This document shows positions 1 through 55,172 of a stretch of DNA of 55,172 nt, in pieces. The position numbers were made by a program, and so were the translations under genes. Within the stretch, counting starts at the first letter, position 1. Every line of letters begins with the position of its first letter. The notes beneath the pieces are model-generated. The model was not told where the DNA came from and made no database searches. It saw only the letters and a list, made by a program, of their open reading frames with translations. Origin of the DNA: Gemmatimonadota bacterium (GTDB lineage Bacteria > 4572-55 > J002); NCBI GenBank assembly GCA_003697105.1, contig RFFQ01000170.1:1-55172 (forward strand), written 5' to 3'.

Positions 1-16
1 AGTGTGATAATTGCAT
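1..16 (-). CDS. 5' end of a gene running off the left edge (MQLSH...)
   Basis: Minus strand reads GAAAGGAG-ctatc-ATGCAATTATCACAC: a strong SD followed by ATG at 16. Confidence 0.5.
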
Positions 17-95
17 GATAGCTCCTTTCAGTAAAGTGAGCAATAATCAAACTATTTGATTCAATTTTATTCAAGTGCAGATTTCTGCGGAGACT

Positions 96-455
96 TCAGG
101 ATGCTTTTGACAATCGTGAGATCAAGCCGTTCAACATTTTGCCGATTTCAGCGATAGTATTTACCAGATGCTGGTACTCCTCTCCATTGAGATACGATAA
201 ATTCCGGGCGATAACTACTTGTGTTTCAACTTCATACCGCGACCCTCTTGCAATCCGTAAAAAACGAATGTAATCAGTGGTAGTAGCACGTCCCCACCCT
301 TCAGCAATATTTGAGGGGATGGAAACCGCTGCCCGCCGTAGTTGTCCTGCCAACCCGAACACTTCACTTTTAGGAAACGTGCGGGTCAAAACATAAATTT
401 GGTTCACCAGTTCAATTGCATTTTGCCAGACCTTCAACTCACGATACGATTGCAT
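96..455 (-). CDS. four-helix-bundle protein (23S rRNA IVS-like/bAvd-like family)
   Basis: Motifs YRELKVWQ, FPKSEVFGLAGQLRRAAVSIPSNIAEG, FLRIARGS..E.ETQ; likely ATG at 455. Confidence 0.93.
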   Translation of the reverse strand: MQSYRELKVWQNAIELVNQIYVLTRTFPKSEVFGLAGQLRRAAVSIPSNIAEGWGRATTTDYIRFLRIARGSRYEVETQVVIARNLSYLNGEEYQHLVNTIAEIGKMLNGLISRLSKAS

Positions 456-463
456 CCCACTAT

Positions 464-519
464 CTCCAACCCCCAACTCGTAAAACTCATCAACTCCCCA
501 ACTCCCTAACTCCTACTCA
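464..519. repeat. degenerate 8-9 bp AACTC/GAGTT tandem repeats between the recJ stop and the four-helix-bundle start
   Basis: ccaac ccccaactcg taaaactcat caactcccca actccctaac tcctactc; 475-498 is the exact reverse complement of 30190-30213. Confidence 0.85.
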
Positions 520-2240
520 CTAAATTTCAAGTCTTTGAGTCGCCCTTGAAGGGTGATCCGGCCATGCCAGCGATTTTCTTCCACGACATAGGCAATATCC
601 AATTTGGGGCGGGCGTAAGTGAGTTCATCCACTAAAGCGATAGTACCGAAACCAAAGCCGATAATTTCTAAGGTAACATCCCCTTGCCCGACGGTAAACT
701 TCAGATGATTACGCCCAACAATGCGTGGCGTCCCGACAACGTCCACACGGCGGGTCACCAGCACCGGACGCATATTTTGGGGTCCAAAAGGCGCAAATTG
801 TTTAAGATAAACATATAATTTGCCATTGATGACATCATCCAACGTAACTTCGCCTACCACTTCTAAATGGGGAATCAAATCCTCAGGTGTCAACGCATTG
901 GTTGCAACGGCATTGAAGCGTTCGCGGAAAGCGTGGATTCTCTCTTTACGAATGGTCAATCCCGCCGCGTGTTGGTGCCCACCGAATTCATCCAGCAGGT
1001 CACTACACTGCACCATCGCTTCATACAGATGAAAGGTGGGGATGCTGCGTGAACTTCCTTTACCCGCGCCGGTTTCAGGGTCTATCGAGATAAGGACAGT
1101 CGGACGGTAGTATTTTTCCACCAACCGGCTCGCGACAATTCCGATCACACCGGCGTGCCACTCTTCTGAGGCAAGGACTAGCCCCCGAGTATGTTCAATA
1201 TCGTACATCTCCTCGACCATGCGTTTCGCATCTTCGTAGATAGTTTCATCAATGTTTTGGCGGCGTTTATTTTCAGCATCCAGACCGTTGGCAATCTTCA
1301 AAGCGTGGGAATAGGTTGTCGCCATCAGCAATTCGACCCCGCGTTTAGCATCACCGATTCGCCCACCGGCATTGATTCGCGGCGCCAAGTTAAACACAAT
1401 TTCAGAACTACCGATCCGCCGCTGTTTCAGTCCGGCAACATGAATCAATGCCTTTAGCCCAACTCGAGGTGAAGTGTTGATCAAGCGCAATCCATAATGA
1501 GCAATCACCCGATTTTCATCCACTAAGGGCACAATGTCGGAGATCGTTCCGAGAGCGACAATGTCCAAATAATCGAACACAATTTGCAAGGGCTTATTCA
1601 TTACCCGGGTCACGGCACAAAGCAGTTTGAACGCCACCCCCGCACCGCATAAATCCGTAAAGGGATAGGTATCATCCGTCTGTTTGGGATTGATCACCGC
1701 CAATGCTTCCACGGGATTTTCACCGGGTTCGTGGTGATCGGTCACAATCATATCAATTCCGACCTTTTCCGCAAATTTTGCTTCGTCGGTGGCTCGAATG
1801 CCACAATCTACCGTGACAATCAACGAAATCCCATCTCGAAGTGCCTGCCGGATGCCTTCAATAGAAAGTCCGTAGCCCTCATTCATCCGGTCGGGGATGT
1901 AAAAATCGACATCACCACCCAAACGTCGCAACACAGAAAGAAGTAGAGACGTCCCGGTGATGCCATCGACATCATAATCACCATAGACCATGATCCGTTC
2001 TTTGTTTTGAAGCGCTTTGGCAAGGCGGTTTGCTGCTATAGCAATATCTTTCATCAAGAACGGGTCATGCAAACTCTCCAAGCTGGGATTTAAAAACTGG
2101 TGCGCTTTTTCAGGCGTGTTCCAACCCCGCTGTAATAAAATTTTGGCAATGACAGGCGGCACATCTAGGGCATCCATTAACTGATTTTGTAACCCGGCAT
2201 CCACCGGGGGCGGGAATACCCATTTTTTCTGTCCTCGCAT
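513..2240 (-). CDS. recJ: single-stranded-DNA-specific exonuclease RecJ
   Basis: YGDYDVDG, VDCG, TDHH, GGHQHAAG DHH/DHHA1 motifs; 575 aa. Confidence 0.97.
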   Translation of the reverse strand: MRGQKKWVFPPPVDAGLQNQLMDALDVPPVIAKILLQRGWNTPEKAHQFLNPSLESLHDPFLMKDIAIAANRLAKALQNKERIMVYGDYDVDGITGTSLLLSVLRRLGGDVDFYIPDRMNEGYGLSIEGIRQALRDGISLIVTVDCGIRATDEAKFAEKVGIDMIVTDHHEPGENPVEALAVINPKQTDDTYPFTDLCGAGVAFKLLCAVTRVMNKPLQIVFDYLDIVALGTISDIVPLVDENRVIAHYGLRLINTSPRVGLKALIHVAGLKQRRIGSSEIVFNLAPRINAGGRIGDAKRGVELLMATTYSHALKIANGLDAENKRRQNIDETIYEDAKRMVEEMYDIEHTRGLVLASEEWHAGVIGIVASRLVEKYYRPTVLISIDPETGAGKGSSRSIPTFHLYEAMVQCSDLLDEFGGHQHAAGLTIRKERIHAFRERFNAVATNALTPEDLIPHLEVVGEVTLDDVINGKLYVYLKQFAPFGPQNMRPVLVTRRVDVVGTPRIVGRNHLKFTVGQGDVTLEIIGFGFGTIALVDELTYARPKLDIAYVVEENRWHGRITLQGRLKDLKFSE

Positions 2241-2385
2241 TGATTTTCCTCAAATAGGTATGGAGTCAAGAGTCATCTTAATTGACCGTATTTTTAATCG
2301 CATTTTTCCGAAATCGCAAGGTTTTTTTAGGAAGTTATGAGAATCGAAGATGGGCACACCTGCCCGTCCGAACCGCAATTGTCTG

Positions 2386-2414
2386 TTGACAAGTGTACCG
2401 CATTATGCTATTCT
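2386..2414 (+). promoter_or_regulatory. sigma70-type promoter
   Basis: TTGACA-17 bp-TATTCT with TG extension, 52 bp before the 2467 ORF. Confidence 0.65.
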
Positions 2415-2466
2415 ATGTCCGATTTGATACCAACTCATCAATATATCATACGTTATAGCACTAAGG

Positions 2467-2895
2467 ATGTTCAGAATGTTTGATCCGAAAGAAGCCATCA
2501 ATACGTTCATGTCACAGGAAAATCTCCAGGAGGCCTACCCGATGGCGTCCTTTTTTATCCATGCTCATTCAGGGACAGTGGTACGGCGGGGCCCCTTTGA
2601 TATTATCAGCTTGGAACCCCTCGATGATGGGTATCATATTAAACTCTATATCCTTGATGAGGCGGAAATTCCGGCGAACCCGCTGGCGCGAAATCCGTTA
2701 TATTATAACAAAGTGCTAGAAGCCCGGCGTGCCGCCGATATTATCCGGAAGGGGCCGTTCGATTTTGTGATAAAAGGACAAGATGAGCGAAAGCAGAAAT
2801 TACACGCTAACGACATAAAAGCAATTACGGCTTACCAACTACTTTATTCCGCCAAGAAAAAAAAGGCATCTATCGGTGAAACCACGACGATATAA
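2467..2895 (+). CDS. hypothetical protein (142 aa)
   Basis: ORF with its own promoter, AAGG before ATG and a downstream terminator; no recognised motif. Confidence 0.7.
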   Translation: MFRMFDPKEAINTFMSQENLQEAYPMASFFIHAHSGTVVRRGPFDIISLEPLDDGYHIKLYILDEAEIPANPLARNPLYYNKVLEARRAADIIRKGPFDFVIKGQDERKQKLHANDIKAITAYQLLYSAKKKKASIGETTTI

Positions 2896-2958
2896 GATGC
2901 ATATGTGGCAACTTTCAATTCAGAGTACCCTTAATATGGTAGAATGGTATTCCGTATT

Positions 2959-2996
2959 AAACCCGTCATCCCCAACCGGTTGGCGGGTTTTATTTT
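2959..2996 (+). terminator. intrinsic terminator
   Basis: AAACCCGTCA...TGGCGGGTTT followed by TATTTT. Confidence 0.55.
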
Positions 2997-3009
2997 AGGA
3001 GCGAAGCAG

Positions 3010-4902
3010 ATGCCTACTATTGCGGAATTAGAACAGCGGCTCGAAGATGGTGAAGATAATTTAGACCCTCGCCAGAGGATCGATATCATGAATCAGTTAG
3101 CCGCGGCTTGGCGGAATCAGGATATCCAACAGGCGATTGAATGGGGTGAACGTGCCCACCAGCAGGTAACCAAACAGCAACCGTTCTATACGGCAGGATT
3201 GGCGGAAAGTCTGCGCCAACTGAGTATCTGCTATGTGATGACCTCCAAATATGACCAAGCACTGGCATTCGCTTTAGAAGCATTGGAACTGTTCTCAGAC
3301 TTACCGGATCAGGAAAAACAAGCGTCTGTACTCACTATTATCGGGAATGTTTATCAGGGTTTAGGTCATTTTACGGAAGCATTGTCGTATCACTTGAAAA
3401 GTTTGAAAATAAAAGAAGAGCTATCGGATCAACGTGGACAAGCGGTCTCGCTCGTCAATATCGGAAACGCATATCATGAACTGAAAGATTACCAGCAAGC
3501 ACTCCAATGTTATGAGGAAGGCTTAATCCGGTATCGGGAAATCAACTACCAACAAGGCATCGCCGCGATCCTCTCCAATATCGGTAGTACCCATTTTAGC
3601 ATGGGCAATAATGAACAAGCCCGGCAAGCCTACCACCAAAGTTTAGAAATCTACCGCGATCATAAAAATCAAATTGGGGAATCCGCCACATTGAACAATT
3701 TGGGAAATGTGTACGAACATCTGAACCAACTCAATGAGGCGCAACAGGTGTATGCCAAAGCCCTCACGATTAAAAGACAGATCGGTGACCGGCACGGTGA
3801 ATCCGTCAGTTTAGAAGGATTAGGGCGGGTATATACCCGCCAACGGCAATATGATCTGGCACAAACACATCTGGAACAGGCAAGGGAAATTGCCGAAGCC
3901 ATCAAATCCAAAGCCCGCCTTTCCCGAATCCAAAATGATCTGGCCACCCTGTTTTATGAGCAGGGTAATTACCACCACGCATTTGACGCACTAAAAGCCT
4001 CGTACCAGCAAGAACGGGACATCCTCAATGATGAAAGTGACCGCCGTGCCAAAAACCTCCAACTGGCATATCAGGTAGAAAAAGCCCAAAAAGAGGCGGA
4101 AATCTACCGGCTACGCAATGTGGAATTGGCGCAGTTGAATGAACAATTACAAGAGGCTCTCAAAACCGCCGAAATCCAGCGTAACCGTGCCGAACAAGCA
4201 AACGAATTTAAAGGTGAACTCATCGATATTGTCGCCCACGATCTGCGTAATCCCTTGCAAACAATCTTAGGCTATATCCAACTGACACTCCGTCACACGG
4301 ACCCAGACACGAACATCGCCAAGTACCAACAACGGGCGCAAGAATCCGCACAACGAATGATCATGTTGGTCCAAAAACTCATGAACGCCAGCCTGATTGA
4401 AAGCGGTAAATTCAAACTGGAACCAGAGTCCGTCGATTTTTACCAGTTGGTTTCGGATCAAATCGATCACTATCAAGCAATCGCCAAACGGAAACACCAG
4501 ACAATCCATTTTACAGGACACCCCCCCTGCTGGGTTTATGGCGACCCCATTTGGCTCCGGGAGATTGTCGGAAACTTATTGAGTAACGCCATCAAATATT
4601 CGCCCTTTCAAAAATCGATCTGGGTGGAACTGGTCACCAGTAATGGCTTGGCACGGTTTCAGGTAAAGGATGAAGGACTTGGTCTTACCGAAGACGACAA
4701 ACACCGGCTATTTGGTAAATTTCAGCGCCTTTCCGCCAAACCCACCGGTGAAGAAAGCTCAATTGGATTGGGATTATTCATTGTCAAACAACTCGTACGG
4801 ATGCACGGCGGTGCCATTCAGGCTAAAAGCAGCGGACAATATCAGGGGAGTACCTTCACCATTGAATTTCCGTTATTAGACCCACCAAAACCATTGACAT
4901 AA
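3010..4902 (+). CDS. soluble TPR-repeat sensor histidine kinase
   Basis: Several TPRs, H-box AHDLRNPL, N-box NLLSNAIKYS, D.G.G, G2 box GLGL; AGGAG before ATG 3010. Confidence 0.93.
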   Translation: MPTIAELEQRLEDGEDNLDPRQRIDIMNQLAAAWRNQDIQQAIEWGERAHQQVTKQQPFYTAGLAESLRQLSICYVMTSKYDQALAFALEALELFSDLPDQEKQASVLTIIGNVYQGLGHFTEALSYHLKSLKIKEELSDQRGQAVSLVNIGNAYHELKDYQQALQCYEEGLIRYREINYQQGIAAILSNIGSTHFSMGNNEQARQAYHQSLEIYRDHKNQIGESATLNNLGNVYEHLNQLNEAQQVYAKALTIKRQIGDRHGESVSLEGLGRVYTRQRQYDLAQTHLEQAREIAEAIKSKARLSRIQNDLATLFYEQGNYHHAFDALKASYQQERDILNDESDRRAKNLQLAYQVEKAQKEAEIYRLRNVELAQLNEQLQEALKTAEIQRNRAEQANEFKGELIDIVAHDLRNPLQTILGYIQLTLRHTDPDTNIAKYQQRAQESAQRMIMLVQKLMNASLIESGKFKLEPESVDFYQLVSDQIDHYQAIAKRKHQTIHFTGHPPCWVYGDPIWLREIVGNLLSNAIKYSPFQKSIWVELVTSNGLARFQVKDEGLGLTEDDKHRLFGKFQRLSAKPTGEESSIGLGLFIVKQLVRMHGGAIQAKSSGQYQGSTFTIEFPLLDPPKPLT

Positions 4903-4990
4903 AGGAATTTTTTTCCATAGTTTTAACGATTCCAAACCGGAGCCTCAGCACCGTACATTATCGCCATCCCATTTTGATTGGAGGAGACCC

Positions 4991-5290
4991 ATGCCCGAAT
5001 TAAAAACCTACGAAACCCCATTGACCGATGCCGCCATTGATGAACTGTTTGAGGAAAATAAAGCCCAATTTAGCAAGATGAACACTGCCGCCGGCAATAT
5101 GGTCAAAAGTCTGTTATACGAGTTACAACGCAAGGGACGTAACACCTACATCCAACTGTATGATGCCGTAGAAGATGGTCATGTGGTGCACTACCGGGTC
5201 GTGCAGGGCAATGCGGAACTCATTCCTAAAGCCGCTCGTGCCCTACGATTTAAAAGTTGGACGGCAGATCAACTGGAGGTGAACTCATGA
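4991..5290 (+). CDS. hypothetical protein (99 aa)
   Basis: GGAGGAG SD; ATGA overlap with the next gene. Confidence 0.75.
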   Translation: MPELKTYETPLTDAAIDELFEENKAQFSKMNTAAGNMVKSLLYELQRKGRNTYIQLYDAVEDGHVVHYRVVQGNAELIPKAARALRFKSWTADQLEVNS

Positions 5291-6057
5291 TCAAATTTGT
5301 GATTGCCCTGTTGATTATCATCGCCCTGTTAGGGTCATTTTCATCCTACTTTTTTGTCAAATCCGAAATGCAGGCAAAGATCACGGAAGCCGAAGTCAAA
5401 ATGGCGAACCTCAAAAATGAACGCCAACAGGTCGAAGATAAAGTGGCAGAAATTGAACGCCAAAAAGCAGAATTACAAGCCCAAATTGCCCACCTCACCG
5501 CCGAACGAGACAGCCTGAAAGCCGTTGTCGATTCCCTTGAAACTCAACGCCAGCGCGAAGAAGCCGCCCTAGACGACCTGTTTGCCGTAGATGACCTCGC
5601 CCAGAAAATGCAGGAAACCTTCCCAGAATTGGGGGATGAGCCCCTCGGCACGATTGAACTCTGCTATAACGATGAAACCAACACGTACGGTACCTGCTCC
5701 CCAGACGATTTTGGTATCGAGTATTTTGTCTTTCCGGTGCAATTTGTGGCAACCTTCATCGATAATGCCCAACAGGCGCAAAATCTTGCCCAACAAAATG
5801 AAGCCCTCCGCAAAATTGAGTCTAATTTAGAGCGAAACTTAACACTTTCCGATCAAATCACGTTGCTGACCGAGCAAAAAGCCAAAGCCTATCAGGAGGG
5901 TTACGAAAAAGCGTATCTCCAATACCAGCAGTTAAATCAGGAGTATATCAGTGTCCTCAAACAACCCCCGACCGTAAAATTTGGGTTACCGTCATGGCAA
6001 TTTGGCGTTGTGACCGGTGTGTTAGGTTTTGCCGGTGGGGTCATTTTAGCGAAATAA
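5287..6057 (+). CDS. membrane-anchored coiled-coil protein
   Basis: GGAGG SD and ATG 5287; hydrophobic N-terminus, long heptad-rich segments, Gly-rich hydrophobic C-terminus. Confidence 0.8.
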   Translation: MIKFVIALLIIIALLGSFSSYFFVKSEMQAKITEAEVKMANLKNERQQVEDKVAEIERQKAELQAQIAHLTAERDSLKAVVDSLETQRQREEAALDDLFAVDDLAQKMQETFPELGDEPLGTIELCYNDETNTYGTCSPDDFGIEYFVFPVQFVATFIDNAQQAQNLAQQNEALRKIESNLERNLTLSDQITLLTEQKAKAYQEGYEKAYLQYQQLNQEYISVLKQPPTVKFGLPSWQFGVVTGVLGFAGGVILAK

Positions 6058-6064
6058 GAGTACC

Positions 6065-6529
6065 ATGCCGGAGCCACGTATCTTACATAGCGGTATTATT
6101 GATGTGAATTTTGGTGAGAACGTCACGATCGTGCAACCGGTCAATTTGTACGGATGTACCATCGGAGAGCAGTCATTCATAGGTCCTTTTGTAGAGATTC
6201 AACGCGGGGTCGTGATCGGTGAACGGTGCAAAATTCAATCTCACACTTTCATCTGCGAGCTGGTGACCCTAGGGGATGACTGCTTTATCTCGCACGGGGC
6301 AATGTTCATCAACGACACCTTCGCCAGTGGCGCACCGGCTGGTGGGGATAAAACCCGCTGGCGCACAACCACCCTTGGGAATCGGGTCAGCATCGGTACA
6401 AACGCCACCATCTTACCGGTAACCATTTGCGATAATGTGGTCATCGGCGCCGGCGCCGTTGTGACAAAATCAATTGAAATACCCGGAATTTACGCCGGGA
6501 ATCCGGCACGTTTAATCCGCAAACTTTAA
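6065..6529 (+). CDS. hexapeptide-repeat (left-handed beta-helix) N-acyltransferase, WbpD/WlbB-like
   Basis: IGxxxxIG hexapeptide repeats, IGAGAVVTK, GNPAR. Confidence 0.88.
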   Translation: MPEPRILHSGIIDVNFGENVTIVQPVNLYGCTIGEQSFIGPFVEIQRGVVIGERCKIQSHTFICELVTLGDDCFISHGAMFINDTFASGAPAGGDKTRWRTTTLGNRVSIGTNATILPVTICDNVVIGAGAVVTKSIEIPGIYAGNPARLIRKL

Positions 6530-6555
6530 CTTCAGGAGGGAACCGCAACGGTAAA

Positions 6556-7458
6556 ATGAACCATTTAATATCTATGCGCGATTTGACCAAAGCGGAGATT
6601 CAGCAATTTATCTCCACGGCGGCAAAAATTGAAAAGGGCGAACTCCAGCCCGACTTAACCGGTCGGGTGATGGGCGCCCTATTTTTTGAACCGTCCACCC
6701 GGACCCATTTGTCATTTGAGACCGCGATGAAGCGGCTCGGGGGCGAGGTGATTTCCATGAGCGGTACGAAAGGTACCTCCGTGGAAAAGGGGGAAACTCT
6801 GGCAGACACAGTCAAAGTCATTAATCAATATTCGGATATTATTGTCATCCGCCACGCTTTAGAAGGCGCGGCACGGTACGTCTCTGAACAAGTCACTGTA
6901 CCGGTCGTTAATGCAGGCGATGGCGCGAACCAGCACCCAACACAATCCTTGCTAGATTTGTACTCCATCTATAAAACACAAAACCGGTTGACGGGTTTAA
7001 CTATTGCCCTCATCGGTGATCTAAAGTACGGGCGCACCGTCCATTCCTTAGTCCACGCCCTAGCCCATACCCAGCCAAAATTTTATTTTATCTCCCCACC
7101 CTCTTTGCAAATGCCACGCTACATCAAGGACGAACTCCGCGAAATGAAGGTCGATTTTGAAGAAGGCGAACATGTGGAAGATGTGATCAACCAACTGGAT
7201 ATTCTGTATGTCACCCGCATTCAACGCGAACGATTTGCCGATCCGGTGGATTATGAACGGGTCAAAAATGCCTATGTGATCAGCCGGGCACTGCTGCAAA
7301 ATGTTAAACCCAACCTGAAAGTACTCCACCCGTTGCCGCGGGTCAATGAAATCAGCACTGATGTGGATCAAACCAAATACGCCTATTACTTTCAACAAGC
7401 GAAAAATGGCGTATTCATGCGTCAGGCAATTCTTTCCATTCTATTGGGGGAGATATAA
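6556..7458 (+). CDS. pyrB: aspartate carbamoyltransferase catalytic subunit
   Basis: FFEPSTRT, HPTQ, GDLKYGRTVHSL, HPLPR. Confidence 0.97.
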   Translation: MNHLISMRDLTKAEIQQFISTAAKIEKGELQPDLTGRVMGALFFEPSTRTHLSFETAMKRLGGEVISMSGTKGTSVEKGETLADTVKVINQYSDIIVIRHALEGAARYVSEQVTVPVVNAGDGANQHPTQSLLDLYSIYKTQNRLTGLTIALIGDLKYGRTVHSLVHALAHTQPKFYFISPPSLQMPRYIKDELREMKVDFEEGEHVEDVINQLDILYVTRIQRERFADPVDYERVKNAYVISRALLQNVKPNLKVLHPLPRVNEISTDVDQTKYAYYFQQAKNGVFMRQAILSILLGEI

Positions 7459-7460
7459 CG

Positions 7461-7952
7461 ATGATGAACGACCGTAAAACGATGAAAGTAGATGCCATCC
7501 GCAACGGCACGGTGATCGATCACATCCCTGCCGGGCGCGGTCTGCGTGTGCTGGAAATTCTGGAATCCGAAGAAGACCAGCAAAAGGATTTGATTACCAT
7601 TGGCTTGAACCTCATTAGTGGTGCATACGGACGTAAAGATATTATTAAAATTGAAAACCGTGAATTGACCGTGAATGAAGTCAACCAGATTGCCCTGATC
7701 GCGCCCGAAGCCACCCTGAATATCATCCGAGATTTTGAAGTCACGGAGAAAAAGACCGTTGAATTACCGGAAAAGATCGAGGGATTGATGCATTGCCCCA
7801 ACCCAAATTGTGTCACCAGCGACGAAACCATCCACACGCGGTTATTGCGGGTCTCTCGTACACCGGTACGCTTGCGCTGTGCCTATTGCGAACGCGTGTT
7901 TAACGTGGAAGAAATGAAATTGGTGGGGATTAGCGGCAAATATGAAGAATAG
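7461..7952 (+). CDS. pyrI: aspartate carbamoyltransferase regulatory subunit
   Basis: NGTVIDHI, KDIIKIEN, CPNPNC and CAYCE zinc site. Confidence 0.95.
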   Translation: MMNDRKTMKVDAIRNGTVIDHIPAGRGLRVLEILESEEDQQKDLITIGLNLISGAYGRKDIIKIENRELTVNEVNQIALIAPEATLNIIRDFEVTEKKTVELPEKIEGLMHCPNPNCVTSDETIHTRLLRVSRTPVRLRCAYCERVFNVEEMKLVGISGKYEE

Positions 7953-9081
7953 ACCGGATCGAATCGGCATTTTAGGCGGCGGACAGTTAGCCCGAATGTC
8001 CGCCTACGCCGCTTACCGCCTCGGCTTTGAAGTGGCGATTATGGAAAAACACCCCAACTCGCCCGCCGGACAACTGACCCACCATGAAATTGTGGGATGG
8101 CTCCATGATGATCATCTTATGCGGGATTTCGCCGCCAAAAGCGATGTGATCACCCTCGAAAATGAGTTTGTGGATTATCAGCGACTGGAATTTTTGGAAG
8201 CGCTGGGCACACCGGTGGTACCACATTCCGCCACAATTGCCAACATTCAGGATAAATATTTGCAAAAAAGTGCCCTTGCGGACCAAAATATTCCCGTACC
8301 GGAGTTTATGGCAGTCCAGAGCCTTGCCGATTTTGAAGCGGTAAAATCCCGCTTAGGTGTGCCCTTTGTCCTCAAATCCCGCAAAATGGGTTACGATGGG
8401 TACGGTAATGCCCAGATCGAATCCCAAGCGGATTTTGACACGGCCTTTAAACGGCTGACCGCACGACACGCCGCACTTTTTGCGGAAAAATTTATCACCT
8501 TTCACATGGAATTGGCAGTGATGATCGCCCGCACTCCGGCAGAAATTCGAGCGTACCCGGTGGTGCAAACCATTCAAAAAAACCATATTTGCCATACGGT
8601 GATTGCTCCGGCACCCATTGACCCTCAATTGGCGGCACAAACGGTCGAAATGGGTATCGCCGCGGTCAAAGCGGTGGATGGTTTCGGGATTTATGGGATT
8701 GAATTCTTCCTCACGGAAGATCATCAAATTTTACTCAACGAGATGGCGCCGCGCCCGCATAATTCCGGGCATTATACCATTGAAGCGTGTGTGACATCAC
8801 AGTTTGAAAATCACATCCGAGCTGTCCTTGGATTGCCCCTCGGCACTACGGAGATGATCAAACCCCATGCGGTGATGGTCAATTTATTAGGCAAAAAAGA
8901 AGGTACGGGAGTAATCCCGAATTATGCGATTGCCTTAAACCATCCCGAGTTGCATCTGCACATCTATGGCAAAGCACAATCGCGGATCGGGCGAAAAATG
9001 GGACATATCACGATGCTGGGTGATAATCTGAATCCCATTTTAGATCAATTACACACCATCGAATCTCAAATTTGGCTTTAG
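7942..9081 (+). CDS. purK: N5-carboxyaminoimidazole ribonucleotide synthase
   Basis: GGGQLARM, GYDGYG, NEMAPRPHNSGH, RKMGH. Confidence 0.96.
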   Translation: MKNRPDRIGILGGGQLARMSAYAAYRLGFEVAIMEKHPNSPAGQLTHHEIVGWLHDDHLMRDFAAKSDVITLENEFVDYQRLEFLEALGTPVVPHSATIANIQDKYLQKSALADQNIPVPEFMAVQSLADFEAVKSRLGVPFVLKSRKMGYDGYGNAQIESQADFDTAFKRLTARHAALFAEKFITFHMELAVMIARTPAEIRAYPVVQTIQKNHICHTVIAPAPIDPQLAAQTVEMGIAAVKAVDGFGIYGIEFFLTEDHQILLNEMAPRPHNSGHYTIEACVTSQFENHIRAVLGLPLGTTEMIKPHAVMVNLLGKKEGTGVIPNYAIALNHPELHLHIYGKAQSRIGRKMGHITMLGDNLNPILDQLHTIESQIWL

Positions 9082-9117
9082 AAATAACACCTTAACCCTA
9101 AAGGATGAACAAAAAGA

Positions 9118-9639
9118 ATGAACCCCTCAACCCCTCTCGTTGGCATCATTATGGGCAGTGATTCCGATCTGAACGTGATGAAAGCCGCGGCAGATATTTG
9201 TGATGAATTTGATGTACCTTACGAAATCCGCGTGGTATCCGCCCATCGCACGCCACACGTCATGGCAGAATATGGTTCTACTGCCCACGAACGCGGCATT
9301 AAAGTGATTATCGCTGGCGCAGGAGGTGCGGCACATTTGCCGGGCATGACGGCAGCCTATTCCCCCTTGCCGGTGATTGGCGTACCGGTCAAATTGAAAT
9401 CCTTAGATGGGCTGGACTCGTTGCTTTCCATCGTACAGATGCCGCGGGGCGTACCAGTCGCCACCGTAGCCATCAACAACGCCCAAAATGCCGGCTTGCT
9501 GGCAATTGAGATTTTGGCAACCAGTGACCCCACCCTGCGACAAAAGGTAATCGATTACAAAAAACAGATGGCAGCGGTATCAATTCAAAAAAATGAGACA
9601 TTGCCAGCAAAACTCACCGCTTTATCACCCTCAAGATAA
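9118..9639 (+). CDS. purE: N5-CAIR mutase
   Basis: [22 protein letters not shown]. Confidence 0.97.
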
Positions 9640-9799
9640 ATGAAACTATCGTGAGCCACAACCCGCGTGCCGCCCGATCCGCCCCCATCCGTTATGGTGA
9701 ACTGTAAAACTAAAAGTTGACAAAATCAAACTTTTGGTACATGTTATACGGTAACGGGCTCACTGAAACACTGAATCCCCCATTCACACGAGGTTGCTC

Positions 9800-10393
9800 A
9801 TGGAATCGTTACAGATGGATTTTGATATTGGTAAACGCATTAAAGCGTTGCGGGAGGACCAATCTCTCTCGTTACGGGCACTGGCTAAAAAATGCGGTCT
9901 TTCATTTAATGCGATTAGCCGCATCGAACGGGGCGAGAATTCACCCTCCGTCGTGACCTTGCACCGGTTAGCAACCGCCTTTGGTGTACCGATTACCTAT
10001 TTTTTTATGAAAGAGGTGGAACAAAAGATCATTTTTACCAAACATAATGAAGGGATCGTTTCGCGATCCAGTGGATTTGAGATGCAAAGCCTCGGCAGCG
10101 GGTTGATCCACCAGCAACTTGAACCATTTCACATGCTGATCAAACCCGGCGGACGCCGTTTTACAGACCCAGTGAGCCACGCCGGCGACGAACTCGTCTA
10201 TTGCTTGGAAGGCAAGCTGGAATATAAAGTAGAACATCAAGTATTCACCCTAGAAAAAGGCGATTCGCTCTTTTTCAAAGGCGACCAAGGGCACTGCTGG
10301 CGAAATCCGTTTTCAGCGGAAGCACGGGTGTTGATCATTTTTCAATCCACCCCGAACAAACACAATCTGTTTCAAGGACATCTAACCAATTAA
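9800..10393 (+). CDS. XRE-family HTH plus cupin transcriptional regulator
   Basis: N-terminal HTH (ISRIERGENSPS), C-terminal cupin (H.GDE...GDSLFF...H); GAGG SD. Confidence 0.92.
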   Translation: MESLQMDFDIGKRIKALREDQSLSLRALAKKCGLSFNAISRIERGENSPSVVTLHRLATAFGVPITYFFMKEVEQKIIFTKHNEGIVSRSSGFEMQSLGSGLIHQQLEPFHMLIKPGGRRFTDPVSHAGDELVYCLEGKLEYKVEHQVFTLEKGDSLFFKGDQGHCWRNPFSAEARVLIIFQSTPNKHNLFQGHLTN

Positions 10394-10424
10394 ACCACGG
10401 ATTTGACCCGCGACCACCATTTTC

Positions 10425-10452
10425 AGGGGCGTTCTTTCAACGCCCCTATTTT
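10425..10452 (+). terminator. intrinsic terminator
   Basis: AGGGGCGTT ctttc AACGCCCCT ATTTT. Confidence 0.6.
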
Positions 10453-10483
10453 CATACCACCTCACCCTAAAACGTGCAGCACC

Positions 10484-12670
10484 ATGAAACCCACTTTCAA
10501 AACAAAACAGGGACACCCCTTACCCTTGGGAGTTTCCATTCAACCGGATGGACTGAATTTCGCGATTTTTTCCCGGCACGCCACCCATGTCTGGCTTCTC
10601 TTGTTTGAATCCGAAAAGCACGATCCCCTTGTCGAAATCGAACTCGACCCCGCGGTTCACCGCACCGGTGATGTCTGGCACATTCTGCTCTCAGATTTGC
10701 GGGGACTGCATCCCGCCTTCCAGGCGGACTTCCGCCGGACTACCGACCTGAAATCTGCCCTTCAACACCTAAGATCAACGTTACGTTACGGCTACCGGAT
10801 GGACCGCCAACCTAATGAAGCACCTCACATCTACCGGTTTGATCCCAATGAAGTCCTGATTGATCCCTATGCCAAAGCGTTGACCGGCGGCGAACGCTGG
10901 GGGGTATGGCAACGCCGTCAGGGAGACGATCATCCCAAAATATCAAGCCGAAATGTAGAAGTCCGCAAATACCGGAATCTGATCATTGAAGACGATTTCG
11001 ATTGGGGTGCGGATCGACCGCTCAATCGCCCAATGTCAGAATTGGTGATTTATGAACTCCATGTCCGCGGTTTTACCCGGCATAAATCGGCGCAAGTCGA
11101 TCATCCCGGCACCTATCGCGGATTGATCGAAAAAATCCCATACCTGAAAAATCTAGGCATTAACGCCGTAGAATTATTACCCATTTTTGAGTTTGAAGAA
11201 CTGGATCGGGACACATTCAACCCCCAGACGGGGGAGCGACACCTCAACTTTTGGGGCTACCACCCGATCAACTTTTTTGCACCCAAAGCCGGATATGCCG
11301 CTGAAGGTAAAAATGGTAATGCGGTACGAGAATTTAAGGAGATGGTCAAAGCATTCCACCAAGCGGGAATTGAAGTCATTTTGGATGTGGTGTTCAATCA
11401 TACCGGTGAAGGTGACGAAACGGGGCATATCTTTTCATTCAAAGGTATTGATAATCCGATCTACTACATGTTGGATGAGCAAGGGCACTACCGGAATTAC
11501 GCCGGTTGTGGCAATGTACTGAACTGCAATTATCCGGTCGTGCATGACCTGATCATCGATGCCCTGCGCTACTGGGTGACCGAGATGCATATTGATGGCT
11601 TCCGGTTCGATTTAGCATCCATTTTAACCCGCGGGCGAGACGGTCAACCGATGGCAAATCCAGCCTTAATCGATCACATTACCGCCGACCCCATTTTAGC
11701 GGATACAAAGCTGATTGCCGAAGCATGGGATGCGGCGGGATTGTATCAGGTAGGCACCTTTCCAGCATGGGGACGGTGGGCAGAATGGAACGGCAAGTAC
11801 CGGGATGACATCCGCCGGTTTGTCAAGAGTGACCCCGGTCTGGTACCAGCACTAGCACAACGGCTACTTGGCAGCCCCGACATTTATGAGCCAAGCGGAC
11901 GTCACCCCTTCCACAGCATTAACTTTATTACCTGCCATGATGGCTTTACCCTGCATGATCTGGTCAGTTACAACGAAAAACACAACTGGGAAAACGGCGA
12001 ACAAAATCAAGATGGAAGTAATGATAATTACAGTTGGAACTGTGGCGTAGAGGGCGAGACAGACAACCCGCAAATCCAGCGCTTGCGGCGGCAACAGATG
12101 AAAAACTTCCTGACCTTACTGATGCTCTCCAACGGGGTGCCCTTGCTCACAGCGGGGGATGAATTCGCCCGTACCCAACAAGGCAATAACAACGCCTATT
12201 GCCATGACAGCCCGCTCACGTGGGTTGATTGGACATTGGCGGATAAACACGCTGAGTTATTCCGGTTCACGCGCGAGTTGATCGCCTTCCGGCACGAGAT
12301 CAAACATTTACGGCTACAATACTACCATGATCCGGCAGTGGAAATCTATTTTCATGGGGTAAAATTACACGAGCCGGACTGGTCGTATGACTCCCGTAGC
12401 CTAGCAATGCAGATTATTAGTGGCGATAAGCGTCACCGGATTCAACAAATGATGATCATCTGCAATGCCCATTGGGAATCCCTGAAATTTGAACTACCGA
12501 TACTGCCAAAGGGCAAAAAATGGCATTTGAAGATTGACACATCTTTCGTAAAACCGTATGATATTATGGAAACTGGCAAAGAAAAGTCCGTGCGCAACCC
12601 GCAACATTATAAAATTGCCGCCCGCAGTACGGTGGTACTGGTGGCAAAGTCTTCTAGAAAGAAGAAATAA
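10484..12670 (+). CDS. glgX: glycogen debranching enzyme / isoamylase (GH13)
   Basis: DVVFNHT, DGFRFDLA, AEAWD, CHDGFTL; likely ATG 10484. Confidence 0.95.
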   Translation: MKPTFKTKQGHPLPLGVSIQPDGLNFAIFSRHATHVWLLLFESEKHDPLVEIELDPAVHRTGDVWHILLSDLRGLHPAFQADFRRTTDLKSALQHLRSTLRYGYRMDRQPNEAPHIYRFDPNEVLIDPYAKALTGGERWGVWQRRQGDDHPKISSRNVEVRKYRNLIIEDDFDWGADRPLNRPMSELVIYELHVRGFTRHKSAQVDHPGTYRGLIEKIPYLKNLGINAVELLPIFEFEELDRDTFNPQTGERHLNFWGYHPINFFAPKAGYAAEGKNGNAVREFKEMVKAFHQAGIEVILDVVFNHTGEGDETGHIFSFKGIDNPIYYMLDEQGHYRNYAGCGNVLNCNYPVVHDLIIDALRYWVTEMHIDGFRFDLASILTRGRDGQPMANPALIDHITADPILADTKLIAEAWDAAGLYQVGTFPAWGRWAEWNGKYRDDIRRFVKSDPGLVPALAQRLLGSPDIYEPSGRHPFHSINFITCHDGFTLHDLVSYNEKHNWENGEQNQDGSNDNYSWNCGVEGETDNPQIQRLRRQQMKNFLTLLMLSNGVPLLTAGDEFARTQQGNNNAYCHDSPLTWVDWTLADKHAELFRFTRELIAFRHEIKHLRLQYYHDPAVEIYFHGVKLHEPDWSYDSRSLAMQIISGDKRHRIQQMMIICNAHWESLKFELPILPKGKKWHLKIDTSFVKPYDIMETGKEKSVRNPQHYKIAARSTVVLVAKSSRKKK

Positions 12671-12726
12671 CCGTGTTCCGGTTTTGAGGCAAATATCTGC
12701 TTTTCACCAAAAGGAGAACTTTTCAA

Positions 12727-13772
12727 ATGACACATAAGAAAAAATCAGAAAAAGTGCCCTCCAAGATGAAAGCACGTTACGAGGAGATTATCACGTTGAC
12801 AAACACCTTCTGCGCGGAACATCTGGACGAGGAATATGCCCAACTTTGCCGTTATGCCGCGGCGGCTTTGGCACGGAAACGTCCTTCACCACTGGAAAAG
12901 GGACGGGTTAAAAGCTGGGCGTGCGGTATTGCGTATGCCATGGGGTATGTCAATTTCCTCTCCGACTCCAGCCAAGACCCCCACATGTCTATGGGAGACC
13001 TGTGTGCGGCATTTGGGGTCAGTACAAGTACCGGTAGCACCAAATCCAAAGAAGTTCGGGAAGCCCTTGGTGGTATCGAACGCCTAGACCCCGCATGGAC
13101 AGTACCAAGCCAAATTGAAAATAACCCATTTGCGTGGATGGTGGAAACTTCAGAAGGACTCATTCTGGATTCCCGCTCGTTCCCTGCCATTATACGACAA
13201 GCCTTATACGAAGAAGGTATTTTGCCCTTCCCCCCGAATGAAGAAGAGGTGATAGAAAACATCATGGAACTGATGACAAATGAGCCAGACGACGAATTGG
13301 ACGACACCCCCCCTCGGTCTTCTGCACCCGCATCTCGAAAAACCTCAAAACCTAAAAAAAGCAACCCCAATAAACCGCGCTGTGGCTTAGGTGGAAAACA
13401 GGAAAATCTAACCCGAACCCCCTTTGTGGGGAATGGATTTGTGATGATGCTCACGAATACCAGTTATTTTCCTACGCCCGAAATAGCGGTTACCGCAACC
13501 ATGACCGGCACACCTTGTGTTCCTTTCATTACCATGAGGGGCACAAAGGGAACTGGCAAGATTGCGAAGAGTGCAAAGCCAAGTTCGATACCGAGATGTA
13601 TGTCTGGTACGGCACAAATGAGTATAATTTTACTGTGCTGGAAAATCCCCCGGAATACGAACCCACCCATTGCGCAAAATGTGGCAAGGTAATTCCGCTG
13701 GTCGATGGCGGGTACTCGGTAAGATGAGAAAAATATTTTTGTTATGACTGTACAGATTTCTTCCACTCTTAA
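12727..13772 (+). pseudogene. DUF6398-like N-terminal domain fused to a Cys/His-rich C-terminal domain disrupted by a frameshift and an in-frame TGA
   Basis: Protein-like sequence continues in the -1 frame after about 13424 (CGEWICDD...CSFHYHEGH...CEEC...CAKCG), has TGA at 13725, then EKYFCYDC and TAA at 13770. Confidence 0.75.
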
Positions 13773-13804
13773 ATTAATACCTCAATAACTTCATGGAGTG
13801 TTAC

Positions 13805-14254
13805 ATGGGTAAATTGATCGGCAGTATGTCTTTGTTTGCCCTAGCGGGTTTTATGCTGGTGGGCTTTTTTCAATCTGGGATTGGGTTTACGGCAACCGGA
13901 CTTGCCGCCCTGCTCATTGCGGTCGGATTACCGGCAGCAGGGGGTGCTTATCTGCTATACAGCCATTACCGGCAAAAACAGCAACTGAAGGGCAGTAAAA
14001 AACGCTTGAAGATGCAAACGCTTGAAGCCGAGATCATTAAATTAAGCGGTCAAAAAGGGGGCAAACTAACCGTGGTCGAGGTCGTCAGTGCGCTCGCGGT
14101 TGATAATCAGATCGCCAAAGAAGCGTTGGAATCCCTCAGTGTACAAGGGTTGGCAGAACCGGAAGTAACCGAACGTGGCATGATTGTTTACTCCTTCTAT
14201 GATGTGCAAAATCTACCGGATAAATCCACCGCGAAAGGAGTGTTAGATGACTAA
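13805..14254 (+). CDS. hypothetical membrane protein (2 TM plus a winged-helix-like C-terminus)
   Basis: GGAG SD; two hydrophobic segments; GGKLTVVEV...EALESL...GL pattern. Confidence 0.75.
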   Translation: MGKLIGSMSLFALAGFMLVGFFQSGIGFTATGLAALLIAVGLPAAGGAYLLYSHYRQKQQLKGSKKRLKMQTLEAEIIKLSGQKGGKLTVVEVVSALAVDNQIAKEALESLSVQGLAEPEVTERGMIVYSFYDVQNLPDKSTAKGVLDD

Positions 14255-14954
14255 ATTTGAAGAACGGTACGACTGCCCGGTCTGTTTAGGGGTAAAAATG
14301 GACAAACTGAAAGTGGCACCACAGGCAACGTTTTTGGTCGATCACTGTCGCCGGTGCGGGGGAATGTGGTTTGATCAAGGTGAAGTGCAACTCCTGCGGC
14401 AAACCAGTGCCAAAGTGCTGGCACGGAAGATCAACCTCAAGCCAGAAGCGTATCAGATGCAATGTCACAGTTGCCACACCCGCATGGACCGCAATCTGGA
14501 TAAGTGCCCCAACTGTAATTGGAAAAATATCATCAATTGTCCCTGTTGCCACCAGCCCCTCAAACCGGTGGAACATAGCGGGTTGCGGTTGGATATCTGC
14601 AAAACGTGTAAAGGGGTCTGGTTTGATCAGATTGAGTTAGCCCAAATCTGGAACATCCAACTAGACCACCTGGCAAAACGCAAAAAAGGTGTGCTCACAA
14701 CCGCGGGTGAAGCCGGTGAGGAGGCCGCAGAACTTTTCACCGAAGCCTTGATCTACGACCCCTTTTTGACACTTATCGCCGTCGATACCGCCTTAGATGT
14801 GGGGGCGGCAGTTGGCGGAACCATTTTGGATATTTCCGGCGAGGCGATCTCCAACGCGCCGGAGATGGCTGGCGCGGTATTTGAAGGCGGTGCGGAGCTT
14901 GCCGGTAGCATTTTTGAAGCAATTGCCGAGATCATCGCCAGCCTTTTTGAATGA
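14247..14954 (+). CDS. multi zinc-ribbon protein (zf-TFIIB-like repeats)
   Basis: CPVC..CRRCGGMWFDQGE, CHSC..CPNC, CPCC..CKTCKGVWFD..EL. Confidence 0.85.
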   Translation: MTKFEERYDCPVCLGVKMDKLKVAPQATFLVDHCRRCGGMWFDQGEVQLLRQTSAKVLARKINLKPEAYQMQCHSCHTRMDRNLDKCPNCNWKNIINCPCCHQPLKPVEHSGLRLDICKTCKGVWFDQIELAQIWNIQLDHLAKRKKGVLTTAGEAGEEAAELFTEALIYDPFLTLIAVDTALDVGAAVGGTILDISGEAISNAPEMAGAVFEGGAELAGSIFEAIAEIIASLFE

Positions 14955-14961
14955 GAAGACC

Positions 14962-15483
14962 ATGACCATTATCCGTGAATTTCCGGTGAACCCGCAAATT
15001 TTGATCTACCATGTACGGGATCGCCTCACCTCAGCTATCATTGAAACGTATCACCCCCGATCCCAAGCAAAGCCACCGGATTTTGTCCATAAGTTGCTGG
15101 AAATAAATGATATTATTGAGATCAACATCATGCCTTACCGCATCTGGTTGCGCAAAACAAAATCCGCCGGATGGCAACCGTTAATTCCACCGATTGAACG
15201 CATATTGAGCACTCAATTTGATGTCTCGGAGGTAGGTCAACCTGTGTTGGGCGACCAAACACGATCCTTCCACCATTCGCTACCCCATCTCCAGCAAAAA
15301 CAGGTTTACGAAGCACCGGCAATGGTTAAATCCGATCCCCTTGCCATAGAACTTTTTGCGATTGATGGCGTTCAGGCAGTCACCATCACCCCGGAAGAAA
15401 TTCAAATTAAAAAAGCCCAGCTCTTTTCATGGTCTGAACTGATTCCCCAAATTGAATCTACGCTTTCAGGAAAAGCCATCTAA
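14962..15483 (+). CDS. protein with duplicated Nfu/NifU N-terminal-like domains
   Basis: Two similar segments: LLEINDI..I....I.LRK....W..LIP.IE..L and LFAIDGV..V....I.IKK....W.ELIP.IE..L. Confidence 0.65.
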   Translation: MTIIREFPVNPQILIYHVRDRLTSAIIETYHPRSQAKPPDFVHKLLEINDIIEINIMPYRIWLRKTKSAGWQPLIPPIERILSTQFDVSEVGQPVLGDQTRSFHHSLPHLQQKQVYEAPAMVKSDPLAIELFAIDGVQAVTITPEEIQIKKAQLFSWSELIPQIESTLSGKAI

Positions 15484-15519
15484 CAGGGGTCATTCCTCCG
15501 AGAAGCGGAGAAACTCTGC

Positions 15520-15548
15520 TTGACATCCTCTTCACATTTTGGTAATAT
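15520..15548 (+). promoter_or_regulatory. sigma70-type promoter
   Basis: TTGACA-17 bp-TAATAT with TGn extension. Confidence 0.65.
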
Positions 15549-15609
15549 TTTAAACTGAACAATGCATAATATAGCAGCCATTTGTCTTTGAACCATTTGA
15601 GGTGGTACG

Positions 15610-18600
15610 GTGAAAACTATCGGCAAATATGAAATTGTGGAAGAACTGGACAAAGGAGATGTCGGGACATACTATCGAGTGCAGGATTTGGTTAATGAAA
15701 CATCATTTTTAATTCAGGAATTATACCCCAAACATGCCAACGATGATAATTTTGTCCGTCGCTTCCAACGAGCAGTAAAAGCCTCAGAATTTCTGCAACA
15801 TGATAATATTCTGAATACATTTGAATTTGGAAAATCAGAAACTTCAGTGTTCAATGTTTCGGACTACCACGACGGGTTAACCGTAAGCAAACTGTTGGCA
15901 CGTGTCAAGAAAATCCCGCTGGAAGTCAGTTGTGAGATTATCATCCAAAGTTGCCAAGGCTTGAAAAAAGCGCATCAGGAGAACATTATCCACCGGAACT
16001 TAAAACCCAATTTTATTTTGGTCGGCCGGGATGGCATTGTGCGCATTTCTGATTTTGGCCTAGCCTACAACGATGAAAAACTCGGGTCCATTCATTTGGT
16101 ACCCGCCCAGATTGGCACGGCGCATTATTTATCCAGTGAATTAGCTCTGGGGATGAAGCTGGATCAGCGGGCAGATATTTTCTCCTTGGGAATCATCTTT
16201 TATGAGATGTTGACCGGAGTGAATCCTTTTGCGGCAGAGACGTTTGCCGCTACGTTTACCAAGCTGAAATCCGAGGAACCGCCGGAAGCATTGATGAACC
16301 TCAACCCGGAGCTTCCAGAACGGATAAATACCATCGTCCAAAAGATGCTCAAGAAAAACCGCAATGACCGGTATAAAACATGCGATGATGTTCTGGATGA
16401 TCTGGCGTCATTCCTAAAATCGGTGGCGTTGCCCAGCGGCAAAGAACTACTAATACAATACATGCAAAGTCCAGAAAGCTATGCTCCAACACCGATTCCT
16501 GCAGAAAAACCACCTATCGTGGCGCCACCACCCTCTACTCCGGTAGAAACACCGGTTACCAGCGAAGAGACCGCTTTTTTTGAAGTTGATGTTCCCGCAT
16601 CGCCGCCCGTACAACCTGTCACTCCAGCAGATGAGAGCTTTGATCTGGATTTGGATATGACACCGGATGTGCCGGTAACCAGCCCCCCACCCGCCGAACC
16701 GGTAGCTTCTACCGCTAACGATTTTTTAGACTTAGATACGCCCGCCGCACCGGCACCACCGGTGGAGACGGTATCTTCCAGTGCGGATGATGATTTTCTG
16801 GATTTGGATATTCCAGCCCCAACACCCGCCCCGCCGGTAGCGGATCAGGTCGATGGGGGCACCCAACCCGTCTCATCCAGTACCGACGATGATTTTTTGG
16901 ATTTAGATATTCCGACAGCGGTCACAACACCGGAACCCACGCCTGCTTCCACCACAGATGATGACTTTCTGGATTTAGATACACCTCCGCCAGCCTCTGA
17001 AACCCCGGGGACACCTCCTGAACCCGCCACTCTCGACGATGATTTTTTAGATTTGGATGCACCCGCACCGGAAATTACACCCGCATCACCACCCCAACAA
17101 GAAGAAGAAACCTCCTTTTTTGACGTTGGTGCACCACCGGCCGCACCCGCTTCTGAACCGGCAGGGGTTGAAACGCCTGATACGGCTGAAGATGATGCCT
17201 TTTTCAATACGGTTGAAGGTCCACCAGAGCAGGTGACTCCCGAAGAAGTCGATGAAACCGCCGTATTTGAAAATCCACTCTTCCAAACCGGGGAACCGGT
17301 AGCAGCAAAACAACCACCCAGTGATACATCTGACGATCTGATTTTTACGGAAAAAACGGATGAGATCGAACTTACAGCGGGGGTCACTGCTAGTGAAGAA
17401 ACCTCCATTTTATCCGATGTTGATCTGGCAAGTGAGTTCAAAGAACCCACTCCCGTAGAGGCACCCAGCGCCCGCTCCGAAGAACCCCCCATGCCACCAC
17501 CAGAGCCATTGGACGAAGATTTACAATTCACGGATTTTAACGAAGATGTCGAAATTTTAGAGGACATCCCTGAGCTGGAAGATACAAAAGTCATCGAACC
17601 GGTACCTCAAACCGCCAAAGCGGAGCCGAAACCAAAACCAGAGCCAAAACCAGAGCCTCCCAAACCAAAAGCGGAAACACCAAAACCGAAACCGAAACCA
17701 GCACCTCCCAAACCAAAAGCGGAAACACCAAAACCGAAACCGAAACCGGCACCTCCCAAACCAAAAGCGGAAACACCAAAACCGTCCGAACCCGAACCCA
17801 AAGCGGTAAAACCCCACCCCTCGTCGCCAGTCGATGAAAAGTGGGTAAAATACCTGGTGTGGGCGGCAGGTCTCCTGATTCTCATCAATGCCGGTCTCTT
17901 TTTCGGACTTCGGAACCCGCAGGAAGCCGTGCTACTGGTGGAAAGTACCCCGGACAATGCCAAAGTCGCCGTTAATGGAATTGTGCGGGCATCTCAAACT
18001 CCAGCCATTATACGAGCGTTGAAACCCGGCGAGCATTTGATCGAATTGACAAATGGTGATCTGGTGTTTCAGCATACCGTCACCCTCGAAGGTGGAAAAA
18101 AATACCGGCTCGTCGCCACGTTGTATGACCCCTCGCTATTGGAAGAGATGGAAGAACCGGCATCCACGCCAACGGTCATCGCCGAAGAGAGCGAAAATTT
18201 ACGGCAAGTTAAAATATTATCGGAACCTTCGGGAGCGTACATTTATATCAATGGTGAGCCGGCAGGCACCTCACCCAGCACAGTAAATTTACCTTTGGGT
18301 ACCGTTGAAGTCAAACTGATCGCCGTGGGATATGAAGATTACGTGACCGAAATCGGGCATACCGAGACGCCTCAAGAACTTAAAATTACGCTCACGCCCA
18401 TAGAACAACCGGCAGAGGTTGTGGCGGAAACCCCCACCACACCGGACCAGCCCGAAGAAACAACCTTTTCCACAACGATTTCTACGAATCCACCGGGCGC
18501 AACGGTGTATGTCCAAGGGAAAGCATACGATCAAAAAACCCCACTGTCCTTGGAGCTACCTACCGGAGATTATCCGGTACGGATCGAAATCGAAGGATAT

Positions 18601-19110
18601 AAACCGGTCACCAAAAACATCTATCCGGGTTTAGGGGAGTTGACGGTGAATTTGGAAGCAGAGACACCTCGTTTAGCCACCGCTCCGGAAACACCCGCAC
18701 CGGAACAACCGGTAAGCCGTCCCCCGTTATTGGCATCTGCGAGTATCAACGGCAATATGGGGCGAAGCGGCGCCCAGAAGATCGATCTCACAAAACCCAG
18801 CACCCAATTAACCGCGCTACCAACATCCTACCGGCGGGGAGTTAAACTTCTAGGGTCAACCGCACAACTACCCGCCGAATTAACCCAATACGCCGAATTA
18901 CGGGTCGCTATTGACACCGTAACAGATATTTATATCAACGGGCACTATCAAGCGAGTACGCCACTAAGCAAACGTATCAAACTGGCACCGGGGGATCACA
19001 TCATCCGAATCGTGGACCCGCAAGGGATTTATCGCGATTATGTGAAAAAGGTCAGTGTGAACGTCGGGGATCAAATCTCGATCTCTACCTCAGACTTGAA
19101 ACACCGGTAA
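15610..19110 (+). CDS. Hanks-type Ser/Thr (pseudo)kinase with long acidic/Pro-rich linker, one TM and C-terminal PEGA domains
   Basis: Kinase-fold motifs (HRNLKP, SDFGLA, DIFSLG); TM at VWAAGLLILINAGLFFG; PEGA repeats S.P.GA.VYING. Confidence 0.9.
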   Translation: MKTIGKYEIVEELDKGDVGTYYRVQDLVNETSFLIQELYPKHANDDNFVRRFQRAVKASEFLQHDNILNTFEFGKSETSVFNVSDYHDGLTVSKLLARVKKIPLEVSCEIIIQSCQGLKKAHQENIIHRNLKPNFILVGRDGIVRISDFGLAYNDEKLGSIHLVPAQIGTAHYLSSELALGMKLDQRADIFSLGIIFYEMLTGVNPFAAETFAATFTKLKSEEPPEALMNLNPELPERINTIVQKMLKKNRNDRYKTCDDVLDDLASFLKSVALPSGKELLIQYMQSPESYAPTPIPAEKPPIVAPPPSTPVETPVTSEETAFFEVDVPASPPVQPVTPADESFDLDLDMTPDVPVTSPPPAEPVASTANDFLDLDTPAAPAPPVETVSSSADDDFLDLDIPAPTPAPPVADQVDGGTQPVSSSTDDDFLDLDIPTAVTTPEPTPASTTDDDFLDLDTPPPASETPGTPPEPATLDDDFLDLDAPAPEITPASPPQQEEETSFFDVGAPPAAPASEPAGVETPDTAEDDAFFNTVEGPPEQVTPEEVDETAVFENPLFQTGEPVAAKQPPSDTSDDLIFTEKTDEIELTAGVTASEETSILSDVDLASEFKEPTPVEAPSARSEEPPMPPPEPLDEDLQFTDFNEDVEILEDIPELEDTKVIEPVPQTAKAEPKPKPEPKPEPPKPKAETPKPKPKPAPPKPKAETPKPKPKPAPPKPKAETPKPSEPEPKAVKPHPSSPVDEKWVKYLVWAAGLLILINAGLFFGLRNPQEAVLLVESTPDNAKVAVNGIVRASQTPAIIRALKPGEHLIELTNGDLVFQHTVTLEGGKKYRLVATLYDPSLLEEMEEPASTPTVIAEESENLRQVKILSEPSGAYIYINGEPAGTSPSTVNLPLGTVEVKLIAVGYEDYVTEIGHTETPQELKITLTPIEQPAEVVAETPTTPDQPEETTFSTTISTNPPGATVYVQGKAYDQKTPLSLELPTGDYPVRIEIEGYKPVTKNIYPGLGELTVNLEAETPRLATAPETPAPEQPVSRPPLLASASINGNMGRSGAQKIDLTKPSTQLTALPTSYRRGVKLLGSTAQLPAELTQYAELRVAIDTVTDIYINGHYQASTPLSKRIKLAPGDHIIRIVDPQGIYRDYVKKVSVNVGDQISISTSDLKHR
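16630..17070 (+). repeat. five to six in-frame DDDFLDLD(I/T/A)P motifs separated by Pro/Ala/Thr spacers
   Basis: Copies near 16717, 16786, 16884, 16957 and 17035 plus a degenerate one near 16630. Confidence 0.85.
17656..17784 (+). repeat. 48-bp in-frame tandem repeat (PPKPKAETPKPKPKPA, about 2.7 copies)
   Basis: Units start at 17656, 17704 and 17752 and are nearly identical. Confidence 0.92.
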
Positions 19111-19140
19111 CATGGAACATCTCGCCGGTAAGGGAGGATG

Positions 19141-19176
19141 GCGACATCGAGTTAAACATCTCGATGTCGCTTTTTT
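19141..19176 (+). terminator. intrinsic terminator
   Basis: GCGACATCGAG ttaaacat CTCGATGTCGC TTTTTT. Confidence 0.85.
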
Positions 19177-19221
19177 CGCAAAAATCACCCTTACGACCTC
19201 AACACAGAAATAGGTAGCACT

Positions 19222-20922
19222 ATGGCTCTTCTTATTTATACCGATGAACACGGAAAGGAACACCAAGTCCCTATCGAACGTTCAAAACTGTTGATAGGAC
19301 GCAGCAAAGATAATGATTTAGCGTTGCTTGATATTTACGTTTCACGCTATCATGCAAAAATTACCGTGGAGAGTGATCGATATTACATAGAGGATTGCGG
19401 AAGTACCTATGGCACGTATGTCAACGGTACACAGGAAAAACGGGTATTGTTGGAATATGGAGATGAAATTAAAGTCGGTGAAACCGTACTCCATTTTGTT
19501 AGCGATGAGGTGGAACAGACAAATGAACAATTGGCACAATTGGTCAATAAGCAAAACGCCGGTCAGGCAATGAAGGCATTTAACCAAATCGAACACGAAT
19601 TTGATGATATTCGGGATCAACTCCAAGCCGTTCGTGACTCAAAAGCAGTAGATGTGACCACACTTTTGGAACGCGTCGATCATCTCGGTCAAACGATTGC
19701 CGAAATTCATACTAATTTGGCGGAACTGGAAAAGGCAAGTCAAATCAACGCCACCTTGTACGAAGTGGGCAAAATGATCAATACCGTCTTCGAGTTGAAC
19801 CGCTTGCTCAATCTGGTAATGGATTTAGCTCTGAAAGTGATGAATGCGGAACGAGGGTTTATCATGTTGATCGATCAAGAGACCGGCGAACTGCGAACGG
19901 AAGTTGCCCGCAACATGGATCCCGAAGATGATCAAAGCCTGCTCCAATCCGAATCTTCTGGAACATCCATCAGTCAGGGTATAGCAACCCAAGTGATCGA
20001 AACCGGTGAGCCGATTCTAACAACAGATGCCTCCAATGACCCGCGTTTTATGCGTCAGGCAAGTGTCATTATGTATAACATCCACTCCGTGATCTGTGTC
20101 CCGTTGCGCTCTAAAGAGCAAGAGATCATTGGTGTGATTTACGTGGATAATCGTATTTCCAAAGGCTATTTCACCCAAGATGATTTGGATTTTCTGATGG
20201 CGTTTACCAATCAAGCCGCGTTAGCGATTGAAAATGCCCAGTTGTACAACAGTATTCAGGAACAAGAGCGCATCCGGGAGAATTTACAGCGCTATCTACC
20301 GGCAGAATTGGCAAATCAAATGATGAATCAGGGACAGATTCAATTGGGCGGAGAAGAATGTTTTGTTTCGATTTTGTTCTCGGATATTCAAGGTTTTACC
20401 TCCCGAGCCGAAAAAATGCCGGCAGGGGAAGTGGTGCAAATGCTAAACGCTTATTTTAGTCTCATGACCGACGAAATTTTTAAGCAGGAGGGCACTCTCG
20501 ATAAATTTATGGGGGATGGTATTATGACCATCTTCGGGGCACCCATCCCGCATGAAGATCATGCGCTACGGGCAATTAAAGCCGCTATTGGGATGCGAGA
20601 ACGCCTTAAAGAATTGAACGCGGAGTGGGCTAAAGAAGGCAAAGAACCGCTGGTAATCCGAATTGGAATTGCCAGTGGAACGGTGGTTGCTGGTAACATC
20701 GGTTCGGAACGCCGCATGGATTATACCGCCATTGGAGATGCCGTCAATTTGGCATCCCGATTGGAAAGCGCGGCTTCTGGAGGACAAATTTTGATTGATG
20801 ATATGACCTATGAACTCGCCGCCGGAGTCATTAAAGCCAACCGCTTAGTCCCCATCCGTGTCAAAGGCAAAAGTCGTCCTATTCAGGTATATGAAGTTGT
20901 GGGTCTGGAAACCGATGTGTAA
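19222..20922 (+). CDS. FHA-coiled coil-GAF-class III adenylate cyclase
   Basis: FHA (IGR..VSRYHA), GAF (ICVPL..IGVIYVDN..FT.DDL), cyclase FSDIQGFT, DKFMGD, YTAIGDAVNLASRLE. Confidence 0.93.
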   Translation: MALLIYTDEHGKEHQVPIERSKLLIGRSKDNDLALLDIYVSRYHAKITVESDRYYIEDCGSTYGTYVNGTQEKRVLLEYGDEIKVGETVLHFVSDEVEQTNEQLAQLVNKQNAGQAMKAFNQIEHEFDDIRDQLQAVRDSKAVDVTTLLERVDHLGQTIAEIHTNLAELEKASQINATLYEVGKMINTVFELNRLLNLVMDLALKVMNAERGFIMLIDQETGELRTEVARNMDPEDDQSLLQSESSGTSISQGIATQVIETGEPILTTDASNDPRFMRQASVIMYNIHSVICVPLRSKEQEIIGVIYVDNRISKGYFTQDDLDFLMAFTNQAALAIENAQLYNSIQEQERIRENLQRYLPAELANQMMNQGQIQLGGEECFVSILFSDIQGFTSRAEKMPAGEVVQMLNAYFSLMTDEIFKQEGTLDKFMGDGIMTIFGAPIPHEDHALRAIKAAIGMRERLKELNAEWAKEGKEPLVIRIGIASGTVVAGNIGSERRMDYTAIGDAVNLASRLESAASGGQILIDDMTYELAAGVIKANRLVPIRVKGKSRPIQVYEVVGLETDV

Positions 20923-22189
20923 ATATGGCATCTTCATGGTGCTGGCGTTCCTCTGGATACCGGTTTCGCGCACTGGGGCAATCTCTCTGATGGAGTACCG
21001 CCCACCCATTAGCAAAAGTGAAAATTTGCAACTGGATGCATCCTATAATTATGCCGGACAAGATTCCACTACCTCAGATGTGGGTAGTGCCTCTGTCCGG
21101 TATTTTCGTATATTTGACTCCCAACCCTTTGCGTATCGCCTCGAATTTAACTCCGTTTTGGGCTATGACGGTCTGAATGAAGACCAAACGGTTTATAACC
21201 CAACCACCCAACAAACGGTGGTATTGAACCGTCACAAAACCACCTTGACGGTGGATGCCCGTAGCGAATTCCGAAAATATATCCTGCTTGAAAAGCTATT
21301 TGGGACAATCAGTTCCCAAATGCGGTATGTAAGAGGCAAAGGCGAATCTTTGAAAAAACAAGTTACCGGAAAGGATACAACCTATGCCGTCCTGAGCGAA
21401 ACATACGCCCGCCCCGAGGTAATGCTGGCAACTGGTATCGGTTATGGAAAGTTTGTGAACGCAACCCCCTTAGTCCGGGCAATCCGGGTAGAACAGGAAT
21501 TGGCACGTATTGATGCCTTGATGGGTAACTTGCCCAACGAAACCTTAATTGAGCTGGCTAAACTGCTGACCCCCGAAAAACAACGGGAATACCAAAATCG
21601 ATTTGAGCCTTCCGTATGGGAACGCTACTATTATGCGGATATTCAAAAAGTGCTGCTAACATCTGGATTGCTAAAAGGAGACCGGCTTTCGGCGTTTGCC
21701 GTCCTGCGGATTCAACAGGTATTGGCAGAAAATATCAATGACCGCTCGTATGGCTGGGATGCGGCGGTTGTGACCCAATATGTCGTTATCTCCCGCCGGT
21801 CTGGAGAAAGCGATCAAAATGCCGGAATGGGATTATACACCAATTATGCCTACCCATTTAATTCTAAAACCCAACTGTCGCATAACCTCTCTTTATTGAC
21901 CCGCTTTTCACCCTTATTGAAAGAAAATTCATTGCTTTCTACTTTGAATGTAACGTATGAAGCCAGTGATCGGGTGGATTGGCGCACCACGTACCAGCTA
22001 TCATTAGAATTCACGAATCTTCACCGGGCAGAACTCGCCCAACATGCCATTAGTACAAATCTGATTTTTTACGTGGAAGGACACATCAATTTAACGCTGT
22101 CTGGTTCGTTGAGTAAAACAATAATTCAGAACAGCAGTGAAGCCTGGTTAAAAAAGATAAACCTATCCCTTACATACGACATAATCTAA
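20915..22189 (+). CDS. exported protein, probable outer-membrane beta-barrel
   Basis: Signal peptide; many alternating beta-strand segments; ends INLSLTYDII; overlaps the cyclase stop. Confidence 0.65.
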   Translation: MCKYGIFMVLAFLWIPVSRTGAISLMEYRPPISKSENLQLDASYNYAGQDSTTSDVGSASVRYFRIFDSQPFAYRLEFNSVLGYDGLNEDQTVYNPTTQQTVVLNRHKTTLTVDARSEFRKYILLEKLFGTISSQMRYVRGKGESLKKQVTGKDTTYAVLSETYARPEVMLATGIGYGKFVNATPLVRAIRVEQELARIDALMGNLPNETLIELAKLLTPEKQREYQNRFEPSVWERYYYADIQKVLLTSGLLKGDRLSAFAVLRIQQVLAENINDRSYGWDAAVVTQYVVISRRSGESDQNAGMGLYTNYAYPFNSKTQLSHNLSLLTRFSPLLKENSLLSTLNVTYEASDRVDWRTTYQLSLEFTNLHRAELAQHAISTNLIFYVEGHINLTLSGSLSKTIIQNSSEAWLKKINLSLTYDII

Positions 22190-22190
22190 C

Positions 22191-22227
22191 AAAAACGCCC
22201 ACCGTACCGGAATCAATACAGTGGGCG
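22191..22227. terminator. hairpin between convergent genes
   Basis: AAAAA CGCCCACCGTA...TACAGTGGGCG. Confidence 0.6.
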
Positions 22228-22257
22228 AAATTTGAATATTTGATTTTCAAGCTGGTA

Positions 22258-22650
22258 TCAGTTGGTACTGGCGTTTTCCAACGCCATCATGGCTTCTTCC
22301 AACTTTTTCCCTAATTCATCCATCCGCTCCGGAGGGAGGGAAGTCGGATATTGTGCCGCATCAGGATATTTCTGGTCTAACGCCAGCATTTGCTCCTGAC
22401 ACTGGCGTATCTGCTCCACATCATTCTCCTCACGTGCCTGCTTTAACTTATCCTTCAATTGGGTATATTCCACCACATAAGTGATATAATCGTCATCGGT
22501 AATTACCTTTTGGGACACCGGTGGTGTTTCTTCTTCGGTAGAGGATGCACTTGTATTCGATGGGGTGGATTCTGTTTGGGACTTTTGACCACATCCCGCC
22601 ACAAGCAGACCCAATACGAGAGCAACCATCCAGATAAAGCGAACATTCAT
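22258..22650 (-). CDS. lipoprotein
   Basis: Lipobox LVAGC, Ser/Thr linker, helical domain; GGGAG SD; ATG 22650. Confidence 0.8.
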   Translation of the reverse strand: MNVRFIWMVALVLGLLVAGCGQKSQTESTPSNTSASSTEEETPPVSQKVITDDDYITYVVEYTQLKDKLKQAREENDVEQIRQCQEQMLALDQKYPDAAQYPTSLPPERMDELGKKLEEAMMALENASTN

Positions 22651-22654
22651 GACT

Positions 22655-23911
22655 CTATTCTCCCATTTCATTGAAAGTACTATCCATGACATCAATGACA
22701 GTGCGGCGATTCTTCCGACGGTTTTCTTCACTGGTATTGGGCACCAACGGTTCAGATTCACCTTTCCCAATAACAATCATGCGTTCTTGGGAAATATTGA
22801 AATTCCGCGAAAGGTAATCTGCTACCGCTTGTGCTCGTCTTTCAGATAATTTCTGATTATATTCTGCACTTCCCAAATCACAGGTATGTCCAGTAATACG
22901 GATGGGACTGTTCGGGTGGTTTTGCAGCGCCATACCTACTTCATTTAACAGGGCTTGCGCCTCTGGTTTTAAGTCAGCTTTGTTTAGGTCAAACATCACT
23001 TTGTCGGAAAGTTCAAAGGTTTCCAGCGGGATATTGCTGGGGCGCATGGGGACATATACATCTTCCGGTTCAAGCAAAATCGATAAGATCGCCAAACTAT
23101 CAGACTCAAACCGAATCCGTCGTGATTGCAAGATGTAACCTTCTTTTTCCGCGGTCACATCATGGATATGGGCAAGGTCTATTTTGATGGTCACCGGACT
23201 CGCTCCAACGTATGTTTGTCCAAGATAGACCTCAGCCGGGGAGGGGTCGGTTTGAATCAACACCGAGGGACGGGTATCGGTTTGAGTTTGGGTACAATCG
23301 CCATCCAAAATACCGTCGGGATCCGCAAAATCTGCTTCTAACCGCCGGGTAGTGTTCGCATGGAGTTGTGCTTTTTGCCGATACTCTTGTTTTAGGCGCG
23401 GGTCACTTTCGTTTTCGAGCAACCGGCAATAGGTCAGAGCCAAATAATAAAATCCTTCCGCCCGGTCGGGGCTGAGTTCAATTGCCCGGAGCAGGGTCTG
23501 TTCGGCATGGGAAAGCATATTTTTTTTGAGGTATGTTCGCCCCAACCCAATGTATGCCGGTCCGAAAAACGGGTCATAATCAATAGCCATCAAAAATTCC
23601 TGCTGGGCTTTGTCCAGTAGCCCCACCGAAAGATACCGCTCACCATCGATCAAATTACCTTCAGTATCCCCATATCCGGTAAACCACGTTTGCCGGATGG
23701 CTTCCACGTCTTTTCCAGAGGTAGAACGTCGCTTGGGATCATATTGTACTTCACCCTCTTTAGCATCGCCGTTCTGCACACCCCGTGCAAACACATCAAA
23801 CTCGTTTTGGGGGGGCTGATAGGTCTCGCGGGGTTTACCGGCGCAACTGGCAACCAGCAAAACAACCCCCAACAGGGTAAAAAAGCGCCCCCATAAAATA
23901 TTTTTTCTCAT
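22655..23911 (-). CDS. OmpA-family lipoprotein with TPR and PEGA domains
   Basis: Lipobox VASC; TPRs; PEGA; OmpA motif GHTCDLGSAEYNQKLSERRA...NRR. Confidence 0.9.
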   Translation of the reverse strand: MRKNILWGRFFTLLGVVLLVASCAGKPRETYQPPQNEFDVFARGVQNGDAKEGEVQYDPKRRSTSGKDVEAIRQTWFTGYGDTEGNLIDGERYLSVGLLDKAQQEFLMAIDYDPFFGPAYIGLGRTYLKKNMLSHAEQTLLRAIELSPDRAEGFYYLALTYCRLLENESDPRLKQEYRQKAQLHANTTRRLEADFADPDGILDGDCTQTQTDTRPSVLIQTDPSPAEVYLGQTYVGASPVTIKIDLAHIHDVTAEKEGYILQSRRIRFESDSLAILSILLEPEDVYVPMRPSNIPLETFELSDKVMFDLNKADLKPEAQALLNEVGMALQNHPNSPIRITGHTCDLGSAEYNQKLSERRAQAVADYLSRNFNISQERMIVIGKGESEPLVPNTSEENRRKNRRTVIDVMDSTFNEMGE

Positions 23912-23963
23912 TCGATAAAACCTCCACTATATCAGAGCACAAGATTTTGTGATTGCTATATTT

Positions 23964-23992
23964 AGTGTAGCATACCTCAAGTAATTTGTCAA
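23964..23992 (-). promoter_or_regulatory. sigma70-type promoter for the OmpA lipoprotein operon
   Basis: Minus strand TTGACA-17 bp-TACACT with TG extension. Confidence 0.7.
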
Positions 23993-24106
23993 ATAAAATT
24001 TTACATATACGAACAATAGGTAACTATCTGATAATAAACTAATTAAACCTGATATAGATCGGCGCGAGCAGGCGCGGCTACCCGCAAAACCATCCGGAAA
24101 AAGGGC

Positions 24107-24135
24107 TTGACAATAAAAAGCCACTATGTTATTCT
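24107..24135 (+). promoter_or_regulatory. sigma70-type promoter with no downstream plus-strand CDS
   Basis: TTGACA-17 bp-TATTCT with TG extension. Confidence 0.7.
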
Positions 24136-24141
24136 TTGCTC

Positions 24142-24233
24142 TCAGATGTTGAAGGGCATGATTCAACATCAGTTTCATTTTGGTTTCTCCTTTCGAAAGC
24201 AGGTACTCGTGGGCGCAAGTACCTGCTTTTTTT
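24142..24233 (+). ncRNA. candidate ~90 nt small regulatory RNA
   Basis: Promoter; 9-bp hairpin GATGTTGAA/TTCAACATC; single-stranded TTTCATTTTGGTTTCTCCTTT; terminator AAAGCAGGTACT/AGTACCTGCTTT with a T7 run. Confidence 0.6.
24196..24233. terminator. strong terminator, probably bidirectional (candidate sRNA and polX)
   Basis: 12-bp stem with a T7 run on the plus strand. Confidence 0.85.
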
Positions 24234-25920
24234 ATCTCTTAAAAAACGCTCGGATGTGCTCCAGTGTGAAACAATTCAGCACATCATCCTTCCGTAATCC
24301 CCCTTTCCGTGCAATCGGAATCCCATATTGGGTGGTATCGGTTAAACCCCCCATTCGATGCGCATCGGGTCCTATCAGGATTTTCACGCCCCGTTCGGTC
24401 GCTTTCCGTAACCAACGCCAATCCAAATCCAACCGGCGCGGGTTTGCATTGAGTTCAAGTGCAACATGATACTCCGCCGCAGCGTCTATTACGGCTTCGA
24501 GATTCACAGGATAGCTCTCACGTTGCAATAACAACCGTCCCGTGGGATGCCCCAATACCCGCACATAAGGATTCGACATTGCTCGGATAATCCGTTCCGT
24601 CATTTCCCCTTCCTTCATATTGAATTTGGTATGAACGGAAGCAATCACAAAATCAAATTCTGCCAGTAGGTCATCGGAATAATCTAGCGAGCCATCGGCT
24701 AAAATATCGCACTCAATCCCCTTCAGAATCTCGATGGTCTCCAAGCACGCATTGAGTCGATCAATTTCCCTCAATTGAGCATAGACCCGTTCCGGTTTCA
24801 TTCCATTTGCCACCGTAGAAGATTGGCTGTGGTCGGTAATTCCCACGTAGTGATAACCTAAACCGGCGGCGGCTTGTGCCATCTCTTCCACCGAGTGCAC
24901 ACCATCACTGTAAGTGGTATGCACGTGCAACACGCCCCGTAGGTCACCGGCATTAATAAGATTCGGCAGATGCCGAAAATCGGTCCATTCCGGTTCACGT
25001 ATTTCGGGGGGGAGATACGGTAAATCCAATAGATTGAAAATGGCGGCTTCATTCGCAAACAACAAGGGTTTACCTTGTTGTAAAATTTGGTCCCACTCCA
25101 AGGTCAAACCGGCCTGTTCAAGCTGGGTCTGCCATTGTTTCACCACTGTTTTATGTCCGGTAGTATAAAAAAGTGCTACCGGGAATCGCTCCGGTGCCAC
25201 CAGACTCAGGTCAACTTCTTGCCCACCCGCCAAGCGGGTTTGGATTCGCTGCGAGGAGCGGTCAATCACCTCGCCAAACGCAGGGTGTTCACAAATAGAC
25301 TGGGTCAAACCGGCGGGATCATCCGTACCGATCAATATATCAATATCGCGGACAACCTCACACCGGCGGCGCAGACTGCCCATAAAACTAAGCGCATCTA
25401 CCCGAGAGTCATTTTGTAAGATCGTCATTAGGGGTTCGGCGAGGCTTAGGGCTTGGTCATACCGCATTTTACCGGCATACTGTTTCAAGAGCGCAATACC
25501 TTCCAGGATGTTTGTTTGGGTTTTTCGTCCAAAGCCGGACATTTGGGCAATCCGTCCCGCGTGACAGGCGCGTTCCAGTTGGTCAACGGTCTCAATACCG
25601 GCTTCATAAAGCTGCCGGACTTTTTTTGCTCCCAACCCTTTAATGCGGATCATCTGTTGCACGCCGGCAGGCACTTCCGCCCGCAGTTCATCAAGCAACC
25701 CTAAAGTGCCACTATCCAGCAGCTCAATGATATTTTCCTGAGTGGCTTTCCCCACACCACGAATTTTTTCCGTGCGAAGTGCCTCCACGTTGCCGGTAAA
25801 GGTTTCCACAGCACGTGCCGCATTGGCGTATGCCTGCGTTTTGAACTTATTTTCACCTTTGAGTTCCAGCAAGATACCAACTTCTTTAAGTACGTGGGCA
25901 ATCTGTTTCTTATCCATCAT
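24232..25920 (-). CDS. polX: DNA polymerase X with C-terminal PHP domain
   Basis: GENKFK..AY, GSLRR..RDID, VDL; PHP motifs HVHTTYSDG, TDHS, DAH. Confidence 0.95.
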   Translation of the reverse strand: MMDKKQIAHVLKEVGILLELKGENKFKTQAYANAARAVETFTGNVEALRTEKIRGVGKATQENIIELLDSGTLGLLDELRAEVPAGVQQMIRIKGLGAKKVRQLYEAGIETVDQLERACHAGRIAQMSGFGRKTQTNILEGIALLKQYAGKMRYDQALSLAEPLMTILQNDSRVDALSFMGSLRRRCEVVRDIDILIGTDDPAGLTQSICEHPAFGEVIDRSSQRIQTRLAGGQEVDLSLVAPERFPVALFYTTGHKTVVKQWQTQLEQAGLTLEWDQILQQGKPLLFANEAAIFNLLDLPYLPPEIREPEWTDFRHLPNLINAGDLRGVLHVHTTYSDGVHSVEEMAQAAAGLGYHYVGITDHSQSSTVANGMKPERVYAQLREIDRLNACLETIEILKGIECDILADGSLDYSDDLLAEFDFVIASVHTKFNMKEGEMTERIIRAMSNPYVRVLGHPTGRLLLQRESYPVNLEAVIDAAAEYHVALELNANPRRLDLDWRWLRKATERGVKILIGPDAHRMGGLTDTTQYGIPIARKGGLRKDDVLNCFTLEHIRAFFKR

Positions 25921-25929
25921 GGTATCCTT

Positions 25930-27054
25930 CTATTGGTCTAAGATGCGTTGGTAGTAAGCTTCATAACGTGGGATAATCACCTGCGGAGAGAATGATCGCA
26001 AGGCATGTTCGCGCCCTTTACGTCCCATTTCACGCCGGAGGTCGTGATCTTTCAGCAACCGGATCGCATAATCAGCCATCGTATCCACGTCACCGACTTC
26101 CGCCAAATAACCGGTCTCCCCGGATAGTACCACTTCTCGCAGACCACCCGCATTGGAACCGATTACCGGCACACCCGAACTCATGGCTTCCAACGCGGAA
26201 AGCCCAAAACTTTCGTGTTCGCTGGGGAAAAGCATCAGATCACTGAGGGCTAACAAATCGGGTATGCCATCTTGCTTCCCCAAATAGCGAATTTTATCAC
26301 AAATCTTGAGTTGCCGGCAATAGGTTTCCGAAGAAACCCGTTCTGGACCATCACCGACCATCAGCAAAATGGCATCAACTTCTTGTTGGACCCGGTAAAA
26401 AATATCCACCACATCTTTGATCCGCTTGACCGGACGGAAATTGGAGATATGAATCAGCACTTTTTTACCCCGAGAAAGCTGGCAACGACGCATATTACGG
26501 GAGAGAACTCCAGAGAACAAATCTGTATCAATAAAATTCGGAATCACCTCAATGGGTCGCTGGATTTGCAAAGTGCGGATCGTCTCCTGACGCATCCACT
26601 CCGAAACGGTCGTGACCCCATCACTTTTTTCAATAGAAAATTGGGTGATCGGCAAAAAAGAGGCGTCTGTACCCACAATGGTAATGTCCGTACCGTGTAA
26701 GGTAGTGATAACTTTAACCTTATCCGCCCCGACAATTTGTTGTGCCAGATACCCACTGGTCGCATGAGGGATGGCATAATGAACATGTAGCAAATCGAGG
26801 TTTTCGTGGCGGATAATATCGCTCATTTTGGCGGCTAACGAGATCGCATACGGTTGGTACTCAAACAGAGGATATTTCATGACCTCCACTTCGTGAAAAA
26901 AGATATTTTCATGAAAGTAATGATGAAGGCGAGCCGGCATAGCATAGCTAATAAAATGCACCGCATGACCTCGATTGGCGAGTTCCTTGCCCAACTCCGT
27001 CGCAATGATGCCGCTACCGCCATAGGTCGGGTAACAAGTGATACCGATTTTCAT
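25930..27054 (-). CDS. bshA: N-acetyl-alpha-D-glucosaminyl L-malate synthase
   Basis: [53 protein letters not shown]. Confidence 0.96.
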
Positions 27055-27077
27055 GCAAGTTCCTTTTGACAAATAGG

Positions 27078-27809
27078 TTATAATGACAAAATAGCCATGA
27101 CATTCTGGGTTGAAACCGGTTCGGACATCCAAAACGGTTCACCATAGCGCACTTGAATTTTGGAGCCCCAATAACTTGCCCGTCCGGTAATGCCTTCCCA
27201 AAACGTTTTACTGCTGATGTACGTCTCCGGCTCACCGGTGGAAGCATTGGCTTGATAAAATTGGCTCTGGTATGCTTGAATGGCGACAAGTTTGTACTCA
27301 AACACATCCGAGACATCCACAATAATCGTGGGTTGCACTGGGATGTAATGGGTAAAATAATAGAGAATCTTAAGCGGTCGATACGGTGTTTGACCGGTAT
27401 CAATTGCCCGCAATCCACTATAAAAAGCGGCTTCTTTTACCAAGTAGCTCGCATGGACGTGATCGGGATGGCGGTCTTCTGGATAGGGGATCAAAATCAA
27501 GTGAGGTTGAAATTCGCGTAACGTCTGAATCACTCGTAACCGGTGTTCGGGAGTCTGCGCAATACCCCCATCTGGGATTTCCAGATTAACACGAACATCC
27601 AACCCCAGAAGCGTACTTGCCGCTTGTGCTTCTTCCGCACGGATTTCGGGTGTCCCGCGCGTGCCCATCTCACCGCGGGTAAGGTCGCAGATACCGGTAC
27701 GATACCCGTGTTGTTTGGATTTGAGCAAAGTTCCACCGCAAAAAAGCTCCCCATCATCTGGATGTGGAGCAAACACGAGGATATCCAATTTCGTGCTTGA
27801 ATCCGGCAT
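27078..27809 (-). CDS. bshB1: bacillithiol biosynthesis deacetylase
   Basis: PHPDDGEL, DLTRGEMGTRG, DRHPDH. Confidence 0.93.
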   Translation of the reverse strand: MPDSSTKLDILVFAPHPDDGELFCGGTLLKSKQHGYRTGICDLTRGEMGTRGTPEIRAEEAQAASTLLGLDVRVNLEIPDGGIAQTPEHRLRVIQTLREFQPHLILIPYPEDRHPDHVHASYLVKEAAFYSGLRAIDTGQTPYRPLKILYYFTHYIPVQPTIIVDVSDVFEYKLVAIQAYQSQFYQANASTGEPETYISSKTFWEGITGRASYWGSKIQVRYGEPFWMSEPVSTQNVMAILSL

Positions 27810-27817
27810 AATGACCT

Positions 27818-29425
27818 CTATAATTCAATAAGTCGGTGCGCTACCGGTCGATCATCGATTGCGCCATAAATGGTTTTTATCAGATCAAAGCCATAGCGAA
27901 TCAGGTAATACACAATGTTAAACACACGTTCTTGCAAATTCCCATTCGGGTAGAGGTGAGCTTGTATTTTGGCGAGCTGTCCGGTGATCACCTTCTGGTT
28001 TTTTTGTTGAGCCGCAATGGAACGCTCTTCCAACTTATCAATTTGATATTTAATCTTTTGTAAAGCGTTCTCGGTGGCAGACGCCAAATTGGGGTCAATT
28101 GACCCCACCAATTGTGCCAACGAGCGCAACTCGGCACTCATATTCGCATGAACCTGCGCAAACACCGGCGCTAAATCGATATCCACATCACCGATAACCC
28201 GCCGGAACAGACTTTTACTATCCAGAAACACATCGGTCAGTGAGAGATGATATTTGGCTAAGGATTTACGAATTTTGCCTTCTATAATCGTAAAGGACGC
28301 CCGTGGATAGATCAACGGCATCGCCTGTTCATACAAGTGATACGCCGCTTTGAGTTGGGCAAAATAGGCAATTTCCCCCGGACCTGCCACGTATGCCACC
28401 GTCGGGAACAGTATATCTTGCAGAATGGGGCGCAACACTACATCCGTCGTAAATTTTAACGGATGTGCTTCTATTTCCTGACATAATTCCGTTTCACTAA
28501 AAGCGTGAAGTCCCGCCTGAAACTGATCCCCTTCAATCCGGATACGCTGACGTATTCCATCAACAGTATAAAACAGATGAAGTTGAGAATCTCGTAGCTG
28601 AATCTGTTGGTGGTAGCCGGCATCTTTTAGAGCGTTGGTTTGAGATTGAAGGGCAGAATCCAAAGCGGAGGCGTCACTCACGGCTTTTTGGAATACCGGT
28701 ATATATAGATTCGCACAGGCTTCATCCAATGGATTGAACAACACCAAGCCATAGGTTGCCATTAACTGCGCCAAAAATCGCCCAAAAGCCCCGGAAAACG
28801 TGTATTCTGGGCGGTAGGTATCGTTCAAAAGCGCCAATACGGCAGGTAAAAAATCAGTTACGGGATTATCATCTACAAACGAGTCAATAATCTTGCGAAT
28901 TTCATCGCCCAATCTCCGTTGGCTCACAATTTGTGCCGAATTATCGGGTTGGGGGAGGCTCAGCCGGCGTAACTCGTTTTGCAGAGTGGCATAATCGATG
29001 TGATTCACTTCCGCAAAGTCATGATCAAAGGCTTCCAACCAAAAAACGGGCACACAAGGGACATCATACATCTCCTGCCATTGCGCCGCCAACTTGCAGG
29101 CAGTTAATGCTTTATAGATTGTGTACAAGGGACCGCCGAAAAGCCCAAGTTGTTGTCCGGTAACGATGGTACGAGCACCGTTTTTCAAATGTTGGATGTG
29201 CGTGAACGTCAATTCACTACTTCCAAATTCTCGATTTTGACGTTCCAGAACCGTAATCAACTGGGGGGAACACACCGGCAGGAACGACTCCTCCTGCAAG
29301 AAAAGGTGATCCACATCTGAAAAGCGATATTCAAAAAACGGGGTAATAGATTCGGTTTGATTCAAATAATCCTGATACAGTGAGCTGGTACCGGGCAATT
29401 CGGAGGCATTCACGGTGTGAGACAT
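27818..29425 (-). CDS. bshC: bacillithiol cysteine-adding enzyme
   Basis: VTGQQLGLFGGPLYTIYKA, VPVFW..DHDFAE, GPGEIAYFAQL, LQER. Confidence 0.95.
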   Translation of the reverse strand: MSHTVNASELPGTSSLYQDYLNQTESITPFFEYRFSDVDHLFLQEESFLPVCSPQLITVLERQNREFGSSELTFTHIQHLKNGARTIVTGQQLGLFGGPLYTIYKALTACKLAAQWQEMYDVPCVPVFWLEAFDHDFAEVNHIDYATLQNELRRLSLPQPDNSAQIVSQRRLGDEIRKIIDSFVDDNPVTDFLPAVLALLNDTYRPEYTFSGAFGRFLAQLMATYGLVLFNPLDEACANLYIPVFQKAVSDASALDSALQSQTNALKDAGYHQQIQLRDSQLHLFYTVDGIRQRIRIEGDQFQAGLHAFSETELCQEIEAHPLKFTTDVVLRPILQDILFPTVAYVAGPGEIAYFAQLKAAYHLYEQAMPLIYPRASFTIIEGKIRKSLAKYHLSLTDVFLDSKSLFRRVIGDVDIDLAPVFAQVHANMSAELRSLAQLVGSIDPNLASATENALQKIKYQIDKLEERSIAAQQKNQKVITGQLAKIQAHLYPNGNLQERVFNIVYYLIRYGFDLIKTIYGAIDDRPVAHRLIEL

Positions 29426-29440
29426 GATGATTTCCTGTGG

Positions 29441-30172
29441 TTAAGATTTATGAGCAAATAAAATCATGCGGTTACTTTGTTGGGGGTCATAAGGTTCACC
29501 GGTGTAAGAACCGTATATCTCATCAAGGGTAAGTCCCACATTATCAAACAAATCCTGCATTTCAGGTAAGGAGTACAGCCGCACGGATTCTAAAAATGTT
29601 CGGACACTCTCCCCATCAGAGACGGTAATCTCTTTTTCTACCCGATGGTGCGCAACCCAACGACGTTGGGTGACATGATACTTCCCGACATGCTTTTCGT
29701 CGAACGGGACTAAATGCGCGATAACATACGATGGATTCAGATAATCTAAGATCAATGTTCCATCGGGCTGGAGGACTCGGGCATATTCGAGGAACACTCC
29801 TTTATTTTCATCATCATCAAAATAGCCAAAACTGGTAAACAGGCTTAGCACGGTCGAAAAAACCTGATCTCGAAACGGTAATTGGCGCATATCTCCTCGA
29901 ACAAAAGGGACATCTAATTTTGCCTTATGAATAGCTTTTTGCGCTACGCGGAGTAAATCTGGGGATAAATCCATCCCAATAACCGGATACCCTCGTTTTG
30001 CCAATTCCAAGCTATGCCGTCCGTTTCCGCATCCACAATCTAATATCCATGTTGTTGATGATTGTAAAAGCCGGTTTTGGATCAATTCTAACAATTGCCG
30101 GGCATCTGCCACATTCCGGTGAGCATATACCCGAAGATAAATTTCGTTGAACCAGTCACGATACCAAGTCAT
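29441..30172 (-). CDS. class I SAM-dependent methyltransferase (candidate N-methyl-bacillithiol synthase)
   Basis: LDCGCGNGRH, GDMRQLPF, LFTSFGYF; 15 bp upstream of bshC. Confidence 0.88.
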   Translation of the reverse strand: MTWYRDWFNEIYLRVYAHRNVADARQLLELIQNRLLQSSTTWILDCGCGNGRHSLELAKRGYPVIGMDLSPDLLRVAQKAIHKAKLDVPFVRGDMRQLPFRDQVFSTVLSLFTSFGYFDDDENKGVFLEYARVLQPDGTLILDYLNPSYVIAHLVPFDEKHVGKYHVTQRRWVAHHRVEKEITVSDGESVRTFLESVRLYSLPEMQDLFDNVGLTLDEIYGSYTGEPYDPQQSNRMILFAHKS

Positions 30173-30174
30173 AG

Positions 30175-30420
30175 GAGTTTTACGAGTTTGGGAGTTGATG
30201 AGTTTTACGAGTTTTACGAGTTTGGGAGTTGATGAGTTTTACGAGTTGATGAGTTTTACGAGTTTTACGAGTTTGGGAGTTGATGAGTTTTACGAGTTCA
30301 TGAGTTTTACGAGTTTTACGAGTTTATGAGTTTTACGAGTTTATGAGTTTTACGAGTTTATGAGTTTTACGAGTTTGATGAGTTCATCCTTCATCCTTCA
30401 TCCTTCATCCTTCATCCTTC
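30175..30420. repeat. composite array: about 25 GAGTT-led 8/9-bp units followed by (TTCATCC)5
   Basis: Units GAGTTTTAC, GAGTTTGG, GAGTTGAT, GAGTTTAT, GAGTTCAT; heptamers at 30383-30417. Confidence 0.97.
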
Positions 30421-30434
30421 CGATGCCTTCCGCC

Positions 30435-31151
30435 TTACTTTTGGTGAGTGGGGCGAATATCAATATCGCTGACCAAAGCTCGTTCCGGCATTATCAGGGC
30501 ACTGATGATCACATCGGCGACGTCCTTTGGATGGAGGATTTTATCTCGATTTGGTGGTTCAAAGCCCGCATTATCGAAAAACGGGGTATCAACTGATCCC
30601 GGGCAAACCGATAACACCCGGATATTGTGTTTTCGGACTTCCATCATCAGTGATTTGGTAAAGCCGAGTACCGCATGTTTGGTAGCACAATAACCCGAAC
30701 CACCCGGTACCGGATTTTTACCCGCCAAGGATGCCACATTGACAATAGCGCCTTGCTGGTTACGAATCATGGTGGGTAACACCGCTTTGGTGCAAAGGAA
30801 CAATCCCCGGACATTCACATTCCACATCAAATCCCATTCTTCAACCGTTGCTTCCACCACCGGCTTGAAAATCCCCAACCCGGCATTGTTGACCAAAATA
30901 TCAACGGTGTCCATCATTCGCAAAGTTTGATCGATCATCGCCGCAATCTGGTCTTTATCCGTCAGATCGGTGGGGATGACAATGCACTTTCGCCCAAACC
31001 GTTGAATGCGGGCGGCAACGGCTCGCAATTCCTCTCGGGAGCGGCTTGCCAGCGCCACATGTGCTCCCTGTGAAGCCAGTTTTAAAGCTACAGCTCGCCC
31101 AATACCCCGGCTTGCCCCTGTGACCAATGCCACCTTATTTGTGAGTGTCAT
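30435..31151 (-). CDS. short-chain dehydrogenase/reductase
   Basis: TGASRGIG, NNAG, YCATK. Confidence 0.93.
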   Translation of the reverse strand: MTLTNKVALVTGASRGIGRAVALKLASQGAHVALASRSREELRAVAARIQRFGRKCIVIPTDLTDKDQIAAMIDQTLRMMDTVDILVNNAGLGIFKPVVEATVEEWDLMWNVNVRGLFLCTKAVLPTMIRNQQGAIVNVASLAGKNPVPGGSGYCATKHAVLGFTKSLMMEVRKHNIRVLSVCPGSVDTPFFDNAGFEPPNRDKILHPKDVADVIISALIMPERALVSDIDIRPTHQK

Positions 31152-31435
31152 AACCGTCCTTTCCCGCATTCATGCTAAAAGAGATAGTCAAATTCCCAGC
31201 GATAGAATAACCGCGGAGATGCATAATGTCAAGCCCGAAGGCATTTAAGCTGTAGCGTTCTACATTCAAGAGGTTCACGTTGTGAGCATCCCCATAAAAA
31301 TCTTGTTTATTTCAGCGTAACCGATTATCTTTTCCGGCAAATTTGTGATTATTTCCAAATGACTTCGTGAGATTTATTCGGCAGAATAGAATTTTAATTC
31401 CTCATTATTTCTTAACCTAGAAGGAGTTTATTGCA

Positions 31436-31759
31436 ATGTCAATGGCAAAACTGAACACTGATAATTTCGAGGCAATAATTATAAATGCCGGTAAACCTGC
31501 CGTACTGGACTTTGGGGCAGGCTGGTGCGCACCTTGTAAAAAAATTGAACCTATTTTGGAAGAGCTTTCCGAAGAATATGGAGACCAAGCGGTATTTGGG
31601 AAGGTTGATATTGATAATTACCCGGATATTGCCGCCCAGTTCAATGTGATGAGTGTACCCACGGTGATTTTTCTGAAAAACGGAGAAGAACAGGATCGGA
31701 TTATCGGCTTGGAAAAGAAACCCAAGATTGTGAAGCGATTAGAAGCCATACTAGGATGA
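31436..31759 (+). CDS. trxA: thioredoxin
   Basis: WCAPC, VMSVPT; AAGGAG SD. Confidence 0.9.
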   Translation: MSMAKLNTDNFEAIIINAGKPAVLDFGAGWCAPCKKIEPILEELSEEYGDQAVFGKVDIDNYPDIAAQFNVMSVPTVIFLKNGEEQDRIIGLEKKPKIVKRLEAILG

Positions 31760-31780
31760 ACTTACACGGCATAATTGCCT

Positions 31781-31818
31781 AAAAAGACCTGCTGAAGTGG
31801 TGCCAGCAGGTCTTTTTT
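31781..31818. terminator. bidirectional terminator
   Basis: AAAAAGACCTGCTG...CAGCAGGTCTTTTTT. Confidence 0.88.
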
Positions 31819-32944
31819 ATACCGTAAAGGTTTGAATAGCCTCAATCACGCGTGCTTGATCGGAGGGAGTCAAATCGTTGTAAAACGGAAGGCGAACAAG
31901 CCGGTCACTCACCGACTCGGTGACCGGACACATCCCCGGCTGGCCGCCCAATTGGCGTCCCATTTTAGAGAGATGGAGCGGCAAATAGTGAAAAACAGTT
32001 TGCACACCCCGGTCTCGCAGAAATGAGATAAACCGGTCCCGGCTTTCCAGCGTAGGCAATAGTAAGTAAAAGAGATGTGCGGAATGATGACAATGTGCGG
32101 GTACCACCGGCAATTGGACATCTTGTGCCGCTGCCCAATCCGAAAGTCCGGTGTAATACGTTGACCAGATTTCGTGCCGTCGCTTTTGAATCTGGTCTTT
32201 ATGTTCAAACTGAGCAAATAAAAATGCGGCTAATAGGTCGGAAGGTAAAAAGCTTGAACCAACATCCACCCACGTATATTTATCGACTTGACCTCGAAAA
32301 AACCGGCTACGGTCTGTGCCTTTCTCCCGGATAATTTCAGCGCGTTCAATAAACCTTTCCGCATTGATGAGCAACGCGCCCCCTTCGCCACAATGAAAAT
32401 TTTTGGTCTCATGGAAGCTTTGTGTCGCCAGAGCGCCAAACGTACCCAAATATTGACCATAGTAGGTTGCAAATAACCCGTGGGCATTATCCTCAATAAC
32501 TAAAATGTTGTGGTGGTTTGCGATGGACACAATCGCATTCATTTCGCACGCGACCCCCCCATAATGGACGGGTACAACGGCTCGGGTTCGCGGGGTTATT
32601 TTGGACTCCAATAGGGTTTCATCCAAATTGAGTGTGTCCGGACGGACATCAATAAACACCGGGGTTGCTCCTCGCACTAAAAACGCATTGACCGTCGAGA
32701 CAAACGTAAATGCCGGCACAATCACCTCGTCCCCGGGCTGAAGATTGAGCAACAGTGCGGACATTTCCAACGCATCGGTACAAGATGTTGTCAGCAATAC
32801 TTTTTTCACACCCAACGTATCTTGTAAAAACGCATGACATTTTTGAGTGAACACGCCGTCACCCGAAATTTTGCCGCGTTCTACTGCTTCCGTCATATAC
32901 TGCATTTCTTTCCCCGTCATGTGGGGTCGATTAAACCGGATCAT
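31817..32944 (-). CDS. rffA: dTDP-4-amino-4,6-dideoxyhexose transaminase (RffA/WecE)
   Basis: TTSCTDALE, SFHETKN..GEGG, EKGTDRSRFFRGQVDKYTWVD. Confidence 0.9.
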   Translation of the reverse strand: MIRFNRPHMTGKEMQYMTEAVERGKISGDGVFTQKCHAFLQDTLGVKKVLLTTSCTDALEMSALLLNLQPGDEVIVPAFTFVSTVNAFLVRGATPVFIDVRPDTLNLDETLLESKITPRTRAVVPVHYGGVACEMNAIVSIANHHNILVIEDNAHGLFATYYGQYLGTFGALATQSFHETKNFHCGEGGALLINAERFIERAEIIREKGTDRSRFFRGQVDKYTWVDVGSSFLPSDLLAAFLFAQFEHKDQIQKRRHEIWSTYYTGLSDWAAAQDVQLPVVPAHCHHSAHLFYLLLPTLESRDRFISFLRDRGVQTVFHYLPLHLSKMGRQLGGQPGMCPVTESVSDRLVRLPFYNDLTPSDQARVIEAIQTFTV

Positions 32945-33917
32945 GGACTGTTTCTATCCTCGCTTGAATAGACCGTAATGACAAACCTTCCTGAATGAAA
33001 AAGATGCCCCCCAGTGCCGAAACTACCCAAACCACCACCCGGTTTAAAAGCGCAACAGCCAGCCCCTGAGGTAACGCTACACCAAACATCGCAAGTGAGA
33101 CCGTGATAGTACCTTCCCGAATCCCCAAAGAACCCAACGTTACCGGTAACATCGAAACCAACGTCGTCAAAGACAAAACAACCACTAAATCCAAGAGATG
33201 AATATCTGCGCCAAAAGCACGTATAAAAAAATAAAATCGGAGTAACCGGGCAATATTGAATAAAACGGCAACGAAAAATGCGGAACTAAGCCGGGTGAAT
33301 GGAATACCAGCGATAATGTGCCGGAAAGAATCGTATTTCTCCCAGCCTAACCGGAGAAACCGGTCAAACCATGACTTTTTGAAAAGGAAAAAGTAACCCC
33401 CGATGAGGATGCCCAAACCTGCGCATACCAATAACCAGACGGGGTGAATGTTAACCTGCAAACTAAGTTGGTGCTGACGTGCGAGGTCAACAATCCGGTT
33501 GAAATCCATTAATACGATCAAACAACCCGCAGTGACCAATATCCCGAGTCCCATCAAGCGATCAAAAGAGATCAGAACAATGGGTTTCATCCATTCATCA
33601 TATTTTTGCCGGAGTGCAAATACCCGGTAGGCATCCCCACCGACATTGCTAAACAAAAAGTTGCTAAAAAATAGCCCAACAAAATAGAGCCTAAATACAA
33701 AACGGAATGATAACTCATATATTCTCAATAGGATATAAAGTCTTAGAATATCAAAGAACGTGGCACATATAAAAAAGACAAGCCCGATAAAAAAGGGTTG
33801 AAACCTTAAATTTCGGAAACTTTCAACGAGATTGCTGAAATTTACATGATAAATTAACCCGCCAAATAACCCCAGAACCAAGACGAGTTTAAGAATAAAA
33901 AAAACGTTTTTTTTCAT
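32931..33917 (-). CDS. lysylphosphatidylglycerol-synthase TM-domain / flippase-like protein (UPF0104)
   Basis: Multiple TMs, VGGDAYR, DRLMGL, LP.TLGSLGIRE. Confidence 0.82.
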   Translation of the reverse strand: MKKNVFFILKLVLVLGLFGGLIYHVNFSNLVESFRNLRFQPFFIGLVFFICATFFDILRLYILLRIYELSFRFVFRLYFVGLFFSNFLFSNVGGDAYRVFALRQKYDEWMKPIVLISFDRLMGLGILVTAGCLIVLMDFNRIVDLARQHQLSLQVNIHPVWLLVCAGLGILIGGYFFLFKKSWFDRFLRLGWEKYDSFRHIIAGIPFTRLSSAFFVAVLFNIARLLRFYFFIRAFGADIHLLDLVVVLSLTTLVSMLPVTLGSLGIREGTITVSLAMFGVALPQGLAVALLNRVVVWVVSALGGIFFIQEGLSLRSIQARIETVHDPV

Positions 33918-34755
33918 GTGGGCATTCGTTTTTTCGGGCAACAAATAGACAGCTCGTCCCGGTTGGGATCGTCTTTCCCTGTTTAATTTTAGCAAGTTCC
34001 GGGCGTAGCAACCGGCGAATCAGTTTAGAATCTACACCGCCAGACGTACCATGTTCGGATGTACTCGATAATAACCGGTTATTCCGGAAGAGTCTCAACC
34101 GGAAGGGGAGTGTCCGTAGCAGAAAAATCGGAACAATTAACGGCTGAAAAAAATAGGTAAAAAACACCATTTCGAATCGATCCAGTAAGCATTTTTGTAA
34201 CGTTTTGAAGGTGTAACGCCGGAAATGACCCGCCCGAACATCACTAAATGACCAGAGCCACGAGTACGCGGGTACCGTGCCATAAATAAGCCCGTGATCC
34301 GTTAAAATGGTGTGAATCAATTGAATAAAGCGGTCGTCATCTGGAATATGTTCCAGCACATCAAAAAATCCGACCGCACTCACCGATTTCGCCGGGAAAT
34401 GGGCATCTTCTAGTGTACTACAAATCACATTTGGGATTTGGCGATACGTTTTAGCATTGAACGCACCCGTAGCCCCCGGTTCGAGTAAGATAGCCTCCAC
34501 CCCATCGTCCAAGAGGCGGCGTGTAACAAACCCGTTCCCCCCACCGACATCCAACAAGATACCAGTTGGCGGGAATCGACGTACAATCGTTGAGATGCAC
34601 TCATTACGGTGTTGGAACCAAAACGAATCATCTTCAATTTGAAAACAATTCAGATTACCATCTTCAGGATATGAGATGGCAGACGTACTCCTCTCACTTC
34701 GCCAAATTCCGAGATCATCTTGATATAAATTTGGATTTAATTGATTTACATTCAT
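33889..34755 (-). CDS. class I SAM-dependent methyltransferase
   Basis: SFWFQHRN, LDVGGGNG, DVLEHI, TVPA..WLWS..D..AGHFRRY. Confidence 0.88.
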   Translation of the reverse strand: MNVNQLNPNLYQDDLGIWRSERSTSAISYPEDGNLNCFQIEDDSFWFQHRNECISTIVRRFPPTGILLDVGGGNGFVTRRLLDDGVEAILLEPGATGAFNAKTYRQIPNVICSTLEDAHFPAKSVSAVGFFDVLEHIPDDDRFIQLIHTILTDHGLIYGTVPAYSWLWSFSDVRAGHFRRYTFKTLQKCLLDRFEMVFFTYFFQPLIVPIFLLRTLPFRLRLFRNNRLLSSTSEHGTSGGVDSKLIRRLLRPELAKIKQGKTIPTGTSCLFVARKNECPHEKKRFFYS

Positions 34756-34788
34756 CTTGAAGTTCTGAAGTATTGCGCACTACATGGT

Positions 34789-35685
34789 TTAAGCAAGCGG
34801 TACAGGACGCCCATCCCCTAAAATGACAGGCGAGTTCTGAAAAAGTTCATCTACATAGCGGTCATCGGAATGGAACATCTCCGCAACTCGCTGGTAATCC
34901 CTTTCGGAGTATTTATCTTCAGTGGGTGGTTTTGGCGCTGTTGAAGTTTGGGTAGAACCCAAATAATCAAACCAATTTCGGACAACGCGAAGAACCGGTG
35001 CCGGCATAGTTTTGATTAGGGCATCCACAACACCCCGTTTTTGCAACAGGCGGTCAAACCACTCAATCCGGCGACGACCCCGCGCATTTATTTTTTTATT
35101 GGTGTAATTTCCTTCTTCAAAATAAGGGGGAACACCGATAAACCGTTCAAGCGCTTGCAACAAGGCTAAGGAATGCGTGCCTAAAATGGAAAAATCGTAT
35201 AAAAACAAGTTTGAGCCAAATTCATCCCGAAAGCGGGAGATGGTATTGCGAATTTTACCATCATCAAAATTAAAAATGACCTGTTTTCCTTCGCGTTCTA
35301 CCGTGCACCCATTTAAAAATTCTTGGAACGGCGGCACCACAAAATTTCCGTCGTATTGTTCGTATAAGGAAAAAATCCATTCAGTCGGTTTTCGGATCCC
35401 CAGAATAATTTTGGAATCTGGGTTAAAGTCTAAGATGCGGTCAATCGCTCGTGGGTCCATGAAATAATTTCCACAAATATCAATTGCCATTTGGTTATCC
35501 CGCATGTCAGTGAAAAAATTTAGATACCATTCCAACCCATTATCAAAATTATAAGCAAAATACGCCAGCTCCTTACGCTGAGGTACGTAGATATGCGGGT
35601 GCTTTTGAAGATTATGATATAAAAAGGTCGTCCCAGATCGGGACATCCCAGCATGAATTACAATCCGATTTCGATCTACCATCAT
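34789..35685 (-). CDS. sulfotransferase family protein
   Basis: 5'-PSB loop GMSRSGTTFL, KELAYF, IRKP..WIFS. Confidence 0.85.
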   Translation of the reverse strand: MMVDRNRIVIHAGMSRSGTTFLYHNLQKHPHIYVPQRKELAYFAYNFDNGLEWYLNFFTDMRDNQMAIDICGNYFMDPRAIDRILDFNPDSKIILGIRKPTEWIFSLYEQYDGNFVVPPFQEFLNGCTVEREGKQVIFNFDDGKIRNTISRFRDEFGSNLFLYDFSILGTHSLALLQALERFIGVPPYFEEGNYTNKKINARGRRRIEWFDRLLQKRGVVDALIKTMPAPVLRVVRNWFDYLGSTQTSTAPKPPTEDKYSERDYQRVAEMFHSDDRYVDELFQNSPVILGDGRPVPLA

Positions 35686-35706
35686 GTGATACCTATCCTG
35701 TTGAAA

Positions 35707-36840
35707 TTATAAAACAGATTTCAGCGTATAAAAGACATCTTCAAATAAAAAATAAGCCGTATGGTGGGGTAATAACTCAGATTCATTACAGAGGAGTTGG
35801 ATTCGAGTTTGTTCCTGAGCAACATGCACCGGGTCTGTGCTATAATTTAGCGAAAAATGGGCACGTTGAATGGACACCGGTTCCGTAAACGAACGGGGGT
35901 CATAACTGGTTTTGATGTCAGGGTACATTAACGGATATTCCAGAGCCAGCATCTCGGGGAAACAGGTATATTCGGTATATTGGATGAGGTCCGGCGGCAA
36001 TAGGGCTTGATATTTCCCCACGGATTGAGGCGTTACTCCCGCTACCGGTTGAAATGAGGAGTTCCCCATCCACGGTTCACCATTTTGATCCAAAATGCCC
36101 GCCTGAAATAGATCAGAAGGAAAGCTTGCGATCTCCAGCCAATTCGCCAGTCGGTTGAGCATCTCCACCGGCTTCGCTACGATATCCTCATACCGCACCC
36201 AGACAAAGTTTGGGTGGTGTTGCAGGTGCAACGCATACGCCACACTTTTACGCCAATTTCGGAGATTAAATAAGGTGGGGCGTGCGCTCCCAATATAGGT
36301 CTTTCCGTTTCCATAACCCATCGAGGTCAGTACATCGCGCGGATCACGAATTACAATCAAACATTTAAAGCCCTGATCGAGGAGAAACGGTAAAAATTCC
36401 TCACAAAGGACCTCTTTTGAGCCTACATATTCTACAGATTTTCCCTTTTGGCGAAAGAAATATAAAAACGCCTTAAAAATGTGGAGCCACACCCCCTTAG
36501 TAAGATGATCGATAAAATCAGAGAGACGATCCAACCTTGTGTTTTGCCCAGTGTACCCTTCCATCGCGATAAATAGACGTTCTACTTGATGCGGCGTCAA
36601 CGTATAATCCTGTAAAAAGCGATGGAATTGATCCAGAGTATATCGAGTTTCTAAGAAGCCATGCGTCAGCGCATAATATTCATCTTCACCACATTCTTGG
36701 CGGAGAAAATCACGTTTGGCTTGAATAAATAAATACGGGAAGGGTTGCGATAACACCGATAGTTGAGGATGGTTACAGAGTAATTTATCCAGCAAGGTTG
36801 TCCCCGACCGTAACATCCCCGTGAGGAAAAGATACTTCAT
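35707..36840 (-). CDS. sulfotransferase family protein
   Basis: GMLRSGTTLL, IRDPRDVLTS, VRYEDIV. Confidence 0.88.
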   Translation of the reverse strand: MKYLFLTGMLRSGTTLLDKLLCNHPQLSVLSQPFPYLFIQAKRDFLRQECGEDEYYALTHGFLETRYTLDQFHRFLQDYTLTPHQVERLFIAMEGYTGQNTRLDRLSDFIDHLTKGVWLHIFKAFLYFFRQKGKSVEYVGSKEVLCEEFLPFLLDQGFKCLIVIRDPRDVLTSMGYGNGKTYIGSARPTLFNLRNWRKSVAYALHLQHHPNFVWVRYEDIVAKPVEMLNRLANWLEIASFPSDLFQAGILDQNGEPWMGNSSFQPVAGVTPQSVGKYQALLPPDLIQYTEYTCFPEMLALEYPLMYPDIKTSYDPRSFTEPVSIQRAHFSLNYSTDPVHVAQEQTRIQLLCNESELLPHHTAYFLFEDVFYTLKSVL

Positions 36841-37784
36841 GCCTCCAATCCTTGCTGCTGGCGGATCACATAGGTGGGTTTATGTTCTACACCGGATATA
36901 ATACGGAGAAGGTATTCGCCAATCACACCAATCGCAAACAGCAATAGCCCTCCGATAAATAAAATGGTTACCATCAGCGAAGACCAGCCCGCAATGGCGA
37001 CCCCCCAAACCACCTTTTTAATCAGGATATAAAGCGCCAGCAAAAAGCTAAATAGAGAAATTGTAATACCGATATAGCCAATTGATTTTAATAAAAAGGC
37101 AGAATTATTGATAATCAAATTACTAAATACACGGACCAACTTACCAAAGGTATATCCGGTTTTACCTTCTTTCCGTTTCCCATGTTCTGCCGGCACGCCC
37201 ACAATATCCTTGCTGACATAAAACATCAATGCCGGAATAAATGGATTGGGGGTATGAATGGTGAGCATAGCGTCAATGACGGATCGCCGGATTAACCGGA
37301 ATGAGGACAGTTGAATATGCTTGGGTTTGCCAATTAAAATATGGTCAAACCAACCTTTTAATTTGCTGGTGATACGCTTAAAAGCACTATGGTACTTTTT
37401 GCGAAATTCAATAATGACAATATCATGATGTTGCTGGGCAATCAGTTTGGGAATATCTTCGGGGTAATGTTGTAAATCATCATCCATGGTAATGATATAA
37501 TCGCCGCGGGCACGTGCCATTCCGCAAAGTGTCGCCGCTTGCTGACCAAAATTCCGCATTAACTGAATAATTCGGATGTGCGAATTGGATTGAGCCAATT
37601 GGGTTAATACCCGCCAGGTCTCTGGACTGGGCGAAGCATCATCAATAAATATTAATTCATAATCCGCCGCTGGTAGTTGTTCAAAAACGGCATGGACCCG
37701 ATCCGAAAGTTCGACCAAACTCTGCGCAGTGTTGTAAACCGGAACCACTATCGAATAAAGGGTAGAGGGGGCAGATGCGTTCAT
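36837..37784 (-). CDS. GT2 polyprenyl-phosphate glycosyltransferase (ArnC/GtrB-like)
   Basis: SIVVPVYN, RNFGQQAA, MDDDLQH, two C-terminal TMs, GEYLLRI. Confidence 0.9.
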   Translation of the reverse strand: MNASAPSTLYSIVVPVYNTAQSLVELSDRVHAVFEQLPAADYELIFIDDASPSPETWRVLTQLAQSNSHIRIIQLMRNFGQQAATLCGMARARGDYIITMDDDLQHYPEDIPKLIAQQHHDIVIIEFRKKYHSAFKRITSKLKGWFDHILIGKPKHIQLSSFRLIRRSVIDAMLTIHTPNPFIPALMFYVSKDIVGVPAEHGKRKEGKTGYTFGKLVRVFSNLIINNSAFLLKSIGYIGITISLFSFLLALYILIKKVVWGVAIAGWSSLMVTILFIGGLLLFAIGVIGEYLLRIISGVEHKPTYVIRQQQGLEA

Positions 37785-38479
37785 GAGTGGGAAAAGCTTT
37801 TCATGTACTTTGTGGCGTCCGGTCCCGTATTGAAAATCAGGTCAATAATACTGACCTCATGGGCAAACGGCGGATACAACTGGGGATATTCAGGGTAACC
37901 GGAATAATCCATCCATTCTAACTGTATGTTCTCCGAACGAAATACTTCCTCGGATAGATAGGCTTTAGCGGCGGGTCCCGAGAGATAACTTGTCGCGTTG
38001 ACTTTTTTGAGTAGTTCAATGACACGTTCGGCTTTTTTGTGGGTTAAAGCATAATTTTCGGAGTTATCAAATTCAGTCGTGATCCCCAATATATGGTGGC
38101 TGATAAATTTAATAAAAGTTTGATTTAATTCGGATAATCTCCGCCACGTCTGCCCCCAATAAAAATCTTTGATGACCGGTGCGTACTGTTTGAAAAAGGG
38201 TGCTTTGGAATAATTCGCTTCAATAATATTCCAATGTTTGCGTTGCCATGAAGAATCCCGCAACTCAACTTCATTGATCAACCGGTGTTCATCCGTACCA
38301 CACGGGATTGACAACCATTTTAGCCCTTGGGGAGTTTTTATTCGATTCCGATTGCGCCAATCCAGCTTTGTATATTGGAGGTCATCATGAAAAATAAAGA
38401 GATCGACCTGATTAATAATGTCAAAATATCCTTTCCACGGGATATAATTGGACTGGAGAATTGCCACTTTTTTACCCAT
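37781..38479 (-). CDS. WbqC family protein
   Basis: QSNYIPWKGYF, DD.QYTK.DWRNRN, YLSGPAA, YPQL. Confidence 0.92.
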   Translation of the reverse strand: MGKKVAILQSNYIPWKGYFDIINQVDLFIFHDDLQYTKLDWRNRNRIKTPQGLKWLSIPCGTDEHRLINEVELRDSSWQRKHWNIIEANYSKAPFFKQYAPVIKDFYWGQTWRRLSELNQTFIKFISHHILGITTEFDNSENYALTHKKAERVIELLKKVNATSYLSGPAAKAYLSEEVFRSENIQLEWMDYSGYPEYPQLYPPFAHEVSIIDLIFNTGPDATKYMKSFSHS

Positions 38480-38488
38480 CAGTTCATC

Positions 38489-40687
38489 TCATCTCAAATC
38501 AAATTGCAAAAAGCCGGCATTCTGAATCATCTCTTCCGTGACTTCAAACGTAACGGTGTCCTGTTCGGTGGTGACCGTGTACGGACCCGCCGTTGTAATA
38601 TCAGACATATTCACTGACAAATCAACCGTCGCATAGGGAACAACCGTTTGAACGATGCCGGTACTATCAGCAACCAGATGTTGTTGATATTCATAATGAC
38701 TACCGGTATTTGTCGTTAAGGGAGCAGTTAGTTTTAAGGATGCCTCCGGTAGCGTGTGGAATACCAGTTTGGCACCCGGCACCCGCTCATAAACTAAATA
38801 AGCCACATAAGAACCGGTGACTACCTCATTTGTCATCAAGTATGAACTTTCAAACACAAGCCGAAAATGCGATAAACCTTGCAATTGGTCTTTATCCAAA
38901 AGATACTGATGCCCTTTCATTTCCCCTAACGCGGTACCCATTGTTCGATAAAAGCGATCATAAAGCTCAAATTGAACATACCCTTCTTCGCTTTCATCAC
39001 TATCAAAATAATCCTGCTGCAGACGACCTTCTTTTTCCAAAGACTCAAAAACCCGGTAGGAATAAAAGAAGGAACCGGGTACCATCACATACCGAACATT
39101 TAAATCTTGGCATAACTGGTATGCTTCAGATTCATCTTCGGAAAGCAAAAAGGTATGGTATGCTCGATTACCGGCACTTTCCATCCGCATGTTGCTACCG
39201 GTAGTCGGTCGGTGCGCATGAAAAATAATGGAAAACCCATCGTTATAATGGGTCAAAATACCATATTCCGGGACATGCTCGGAAGTATAATAGCAACAGG
39301 TTGGGGGAGTATGCTCTTTTAGCCACGCTCCAACTTCATTAATGGCTTCGTAATGTGCGGGTTTAAAGATAATTTTGATGGAATAATAGCCCATAGCCAG
39401 AATCGATACAAACCCAATCAGGAAAAAAATCGCTACCCGAGACCGTATCCGGTCGGTACTATCTAGTTCCTGATATATATCCCAGAGTTTCACCATCACA
39501 AACGCCAGCAATAGAGCTAAAACCAGCGAAAACCCCTCGGCAAACCGGAACCCTTGGATGGCTAACGCACCAAATAAGATGCTCCAGATACAGAACAATA
39601 ACACGAGTTTTCGGTTATTCAGTTGGTAAAAAAGAAAACCCAATATAAACGGTAAAGAAACAACACTATATGAAAAATGCTGGAAAAACTCATCGGCACT
39701 CAGGTTTTCAAATTCTAAAATGGAAGTACCCGCCACAAAGTTAGCCCCCCCCATCACGGACTCAAGCACCTGACTCATAAATAGAATGACAACACCGATC
39801 AACATCACGTTAATGATAATCAGATTAGCGGGACGAACCTGTAGATATAAGCGATAGAGGAATAACGCCAGAAAGGTATAAAAAAACAGCAAAAAATGAA
39901 GACCCGAAAGCTGGTTAAAAATAAAGCGATCCAAATGGACAGACGTATCCAAAAGATAATAGGGTAAGATACTTACGCATGTGATAAAAAATCCCAGAGC
40001 CATAAACGACGTGAACGCTTTATGCTCCTTAAAAAAGAAAAAATACAGATAGATAAAAATCAAAAAAATGGTGAGAAAAACAACAATAAAGGTAAAGTTT
40101 AGTAAGGCAAGCGTAAGTGATATACCGAAAACAACCGCCCACCGGATGGCTTTCCACTCACTTTGAATCCCTTTTACCATTGACAAAACAAGACTCATAT
40201 AAAAGATGGCTTCAATACAGTGATGATCGGGGCGTCCAAATAACACGTATGCCAAATGGGGGGAAAAGAACATGAATAAAACTGCCGCCCAAAATCCGGT
40301 GCGGCGGTCCGCAATCGTTTTTCCGAGGTAATATAGTAACCAAATGGAAAAAATATTCATTAATGGAGGTACAACCGCTGCCGCCCATTCAAACTTTTCA
40401 CCAACGGGGTCTCCTAAGGTCAACAGAAAGGTGAGGCCGGCAAGTAAATAACTAAAAAGATGTTGCCGCATCGGCAACCCTTCGGGATAGTTATTATAGA
40501 AATCCAACGGCGCAATATACCCTTGATGCAGGATCATCTGGGCATGCCTCATATGATAATACCCATCAAATCCATAAAAGGTTAAAACGCCATTTTGGAC
40601 AAGGATTACATAATAGAGAGCGGGTAAGAAGAAAGCAAGAAGAGCTAAAAGAAGGTAAACAACTGGTTCCGTCCGATCATTAGCCAT
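38489..40687 (-). CDS. STT3/AglB-like GT-C oligosaccharyltransferase with an atypical sequon-binding motif
   Basis: GFDGYYHMR, GRPDHH, SILE, many TMs, YGILTHYNDG at the YG..SWWDYG position, C-terminal beta domain. Confidence 0.8.
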   Translation of the reverse strand: MANDRTEPVVYLLLALLAFFLPALYYVILVQNGVLTFYGFDGYYHMRHAQMILHQGYIAPLDFYNNYPEGLPMRQHLFSYLLAGLTFLLTLGDPVGEKFEWAAAVVPPLMNIFSIWLLYYLGKTIADRRTGFWAAVLFMFFSPHLAYVLFGRPDHHCIEAIFYMSLVLSMVKGIQSEWKAIRWAVVFGISLTLALLNFTFIVVFLTIFLIFIYLYFFFFKEHKAFTSFMALGFFITCVSILPYYLLDTSVHLDRFIFNQLSGLHFLLFFYTFLALFLYRLYLQVRPANLIIINVMLIGVVILFMSQVLESVMGGANFVAGTSILEFENLSADEFFQHFSYSVVSLPFILGFLFYQLNNRKLVLLFCIWSILFGALAIQGFRFAEGFSLVLALLLAFVMVKLWDIYQELDSTDRIRSRVAIFFLIGFVSILAMGYYSIKIIFKPAHYEAINEVGAWLKEHTPPTCCYYTSEHVPEYGILTHYNDGFSIIFHAHRPTTGSNMRMESAGNRAYHTFLLSEDESEAYQLCQDLNVRYVMVPGSFFYSYRVFESLEKEGRLQQDYFDSDESEEGYVQFELYDRFYRTMGTALGEMKGHQYLLDKDQLQGLSHFRLVFESSYLMTNEVVTGSYVAYLVYERVPGAKLVFHTLPEASLKLTAPLTTNTGSHYEYQQHLVADSTGIVQTVVPYATVDLSVNMSDITTAGPYTVTTEQDTVTFEVTEEMIQNAGFLQFDLR

Positions 40688-40710
40688 ATGGGTCTAGTTT
40701 ATAAAAGTTA

Positions 40711-41169
40711 TTAATCATTGGTGTATTGATAATCCAACGCATGGCAAGGAAACTTATCATACTCCGCATCCGGCGGATCATAGGGCCACGGGTCTCCGTT
40801 ATCGGGCCGGACCCCAGGACCTAAAGGCGACCAGACAATAATATTCCCCGTAGAGACATCCCCCCAAATTCCATATTGCTGCCCCGGTTTACCACCAGCA
40901 ACTTCAGGTATCTTGGTAAAATGATGTGCGTTGATCAGGTTTGTCCAACCGTCCGTACTACCATCCACATTTTGCTGGGTAAACTGCATGTACAATTCAA
41001 TCTGGAGAACGATTTCGCGCATGTCCTTTTTAGCTCGGGCACACAATGCTTTCTGCTGAACCGTACCAAATGAACGGATCGCAATGGTAGCAAGCACGCC
41101 GAGAATAACTAAGACAATAATGAGTTCGACGATAGTAAAACCGACAGATCGTTTCATCATGAGCATCAC
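40711..41169 (-). CDS. type IV pilin / pseudopilin (minor); exact start uncertain
   Basis: G|FTIVELIIVLVILGVLATIAI prepilin motif. Confidence 0.88.
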   Translation of the reverse strand: MMLMMKRSVGFTIVELIIVLVILGVLATIAIRSFGTVQQKALCARAKKDMREIVLQIELYMQFTQQNVDGSTDGWTNLINAHHFTKIPEVAGGKPGQQYGIWGDVSTGNIIVWSPLGPGVRPDNGDPWPYDPPDAEYDKFPCHALDYQYTND

Positions 41170-41180
41170 GATTAAATAGG

Positions 41181-41220
41181 AACAAGAAAGGGTAGGTTTG
41201 TTTAGAACCTACCCTTGCTT
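41181..41220 (-). terminator. terminator/attenuating hairpin after the major pilin
   Basis: AAGGGTAGGTT...AACCTACCCTT. Confidence 0.7.
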
Positions 41221-41253
41221 CTACGTGAACAAAACGCTAGTTCGTCCAATTAA

Positions 41254-41652
41254 TTATTGCAACACACAGCACTTACCAACACCATTGTTTGCGGCAGCAA
41301 CGTTGATCTTACCATTAGCAATACTTGTAGAGATCACATAAGCAGTGGCATTGCTGTCATTGTTGAACGGATTCGCCGGGATCGACTTCAGATACGGGCC
41401 ATCATAGCCAGACGGACCCGTTGCGGCTACTAAATTCGCCACACTCGAAACATCGGCGCTGGTATCGGTCATGTACTTGTTAGCCGCGTCCAAAATCTGC
41501 TTCAGGTTAGCAATACAAGCTTTGCACTTCGCTTTATTCTGAACTTTCAGGAAGTTCGGAATCGCGATAGCGGCAAGGATACCGATGATGACCACAACAA
41601 TCATCAACTCGATGAGCGTGAAACCGCTCTTGCTATTACGAAAGTTCTTCAT
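41254..41652 (-). CDS. pilA: major type IVa pilin
   Basis: MKNFRNSKSG|FTLIELMIVVVIIGILAAIAIPNF; AAGGAGG SD; own promoter and terminator. Confidence 0.9.
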   Translation of the reverse strand: MKNFRNSKSGFTLIELMIVVVIIGILAAIAIPNFLKVQNKAKCKACIANLKQILDAANKYMTDTSADVSSVANLVAATGPSGYDGPYLKSIPANPFNNDSNATAYVISTSIANGKINVAAANNGVGKCCVLQ

Positions 41653-41746
41653 GAGACATCCTCCTTGAAGATTGAAGAAAAGTGAATTGAGAAAGAATTT
41701 ACACATCGGTGTTTTTTTATTTCCACCATCTGGGCAAGGAGAAACC

Positions 41747-41761
41747 GCAACCCTTATACCA
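41747..41761 (-). promoter_or_regulatory. sigma54 -24/-12 promoter
   Basis: Minus strand TGGTAT-AAGGG-TTGC (GG-N10-GC). Confidence 0.75.
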
Positions 41762-41779
41762 TACCGGCAGTAACCTTTG

Positions 41780-41792
41780 TAACTAACTGATA
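41780..41792 (-). promoter_or_regulatory. IHF site
   Basis: TATCAG-TTAG-TTA fits WATCAR-N4-TTR, just upstream of the -24 element. Confidence 0.55.
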
Positions 41793-41893
41793 TTAAATAC
41801 CGGTAAAAGCTTAAAGCTACGAACGTTTACGTTTTTTTAATCTGGATGCAGGTTGCAAGATACAAATCATATTTGCAATTTGCAATTTTAGGA

Positions 41894-44773
41894 TTATTGG
41901 TGTTTCGCTCGTTGTTTTGCCTTCAATAATCGTGACGTATAGCTTTCGGTCTCATCCGGCGGTTCATGCTCCGTCACATCACGTTGTGGAGGAGCGGGGG
42001 CTTCGATATCCGGTATATCGGGCATAAACACCGTACCGGTGGTTTCGGTGGAATGTGAGGAAAGGTCAGGTTCTTCAGAAGTGGATATAGCGGGCGTCTT
42101 GTGATGCTTTAATTCTTGTTTGCGGTGGATCAATTGTGACATCCCGGCACTCCGAGAAGGACGGTTTTCCGGACGCGGTTTGGGGGTCAGATAACTCCTC
42201 ATCCCAGCTAATTTCGCCACAAGTGGGTCAAATTGGTGCCACTCGATCATCAACCGGCGGATGAGAACATCCAGAAAAAAAAGCACAATCGCAATTTGAA
42301 CTAGGTACTCCCAAATATCTACCGGTAACGTAACGGTCTCTAAATTGTGTTGGTACACCTCTTCAGGAGACCGGATCAGTGTCCCTCCGGTCTGTTGGGC
42401 GGCATGTTGCAACAAATTGGGGTCACTCTCAAAAGATTGAAATTCAGAGGAATACGGAATTTTTAAGCCGGCAGTCTCAAATCCGGTTTGGTCTTTAGCG
42501 AAAATATGAACTAGGTAAATTCCGGGTTCATTAATGGCAAACTCACTTTCATACCGTCCCGGGGCGGTTTGGCGGATGCGTAGCGGTTTATTTTCCAGTT
42601 TTGGATTGACCAACACACCTTCTAATTCCAAAAAATTACGGAAATTACCGGCGGCATCTATGGCATCGATAACCACGTGCCCCTTTTGTTGGATGGCTTC
42701 TAACCGCACATCAAAGGGCTGAGTGGAAACCTTGCGCATCGTCCAGCGGAGAACTTGCTGCCAAAAGGGCTGAAAATATGCCCAATTCAGCCAATTGACC
42801 GCCCAACGTGTGTCTGCATCGGAAGTAAATGCCACCGACCGACCCAAACCAAATTGCCATGCTGCCAGCAGTGGAGCATCATGGTGGGTAACCCAGATCG
42901 TCTCTGCGGTGGACTTGGGGGAGGTCCCTACATAGCCTAACAGTGGGGGTACTAGCGGGGGAATTCCCTTCAACATTGGGTGCGGTTGCACCTGCCGCGG
43001 GACAAATTCTTCCTCAATCAGGTACGAACGCGATGCCAAGAGGGTCTCTTTCGTGAATATCTGGGGAACACGACGCGCATTTTTACTGGCATAATACCGC
43101 CCGCCCCCGCGTTGGGCTAGTTGTTGCATTAATAGGTCATCCGCATCCCCACCAATCGCCACTGTAGAGATGGTAATATTGGCGCCGGTTGCCTTCTGCA
43201 CCAATGAATCAAAATTTCCCGGGGCAGTGCGTCCATCGGATAAAATAATAATATGCTTAAGTTGGGTTTCGAGCGTTTTCAAGGCGTTAATAGCTTCTGC
43301 CAATGCCGGTTCTAGGTTTGTCCCGCCTCCCGGACGCAGAGTCGCCACCTCGGATATAATTCGTTTACGCTCATTTGTCGCCCGCATCTTCACGATCCAT
43401 TTTGCCGCGCCATCGAAGCCGATAACACCTACCCGGTCGGTATCAGAAAGTAAAGAGATAGAGGCAATAGTAGCTTCCTTGGCAATTTCAATCTTTTCCA
43501 CACCGCCACTCAAATCTGCCATACTACCCGATTTATCGATCACGAACACAATCCCCAGCGAAGGAAAATAGGTTTTGCTCTTCAAATCCATATTGACCGG
43601 TAAGGCACGCTCAACAGGTGTTTGATAGTAACCTCCCACGCCAAAGCTATTTTCTCCCCCGACCATGATAAAGCCCCCGCCAAAATCCCGCACGTAGCTT
43701 TCCACCGCCCGCATTTGGTCATCCGAAAACTGAAGGGCAGAAACATTGTTGATCAGAATGGCGTCGTAATTTTGTAACGCGATCAACGAGCCCGGCAGTT
43801 GTCCCGCCGAACCCACATCAATATCCAGCGAAGTGGTGAGCGGCAAGAGTGCCTGCTGAAGTGGCTCCGAAGGGTTAATCAGTAAGACCTTGGAACGCCC
43901 CACAACCCGCGTGAACGAACCCGCCCGGTTATTTTCGACAATCTGATCCGAATCCGTTTCTAAACGCACATCATAGGTAAATAGACCCGTCTCATCGAGA
44001 ACTTCCCGAAAACGATAGACTTCTTTCCCGGGATCGAGTTTTACCATTACCGGTTCACGAACCGGGCTGCCATTCCGGTAAAGCCAAAGAGTACCTTTCG
44101 CCTTGCCGGAACTCCGTAAAATCGTTGCCACCTCAAAGGGTTCGCCGGGGTTGATCGTTTGCGGAGTAATGACATCTTCCACTAGAACCTCTTGAGTAAC
44201 TTCCATCTGGAGCGGAATCACACTGATTTCGATACCATTTGTGCCCGCTAACGAGGCTTCCTGCAACAAGTCACCCTCCGTTTGATTCCCATCACTGATG
44301 ATCACAATCCGTTTTTGGGCGTCTGGTGGGAAAAGCCCCATCCCTAAACGCACGGCTTCCGCCAGATTGCTAGCCGTCCGTATTGGAGTCGATGTAAACG
44401 TACCTAATACAGGGGTCGCTACAGGAGTTTGTTCGACCAGTGCATTCTTCCCGAATAAAATAATACCCAAGATGTCATCCGCCGGTTTTTCTGCCGCCAC
44501 CAACTGGATAAAACTCTGTGCAAACGGTTCGCTTTGGTGGCGAATACTATCCGACACATCAACCAAAAAGATCACCGCTAATTTCTGGCTGGATTTGACC
44601 CACTGTATCCCTGCCAAACTGAAGATCAATAACAAAAAGAGAGTCACCCGCAAGATCAAGGAAATGACCCGTCGAAAAAAAGGTATATCAGATAAACTGT
44701 GACGATACCATTTAAATATCCAGTAAAGCAACGGTAACAGCAGCAAAAATAAGGGCTTAGAAAAGGTGATCAT
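41894..44773 (-). CDS. membrane VWA-domain protein (BatA-like N-terminus, two VWA domains, GATase-like domain)
   Basis: DVSDS and DKSGSM MIDAS motifs, ISDG/LSDG, GGGFIMVGG..SFG.GGY, WQFGLGRSVAFTSD. Confidence 0.88.
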   Translation of the reverse strand: MITFSKPLFLLLLPLLYWIFKWYRHSLSDIPFFRRVISLILRVTLFLLLIFSLAGIQWVKSSQKLAVIFLVDVSDSIRHQSEPFAQSFIQLVAAEKPADDILGIILFGKNALVEQTPVATPVLGTFTSTPIRTASNLAEAVRLGMGLFPPDAQKRIVIISDGNQTEGDLLQEASLAGTNGIEISVIPLQMEVTQEVLVEDVITPQTINPGEPFEVATILRSSGKAKGTLWLYRNGSPVREPVMVKLDPGKEVYRFREVLDETGLFTYDVRLETDSDQIVENNRAGSFTRVVGRSKVLLINPSEPLQQALLPLTTSLDIDVGSAGQLPGSLIALQNYDAILINNVSALQFSDDQMRAVESYVRDFGGGFIMVGGENSFGVGGYYQTPVERALPVNMDLKSKTYFPSLGIVFVIDKSGSMADLSGGVEKIEIAKEATIASISLLSDTDRVGVIGFDGAAKWIVKMRATNERKRIISEVATLRPGGGTNLEPALAEAINALKTLETQLKHIIILSDGRTAPGNFDSLVQKATGANITISTVAIGGDADDLLMQQLAQRGGGRYYASKNARRVPQIFTKETLLASRSYLIEEEFVPRQVQPHPMLKGIPPLVPPLLGYVGTSPKSTAETIWVTHHDAPLLAAWQFGLGRSVAFTSDADTRWAVNWLNWAYFQPFWQQVLRWTMRKVSTQPFDVRLEAIQQKGHVVIDAIDAAGNFRNFLELEGVLVNPKLENKPLRIRQTAPGRYESEFAINEPGIYLVHIFAKDQTGFETAGLKIPYSSEFQSFESDPNLLQHAAQQTGGTLIRSPEEVYQHNLETVTLPVDIWEYLVQIAIVLFFLDVLIRRLMIEWHQFDPLVAKLAGMRSYLTPKPRPENRPSRSAGMSQLIHRKQELKHHKTPAISTSEEPDLSSHSTETTGTVFMPDIPDIEAPAPPQRDVTEHEPPDETESYTSRLLKAKQRAKHQ

Positions 44774-44808
44774 GGGATCAGGGTTTAGGGATTAGGGATC
44801 AGGGATTG
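44774..44808 (+). repeat. heptamer array GGGATCA/GGGTTTA/GGGATTA x5
   Basis: gggatca gggttta gggatta gggatca gggattg, directly abutting the VWA gene ATG. Confidence 0.85.
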
Positions 44809-44884
44809 ACAACTCGTGAAGAATAAAATGTAACGCGGATCGGAATGGGAATCAAGAAAAATAGGCATAATTACCGGATTTTAC

Positions 44885-44913
44885 TTGACATTTAACCGGA
44901 TCAGAGAAATAAT
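44885..44913 (+). promoter_or_regulatory. sigma70-type promoter
   Basis: TTGACA-17 bp-AATAAT. Confidence 0.55.
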
Positions 44914-44963
44914 TTAAGAGTAATCAGCAATGCAACCTTATGTCATTGAAGGTGGGTCAGGTC

Positions 44964-46649
44964 ATGTCACTTTCCCCGGAATCGATTAGCGCGGAACAAA
45001 CAGAATTACAATACCGGCGTCAGATTGCGCAAAATCCACAAAACCCAGAAAATCATTATTTTTTAGGAAAGCTACTGGAAAACCGGCAGGAATTGGATCA
45101 GGCAGTGGAGTGTTATTACTCCGCACTACAATATGATCCCCAAAATTATGATTACCACATCACCTTGGGCAATGTCCTTCGCCATTTGGAGCGATACGAG
45201 GATGCCGGATCGATTTTCAAAACAGCGATTCAGTTACAGCCCGAACGTAGCGAGGCATATTATGAGCTGGGTCTCCTGCTCAAACAGCAACAGCGTTACG
45301 AAAGTGCTTTGCCCAATTTGGTCTTGGCACATAAGTACAAGCCCAGTGATGTAGAGATCGCCCAAACACTGGGATCATTGCAACATCTGTTACACCGGTT
45401 TGACGATGCAGAAGTCATGTTGCGCCATGCCCTCAAACTCAATCCAGACAACGGTGAGGTACATTACCGGCTGGCCCTATTATACCGCGATCAGGAGCGG
45501 TTTGAGGAAGCCATGCAGCACCTGCACACCGCACAAAGCCTCGACCCCAAAGACATCCGCTACCGGACAGCGCTTGCGAGCATATTTTTGCGGGAAAATC
45601 ATGCCGCTCAAGCCATTCAAGAACTAAAGGAAGCAATCCTTATTGATTCAGAAAACTCAGAAGTCTATTATCATTTAGGCGTCGCATACTATCTGAAAAA
45701 GGATTTTTCCATTGCCCAAGGACACCTCGAACACGCTATCGATATTAATCCCAATGATTCTGCCGCACACGTTTTGCTCGGTAACATCTATTATCATCAA
45801 CGGGACTATAACCGCACAGAAAAGGCTTATTGCCGTGCAATTGCGATTAAACCGGATAACATCCACCACCATATGTTACTGGCAAATTTTCTGCGGGATC
45901 GGCAGCGCTACTCCGAGGCAGAAAAGGTTTACCGGCAAGCCCTAGCAAAAGAACCCCATAACATCCAGATTTATCTTGAGTTAGGTAAAAATCAAGAACA
46001 AAACAACGAGATCGATAAAGCCGAGCAAACATATCGCCAAGTTCTGGAAATGGAGCCGGATCACCCGCAAGTACTGTGGATCATGGGCAATGTGCTGAAA
46101 AAACAGTGTCGCTATGATGAAGCAGAGATATTTTTCCAGCGAGCAATCAAACAAAACCCGCAAAATCCTGAATTGCAAGGTGATTATGGGGAGCTACTCT
46201 ACCGGTTGAAACAGTACGAAAAAGCCCGGCAATATTACGAAAACGCCATTCAACAACGACCAGAAGATGCGTTATTACGGTATCGCTTAGCCACCGTGCT
46301 GGACAAAGCCGAATTATACGATTTAGCCCATCAACAATATGAAGAATTGGTGCAACTCAGTGGACAAAACGGTCGTAGTCGAGAGGCACTGGCGGAGTTT
46401 TTGGTGGAACTGAAGCATATTTCCCGCAATGAACAGCAAACCATTGACAAACTGCTCTCAAACCAACAAGATATTTTGATGATGAATAAAATGATTGAAA
46501 AACGGCTAGACCAAATGAGTGCCATGCAAGACCGGCTATTGCAAAAACTAGAAGAAATTGAAAAACGTAATCACCAATTGATGGCAATGATCGAGCAACT
46601 CCCCGAGCACATGAACGAAGAAAAGTCCAAATGGACGTTTTGGAGATAG
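44964..46649 (+). CDS. TPR-repeat protein with C-terminal coiled coil (start 44940 or 44964)
   Basis: More than 10 canonical TPRs; heptad-rich tail ending KWTFWR. Confidence 0.9.
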   Translation: MSLSPESISAEQTELQYRRQIAQNPQNPENHYFLGKLLENRQELDQAVECYYSALQYDPQNYDYHITLGNVLRHLERYEDAGSIFKTAIQLQPERSEAYYELGLLLKQQQRYESALPNLVLAHKYKPSDVEIAQTLGSLQHLLHRFDDAEVMLRHALKLNPDNGEVHYRLALLYRDQERFEEAMQHLHTAQSLDPKDIRYRTALASIFLRENHAAQAIQELKEAILIDSENSEVYYHLGVAYYLKKDFSIAQGHLEHAIDINPNDSAAHVLLGNIYYHQRDYNRTEKAYCRAIAIKPDNIHHHMLLANFLRDRQRYSEAEKVYRQALAKEPHNIQIYLELGKNQEQNNEIDKAEQTYRQVLEMEPDHPQVLWIMGNVLKKQCRYDEAEIFFQRAIKQNPQNPELQGDYGELLYRLKQYEKARQYYENAIQQRPEDALLRYRLATVLDKAELYDLAHQQYEELVQLSGQNGRSREALAEFLVELKHISRNEQQTIDKLLSNQQDILMMNKMIEKRLDQMSAMQDRLLQKLEEIEKRNHQLMAMIEQLPEHMNEEKSKWTFWR

Positions 46650-46658
46650 GAGGTTTGG

Positions 46659-47444
46659 ATGAAGTACGCCGTACCGTTGGTACTTTTTATTGGACTGATA
46701 AGCGCGGGTACTCTTTTAGCCCAAAAAGCCGTACCCCCCGGTAAGATTGACTACATGAAAGGCATTGTCACTGCCACCGGCATCGGGACGCTCAATCCCA
46801 ATGTACCGGAACAGATGCGACGCCCCGTGGCAATTAAAGCCGCTAAATTGGATGCTTTTCGGAATCTGCTGGATCAGGTCAAGCGGGTGCAATTAGATGG
46901 CACAACTACCGTTGAGAGCCAAATGTTAGCCAGCGATTACCTCCACACGCAGGTGGAAGGGGTGGTCAAAAATTTTGAGGTTACCAATACCCAATACCGG
47001 AATGATGGCACTGTGGAAATCACCGTCCAACTGAGCTTATACGGCGAACTGGCGGATATCCTATTGCCCCCTCAATCCGCAGCGGAAACCCCTCCGACAG
47101 CGCGTGATGAGACGCCAACCTACACCGGCGTGGTTTTGGATGCACGCGGTTTGGATGTTCAACCGGCATTAGCGCCAAACGTGCTAAACGAGCAGGAACA
47201 ACCGGTCTATGGGTTTAATAAAGTGGCACGCACAGAAGCCATCACACATGGCGTTGTGGGGTATTATACCGACCCAGAACAGGCAAAAAAAGACCCCCGC
47301 CACGGGGATAAACCGTTGGAAATAAAGGTAATACGGACAACAGAAAACAAGGTTGATTTGATTATTTCCAATGCGGATGCGGCAACGTTGAAATCCAATG
47401 TAACCCTTTTGAAAAAGGCAAATGTGTTGGTGCTGATCGATTAG
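46659..47444 (+). CDS. exported LPP20-like protein
   Basis: Signal peptide; AIKAAKLDAFRNLL..V..V.LD..TT; YTGVVLDARGL. Confidence 0.7.
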   Translation: MKYAVPLVLFIGLISAGTLLAQKAVPPGKIDYMKGIVTATGIGTLNPNVPEQMRRPVAIKAAKLDAFRNLLDQVKRVQLDGTTTVESQMLASDYLHTQVEGVVKNFEVTNTQYRNDGTVEITVQLSLYGELADILLPPQSAAETPPTARDETPTYTGVVLDARGLDVQPALAPNVLNEQEQPVYGFNKVARTEAITHGVVGYYTDPEQAKKDPRHGDKPLEIKVIRTTENKVDLIISNADAATLKSNVTLLKKANVLVLID

Positions 47445-47454
47445 TGGCAAAAGG

Positions 47455-47919
47455 CTAAACTTGTAGGGTCAATAGGATCAGCAAAAGCAAAATTATGGTG
47501 TATCCGATTCCCCCCACTTTCAAACCCCAATCGACTGGAATCACGGGAACAAACTGCCGGATAATTAAAAAGACGTAGCTGATACTGACCGGCAATAATC
47601 CCAACCAGAAAGCAATCCCCACCGGACGGTGTAAGAGCATCACCACCGGAATTGCCGCCAACGACCCCACAACAAAGGCGGAAAATGTACGGCGCGCCAG
47701 TCCAACGGGTGTCAGGTTCAGGTAAATCTCCAGCCCCCCGGTCACTATCCCCAACGGAAGGACCGTCATCCACCAAATGTCCCGCCACCGGTGCAAACTC
47801 ACCAAATCGATCATCAAACTAAGAGCGATGCCGGCAAAGCTAGCGGCGCCAATAGCTAAAACCATCCGGGTAATCCGGTCGGATCGGCTCTGTTCTTCTA
47901 TTTCTTCTCTTGTGTTCAT
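47455..47919 (-). CDS. hypothetical membrane protein (about 5 TMs)
   Basis: Hydrophobic ORF downstream of etfA. Confidence 0.65.
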   Translation of the reverse strand: MNTREEIEEQSRSDRITRMVLAIGAASFAGIALSLMIDLVSLHRWRDIWWMTVLPLGIVTGGLEIYLNLTPVGLARRTFSAFVVGSLAAIPVVMLLHRPVGIAFWLGLLPVSISYVFLIIRQFVPVIPVDWGLKVGGIGYTIILLLLILLTLQV

Positions 47920-48007
47920 CACCAACCCCCCAATAACAACACCCCGATTTCAGCAAGTCAAAACCGGGGTGTCTCAAATCATCCTTCAATGTCTCGTCAT
48001 CATTCGT

Positions 48008-48988
48008 TTAACCGGTATATCCGGCGGCGGCAAGTTCCGCTTTTAATTGGGGTACGACTTCAAATAGGTCGCCTACAATGCCGTAGTTTGCCACTTTGAA
48101 GATCGGCGCATCGGCATCTTTGTTGATCGCCACAATACACTTGGAAGACGACATCCCTGCCAGATGTTGAATTGCCCCGGAAATCCCGATGGCAATATAC
48201 AACTGTGGGGAAACGGTTTTTCCAGTCTGCCCGACCTGATGATCATGGGAGACCCAACCGGCATCCACAATCGCCCGGGACGCGCCTGCCGCAGCATGAA
48301 GTTGTGCCGCGAGTTCTTCGATCAGTTTGTAGTTTTCGGCAGCACCCAAGCCACGACCGCCAGAAACAATAATATCGGCTTCGGTCAATTCAACGTGTCC
48401 CCCACCGGAGACATGGGTTTCCCGCACCTTCACCGGCACATCACCTGCAGGCACCGTTAAGTGCTCCAACACAGGCGAGGCACTGGTATCCGGTTCGCCG
48501 GGTAAAAAGTTGTTAGGGCGCAAAGTTGCCACTTTAATGGCGGAGGTTATTTCAATCGTCGCATTGATCTTTCCGGCATACATAGGGCGCCGGATCAGCA
48601 GGTTGCCACCCTCGACTTTAAATTCGGTACAATCGGTTGCGACCCCGGCATCCAGTTTGATTCCCACTCGTGGCGCGACATCACGCCCTTGCACCGAAGC
48701 AGAAAGAAAGACGATATCGGCACCGGTTTGTTGTACCGCATCAACGATAATCTGGGTATAGGGTTCGGCGGCATATTCAGCTAACTGGGGATCATCTGCC
48801 ACTAGAACTTTAGCCGCGCCATACTGTCCCAGTGTAGCTGCCATATCGCTCACCCCGTTCCCGATAACCACGGCAACACACTCACGGCCCAGTTGGTCGG
48901 CTACCCGTTTACCTTCGGCAACCGCTTCAAACGCCCATTTTTTAAATTCGTGATTCTGTTGTTCGGCATAAACTAGCACATTTCCCAT
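48008..48988 (-). CDS. etfA: electron transfer flavoprotein alpha subunit
   Basis: VSGGRG, QVGQTGKTV.P.LYIAIGISGAIQH, AINKD. Confidence 0.96.
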   Translation of the reverse strand: MGNVLVYAEQQNHEFKKWAFEAVAEGKRVADQLGRECVAVVIGNGVSDMAATLGQYGAAKVLVADDPQLAEYAAEPYTQIIVDAVQQTGADIVFLSASVQGRDVAPRVGIKLDAGVATDCTEFKVEGGNLLIRRPMYAGKINATIEITSAIKVATLRPNNFLPGEPDTSASPVLEHLTVPAGDVPVKVRETHVSGGGHVELTEADIIVSGGRGLGAAENYKLIEELAAQLHAAAGASRAIVDAGWVSHDHQVGQTGKTVSPQLYIAIGISGAIQHLAGMSSSKCIVAINKDADAPIFKVANYGIVGDLFEVVPQLKAELAAAGYTG

Positions 48989-49016
48989 TTTTTTCTCCTG
49001 ATTTTAATGTCTCGAC

Positions 49017-49754
49017 TTATAAAACTTTCGCTTCTTCCCGAAGCAATCTAACCAATTCGGCGGCACTCTCAACAATTTTGCCGGCTTCACGGGGGGGCGG
49101 AGGTGTCATTTCTTTGATGACGACCCGTGGTTCGTCAAATGTAATATCGATGGTTTCCACCGGTTTCTTTTTTGCCTTCATAATATTCATCAGTTTGGGG
49201 TAACGGGGTTCAAACTCACCTTTTTGAGCCGTAATCACGCACGGTGTGGAAACCTCCACCACTTGGTGCCCACCATCAATTTCACGTTGGCAGATCAGTT
49301 TATCGCCTTCTTTTGTCACAGATGTTACAAAGGTCACGCACGGGATGCCGAGCATCGTCGCAATTAGTTGCCCGGTTTGGGCATCATCCGTATCGACCGC
49401 TTTCCACCCGAGCCAGAGCACGTCAAATCCTTTATCTTTGATGCTATCGGCAATTGCTTTCGCCGTGGTATAAGCATCTGGAGCCGGTTGGTCAGTTTTC
49501 AAATGAATCCCTCCATCGCCGCCCATGGCAATGGCTTTCCGCATGGATTCGATCACGGCATCGGAGCCAAGTGATAAAATCTGGACACTGCCCCCTTCTG
49601 CTTCCCGCAGCCGAATCGCCATCTCCACCGCAAATTCATCATAAGGGCTAGGTACAAACGTGACACCTTGGGTCTCAATACTAACACCATCACTTGCCAC
49701 TTTGATTTGTGCCGCGGTATCCGGCACATGTTTGACACAACAAATGCTGTTCAC
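49017..49754 (-). CDS. etfB: electron transfer flavoprotein beta subunit
   Basis: CVKHVPDT, PYDEFAVE, EPRYP; GTG start with AAGGAGG SD. Confidence 0.95.
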   Translation of the reverse strand: MNSICCVKHVPDTAAQIKVASDGVSIETQGVTFVPSPYDEFAVEMAIRLREAEGGSVQILSLGSDAVIESMRKAIAMGGDGGIHLKTDQPAPDAYTTAKAIADSIKDKGFDVLWLGWKAVDTDDAQTGQLIATMLGIPCVTFVTSVTKEGDKLICQREIDGGHQVVEVSTPCVITAQKGEFEPRYPKLMNIMKAKKKPVETIDITFDEPRVVIKEMTPPPPREAGKIVESAAELVRLLREEAKVL

Positions 49755-49851
49755 AATATCCTCCTTGAGGCATCATAAAGTGAAAAAAATCATTACGGGA
49801 ACTGGGGCTGAAATTAAGCAGGAGACGGTTAAAACGCAAGAGTTTTCGGAT

Positions 49852-50700
49852 TTAGGTATGTTTACGGTCTTGCCAGTTATACAGGGTTCGGGTGGTGACA
49901 TTTAGGTGTTTAGCGGCGGCTTTATTGGTGCGATATGTCCGTATTGCCCACTCCGCAAGTGCTTTATGGTAATCCGCTAACATCTCTTTGGCGGTTCGCC
50001 CGCGCTCAAAGTTGAATTGGGGTGTTGGTGTTGGTGGTGGGGAATGGTACTTGGCAAATTCCTGTTGGGCAAATTCCAGCGCCGATTTGGCCGGGATAAG
50101 TTTTCGAGTGGCGGCATCAAAACTCAAGTATGTTTTGTAATAGATGGCGATTTTTTGCAGATCGCGATAATTACCCGGTAATTGTTCTTGCTGCAACCAT
50201 TCGATCAATTCTGCTTCTAGGGGGCATTCCATAGACTCCGAAAATCGCATCTGCTCCCAGATGGATTGCCAGTCTTGCACCTGGTCCTCAGGGGTTTCCC
50301 GTAAAGGTGGTAACTCGATCACCAATTGGGAAATCCGGTCATAAAAATCGGGAAGTAGCATCTCCCGCAATACCGCAATAGATTGGTTGGAGACAAAAAT
50401 AAGTTTGCACCGCACTCTTTCTGGTTTAGAAGCCCCTACCCGCAGGACGGAAAGGTAGTTATCCTGATCCGTTTCAATTGCTTTCATCAACTTGGCTTGA
50501 ACTCGTTTGGAAAGGTGGTGTACCTCATCCAAAAAGAGAATTTTTTCATGTGCTTCTTGAAAAAGCCCGGGTTTTCCACCTCTTTGGGCACCCGTGAACG
50601 TACCTTCCACATAACCAAATAACTCGGTCTCCGCCATAATATCATCAGCAAAAGCGGCACAATTTGCGGAAACGACCATTCCCGACTTTTTCTCTTTCGT
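49852..50700 (-). pseudogene. 5'-truncated sigma54-interacting (RtcR-like) AAA+ activator
   Basis: ANCA, ETELFG..GTFTGA, LFLDE, PGNYRDL and C-terminal HTH present; Walker A and N-terminal sensor absent. Confidence 0.75.
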
Positions 50701-50703
50701 TCC

Positions 50704-50960
50704 GGCGGGAATTGGCTGGTGTCGTACACGTGGACGGTACGGCACGCATCCAGACCCTTTTTCAGCGGGAAAATAATCCATTCCTATTTGATCTATTGAC
50801 CTACTTAGACGACACATTGCAGATACCGGCACGGATTAACACCTTGTTCAACCGGCGCGGTGAACCTATTGTTCACACCACCACGGATGCCCTCCAAAGT
50901 GCTCGTGCCATGCGTCTGGATGCTGTGGTACTCAATGGCAATCTCACCGCTTTATCCTAG
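50704..50960 (+). pseudogene. 3' fragment of a NodU/CmcH-type carbamoyltransferase
   Basis: VVHVDGTARIQT, INTLFN..GEPIV; no N-terminal domain or start. Confidence 0.8.
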
Positions 50961-50976
50961 CCTTATCATTTTGTTT

Positions 50977-51005
50977 TTGACAAACCTTCCGTTTTTTCGT
51001 ATGAT
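50977..51005 (+). promoter_or_regulatory. sigma70-type promoter
   Basis: TTGACA-17 bp-TATGAT. Confidence 0.7.
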
Positions 51006-51131
51006 CCCAACCAAACCTCACGACCGTGTAGAATGCGTTTTGGAGGGCTAGCCGCCCTGTAAAGCCAATATAAATAACGTATTTTACACAGGGTTCCGTC
51101 GAATGACATTTCCTTAAAAAAGGTACATCTC

Positions 51132-52046
51132 ATGCGAGTCTTTTCTCTCATAGTGATAATCATAATATTAAATATATCATCCGGTTACGCGGATTCACCT
51201 TTAACTTCCACGCCGTTTTATCAAGCGTATCAGGATGTTGATATAGTCGTTCAGGCTCGATCAAATCGGGTACTCAGTCCGGAAATTGCACAATTTTTAT
51301 CCGATCCGGCAAAGCCAATCGATGTGAAAGCGGCAATTATCAACGCTCTTGGTTGGGATATAGAGGGCACTTCCTATGCCGTTACTTACAAACAGTATCT
51401 GCAGACAAAATACAATCTTACTGATGACGCCCAATTGATGGAAAAATGTCAGGCAGACGAGTTATTCTGCTGGGGTTATCTGACAGCATTGAGTGATTAT
51501 TTCCATCCAGAGCAGGCTTTACCGCTGTTGGAAGCGGCAAAAGCCAAAAATCCCACTAGCTTGACCGTGAATCTGATCTACACCCTAACCGTCACCCAAG
51601 GGTTATCCGTTGAGGATTGGTGTGACCGCTGGGAATTACCCCGGGCAGTCGTAGAAAGCACCACCCTGACACCGGATTTACGCCAACCGGCAATCACGAT
51701 CATCATGGATTATATGCAACTTTATGAAGCCGATTGCAGTGATGACCCGTGTGCCAATGCCATGACTCAAGCGGAGATGAATGTTTGTGCGGCAGAAGCC
51801 TATGATGCCGCCGACGCAGAATTAAACCGCATTTACCAAGAAGTGCGTGCCCAATTAGATGCGGAAATGAAAGCTAAATTAACCACTGCCCAACGCGCTT
51901 GGATTGCGTTTCGGGATGCACATTGTGATTGTGAGGCATACGAATTCAGCGGCGGGACGATTTATACCGCCATTTACTATGGGTGTCTTACCGAGATGAC
52001 TGAGCGACGGATCGAGGAAATCAAGCAGTTGATCGAGGAATATTAA
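51132..52046 (+). CDS. exported protein with C-terminal LprI (DUF1311) domain
   Basis: Signal peptide; C..AMTQAEMNVCA..ADAELNRIY..AQRAWIAFRDAHC. Confidence 0.85.
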   Translation: MRVFSLIVIIIILNISSGYADSPLTSTPFYQAYQDVDIVVQARSNRVLSPEIAQFLSDPAKPIDVKAAIINALGWDIEGTSYAVTYKQYLQTKYNLTDDAQLMEKCQADELFCWGYLTALSDYFHPEQALPLLEAAKAKNPTSLTVNLIYTLTVTQGLSVEDWCDRWELPRAVVESTTLTPDLRQPAITIIMDYMQLYEADCSDDPCANAMTQAEMNVCAAEAYDAADAELNRIYQEVRAQLDAEMKAKLTTAQRAWIAFRDAHCDCEAYEFSGGTIYTAIYYGCLTEMTERRIEEIKQLIEEY

Positions 52047-52065
52047 CTTAAACCGAGGAACGATA

Positions 52066-52785
52066 ATGAAAAAAGATTTTTTATACGAAGGTAAAGCCAA
52101 AAAATTATACACTACTGACGATCCTCACATCGTGCTAGTCATATATAAGGATGATGCGACCGCATTCAACCGCAAAAAAACCGGAACGATCCTCAACAAA
52201 GGAGTGGTGAATAACCGCATCTCAAATCACTTTTTCCAAATTTTAGCGGGTCATGGTATTCCTACCCATTTTATTGAGGAGCTTTCTGAGCGGGAAACGC
52301 TGGTCAAACGGGTGGAAATCATTCCGGCGGAAGTTATCGTTCGTAACCAAGTGGCGGGGAGCATGGCACGTCGCTTAGGATTGGAAGAAGGGCACGCTCT
52401 CGCCCATTCCACCATCGAATTTTCCTACAAGAAAGACGAGTTGGACGACCCCTTAATGGCAGATTCTTACCTCACGGCACTCAATTTATGCAGTCAGGAA
52501 GAACTGGATCAGATTAAAGGAATGGCGTTCCGAATTAATGAGATTCTACAACAGGAAATGCTCAATATCGGCATCAAATTGATCGATTTTAAATTGGAAT
52601 TTGGGCGAACCACCGCAGACGGTCAAATAGTGCTGGCGGATGAAATCTCCCCGGATACGTGCCGCTTCTGGGATGCAGAAACTCACAAAAAACTAGATAA
52701 AGACCGGTTCCGGCATGACCTAGGGGGCGTAGAAGAAGCCTATCAGGAAATGTATTACCGGCTATTGGGTAAAACCATCGGTTAA
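52066..52785 (+). CDS. purC: SAICAR synthase
   Basis: LYEGKAK, KDDATAFN, DFKLEFG, ADEISPDTCRFWD. Confidence 0.97.
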   Translation: MKKDFLYEGKAKKLYTTDDPHIVLVIYKDDATAFNRKKTGTILNKGVVNNRISNHFFQILAGHGIPTHFIEELSERETLVKRVEIIPAEVIVRNQVAGSMARRLGLEEGHALAHSTIEFSYKKDELDDPLMADSYLTALNLCSQEELDQIKGMAFRINEILQQEMLNIGIKLIDFKLEFGRTTADGQIVLADEISPDTCRFWDAETHKKLDKDRFRHDLGGVEEAYQEMYYRLLGKTIG

Positions 52786-52821
52786 CGATAGCTCTAACAA
52801 ATAACGATCCTCACGAAGGGA

Positions 52822-53079
52822 ATGGTAATGGTGTTTAAAGCGAATATCAAAGTTTTACTGAAAAAATCGATTTTTGACCCGCAGGGAGCGACGATTAAGC
52901 ACTCGCTCAATACCATCGGGTTTGAGAACGCAGAAGAAGTGCGTGTCGGGAAATATCTGGAACTCAAAATCACCGCACCGGACCGGGCTACAGCGGAAAC
53001 CCAAGCCCGGGAAATGTGCGAAAAATTGCTGTATAACCCGATCATCGAAATCTATGACCTCGAAATTGTAGACATCTAA
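52822..53079 (+). CDS. purS: FGAM synthase PurS subunit
   Basis: DPQG, VRVGKYLE, MCEKLL.NPIIE. Confidence 0.93.
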   Translation: MVMVFKANIKVLLKKSIFDPQGATIKHSLNTIGFENAEEVRVGKYLELKITAPDRATAETQAREMCEKLLYNPIIEIYDLEIVDI

Positions 53080-53102
53080 ACCGCCTTATATATTCCGGTA
53101 TT

Positions 53103-53137
53103 AAAAAGCCGTCACACTGCCACTCGTGACGGCTTTT
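53103..53137 (+). terminator. intrinsic terminator
   Basis: AAAAGCCGTCAC...GTGACGGCTTTT. Confidence 0.85.
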
Positions 53138-53150
53138 GTATCTGATAAAT

Positions 53151-54029
53151 ATGGAAAAAATAACCAGCCGGGCTACCCGGATCACCATCCTGACAAATGC
53201 GTTGCTTTTCCTCGTCAAACTGCTGGCAGGAATCTTTGCCGGCAGTTTAGCGATTATCTCCGATGCGATGAACTCCTTCATGGATATTCTCTCATCGGTA
53301 GCCATTTGGGCGGCGGTACGGGTCTCCTACAAAGAGGCGGATTGGAATCATCCCTTTGGGCACTCACGCGCCCAGCCCGTTGCCGGATTAGTGGTCGCCG
53401 TGTTGGCAGGCGTGCTGGGGATTGAAATTCTCCAAACCGCCATTATGAATCTCATCACCGCGACGCACGATCATCAATTTAAGCTAGTACCTGTTTTGGT
53501 GTTGGTTATCTCCATCTTGAGCAAACTGTTTTTGGCGCGTTATCTGCAGCACGTGGGCACTCAGGCAGATTCTCCGGCGATTCGGGCCAGTGCCGTCGAT
53601 AGCCGCAATGATGTTCTCATTTCCAGCGTTGCCTTAATCGGATACCTGCTGGCAACCATGGGCTGGCTGGCGGTGGATGATGTCGCTGCGATGATCATCA
53701 GTGGGTTCATCATTTACGCCGGCTTTGATATCGGCAAGGAAAATTTGGACTACCTGATGGGGAGCATCCCGGCAGAAGAACACGTGGAACGGATGAAAAA
53801 ATTGATGTTAAACGTGGATGGCGTGCTCGATTTTAACGAAATCCGGGCGCACTATGTGGGGCACTTTGTCCATGTGGAAGTGCATATTGATGTTGCCAGT
53901 GAACTCACCGTCCGCGAAGCCCACGATATCGGCACCGCTGTACAAGCCCAGTTGGAAACCCTCGATATTGTGGACCGGGCATTTGTCCATATCGACCCGA
54001 TCTGCGTCACCAGAGAGGGTAAAGATTAG
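53151..54029 (+). CDS. cation diffusion facilitator (FieF-like) transporter
   Basis: SLAIISDA..S..D, HPFGH, DSRND, VHIDP. Confidence 0.92.
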   Translation: MEKITSRATRITILTNALLFLVKLLAGIFAGSLAIISDAMNSFMDILSSVAIWAAVRVSYKEADWNHPFGHSRAQPVAGLVVAVLAGVLGIEILQTAIMNLITATHDHQFKLVPVLVLVISILSKLFLARYLQHVGTQADSPAIRASAVDSRNDVLISSVALIGYLLATMGWLAVDDVAAMIISGFIIYAGFDIGKENLDYLMGSIPAEEHVERMKKLMLNVDGVLDFNEIRAHYVGHFVHVEVHIDVASELTVREAHDIGTAVQAQLETLDIVDRAFVHIDPICVTREGKD

Positions 54030-54081
54030 CAAGACATTACCACTATAATCCACTTGACTTTTCCTGTGAATTATGAATAAT

Positions 54082-54115
54082 AGACCTGATAGATGGTGAT
54101 GTCAGGTCTTTTTTT
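54082..54115 (+). terminator. intrinsic terminator
   Basis: AGACCTGA...TCAGGTCT followed by a T-run. Confidence 0.75.
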
Positions 54116-54136
54116 ATAGAAAATATTGAGGTCAAC

Positions 54137-55024
54137 ATGCACACCGATCTTCACTCATTGCCAGAAAAACTCGCCTCCACAACCGGTGAAGAACGAGTCG
54201 CACTTCTGCTTGAACTCGCCAAAATCCGTTCGCGGAGTCACCACCAGCGCCAAACATGGACACAAGAAGCACTTGCGTTAGCAAAGAAATTTAATCTCCC
54301 TAAAAAAATCGGTGAGAGCTATCTGAGACTCGGCGAACTTGCCGAAGAGGTGGGTGAATATCAAAAGGCAATCTCTTATTTTCAACGGGCAGGCGACCTA
54401 TTTAAAACCGTTCCCGATTATGAGGGGCTTGCCATCAGCCATAACAAAACCGGTATTATCTATGGGCGGGAAGGGCAGTATTCCCAAGCGTGGGACTATT
54501 TTCATCAGGCGGTGCGTATCCGAAAAGCGCATCTCCACGGAAAAGGGTTAGAATACCCATACGATAATATCGGGATCGTTTATGCCGAACAAGGTGATTA
54601 TGCTCAAGCTCTAAAATTTTACCTGAAAAGCCTGAGCATAATTGAAAAAACAGGAGACCCGAAAAAGATCGCTCATTCCTATATTTTGATCGGCAACATT
54701 TACACATACCAGAACAAGTTTGAGCACGGTTTGGAGTATCATCAAAAAGCACTTGCGGTGTATGAACAAGTGGGAAACCGGTTGGGGTTGTCTGACTGCT
54801 ACATTAACATTGGTATCGCTTATCAAGGTTTGGGCGATTTAAATCGGGCACTCGAATACCATCTCAAAGCACTGGCAATTGATCAGGAGATGGCGGATAT
54901 GGGGCGGCAAACACAATCACTGAATAGTATCGGGCGTCTTTACGAAGCGTTGCAGAACCCTGAGCAGGCACTGGTATATTATCACCACACCATCGTCGAG
55001 CCGTACGGCAATATCGCACGCTGA
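54137..55024 (+). pseudogene. TPR protein, probably 3'-truncated by IS-derived sequence
   Basis: TPRs resemble those of the 3010 kinase; the last TPR breaks off at about 54990 (YYHHT|IVEPYG). Confidence 0.65.
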
Positions 55025-55172
55025 AACAGCAGATGTCTGAACGGGAGGCGGCACTCATCAATTTGAGACCTTTTTGAATGAGCGTCACATTGAACATGAT
55101 CTGATTACCCCGTACTATCCCGAAAGCAATGGCAAGGTCGAAGCCTTGATCAAAATCATCAACCGCGAATGC
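54990..55172 (+). mobile_element. remnant of a DDE (rve; IS481/IS3-like) transposase
   Basis: Frame 55041-55172 reads FETFLNERHIEHDLITPYYPESNGKVEALIKIINREC (PxxNGxxE integrase-core motif); TGA at 55038 and no start. Confidence 0.75.

Follow-up and report, generated by a model that had tools for sequence, protein, structure and literature searches.

A small gene of the PF05635 family lies directly behind recJ at one end of the window, the 55,172-nucleotide stretch of DNA analysed here, and together with the tandem repeats in front of it forms one copy of an IVS-type cassette (positions 96–512, minus strand; gene plus 5′ arm) set between protein genes. The arm belongs to a family of dispersed repeats built on a GAGTT core, and the link between PF05635 genes and such repeats is real, both within this genome and across genomes. 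We lean towards a reading in which the cassette is one of a widespread kind with tandem arms, whose protein would bind the repeats, whose gene and repeats would be transferred jointly and whose arrays would change locally by slippage. The features on which this rests are collected in Table 1.

Table 1. Features of the window that bear on the recJ-linked cassette and on the distant repeat array.
Feature	Coordinates	Strand	Basis and remarks
End of multi-copy element, ~10 copies	1..99		Read depth and second copy; overlaps the stop codon of the PF05635 gene
PF05635 / TIGR02436 four-helix-bundle gene	96..455	-	119 aa; stop codon 96–98; Pfam and NCBIfam matches
5′ repeat arm	456..512	-	Whole 57-base spacer between recJ and the gene; TRF period 8, unit parse
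recJ	513..2240	-	TIGR00644, E = 5.5e-168; upstream neighbour, strand shared with the PF05635 gene
Methyltransferase gene	29441..30172	-	Flanks the gene-less array
Gene-less GAGTT array, 25 core units	30175..30384	+	TRF; antisense to both neighbour genes
TTCATCC × 5.4	30383..30420	+	TRF; adjoins the GAGTT array; GAAGGAT/TTCATCC family
SDR gene	30435..31169	-	Flanks the gene-less array

A PF05635 gene with a repeat arm lies behind recJ

The open reading frame behind recJ spans 96..476 on the minus strand, with the ATG at 455 as its most likely start. The resulting 119-residue protein matched PF05635 ("23S rRNA-intervening sequence protein"; E = 1.7e-40, 137.9 bits, cut-off 33.8), TIGR02436 ("four helix bundle protein"; E = 7.2e-39, 132.4 bits, cut-off 24) and NF008911 (150.4 bits, above the cut-off of 137). 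It aligned over its full length with 19 homologues, the PSNIAEGWG block being invariant, and carries the conserved R..S...N..E block of the PF05635 family. An AlphaFold model built on the homologue alignment consisted of four long helices (pLDDT 95.3) and was closest to 2GSC (Xcc0516; TM 0.94, 48% identity), followed by 2RLD (BT_0352) and then by phage Avd and DGR ribonucleoprotein structures (4DWL and 8UB*; TM ~0.79, 10% identity). Both 2GSC and 2RLD have five chains as deposited, and a homopentamer is given for an S23p-type protein (PMC4990558). The protein is thus a member of PF05635/TIGR02436 with the Avd fold, in agreement with an earlier note, made from the letters alone, that had called the gene a four-helix-bundle gene related to Avd. 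The relation to Avd holds for structure (TM 0.79 to 4DWL) but not for family membership, as the Avd HMMs stay below their cut-offs.

The gene starts at 455 and recJ stops at 513, both on the minus strand, which places the cassette at a gene junction. A scan of the minus strand between the two genes returned no promoter-like or terminator-like sites, and the cassette is probably co-transcribed from the recJ transcript. Scans of the window for Rfam families and tRNAs gave no relevant matches. Elsewhere, a PF05635 gene was found near recJ at none of nine genome loci and none of 80 metagenome loci, none of them close enough to show what an empty site looks like (the nearest other recJ is 47–48% identical among genomes and at most 46% identical among metagenome contigs). 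Among the sampled recJ loci, the cassette therefore stands behind recJ only in this genome, as would be expected from the insertion at an operon junction that the earlier note had proposed.

The 57-bp gap between recJ and the gene had been described as degenerate G-rich sequence, mostly 8/9-mers, and the description holds: read on the minus strand, five GAGTT cores in units of 7–9 bases occupy 475–512 and are followed by degenerate G-rich units and an SD-like GGAG about 9 bases before the ATG. The units parsed in this 5′ arm are GAGTTAGG, GAGTTGGG, GAGTTGAT and GAGTTTTAC. No variants in arm length were seen in the contigs of runs X1–X4, which drop rare variants. No RNA run was listed as covering window positions 1–3000.

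On the other side of the gene, read depth over window positions 1–87/99 was 230–303, compared with 24 for the rest, in contigs of the public runs X1 and X2. A second copy of this multi-copy element end was found in the same assembly (G000 C41:13–111; 98 of 99 bases identical); C41 ends in the same 99 bases as the window and has other DNA beyond them. Any 3′ arm is hidden, because the sequence past the stop codon is the multi-copy element, within which the contig ends. The inverted flank score of the cassette was 13, below the control median, with only 95 multi-copy-element bases between the stop and the contig end, and the cassette folded as RNA gave z = -0.01, its 3′ side being cut off by the contig end.

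The arm is part of a dominant dispersed repeat family

The earlier note had connected the arm to a distant gene-less array through a 24-mer present there three times. This 24-mer, GGGAGTTGATGAGTTTTACGAGTT, lies at 475–498 on the minus strand and recurs exactly at 30190, 30224 and 30275 on the plus strand, with a further copy carrying two mismatches at 30241; none was found in 100 dinucleotide-preserving shuffles. The match is thus far beyond what random sequence yields, but it is not special within the GAGTT family, where 26 array pairs had a common three-unit string, compared with 34.7 expected from within-array and 27.6 from global shuffles. Because three-unit sharing lies at the shuffle level, the identity of the 24-mer reflects a small unit vocabulary and is no evidence of copying, and copying between the 5′ arm and the array at 30175–30384 was rejected on the grounds that multi-unit sharing is no higher than in shuffles. 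The only multi-unit string restricted to the 5′ arm and the array at 30175–30384 is the rare di-unit GAGTTGAT+GAGTTTTAC. Since the arm belongs to the dominant dispersed family of the genome, the distant array is its sibling in a genome-wide family and not its copy.

Higher-order periods of 17, 34 and 51 bases mark the array at 30175, and two-unit strings common to arrays numbered 189, fewer than the 298 of the global shuffle. Such periods, together with array-specific unit sets, fit local slippage or unequal exchange. The suggestion that the repeats are generated enzymatically is not borne out, given that these periods are typical of slippage or unequal exchange and that no intact reverse transcriptase was found in the 96.85%-complete assembly. 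The adjoining TTCATCC repeats belong to a second family, GAAGGAT/TTCATCC, found at about eight places in the genome.

Across the assembly (4.18 Mb, 199 contigs, 96.85% complete), the GAGTT family, with an array defined by at least three GAGTT cores, comprises 53 arrays with 463 units and 3765 bases. Unit length is 8 bases in 270 cases and 9 bases in 130, not 7 as in heptamer repeats, and the units fall into 42 types, ten of which account for 346 of the 410 parsed units. All but two arrays (51/53) lie outside called ORFs. Arrays between co-directional ORFs (22/53) run sense in 13 cases and antisense in nine; four lie between convergent and two between divergent ORFs, 18 are bounded on one side by the end of the contig, and in five the nearest ORF is more than 300 bases away. 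Fourteen arrays are no more than 100 bases from the end of a contig, which indicates that the family breaks the assembly. The genome also holds about 26 heptamer arrays of the families GAAGGAT/TTCATCC, GGATTAG, TTTAGGG, AGCTAGA and AATTGTG. GAGTT units abut, with a variable part of 3–4 bases, unlike the repeats of a CRISPR array, which are separated by unique spacers of ~30 bases.

On contig C121, a 63-aa ORF that is weakly RelB-like lies between inverted GAGTT/AACTC arrays, the one inverted pair noticed by eye in the list of 53 arrays. On C66, direct GAGTT arrays flank a flavodoxin gene.

PF05635 genes and GAGTT arrays are associated within the genome

Three PF05635 matches were found in the genome: the recJ-linked gene (contig C49), a remnant on C101 and a copy on C113. 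The remnant covers profile positions 1–51 only, within an 88-aa ORF located between genes that by eye resemble glutamate dehydrogenase and lipoate ligase. Its 5′ arm is a 266-base sense GAGTT array that starts at the stop codon of the upstream gene, and two inverted AACTC units lie on its 3′ side. The C113 copy, 24% identical, has neither repeats nor arms. A sense GAGTT array lies just upstream of 11 of the 3176 called ORFs, and these include two of the three PF05635 genes (C49 and C101; hypergeometric P = 3.3e-5, or 2.4e-4 when either orientation is allowed). Among the 77 array-adjacent ORFs, the only paralogue families were that of the two PF05635 genes and three other pairs unrelated to it. 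The association is lopsided, as 51 of the 53 arrays have no adjacent PF05635 gene. The link between gene and array that the earlier note had asked to see mapped genome-wide is therefore present, and it extends to other genomes, as described below.

The same note had paired TTCATCC arrays with GxxExxY genes, and this idea fell away, because a family search of the assembly gave no GxxExxY gene above cut-off. The corresponding search for the Avd family likewise gave nothing above cut-off. For reverse transcriptases, which the note had proposed to look for, no RVT_1 match rose above cut-off in the 96.85%-complete assembly; the single trace was a 22-bit RVT_1 fragment with two stops.

Many cassettes in other genomes carry tandem arms or complementary flanks

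Flanks were examined for 24 PF05635 genes, which came from 10 of 30 reference genomes, and for the 80 nearest homologues of the window protein on named genome contigs (47–59% identity; hosts in Chloroflexota, Bacteroidota, Planctomycetota, Patescibacteria and others). With the three loci of this genome the set came to 107; three were excluded because they contained runs of N or had too short a flank, leaving 104 scored cassettes. For each, the 120 bases upstream were compared with the 120 bases downstream, in inverted and in direct orientation. Inverted complementarity exceeded the 99th percentile of shuffles in 62 of the 104 cassettes and was not significant in the other 42; when mismatched flank pairs served as the reference (95th percentile, score 25), inverted scores were above it in 53/104 and direct scores in only six. 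A strict tandem detector, with 773 control windows as the reference, returned an arm above their 95th percentile on at least one flank in 70/104 cassettes, and on both flanks in 28. The arms had a period of 7 in most cases (39/47 upstream, 44/51 downstream) and a median length of about 3.5 units. On the coding strand, upstream arms were purine-rich (31/47 above 0.6) and downstream arms pyrimidine-rich (35/51 below 0.4). With its purine-rich tandem array directly upstream on the coding strand, the recJ-linked cassette fits this general layout.

More than half of the cassettes (59/104) share one context, the sdhA–sdhB junction of Bacteroidota. Inverted flanks were also found in 27 of the 45 cassettes outside this context and in 34 of 54 protein clusters formed at 70% identity, and both neighbours were co-directional in 23 of the 45 non-sdhA–sdhB cases. 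Among the 59 sdhA–sdhB orthologues, the two arms of a cassette paired with each other at a median score of 24, compared with 16 for pairing with the arms of other species, while orthologous arms compared with each other scored 18, below the value for own arms. As own arms fit best, the two arms of these cassettes evolve in concert. A quick protein tree of 102 rows was too poorly resolved to match protein clades to repeat units.

Arms that pair and evolve together could point to a pure RNA element of the rRNA-IVS kind, in which they would form a stem cut by RNase III that releases or silences the ORF, the periodicity would be incidental and the arrays would be debris of decayed cassettes. The Coxiella IVS, with a 28-bp RNase III-cut terminal stem and strain-variable heptamers upstream of S23p (PMC4990558), sets a precedent; the cassette of the nearest homologue does form a terminal stem when folded (z = -3.35, equalled by none of 100 shuffles), orthologous arms co-evolve, and the decayed C101 copy retains its 266-base 5′ arm and two inverted units. 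In 1800 stem pairs, however, no RNA-helix selection was seen, G.U mismatches (62) being no more frequent than A.C mismatches (67), unlike in selected RNA helices, and the concerted evolution of the arms looks strand-symmetric. Most dispersed arrays, moreover, have a single orientation and are unable to pair, those between co-directional genes run both sense (13) and antisense (9), and the recJ-linked copy has no visible stem (z = -0.01), albeit with its 3′ side cut off. We consider a pure RNA element unlikely.

Repeat arrays accompany the gene family across genomes

To compare genomes with and without the gene, we used a blind sample of 30 reference genomes from 29 families. In each genome, stretches picked without regard to what they contain, either the first 20 kb of contigs 1–4 or, in the case of a single large contig, four spaced windows, were searched for arrays of TRF period 7 or 8 with at least three copies and a score of at least 40. 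The ten PF05635-positive genomes held 21 such arrays in 676 kb, and seven of the ten had at least one. The 20 PF05635-negative genomes held four in 1467 kb, all with A/T-rich units and confined to two genomes. Array density was thus about 11-fold higher in PF05635-positive genomes (Mann–Whitney U test, p = 4e-4; Fisher's exact test, p = 0.0017), with kinship controlled only through the sampling of one genome per family. The sampled stretches contained two PF05635 matches, neither of which adjoined an array.

The identity of the units follows the gene as well. Under a rule that allowed at most one mismatch over the unit plus four bases, 7 of 19 gene-less arrays matched a cassette arm resident in the same genome, compared with 10 of 152 comparisons with the arms of other genomes (p = 6.7e-4). 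The nearest homologues (52–59% identity) come from five genomes, G031–G035, which carry arms, along with many dispersed arrays, on a GGAGT/GAGTT core, giving 115, 106, 245, 166 and 422 hits to the GGAGT/GAGTT pattern, compared with 13, 26, 7, 128 and 1 for the controls. GAGTT-with-spacer hits numbered 131 in G033, 19 in G031 (which has a single PF05635 gene), 6 in G001, 3 in G002 and none in G006. The recJ genes of G031–G035 are 36–42% similar to that of the window, compared with 47% for the same-class relatives G001 and G002. By recJ as a single marker, the repeat family would thus appear to track the lineage of the gene rather than that of the host. G033 holds five paralogues, each with its own unit; its 59%-identical protein carries AGGAGTC heptamer arms, and the arms that its dispersed GAGTT 9-mers match are those of a 37%-identical paralogue. 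These arms indicate that no simple map leads from protein similarity to repeat unit.

The same comparisons bear on whether gene and repeats meet by coincidence, with a slippage-prone, repeat-rich genome acquiring a small gene horizontally in repeat-prone spacers and the protein being unrelated to the repeats. Such a view accommodates the 51 of 53 GAGTT arrays and all ~26 heptamer arrays that lack an adjacent PF05635 gene, the arrays that flank unrelated genes (the RelB-like ORF on C121 and the flavodoxin gene on C66), the chance-level sharing of 24-mers within the GAGTT family and the published heptamer repeats without any associated gene (the consulted parts of PMC4679880 and PMC4692102). It does not readily account for two of three PF05635 genes standing behind sense arrays (P = 3.3e-5), for complementary flanks in 62/104 cassettes when direct similarity exceeded the 95th percentile of mismatched pairs in six, for the ~11-fold denser arrays in PF05635-positive genomes or for units that match resident arms in 7/19 versus 10/152 cases; moreover, one 5-base core in 53 separate arrays is unlike independent slippage. 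Coincidence accordingly strikes us as quite unlikely.

A model for the cassette and its repeats

In the model that we favour, the PF05635 protein probably assembles into an oligomeric ring, as with the solved relative 2GSC, and it probably binds its repeat unit. It may recognise this unit in single-stranded nucleic acid, a substrate that is our guess. Arrays occur in both orientations to transcription, and the composition of the arms is strand-asymmetric. Gene and repeat family would move together between genomes, the arrays would then grow, shrink and shuffle locally via replication slippage or unequal exchange, and no reverse transcriptase would take part.

Several observations weigh against this cassette reading. 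Within the genome, 51 of the 53 GAGTT arrays have no PF05635 gene alongside, no matching gene accompanies the ~26 heptamer arrays, which represent five or more other unit families, and the third PF05635 gene, on C113, has no arms. Between genomes, there is no simple protein-to-unit map (as in G033), and the protein tree is poorly resolved. At the level of the cassettes, the recJ-linked copy has no 3′ arm and a fold at z = -0.01, though its 3′ side is cut off; 42 of 104 cassettes lack significant inverted flanks; and the balance of G.U (62) and A.C (67) gives no sign of selection for a sense-strand RNA helix.

The position of the arrays also suggests another role, that of host cis-regulatory or structural elements (SD-like GGAG runs, stops in all frames or G-quadruplexes at operon junctions) that the gene merely exploits or tolerates. 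In keeping with it, 22 of 53 arrays separate co-directional genes, GGAG occurs in the sense units, as does TGA or TAG in many of them, and translational roles and G4 formation have been proposed for heptamer repeats (PMC4679880, PMC4692102). The mixed orientation of these arrays (13 sense, 9 antisense) does not fit such a role, which would also leave unexplained both why the unit family tracks the arms of the resident cassette and why genomes that lack the gene have so few arrays; we hold it to be improbable. Least of all do we expect a DGR-like or other retroelement, in which an Avd-like protein and a reverse transcriptase would make the repeats from an RNA template as telomerase does: fold similarity to Avd and DGR RNPs (TM ~0.79) and weak Avd HMM matches notwithstanding, this is very improbable given the lack of any RVT_1 match above cut-off in the 96.85%-complete assembly, Avd models below cut-off (36.6 versus 80 and 34.1 versus 40), and 42 unit types with multi-unit periods that are not copies of one template.

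Relation to known systems

A search of main texts found no paper that ties the PF05635 family to flanking or dispersed tandem repeats generally, the Coxiella heptamers being the only case; the present analysis adds the tie of PF05635 genes to dispersed repeats. In Coxiella burnetii, the helix-45 IVS contains an S23p ORF and a 28-bp stem cut by RNase III, and GACAGAT occurs two to three times directly upstream of the ORF in strain-variable copy number; ORF-bearing 23S rRNA IVSs are also named for Leptospira, Brucella and Xanthomonas (PMC4990558). The cassettes described here share with these IVSs the protein family, the short tandem repeats directly upstream of the ORF and, in most cassettes sampled, the enclosure of the ORF by complementary ends. 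In contrast to them, the recJ-linked copy lies outside any rRNA gene, between recJ and a multi-copy element (0 Rfam matches), and shows no 3′ arm or stem (3′ side cut off); its arm family also occurs at dispersed gene-less sites, which the consulted part of PMC4990558 does not report for the IVS.

The second point of comparison is Avd, the DGR accessory protein, which is an RNA- and RT-binding pentamer. The recJ-linked protein has the same four-helix-bundle fold (TM 0.79 to 4DWL) but only 10% identity, scores below the Avd cut-offs (NF033474, 36.6 versus 80; PF22296, 34.1 versus 40), and resides in a genome with no reverse transcriptase and no template/variable repeat pair. PF05635 has been equated with Avd in DGR loci (PMC10053308).

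Dispersed heptamer repeats are the third. TAACTGA has been described in Beggiatoaceae, cyanobacteria and Bacteroidetes (PMC4679880), and GGGAATC and GGGGAYT in Xanthomonas and Nostoc, respectively (PMC4692102). Horizontal spread of such repeats was suspected, with "no mechanism evident" (PMC4679880), and the terms "four helix", "S23" and "intervening sequence" do not occur in the main texts of these two papers. The GAGTT arrays resemble them in having non-triplet tandem units, in lying between genes at many sites and in mixed orientation, and in sharing the genome with several other families; they differ in their units of 8–9 bases with a fixed 5-base core.

The link described here joins two puzzles, namely the function of 23S IVS / S23p / Avd-like proteins and the origin of dispersed heptamer-type repeats in cyanobacteria, Bacteroidota, Xanthomonas, Beggiatoaceae and others. 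The cyanobacterial STRRs are dispersed short tandem repeats. As a bolder and distinctly tentative extension of the cassette model, PF05635 proteins could be the missing trans-acting partner of dispersed heptamer-type repeats such as STRR, TAACTGA and GGGAATC: each paralogue would read its own unit, the arms would be home copies, and the unit family of an arriving gene would seed and maintain arrays throughout its new host genome with neither transposase nor reverse transcriptase. Should it be true that each subunit reads one 7–9-base unit, the protein would be a compact programmable repeat binder. The present genome, that of a hot-spring bacterium, offers a clean test case, with one intact gene, one decayed copy, a dominant family with a fixed core and no reverse transcriptase.

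Finally, members of the family have been recorded in another genomic setting. Eighteen 23S_rRNA_IVP genes lie inside cas loci, for example between cmr3 and cmr2, and were read as Cas-associated (PMC3936711), and the family is listed among CRISPR-linked proteins (PMC10910872). The passage in PMC3936711 makes no mention of flanking repeats; these genes resemble the recJ-linked copy in belonging to the same family, in being wedged between operon genes and in the RxxxSxxxNxxE block.

GAGTT arrays enclose genes outside the PF05635 family

Cassette-type arms, that is, inverted short-repeat arrays on either side of a gene, are not confined to the PF05635 four-helix-bundle genes in this Gemmatimonadota assembly (G000). 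On contig C121, a GAGTT arm and an AACTC arm that pair with each other in the predicted fold enclose a non-PF05635 gene, whose 63-aa product has only a weak RelB-antitoxin-like match, below the cut-off (E 0.0023). On contig C66, an identical TTACATGAACCCC stretch follows each of the two GAGTT arrays flanking a flavodoxin gene, which looks as if it had been placed or duplicated through exchange between the arrays.

Repeat arrays and associated features in the window, elsewhere in the assembly (G000) and in G033
Feature	Location	Remark
GAGTT array, 63-aa ORF and inverted AACTC array	G000 C121:1-430	AACTC array of 14 units
Flavodoxin gene and its flanking arrays	G000 C66:5780-6540	direct GAGTT arrays on both sides
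End of multi-copy element	window 1-99; second copy, G000 C41:13-111	~10-fold depth in two runs
GGGATYA heptamer array	window 44768-44807	divergent intergenic region
Composite gene-less arrays	L341 and L342 (G033:C513 and C218)	
Tandem repeat, period 48	window 17631-17784	3.2 copies, 93% matches, ACC/AAA-rich

Arrays without a matching gene

Across the G000 genome, heptamer arrays number approximately 26 and represent at least five families, none of which has a matching PF05635 gene. In G033, one of five genomes carrying the nearest homologues of the window's protein, GAGTT 9-mers abut TGTTCAT-type heptamers in two composite arrays, the order being mirror-image between the two loci; these arrays resemble the GAGTT+TTCATCC junction at window 30383.

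A multi-copy element abuts the four-helix-bundle gene

The multi-copy element whose end opens the window abuts the four-helix-bundle gene, whose stop codon falls within it, and an ORF (MQLSHYLNG...) begins in the same stretch. The element may be an insertion sequence landing beside repeat arrays. In the public sequencing run X2, a GGATTAG heptamer array flanks another copy.

Nearest homologues

The nearest homologues from Bacteroidota share one site, between the stop of an sdhA-like gene and the start of an sdhB-like gene (59 loci, within L054-L130). They have an intact ORF between short inverted arms that vary by species yet remain complementary; the cassette looks like an old insertion that has been retained. 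Among the 80 nearest homologues overall, two (L065:2001-2354 and L100:2001-2378), one of them from a Patescibacteria-group genome, have an ORF that is well conserved but for a single in-frame stop.

Follow-up and report, generated by a model that had tools for sequence, protein, structure and literature searches.

The window analysed here is the whole 55,172-nucleotide stretch of contig RFFQ01000170.1 from a Gemmatimonadota bacterium (assembly GCA_003697105.1). A block of ten tightly packed genes, all in the same orientation, lies on its minus strand at positions 31817-41706. Families were assigned to the listed open reading frames (ORFs) from Pfam and NCBIfam profile matches, and the genes and two further elements are as follows.

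31817..32944, minus: WecE/RffA-type dTDP-4-keto-6-deoxyhexose 4-aminotransferase (NF008687, 575 bits; cut-off 375)
32931..33995, minus: flippase-like polytopic membrane protein (LPG_synthase_TM, 99 bits; TIGR00374, 61 bits)
33889..34755, minus: class I SAM-dependent methyltransferase (Methyltransf_23, 43.6 bits; Methyltransf_11, 36.9 bits)
34789..35685, minus: sulfotransferase 1, soluble, PAPS loop GMSRSGTT (Sulfotransfer_3, 27.4 bits against a cut-off of 27, borderline)
35707..36840, minus: sulfotransferase 2, soluble, PAPS loop GMLRSGTT (Sulfotransfer_3, 53.6 bits)
36837..37784, minus: GT2 of the ArnC/GtrB/PgfS type (ArnC best NCBIfam match, 173 bits, below the equivalog cut-off)
37781..38479, minus: WbqC-family protein (PF08889, 264 bits), predicted BshC/class-I-aaRS-like (HUP) ligase fold
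38489..40687, minus: AglB/STT3-like GT-C, 732 aa (STT3, AglB_core-like and AglB_L1 above Pfam cut-offs)
40711..41169, minus: second prepilin (N_methyl, 24.8 bits), KRSVG followed by FTIVEL
41188..41216, minus: hairpin between pilA and pilin 2, 11-bp stem and T-rich tail (consensus scan)
41254..41652, minus: pilA-like prepilin (prepilin 1; N_methyl, 38.4 bits), listed ORF running to 41706
41746..41761, minus: sigma-54-type promoter-like element TGGTAT-N5-TTGCG, lying some 95 bases before the pilA start codon

An earlier note, made from the letters alone, had described ten co-oriented, closely packed genes at 31817..41890. All ten are present where it placed them; the genes occupy 31817-41706, and the remainder, 41707-41890, is a noncoding promoter region. 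The gaps between the genes range from -107 to +84 bases. Because only 23 bases separate the stop codon of pilin 2 from the start of the co-oriented AglB-like transferase gene, these two are expected to be co-transcribed. The ten-gene block is not a chance arrangement. When 564 overlapping stretches of 9.9 kb from the 4.18-Mb assembly are compared (median G+C 0.486), the locus has the lowest value (0.439). The pilins and WecE deviate less from the genome mean than the rest of the locus, suggesting an insertion: the low-GC block from the STT3-like to the flippase-like gene has the look of a horizontally acquired segment set behind native pilin genes. The host, a hot-spring bacterium of a barely sampled lineage, carries bacterial markers, i.e., bacillithiol genes, an OmpA-family protein, sigma-54 activators and N-methyl-type prepilins.

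Translation of pilA most likely begins at the ATG at 41652, with a ribosome-binding site (AAGGAGG), and gives a leader MKNFRNSKSG, followed by FTLIEL and a mature protein of about 122 aa. The NCBIfam models PilA_Myxo and GspG match this prepilin at E 2e-18 and 8e-16, respectively, both below their equivalog cut-offs, whereas the second prepilin is matched by the GspH, PilA and GspG models at E 1e-6 to 3e-7. There are two N-x-S/T sites in the first prepilin, both within FNNDSNATAY, which by a rough estimate is about the number expected from composition, and none in the translation of the second. The sigma-54-type element is only suggestive as a pilA promoter: the pattern TGGYAYN5TTGCR has a single match in the 55-kb window, and 23 of 100 shuffled sequences contained at least one. 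The hairpin is a possible attenuating terminator, and the number of terminator-hairpin matches in the region does not exceed the shuffled expectation. The genome also encodes a prepilin peptidase, and 12 T2SSE-type ATPase matches in it exceed the family cut-off.

The transferase consists of a multi-helix membrane domain followed by C-terminal periplasmic AglB core and L1 domains. TIGR04154 matches it with 234 bits (E 3e-69) and does not reach its cut-off of 450. A family profile of 30 relatives matched Archaeoglobus fulgidus AglB-L over its full length at E 8e-113, STT3A at 1e-31 and PglB at 4e-8, with no ArnT or PMT match at E <= 1. The AF2 model (pLDDT 87.5, pTM 0.89) gave Foldseek TM values of 0.77-0.84 to AglB-L, 0.55-0.65 to eukaryotic STT3, 0.48-0.57 to PglB, 0.26-0.37 to ArnT and about 0.21 to PMT. 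Thus, the enzyme groups with archaeal AglB/STT3, as the earlier note had proposed, and a grouping with ArnT or PMT, which that note had named as speaking against its reading, is contradicted by both profile and fold. Conserved in the transferase are D41, D154-H155-H156, S-I-L-E325 and R381; among 150 representatives, D41 is found in 147, D154 in 149, E325 in 146 and R381 in 149. Judged by sequence and model, the protein is very probably an active AglB-type transferase.

The WWDYG motif reads the +2 Ser/Thr of the sequon. At its position the transferase has HYNDG (residues 480-484), which stands alone among the 150 representatives; the aligned segment shows no evident DK/MI motif. Therefore, archaeal-like N-glycosylation at N-x-S/T sites is doubtful, all the more as PilA has only its two sequons. 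Linkage to Asn is somewhat less likely than not, and should an Asn amide nevertheless be the acceptor, the classical sequon is probably not read by the enzyme. The transferase, the sole STT3-family member in its genome, is an orphan. Its best relative is 26-29% identical. Among 1.8 billion representatives no relative exceeds about 29-33% identity, a word-index search of 5.8 billion proteins returned three others besides the transferase itself (best 24% identical), and neither search yielded a close homologue for linkage comparison. The branch from the transferase to any relative in the tree is at least 3.4 substitutions per site, with low local supports (0.18-0.66).

On the donor side, WecE exceeds its NCBI equivalog cut-offs (for TIGR02379, 534 bits against 434.85), in agreement with the proposed synthesis of a 4-amino-deoxysugar. 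The AF2 model of WbqC (pLDDT 94) aligns with BshC (4wbd) over 220 of 232 residues (Z 14.8, rmsd 3.1 Å), a ligase fold that fits the N-acylation of the amino sugar ascribed to it. PgfS follows ArnC among the best NCBIfam matches of the GT2, and its two C-terminal membrane segments (about residues 229-299) are those of ArnC/GtrB/DPMS-type polyprenyl-phosphate glycosyltransferases, as had been claimed. No membrane segments were predicted in sulfotransferase 2, and the flippase-like gene likely starts at a later ATG, near 33917. The Pfam scan of window ORFs of at least 100 aa contained no PglC/WecA-type phosphoglycosyl transferase, so the reported lack of such an initiating enzyme in the locus holds. 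RmlB (481 bits), RmlA (424 bits) and APS kinase (247 bits) are encoded elsewhere in the genome, so that supply genes for dTDP-sugars and PAPS exist. A lipid-phosphate-monosaccharide donor built on a 4-amino-6-deoxyhexose is rather likely, and the glycan is probably a monosaccharide because there is a single glycosyltransferase (GT) in the locus.

The proposed pathway would start from dTDP-4-keto-6-deoxyglucose, made by RmlA and RmlB, which WecE would convert to a dTDP-4-amino-4,6-dideoxyhexose; the 4-amino group would then be N-acylated, possibly with an amino acid, by WbqC, an ATP-dependent BshC/MshC-like ligase by fold. The membrane-anchored ArnC-like GT2 would load the sugar onto undecaprenyl phosphate, the two PAPS-dependent sulfotransferases and the SAM methyltransferase would tailor it at the cytoplasmic face, the flippase-like protein would move the lipid-linked sugar outward, and the AglB-type GT-C would transfer it to the acceptor. 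We infer the order of the tailoring steps and the sugar identity, and, from gene order alone, the acceptor and the linkage. The pathway is most likely of the lipid-phosphate-sugar, three-component style, and its AglB-type transferase would modify the co-encoded pilin; such transfer might shield the pili from phage. We consider it an evenly balanced proposition that the ten genes are a single operon for extracytoplasmic glycosylation, with a polyprenyl-monophosphate-linked sugar as donor and, as the most likely acceptor, the co-encoded type IV pilin or pilins; the pilin as acceptor, taken by itself, we judge about equally open either way. Among the observations that count against the scheme, the pilin and the transferase are neighbours in one genome, the tailoring enzymes, four in number (WbqC, two sulfotransferases and the methyltransferase), are many for a monosaccharide made by a single GT, and the classical acceptor pocket is gone.

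To assess gene linkage, 80 WbqC loci from many phyla were examined, out of at least 585 relatives, with neighbours counted within 7 kb. A WecE homologue was found in 58 of the 80 and a GT2 of the type seen here in 50, i.e., the WbqC-WecE-GT2 sugar cassette is widespread. Methyltransferase homologues occur near WbqC in 10 of the 80 loci, sulfotransferase 2 homologues adjoin it in L117, L161 and L168, and the flippase-like family adjoins it in L117 and L168; L185 carries sulfotransferase 1 homologues (2e-55 and 7e-40), which sulfotransferase models match over a longer stretch. Neither STT3 nor a pilin lay within 7 kb of WbqC in any of the 80 loci, so the usual acceptor of the cassette is a different one. 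From the transferase side, 29 non-query loci with distant bacterial AglB-like genes include 3 with an adjoining pilin, representing two lineages (G076 and G416, of one family, and G276, where a GT2, Glf, a T2SSF fragment and a secretin are also present). Around the nearest relatives whose genomic context is available (L035, L036, L037), regions of 19.5-20 kb (about 8-9 kb on each side of the gene) contain no pilin, and the 20 annotated AglB-like regions lie mostly amid housekeeping genes. The linkage of pilin, STT3, GT2 and WbqC, for which the earlier note had proposed a survey, is thus not conserved. The reading in that note is partly supported: its enzyme families and donor side stand, whereas N-glycosylation at N-x-S/T sites is doubtful.

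The alternative that the acceptor is not a protein but lipid A, the LPS core, another surface glycan or a lipid, as for ArnT, GtrC, FlmK and Rgt, with the pilins being a mere landing site for an island, is unlikely in our estimation. It would account for the common cassette that lacks pilin and STT3 neighbours, for the large membrane ORFs without a Pfam match that adjoin the cassette in L185 and L117, for the insertion suggested by base composition, for the loss of the sequon-pocket motif, and for the Arn-like logic of aminotransferase, N-modifying enzyme, ArnC-like GT2, flippase and GT-C. However, both fold and profile show the transferase to resemble AglB-L from end to end, including the periplasmic core and L1 domains, and, to our knowledge, all characterised members of that family act on protein; the probable co-transcription with pilin 2 and the recurrence of pilin adjacency in two other lineages also count against this alternative.

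Similarly improbable is a general system with broad or different periplasmic or surface-protein targets, the pilin being one of these or none. AglB and PglB are general oligosaccharyltransferases in their native hosts, the enzyme is the only one of its family in the genome, and 26 of the 29 non-query bacterial AglB-like loci have no adjacent pilin. This general role is in part described in PMC5131992. Against this, the genes for donor pathway and transferase immediately follow two pilin genes within what appears to be one operon. Systems of general scope do not normally sit behind a gene for one of their substrates. Much the least probable is a mosaic without joint function, in which a decaying or non-catalytic AglB-like remnant adjoins a sugar cassette for an unrelated pathway: the HYNDG motif, unique within the set of 150 representatives, and the long, weakly supported branch of an orphan would fit it, whereas the intact 732-codon frame, the retention of all four catalytic or phosphate-binding positions, the confident model that is AglB-like throughout and the operon-like packing do not.

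Pilin modification by an AglB-type transferase thus remains our preferred reading, and the combination of two pilin genes with such a transferase and with amino-sugar building and flipping genes points to an undescribed pilus decoration in bacteria. One known parallel is the group IV TfpW system of Pseudomonas aeruginosa, in which a GT-C-type enzyme modifies the pilin; tfpW adjoins the pilin gene and its donor is a polyprenyl-monophosphate sugar. However, TfpW, by its description, stands outside the STT3/AglB family and O-links D-arabinofuranose oligomers, whereas here an AglB-type transferase is combined with an unrelated sugar pathway (WecE, WbqC, sulfo- and methyltransferases). The pilins of the P. 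aeruginosa system are known to be glycosylated, which protects against pilus-specific phages, according to bioRxiv 10.1101/2020.04.19.049825 and 10.1101/150227.

With the three-component systems (ArnC/ArnE-F/ArnT, GtrA/GtrB/GtrC and relatives), described as a common periplasmic route in PMC11127046, the locus shares an ArnC/GtrB-like GT2, a flippase candidate, a GT-C and the lack of a phosphoglycosyl transferase, and with Arn also the aminotransferase and N-modifying enzyme. The known GT-Cs of these systems are ArnT-, GtrC- or PMT-like and act on lipid A or glycan, whereas this one is GT66/AglB-like, and the candidate flippase belongs to neither the GtrA nor the ArnE/F type. Campylobacter PglB is a bacterial member of the STT3 superfamily (family profile E 4e-8, TM 0.48-0.57), but the transferase resembles AglB-L far more. 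The donor of PglB is an undecaprenyl-diphosphate heptasaccharide whose assembly begins with PglC, and PglB recognises D/E-x-N-x-S/T by means of WWDYG, whereas the locus has neither a PglC-type gene nor WWDYG, and its donor is probably monophosphate-linked.

Compared with archaeal AglB systems, the host is a bacterium, HYNDG replaces WWDYG with DK/MI not evident, a single GT suggests a monosaccharide, the sugar is predicted to be a dTDP-derived 4-amino-4,6-dideoxyhexose, the candidate flippase belongs to the LPG_synthase_TM type rather than being AglR/Agl15-like, and no relative exceeds about 29-33% identity. Conversely, fold and domain order are shared with A. fulgidus AglB-L (PDB 3WAJ/3WAK/5GMY/7E9S; TM 0.77-0.84, profile E 8e-113), and the transferase retains the catalytic Asp, Asp-x-His, TIXE Glu and Arg. 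Pilins and archaellins are among the archaeal AglB targets named in PMC5131992. In Haloferax volcanii, as PMC3871713 describes it, AglJ-type GTs load sugars on dolichol monophosphate, Agl7 sulfates a lipid-linked sugar, a sugar is methylated and AglB then transfers; the locus would follow the same logic of GT2 loading onto a lipid monophosphate, cytoplasmic sulfation and methylation, flipping and AglB-type transfer.

Ten open reading frames, all on the minus strand at 31817-41706 and separated by intergenic gaps of -107 to +84 bases, make up the locus, and the family matches bear out the ten-gene arrangement described in the earlier note. In order of transcription, they are:

First: minus strand, prepilin 1 (PilA-like), N_methyl match of 38 bits
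Second: 40711-41169, minus strand, prepilin 2 (pilin 2), N_methyl match (Pfam)
Third: 38489-40687, minus strand, STT3/AglB-like GT-C of 732 aa (the transferase), Pfam and NCBIfam matches
Fourth: 37781-38479, minus strand, WbqC, family PF08889
Fifth: minus strand, GT2, with ArnC and PgfS as the top NCBIfam matches
Sixth and seventh: minus strand, two soluble sulfotransferases, family search
Eighth: minus strand, class I methyltransferase, family search
Ninth: minus strand, 'flippase-like' membrane protein (LPG_synthase_TM), family search
Last: minus strand, WecE/RffA, above the equivalog cut-off

Both prepilins carry a class III signal peptide (G, then F-T-L-I-E) and a hydrophobic N-terminal helix, and the genome encodes a prepilin peptidase (Peptidase_A24, contig C123), so that both have the characteristics of type IV pilins or pseudopilins. 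Judging from the sequence, the start of PilA is most likely 41652, with an AAGGAGG site ahead of it. A sigma-54-like element (TGGTAT-N5-TTGCG, 41746-41761) lies upstream of pilA, and an 11-bp hairpin (41188-41216) directly follows the gene; together, the promoter-like element and the hairpin would yield strong expression of pilA and let some transcription continue into pilin 2 and the glycosylation genes. Scans for sigma-70 promoters and terminators gave matches no more frequent than in shuffled sequences. The locus is flanked by genes for a VWA protein and thioredoxin and by the bshA/bshB/bshC housekeeping genes. This bacillithiol set, consisting of a GT4 (BshA-like), a PIG-L deacetylase (BshB-like) and BshC in consecutive genes (25930-29425, minus strand), is a taxonomic and physiological marker for the sparsely sampled lineage of the host. 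Elsewhere in the window, a 1166-aa Ser/Thr protein kinase with fused PEGA domains (15610-19110), an FHA-GAF-cyclase and an OmpA-family protein that includes a PEGA domain (22655-23911) are encoded in this order, and may form an envelope signalling module.

The family of the transferase was assessed by profile and by predicted structure. Pfam STT3, AglB_core-like and AglB_L1 each score above their cut-offs. A profile built from the query and 29 relatives matches Archaeoglobus fulgidus AglB-L over the full length with an E-value of 8e-113, STT3A at 1e-31 and PglB at 4e-8, whereas ArnT and PMT give no match at E <= 1. The AF2 model (pLDDT 87.5, pTM 0.89) superposes on A. fulgidus AglB-L (3WAK, 7E9S) with TM 0.77-0.84, compared to 0.55-0.65 for eukaryotic STT3, 0.48-0.57 for PglB, 0.53-0.56 for DPY19, 0.26-0.37 for ArnT and about 0.21 for PMT. 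By these measures, the protein is predicted to be an AglB-type transferase of the GT66 fold, with a GT-C membrane domain and a C-terminal extracytoplasmic domain. Thus, the STT3/AglB assignment in the earlier note, which was to be given up if the protein grouped with ArnT or PMT, stands. With TIGR04154, the archaeosortase A-associated STT3 subfamily, the transferase is related only, its 234 bits falling short of the cut-off (450).

The residues D41, D154-H-H, S-I-L-E325 (TIXE motif) and R381 are all kept in the transferase, and D41, D154, E325 and R381 are conserved in 147, 149, 146 and 149 of 150 representatives, respectively. We take them to be the EL1 Asp, the Asp-x-Asp/His, the EL5 TIXE Glu and the phosphate-binding Arg, their equivalence to the AglB-L motifs being taken from the profile alignment. 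The acceptor pocket was compared by two motifs of oligosaccharyltransferases: WWDYG, which binds the +2 Ser/Thr of the sequon, and DK/MI, which completes the Ser/Thr pocket. The query has HYNDG aligned with WWDYG of 3VU0 and keeps neither Trp nor Asp of this motif. WWDYG occurs in 12 of the 150 nearest representatives, xWDxG in 51 and the second Trp in 126; the canonical motif is absent from all 21 AglB-like copies of bacterial genomes, which read xW..GH. Where the query aligns with DIEMETGK of AglB-L, in a gappy part of the alignment, there is no conserved D..K or M..I. Going by these alignments, the acceptor pocket appears not to be classical. It should be noted that two tandem AglB-like paralogues of 797 and 778 aa in another bacterial genome (L038, G156:C167, 740-5703), located behind a sigma-54 response regulator, differ from each other in the pocket motif (ISDYG vs LWDYG).

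A word-index search returned three other proteins only, the best being 24% identical to the transferase, and an exhaustive search returned 1444 relatives at E <= 1e-3 (best E 3.5e-49, 26% identity); the transferase alone, used as query against the genome contigs, found no relative. In a tree of 167 AglB-like proteins, restricted to sequences of 600-950 aa, the query is on a very long branch with local supports of 0.29, 0.18 and 0.66, inside a clade of 47 supported at 0.99 in which known bacterial copies are mixed with WWDYG-bearing ones; no donor lineage is identifiable from this tree. The host is a bacterium whose class is shared with only two GTDB species representatives, and its PurC relatives, 47-63% identical, are scattered over many phyla. 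Neither of the two same-class genomes contains an AglB-like gene; both are too distant for synteny, because the VWA neighbour of the locus is matched there at only 25-32% identity over fragments. The G+C content of the locus is 0.439, lower than that of any of 564 overlapping 9.9-kb genome segments (median 0.486). G+C is 0.41-0.45 from the STT3 gene through the flippase-like gene, and close to the genome mean in the pilins (0.47) and WecE (0.49). The transferase is thus an orphan on a block of acquired appearance. The sequence was found in two DNA runs, both from the same hot-spring metagenome study (0.94 and 0.90 of sampled words), and in no RNA run.

The donor pathway follows the logic of three-component systems in most of its parts. 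The GT2, with 173 bits for ArnC and 144 bits for PgfS, both under the equivalog cut-offs, has two C-terminal hydrophobic/membrane segments (residues 229-299), like ArnC, GtrB and DPMS; the locus thus includes a polyprenyl-phosphate GT2 with C-terminal membrane helices. The second component, a GT-C acting outside the cytoplasm, would be the AglB-like protein. Known three-component systems use a dedicated small flippase, GtrA or ArnE/F, whereas the locus has no GtrA or EamA-type gene and the LPG_synthase_TM protein is the candidate for putative flipping. Pfam detected no phosphoglycosyl transferase among the scanned ORFs of the window. WecE scores 575 bits with NF008687 (cut-off 375) and 534 bits with TIGR02379 (cut-off 434.85), levels at which WecE/RffA is predicted to be a dTDP-4-amino-4,6-dideoxyhexose transaminase. 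RmlA (424 bits), RmlB (481 bits) and an APS kinase within a 627-aa ORF are encoded elsewhere in the genome. On contig C130 (562-6136), RmlA, two dehydratase/epimerase-type SDR genes and the APS-kinase ORF lie together, possibly a precursor supply of dTDP-sugar and PAPS for sulfated deoxy-sugar glycans. Two bacterial genomes from a single family encode a 121-aa EamA-like (ArnE/F-like) membrane protein directly beside the AglB-like gene (L045, 2844-3209; L047, 11280-11645), which hints that the enzymes at these loci use lipid-monophosphate sugars.

WbqC has no sequence relative among solved structures, and Foldseek gave no match at E <= 1e-3; the fold match comes from VIA-align only. The AF2 model (pLDDT 94) matches BshC (4wbd) with Z 14.8 over 220 of 232 residues, class I LysRS with Z 11.8 and MshC with Z 6.6. 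This is the fold of ATP-dependent ligases, two of which (BshC and MshC) acylate amino sugars, and the predicted BshC-like fold fits the acylation role proposed for WbqC in the earlier note. We compared 80 WbqC loci from many phyla (WbqC identity 50-67%), counting neighbours within 7 kb; because locus lengths vary, the counts are lower bounds. A WecE homologue is present in at least 58 of the 80 loci and a GT2 of the same type in at least 50, followed by a methyltransferase (at least 10), a sulfotransferase (at least 4) and a flippase-like protein (at least 2). Fold and WecE neighbourhood suggest that WbqC N-acylates dTDP-4-amino-4,6-dideoxyhexoses as an ATP-dependent ligase; the literature searched, which excluded subscription journals, held no functional study of the PF08889 family. 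The recurrence of WecE and GT2 near WbqC across many phyla indicates that the sugar cassette is a mobile, widely used module. In an Arcobacteraceae MAG chromosome (L185, 1084-17664), the sulfated-sugar cassette takes a more complete form: a co-oriented block with PAPS genes (PAPS_reduct-type CysD, CysN, APS kinase, CysQ), GT2, hexapeptide transferases, WbqC, two sulfotransferases, two small EamA (ArnE/F-like) proteins and a DegT aminotransferase, after which come two large ORFs, 758 and 555 aa long, that match no Pfam family. Compared by hhalign, the large ORFs lacking a Pfam match that adjoin WbqC in L185 and L117 show no detectable similarity to STT3 (probabilities 0.2% and 27%).

In a profile search of 400 other sampled bacterial genomes, 24 had a full-length AglB-like gene (E < 1e-60). 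A pilin-like ORF lies within about 1.5 kb in two of these 24 loci (G076 and G276) and in one of five further loci from the phylum of G076 (G416, of the same family), which brings pilin adjacency to 3/29 loci in two lineages; pilins were sought by a regular expression matching class III signals and by phmmer with the two pilins of the window, so divergent ones may escape. The G276 locus (L192, G276:C5, 2189-18230) is a second, independent example of a pilus locus, in a bacterium unrelated to the host: the AglB-like gene (9077-11305, minus strand) is divergent from a prepilin gene (11505-12131), and the neighbours are GT2, DUF2304, Glf (UDP-galactopyranose mutase), a radical SAM enzyme, a T2SSF fragment and a secretin. 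Most other AglB-like loci are in housekeeping contexts, and in three (L039, L040, L050) a second PMT_2-type GT-C adjoins the AglB-like gene. With neither STT3 nor pilins within 7 kb in any of the 80 WbqC loci, the general linkage of pilin, STT3, GT2 and WbqC that the earlier note proposed to survey was not found; the cassette's coupling to an AglB-type transferase and to pilins is specific to this genome.

Thus, the earlier interpretation holds in part: an AglB-type GT-C and acylation by WbqC fit, while a conserved linkage and a classical sequon pocket (HYNDG being in its place) do not. The best reading, to which we give about even weight, is a three-component-style pathway in which a lipid-monophosphate sugar would be made and, as the end step, transferred by the AglB-type enzyme to the co-encoded pilin, on Asn or by another linkage. 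PilA has two sequons (NDS, NAT), about the number predicted from its Asn and Ser/Thr content, and pilin 2 has none; a complex prediction for the transferase with mature PilA scored 0.00 in two runs and speaks neither for nor against binding. A non-protein acceptor is rather unlikely, and a broader or different set of protein targets is unlikely to the same degree. That the locus is a non-functional mosaic is quite improbable.

Returning to modification of the co-encoded pilin, we tentatively consider a more specific joint reading, which is a good deal less certain. A GT66 enzyme without the WWD/DK Ser-Thr pocket would have been re-targeted to type IV pilins, either independently of sequons or with a new motif or atom; its donor would be undecaprenyl monophosphate bearing one 4-amino-4,6-dideoxyhexose with sulfate, methyl and amino-acyl groups; it would have behind it a large bacterial AglB-like family, so far uncharacterised, whose pocket motifs vary; and WbqC would fill the place of the ATP-dependent ligase still lacking for N-acylation of the 4-amino-6-deoxy sugars of many surface glycans. 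If true, GT66 would gain a new acceptor specificity, and bacterial pilin glycosylation a third mechanistic class.

Bacterial pilins are O-glycosylated by PglL/TfpO or by TfpW enzymes, the two classes beside which this one would stand. To our knowledge, bacterial N-oligosaccharyltransferases are experimentally known only as PglB-type enzymes of Campylobacterota and Desulfobacterota. The bacterial AglB-like family, with full-length genes and non-canonical pocket motifs in 24 of the 400 genomes sampled, is wholly uncharacterised, and our literature search, which excluded subscription journals, returned no report of a locus in which an AglB-type transferase is combined with pilin genes and all of a donor pathway. 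Such a system would be a compact ten-gene unit for heterologous expression tests; it would show divergence of the GT66 acceptor pocket, of relevance to glyco-engineering, and would point to what the widespread orphan family WbqC does. Lombard 2016 (PMC4973528) reported only a small number of STT3 homologues in bacteria, branching among euryarchaeal ones. The proposed system would be functionally similar to TfpW-type pilin glycosylation, and its pathway would be analogous to that from AglJ to AglB in Haloferax, in which the lipid-linked sugar is sulfated and methylated (PMC3871713).

What the first reader, a model, noticed from the sequence alone, without database searches (positions are those of the whole stretch)
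39236..39250. STT3-like enzyme has HYNDG instead of the near-invariant WWDYG
Seen: YGILT-HYNDG-FSIIFHAHRP aligns by eye with the AglB-type YGVxS-WWDYG-HWIxxxxxRxP. Metal/catalytic-type motifs (GFDGYYHMR, GRPDHH, SILE as a TIXE-like motif) are retained. Established: WWD binds the +2 Ser/Thr hydroxyl of the N-X-S/T sequon. Inference: this is an active transferase with remodelled acceptor recognition, such as a relaxed sequon, a pilin-specific pocket or O-linkage.
Basis: partly seen in the sequence, partly recalled or inferred. Interest (0 to 1): 0.72.

Follow-up and report, generated by a model that had tools for sequence, protein, structure and literature searches.

The report
Pilin-linked transferase with rebuilt sequon motif
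This bacterial gene encodes a close relative of the archaeal enzyme that attaches sugars to proteins: its catalytic residues are intact but the motif that normally reads the Asn-X-Ser/Thr tag is replaced, as in all its bacterial relatives examined, so it likely glycosylates the neighbouring pilus proteins by a different, untested recognition rule.

Summary
Observation confirmed. HYNDG (aa 480-484, 39250-39236, minus strand) lies in an intact 732-aa ORF and aligns residue for residue on WWDYG of Archaeoglobus AglB. The predicted model (pLDDT 92) matches AglB-L over 702 residues. Metal and catalytic residues D41, D154-H156, E325 and R381 are kept. The premise needs correcting: WWDYG is not near-invariant among this protein's relatives. 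Only 13 of 151 nearest cluster representatives have it; intact WWD occurs in 0 of 43 bacterial versus 15 of 21 archaeal proteins, and in 0 of 29 proteins from a separate genome sample in which 27 of 400 genomes matched. HYNDG is thus one divergent form within a wide, apparently uncharacterised bacterial AglB-L-like group, which this scan has noted before in other genomes. The replaced Tyr contacts the donor sugar in PglB, so donor recognition may differ too. The gene lies between two type IV pilins and a sugar-tailoring cassette. Pilins are adjacent in about a fifth of relatives and carry sequons only at chance level. Best reading: an active lipid-phosphate-glycan transferase acting on pilin Asn without the +2 Ser/Thr check (0.4). 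Acceptor, linkage and activity are untested.

The parts
38489..40687 (-). AglB-L-like STT3 homologue P0001, 732 aa: N-terminal multi-pass membrane domain, C-terminal core domain and AglB_L1 peripheral domain
   Evidence: Pfam STT3, AglB_core-like and AglB_L1 all over cut-off; TIGR04154 234 bits, cut-off 450; model pLDDT 92.4; Foldseek 7E9S E 6.7e-30, TM 0.82; 702 residues aligned, 3.1 A; only STT3 match in the 96.85% complete genome
39236..39250 (-). HYNDG (aa 480-484) at the WWDYG position
40565..40567 (-). D41, equivalent to AfAglB D47 (first DXD motif, metal ligand)
   Evidence: profile mapping; D in 148 of 151 representatives
40220..40228 (-). D154-H155-H156, equivalent to AfAglB D161-H162-H163 (second DXD motif)
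   Evidence: D in 149 of 151, E in the other 2
39713..39724 (-). SILE (aa 322-325), TIXE-equivalent; E325 = AfAglB E360
   Evidence: E in 147 of 151
39545..39547 (-). R381 = AfAglB R426 (near the lipid phosphate)
   Evidence: R in 149 of 151
39185..39199 (-). GSNMR (aa 497-501) in place of AfAglB ANPFQ; R501 maps on Q571, a residue near the peptide site
   Evidence: Q in 20 of 21 archaeal proteins, G in 31 of 43 bacterial
39053..39055 (-). R545, which the profile places on AfAglB K618 (DK motif); register uncertain
   Evidence: the region has insertions and needs structures to align (PMC3703281)
41254..41706 (-). Type IV pilin 1 (122 aa mature), candidate major pilin and candidate acceptor; Asn-rich, with sequons NDS and NAT at mature positions 88 and 91
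   Evidence: Pfam N_methyl; best N_methyl score of 13 in the genome; sequons not above shuffles, P 0.46
41188..41216 (-). 11-bp terminator-like hairpin between the two pilin genes
   Evidence: 15 such sites found in 12 kb against 13.8 expected, so the scan alone is no evidence of function
40711..41169 (-). Type IV pilin-like protein 2 (142 aa mature), no N-X-S/T sequon; ends 23 bases before the transferase start
37781..38479 (-). WbqC-like protein
   Evidence: PF08889 E 1.8e-78
36837..37784 (-). GT2 of the ArnC/PgfS type, likely loading one sugar on undecaprenyl phosphate
   Evidence: PF00535; best NCBIfam hits ArnC 173 bits and PgfS 144 bits, both under cut-off
35707..36840 (-). Sulfotransferase-family protein
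   Evidence: PF13469 E 4.6e-14
34789..35685 (-). Second sulfotransferase-family protein
   Evidence: PF13469 E 4.7e-6
33889..34755 (-). Class I SAM methyltransferase
   Evidence: PF13489 E 3.4e-11
32931..33995 (-). Flippase-like membrane protein (true start probably the ATG near 33917)
   Evidence: PF03706; TIGR00374 over cut-off
31817..32944 (-). WecE/RffA dTDP-4-amino-4,6-dideoxygalactose transaminase
   Evidence: NF008687 575 bits, cut-off 375; TIGR02379 534 bits, cut-off 435

Best explanation
P0001 is an AglB-L-type membrane glycosyltransferase with an intact catalytic centre and a replaced WWDYG motif, which likely transfers a lipid-phosphate-linked sugar onto asparagines of the neighbouring pilins without checking for Ser/Thr at +2. 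Shown: fold, catalytic residues, motif replacement, its clade-wide extent and the gene order. Inferred steps: WecE makes a dTDP-4-amino-6-deoxy sugar, which WbqC, the methyltransferase and the sulfotransferases would tailor; the ArnC-like GT2 loads it on undecaprenyl monophosphate; the flippase-like protein moves it outward; P0001 binds a divalent metal through D41/D154/H156, the lipid phosphate through R381 and the acceptor backbone through SILE, and D41 with E325 activate the Asn amide. With W550, W551, D552 and Q571 equivalents replaced, site choice would rest on backbone contacts and on proximity to membrane-anchored pilin. Tyr-to-Asp at 483 would suit a reducing-end sugar without the usual C2 N-acetyl group.
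For: Full-length fold match to AfAglB-L, an enzyme solved with dolichol monophosphate. Among 133 non-WWD representatives, D41 is kept in 130, D154 in 132, E325 in 129 and R381 in 132, while position 480 has no residue above 21 of 133 and position 482 is D in 42: strong selection on catalysis and little on the pocket. WWD 0 of 43 bacterial vs 15 of 21 archaeal; 0 of 29 in the profile-found genome sample. The two acids that the literature credits with amide activation are both kept (PMC8342417 passages). Ten same-strand genes with gaps of at most 84 bases or overlaps run from pilin to WecE. A pilin lies close to the gene in 5 of 25 sampled genomes, against about 1.4% of positions near a pilin-type gene in the window's own genome. 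5 of 14 adjacent pilins have no sequon, and the total is 17 against 16.2 expected.
Against: No activity, donor or acceptor is shown. 20 of 25 and 38 of 46 relatives have no pilin in the DNA held (some contigs are short). The tailoring cassette does not recur: WbqC, sulfotransferase and flippase hits in 0 of 46 and 0 of 29 loci, WecE-like in 3 of 46, GT2 in 1 of 46 loci and in 5 of 29 loci. The genome has six other PMT_2-type, three Wzy_C and three Bac_transf genes that could use this cassette or glycosylate the pilins instead. Pilin 1 does carry two canonical sequons, H-Y-N could still make hydrogen bonds, and R545 may stand in for K618. Nothing here tells N- from O-linkage. Chance-level sequons fit equally well if pilins are not substrates.
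Confidence: 0.4

Rival explanations
1. It is an ordinary N-X-S/T oligosaccharyltransferase with a chemically equivalent pocket: His480, Tyr481 and Asn482 supply the hydrogen bonds of Trp-Trp-Asp, and Arg545 replaces the DK lysine.
For: All three side chains are polar donors or acceptors (inference); R545 maps on K618; pilin 1 has NDS and NAT; four related Myxococcota pilins end in a conserved NETE; the pocket is described as plastic (PMC3703281 passages).
Against: In relatives, position 480 is often Pro, Ser, Ala or Phe and position 482 Gly, Ser or Pro, which cannot all mimic WWD, so H and N look like drift. Adjacent pilins show no sequon excess and 5 of 14 have none. Exported-like proteins of the genome show N-X-T at 1.06 and N-X-S at 0.93 of expectation with crude gene calls.
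Confidence: 0.2
2. It is an O-linking transferase that puts the glycan on Ser/Thr (or another hydroxyl) of pilins or other exported proteins.
For: PglB O-glycosylates a homoserine peptide (PMC6215017 passage). The neighbouring GT2 resembles PgfS, recalled as part of a streptococcal O-glycosylation system. Pilin glycans in studied bacteria are mostly O-linked (recalled). PMT and DPY19 share the fold.
Against: The TIXE glutamate is kept in 147 of 151, as in N-OSTs, although it also binds the metal through water. The genome has three Wzy_C proteins, the usual O-OST family. No direct sign of O-linkage.
Confidence: 0.17
3. The acceptor is not a protein but an envelope lipid or glycan, as for ArnT or Gtr-type enzymes, fed by the ArnC-like GT2.
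For: The GT2's best match is ArnC and a flippase-like gene is present; most relatives have no pilin nearby; the peptide-reading residues are lost.
Against: The backbone-binding I/V-x-E pattern and the whole C-terminal domain are kept; ArnT is much more distant (Z 19, 453 aligned, against Z 33.6, 702 aligned); pilin adjacency recurs in unrelated genomes.
Confidence: 0.13
4. It is an inactive or decaying relic, or works only as a lipid-glycan hydrolase or scaffold.
For: P0001 has a long branch (1.33) and no relative above about 33% identity; it lacks even W551, kept in 41 of 43 bacterial relatives; WWDXG is called essential in characterised enzymes (PMC12229607 passage).
Against: Intact frame in an operon-like run; every tested catalytic residue is kept; the same pattern holds across proteins of about 25% mutual identity in many phyla.
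Confidence: 0.05

Closest known systems
Archaeoglobus fulgidus AglB-L (PDB 3WAJ, 3WAK, 5GMY, 7E9S)
   Same: Whole fold including the L1 peripheral domain (TM 0.77-0.84; 702 aligned at 3.1 A); D47, D161-H162-H163, E360, R426 and G554 equivalents.
   Different: WWDYG is HYNDG; ANPFQ is GSNMR; the DK motif is not clearly present; about 135 residues shorter; bacterial host; 17-20% identity.
TIGR04154 archaeosortase-associated oligosaccharyltransferases (Methanomicrobia/Halobacteriota type)
   Same: Best NCBIfam hit, E 3.2e-69; shared DxYYHMR, DHH and EYG-L/M patterns.
   Different: Score 234 against cut-off 450. The 21 archaeal proteins sampled form one clade (SH-aLRT 100) that excludes P0001; 15 of 21 keep WWD and 20 of 21 keep the Gln.
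Campylobacter PglB and Desulfovibrio PglBs
   Same: Bacterial single-subunit STT3 homologues; Desulfovibrio enzymes have relaxed sequon rules at the -2 position (PMC12229607 passages).
   Different: They keep WWDYG or WWDWG and DGGK/DGGR; C. lari PglB matches the model less well (Z about 25, rmsd 5.2-5.3).
DPY19 C-mannosyltransferase, PMT O-mannosyltransferases, ArnT
   Same: GT-C fold with lipid-monophosphate sugar donors and acceptors other than sequon Asn (fold; chemistry recalled): precedent for re-use of the fold.
   Different: Much lower similarity (Z 24.6, 21.9, 19.0; 10-12% identity); the A1 profile finds none of them in the PDB at E 0.001.

Membership tests
Canonical N-oligosaccharyltransferase STT3/AglB/PglB | N-terminal multi-pass membrane domain plus C-terminal globular core with the OST fold | tested here: met
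Canonical N-oligosaccharyltransferase STT3/AglB/PglB | Two DXD motifs (AfAglB D47; D161-H162-H163) | tested here: met
   D41; D154-H155-H156
Canonical N-oligosaccharyltransferase STT3/AglB/PglB | TIXE/SVSE motif in EL5 and the phosphate-site Arg (E360, R426) | tested here: met
   SILE with E325; R381
Canonical N-oligosaccharyltransferase STT3/AglB/PglB | WWDYG motif | tested here: not met
   HYNDG; only the Gly is kept
Canonical N-oligosaccharyltransferase STT3/AglB/PglB | DK/MI motif completing the Ser/Thr pocket | tested here: inconclusive
   Profile maps S539 on E613 and R545 on K618 across an insertion; no residue-level superposition was available
Canonical N-oligosaccharyltransferase STT3/AglB/PglB | Transfer of a lipid-linked glycan to Asn of N-X-S/T | not testable with these tools
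   needs an assay; sequon counts in pilins and exported-like proteins are at chance
TIGR04154 archaeo_STT3 | Score over the curated cut-off of 450 bits | tested here: not met
   234.2 bits
TIGR04154 archaeo_STT3 | Association with an archaeosortase A system | not tested
   no search for archaeosortase was run
PglB (Campylobacter/Desulfovibrio type) | WWD(Y/W)G and DGGK/DGGR motifs | tested here: not met
   HYNDG and GSNMR; motif definitions
Pilin O-oligosaccharyltransferases of the Wzy_C family (PglL/TfpO; names recalled) | Wzy_C domain | tested here: not met
   no Wzy_C hit for P0001 at E 0.01; the genome's three Wzy_C matches lie on other contigs

The most novel reading that the evidence does not exclude
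A second, much more widespread bacterial protein glycosylation system exists beside Campylobacter-type PglB: AglB-L-like enzymes, found in about 7% of a family-diverse genome sample, that use monophosphate-lipid donors and glycosylate proteins such as type IV pilins with no N-X-S/T requirement (non-sequon Asn or O-linkage). This window would hold an unusually complete example, with acceptor, enzyme and donor pathway in one operon, and the WWD-bearing Methanomicrobia-type AglBs might be one branch within this bacterial diversity.
Probability: 0.45. Interest if true: 0.82.

Novelty: new variant of a known kind. Interest (0 to 1): 0.6.

Why it matters
[quoted passage not shown] An active clade across Myxococcota, Planctomycetota, Binatota, Omnitrophota, Acidobacteriota and others that keeps catalysis but drops the +2 reader would show that the two functions separate in nature. 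It would widen bacterial glycoproteomes beyond what sequon-based searches find and offer glycoengineering enzymes with new site rules. This locus makes the question testable because it names candidate acceptors (two pilins, one with and one without sequons) and a candidate donor pathway.

Tried and rejected
Assembly error: rejected. Misalignment of the motif: rejected. HYNDG as a unique innovation: rejected; 15 of 151 representatives also lack all of W, W, D and Y, 7 begin with His and 26 have Asp at the Tyr position. Close orthologues to test conservation of HYNDG itself: none found. The word-index search gave 3 other proteins at 22-27% identity (only 7997 candidates scored), the profile library none above 33%, viral contigs none, and the two other genomes of the phylum gave no full-length match (one 273-aa weak hit). 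Sequon enrichment in adjacent pilins and in exported-like proteins: none. Conserved neighbourhood: a Pfam scan of 93 of 320 crudely called neighbour ORFs showed mixed housekeeping genes with scattered PMT_2, GT1, GT2 and GT87 genes. Promoter scan: 18 sites against 25 expected, uninformative. GC dips only slightly over the locus (0.41-0.48 against 0.45-0.50 around it), no case for recent transfer. Expression: no RNA holder listed. Placement of P0001 in the tree: unresolved, and the root rests on one distant row, so no direction of transfer is claimed. No complex prediction was sent, as enzyme-substrate pairs are poorly served by it. Three papers on AglB/PglB pocket mutants and on Kuenenia glycoproteins were not held, so the size of the effect of WWD mutations is not quoted.

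Full report
Observation. The 15 bases at 39236-39250 read H-Y-N-D-G on the minus strand, residues 480-484 of a 732-aa ORF at 38489..40687 (P0001). Pfam finds STT3, AglB_core-like and AglB_L1 over their cut-offs; NCBIfam finds only TIGR04154, at 234 bits against a cut-off of 450. It is the only STT3 match in the window's genome (96.85% complete). Contigs from runs X1, X2 and X3 (two studies; one may be the source sample) cover the motif with no other letter listed inside it.

Register. phmmer aligns YGILTHYNDG without gaps on YAVLSWWDYG of AfAglB-S2 (E 0.29 alone). A profile of 147 sequences (A1) matches AfAglB-L at E 3e-128. Reading the profile columns off that alignment, D41, D154-H156, E325 and R381 fall on D47, D161-H163, E360 and R426; H480-G484 fall on W550-G554; R501 falls on Q571; R545 falls on K618 across an insertion, which is uncertain. 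The roles of these AfAglB residues are from passages of PMC8342417 and PMC3703281. The AlphaFold2 model has mean pLDDT 92.4 and shows strand, loop, helix around the motif. Foldseek ranks AfAglB-L first (E 6.7e-30, TM 0.82). VIA-align gives similar Z for AglB-L and eukaryotic STT3 (30-35), but only AglB-L aligns over the full length (702 residues, 3.1 A); PglB scores about 25. No residue-level superposition was available.

The motif varies across the whole clade. The profile library holds 1444 clusters at E 0.001. Among 151 relatives (148 further top hits plus 3; 22-33% identity), D41, D154, E325 and R381 are kept in 148, 149, 147 and 149, but WWDYG in 13 and WWD in 18. A scan of species genomes gave 65 loci, 46 bacterial and 19 archaeal by record title. 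The motif region was present in 43 bacterial and 21 archaeal proteins (three loci ended before it; three weak second hits were dropped). WWD: 0 of 43 against 15 of 21; first Trp 0 against 16; second Trp 41 against 21; Gln571-equivalent G in 31 of 43 against Q in 20 of 21. The search patterns were built on the D41 and DHH motifs, so conservation of those two is partly circular in this set; E325 (43 of 43) is not. Six archaeal proteins, mostly Methanotrichaceae, also lack full WWD. A search with A1 that used no patterns matched 27 of 400 other genomes at E 1e-20, nearly all labelled same domain and spread over many families. I fetched 25 of these 27, leaving out one weak and one fragmented match: 0 of 29 proteins have WWD or the first Trp, 28 have the second Trp, all 29 keep both catalytic Asp, and 28 keep the TIXE Glu, one having Asp. 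The two sets overlap in part and kin are not independent, so the Fisher value overstates. In a quick tree of 80 rows without the motif columns, the 21 archaeal proteins form one clade (SH-aLRT 100), the bacterial ones are far more diverse and unresolved at the base, and P0001 is an unplaced long branch. P0001 goes further than most by replacing the second Trp with Tyr; 15 of 151 share the loss of all four residues.

What the change touches. WWD with the DK/MI residue forms the Ser/Thr pocket. [quoted passage not shown] HYNDG therefore alters both the acceptor reader and a donor contact. That His, Tyr and Asn could mimic the three hydrogen bonds of WWD is my inference from recalled chemistry; the free variation of positions 480 and 482 in relatives argues against selection for such mimicry.

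Context. Ten genes run on one strand with gaps of at most 84 bases or overlaps: pilin 1, pilin 2, P0001, WbqC, an ArnC/PgfS-like GT2, two sulfotransferases, a methyltransferase, a flippase-like protein and WecE. Pilin 1 has the best N_methyl score of 13 in the genome and is followed by an 11-bp hairpin. A GT2 of this type suggests an undecaprenyl-monophosphate sugar, which fits AglB-L's monophosphate donor (the link is inferred). A pilin lies nearby in 8 of 46 and 5 of 25 relatives, against about 1.4% of positions in the window's genome (a rough one-genome background), so the link recurs but is a minority. The cassette does not recur, and the genome has other GT-C, Wzy_C and phosphoglycosyltransferase genes. 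Of 14 adjacent pilins (two apparently frameshifted ORFs left out), 5 have no sequon and the total is 17 against 16.2 expected; with related Myxococcota pilins collapsed it is 11 against 12.1. Pilin 1 has NDS and NAT, no more than chance. Crudely called exported-like proteins show no clear sequon excess.

Mechanism. Most likely an active, metal-dependent transferase moves a tailored sugar from a lipid phosphate to Asn of the co-encoded pilins without the +2 check (0.4). Rivals: canonical sequon through a mimic pocket (0.2), O-linkage (0.17), non-protein acceptor (0.13), relic (0.05). Fold, residues, distribution and gene order are shown; activity, donor, acceptor and linkage are inferred.

Known work. 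Bacterial homologues inside the euryarchaeal AglB clade were reported from a tree (PMC4973528 passages). Characterised Desulfovibrio PglBs keep WWDWG (PMC12229607 passages); a Geobacter OST is mentioned once in PMC4894442 (passage) and I did not see its motif. Nine searches of the held library on this topic (listings seen) showed no paper describing a WWD-less bacterial clade. The library lacks most subscription journals, three relevant papers were not held, and I opened no supplements, where such alignments could lie. A tenth search gave nothing usable on WbqC, whose role here is recalled and uncertain. This scan's earlier notes describe the same kind of protein in at least seven other genomes, and one first-reader note covers this locus; these are unchecked AI notes, not support. 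My reading was recorded before I saw them.

Verdict. It works like AglB by fold and catalytic centre but fails the WWDYG test, so it is filed as a new variant, not as a canonical OST. Interest 0.6.

Noticed in passing
L031, L033, L046, L037, L045, L023: Archaeal (Methanotrichaceae, ANME-2) members of the WWD-bearing clade with SWSYG, NWGYG, KWDYG or WWSYG, nested among WWDYG relatives: secondary loss of the motif also occurs in archaea.
   Followed up: partly
L027, L047, L063, L068 (pilin ORFs at about 5014-5814, minus strand): Myxococcota pilins divergent from the transferase all end in a conserved V(D/E)NETE, which contains an N-E-T sequon; WecE-like genes follow the transferase in L054, L063 and L068.
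   Followed up: partly
L120:5571-7091, L121:3928-5520: Short forms (507-531 aa open frames) of the same clade that keep the catalytic motifs and have xWDLG; one is divergent from a pilin.
   Followed up: no
L101, L102, L104, L014: A GT2 gene directly abuts the transferase gene in several genomes; G159, G313, G081 and G156 carry two paralogues each, none with WWD.
   Followed up: no
L020:4818-6062, L034:8300-10006, L036:2633-4354: A PMT_2-family GT-C gene lies directly downstream of the transferase in one subclade.
   Followed up: no
window 25930-29425: Three adjacent genes that look like the bacillithiol pathway (BshA-, BshB1- and BshC-like); named from recall, not scanned.
   Followed up: no
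window 41894-44773: 959-aa VWA plus glutamine-amidotransferase-like membrane protein directly upstream of the pilins on the same strand.
   Followed up: no
window 12727-13692: ORF whose last third reads unlike a protein while a longer product seems to continue in another frame; possibly a frameshifted gene.
   Followed up: no
window 15610-20922: Ser/Thr-kinase-like protein with a long acidic Pro-rich linker, followed by an FHA-GAF-adenylate-cyclase-like gene; domains named from recall.
   Followed up: no
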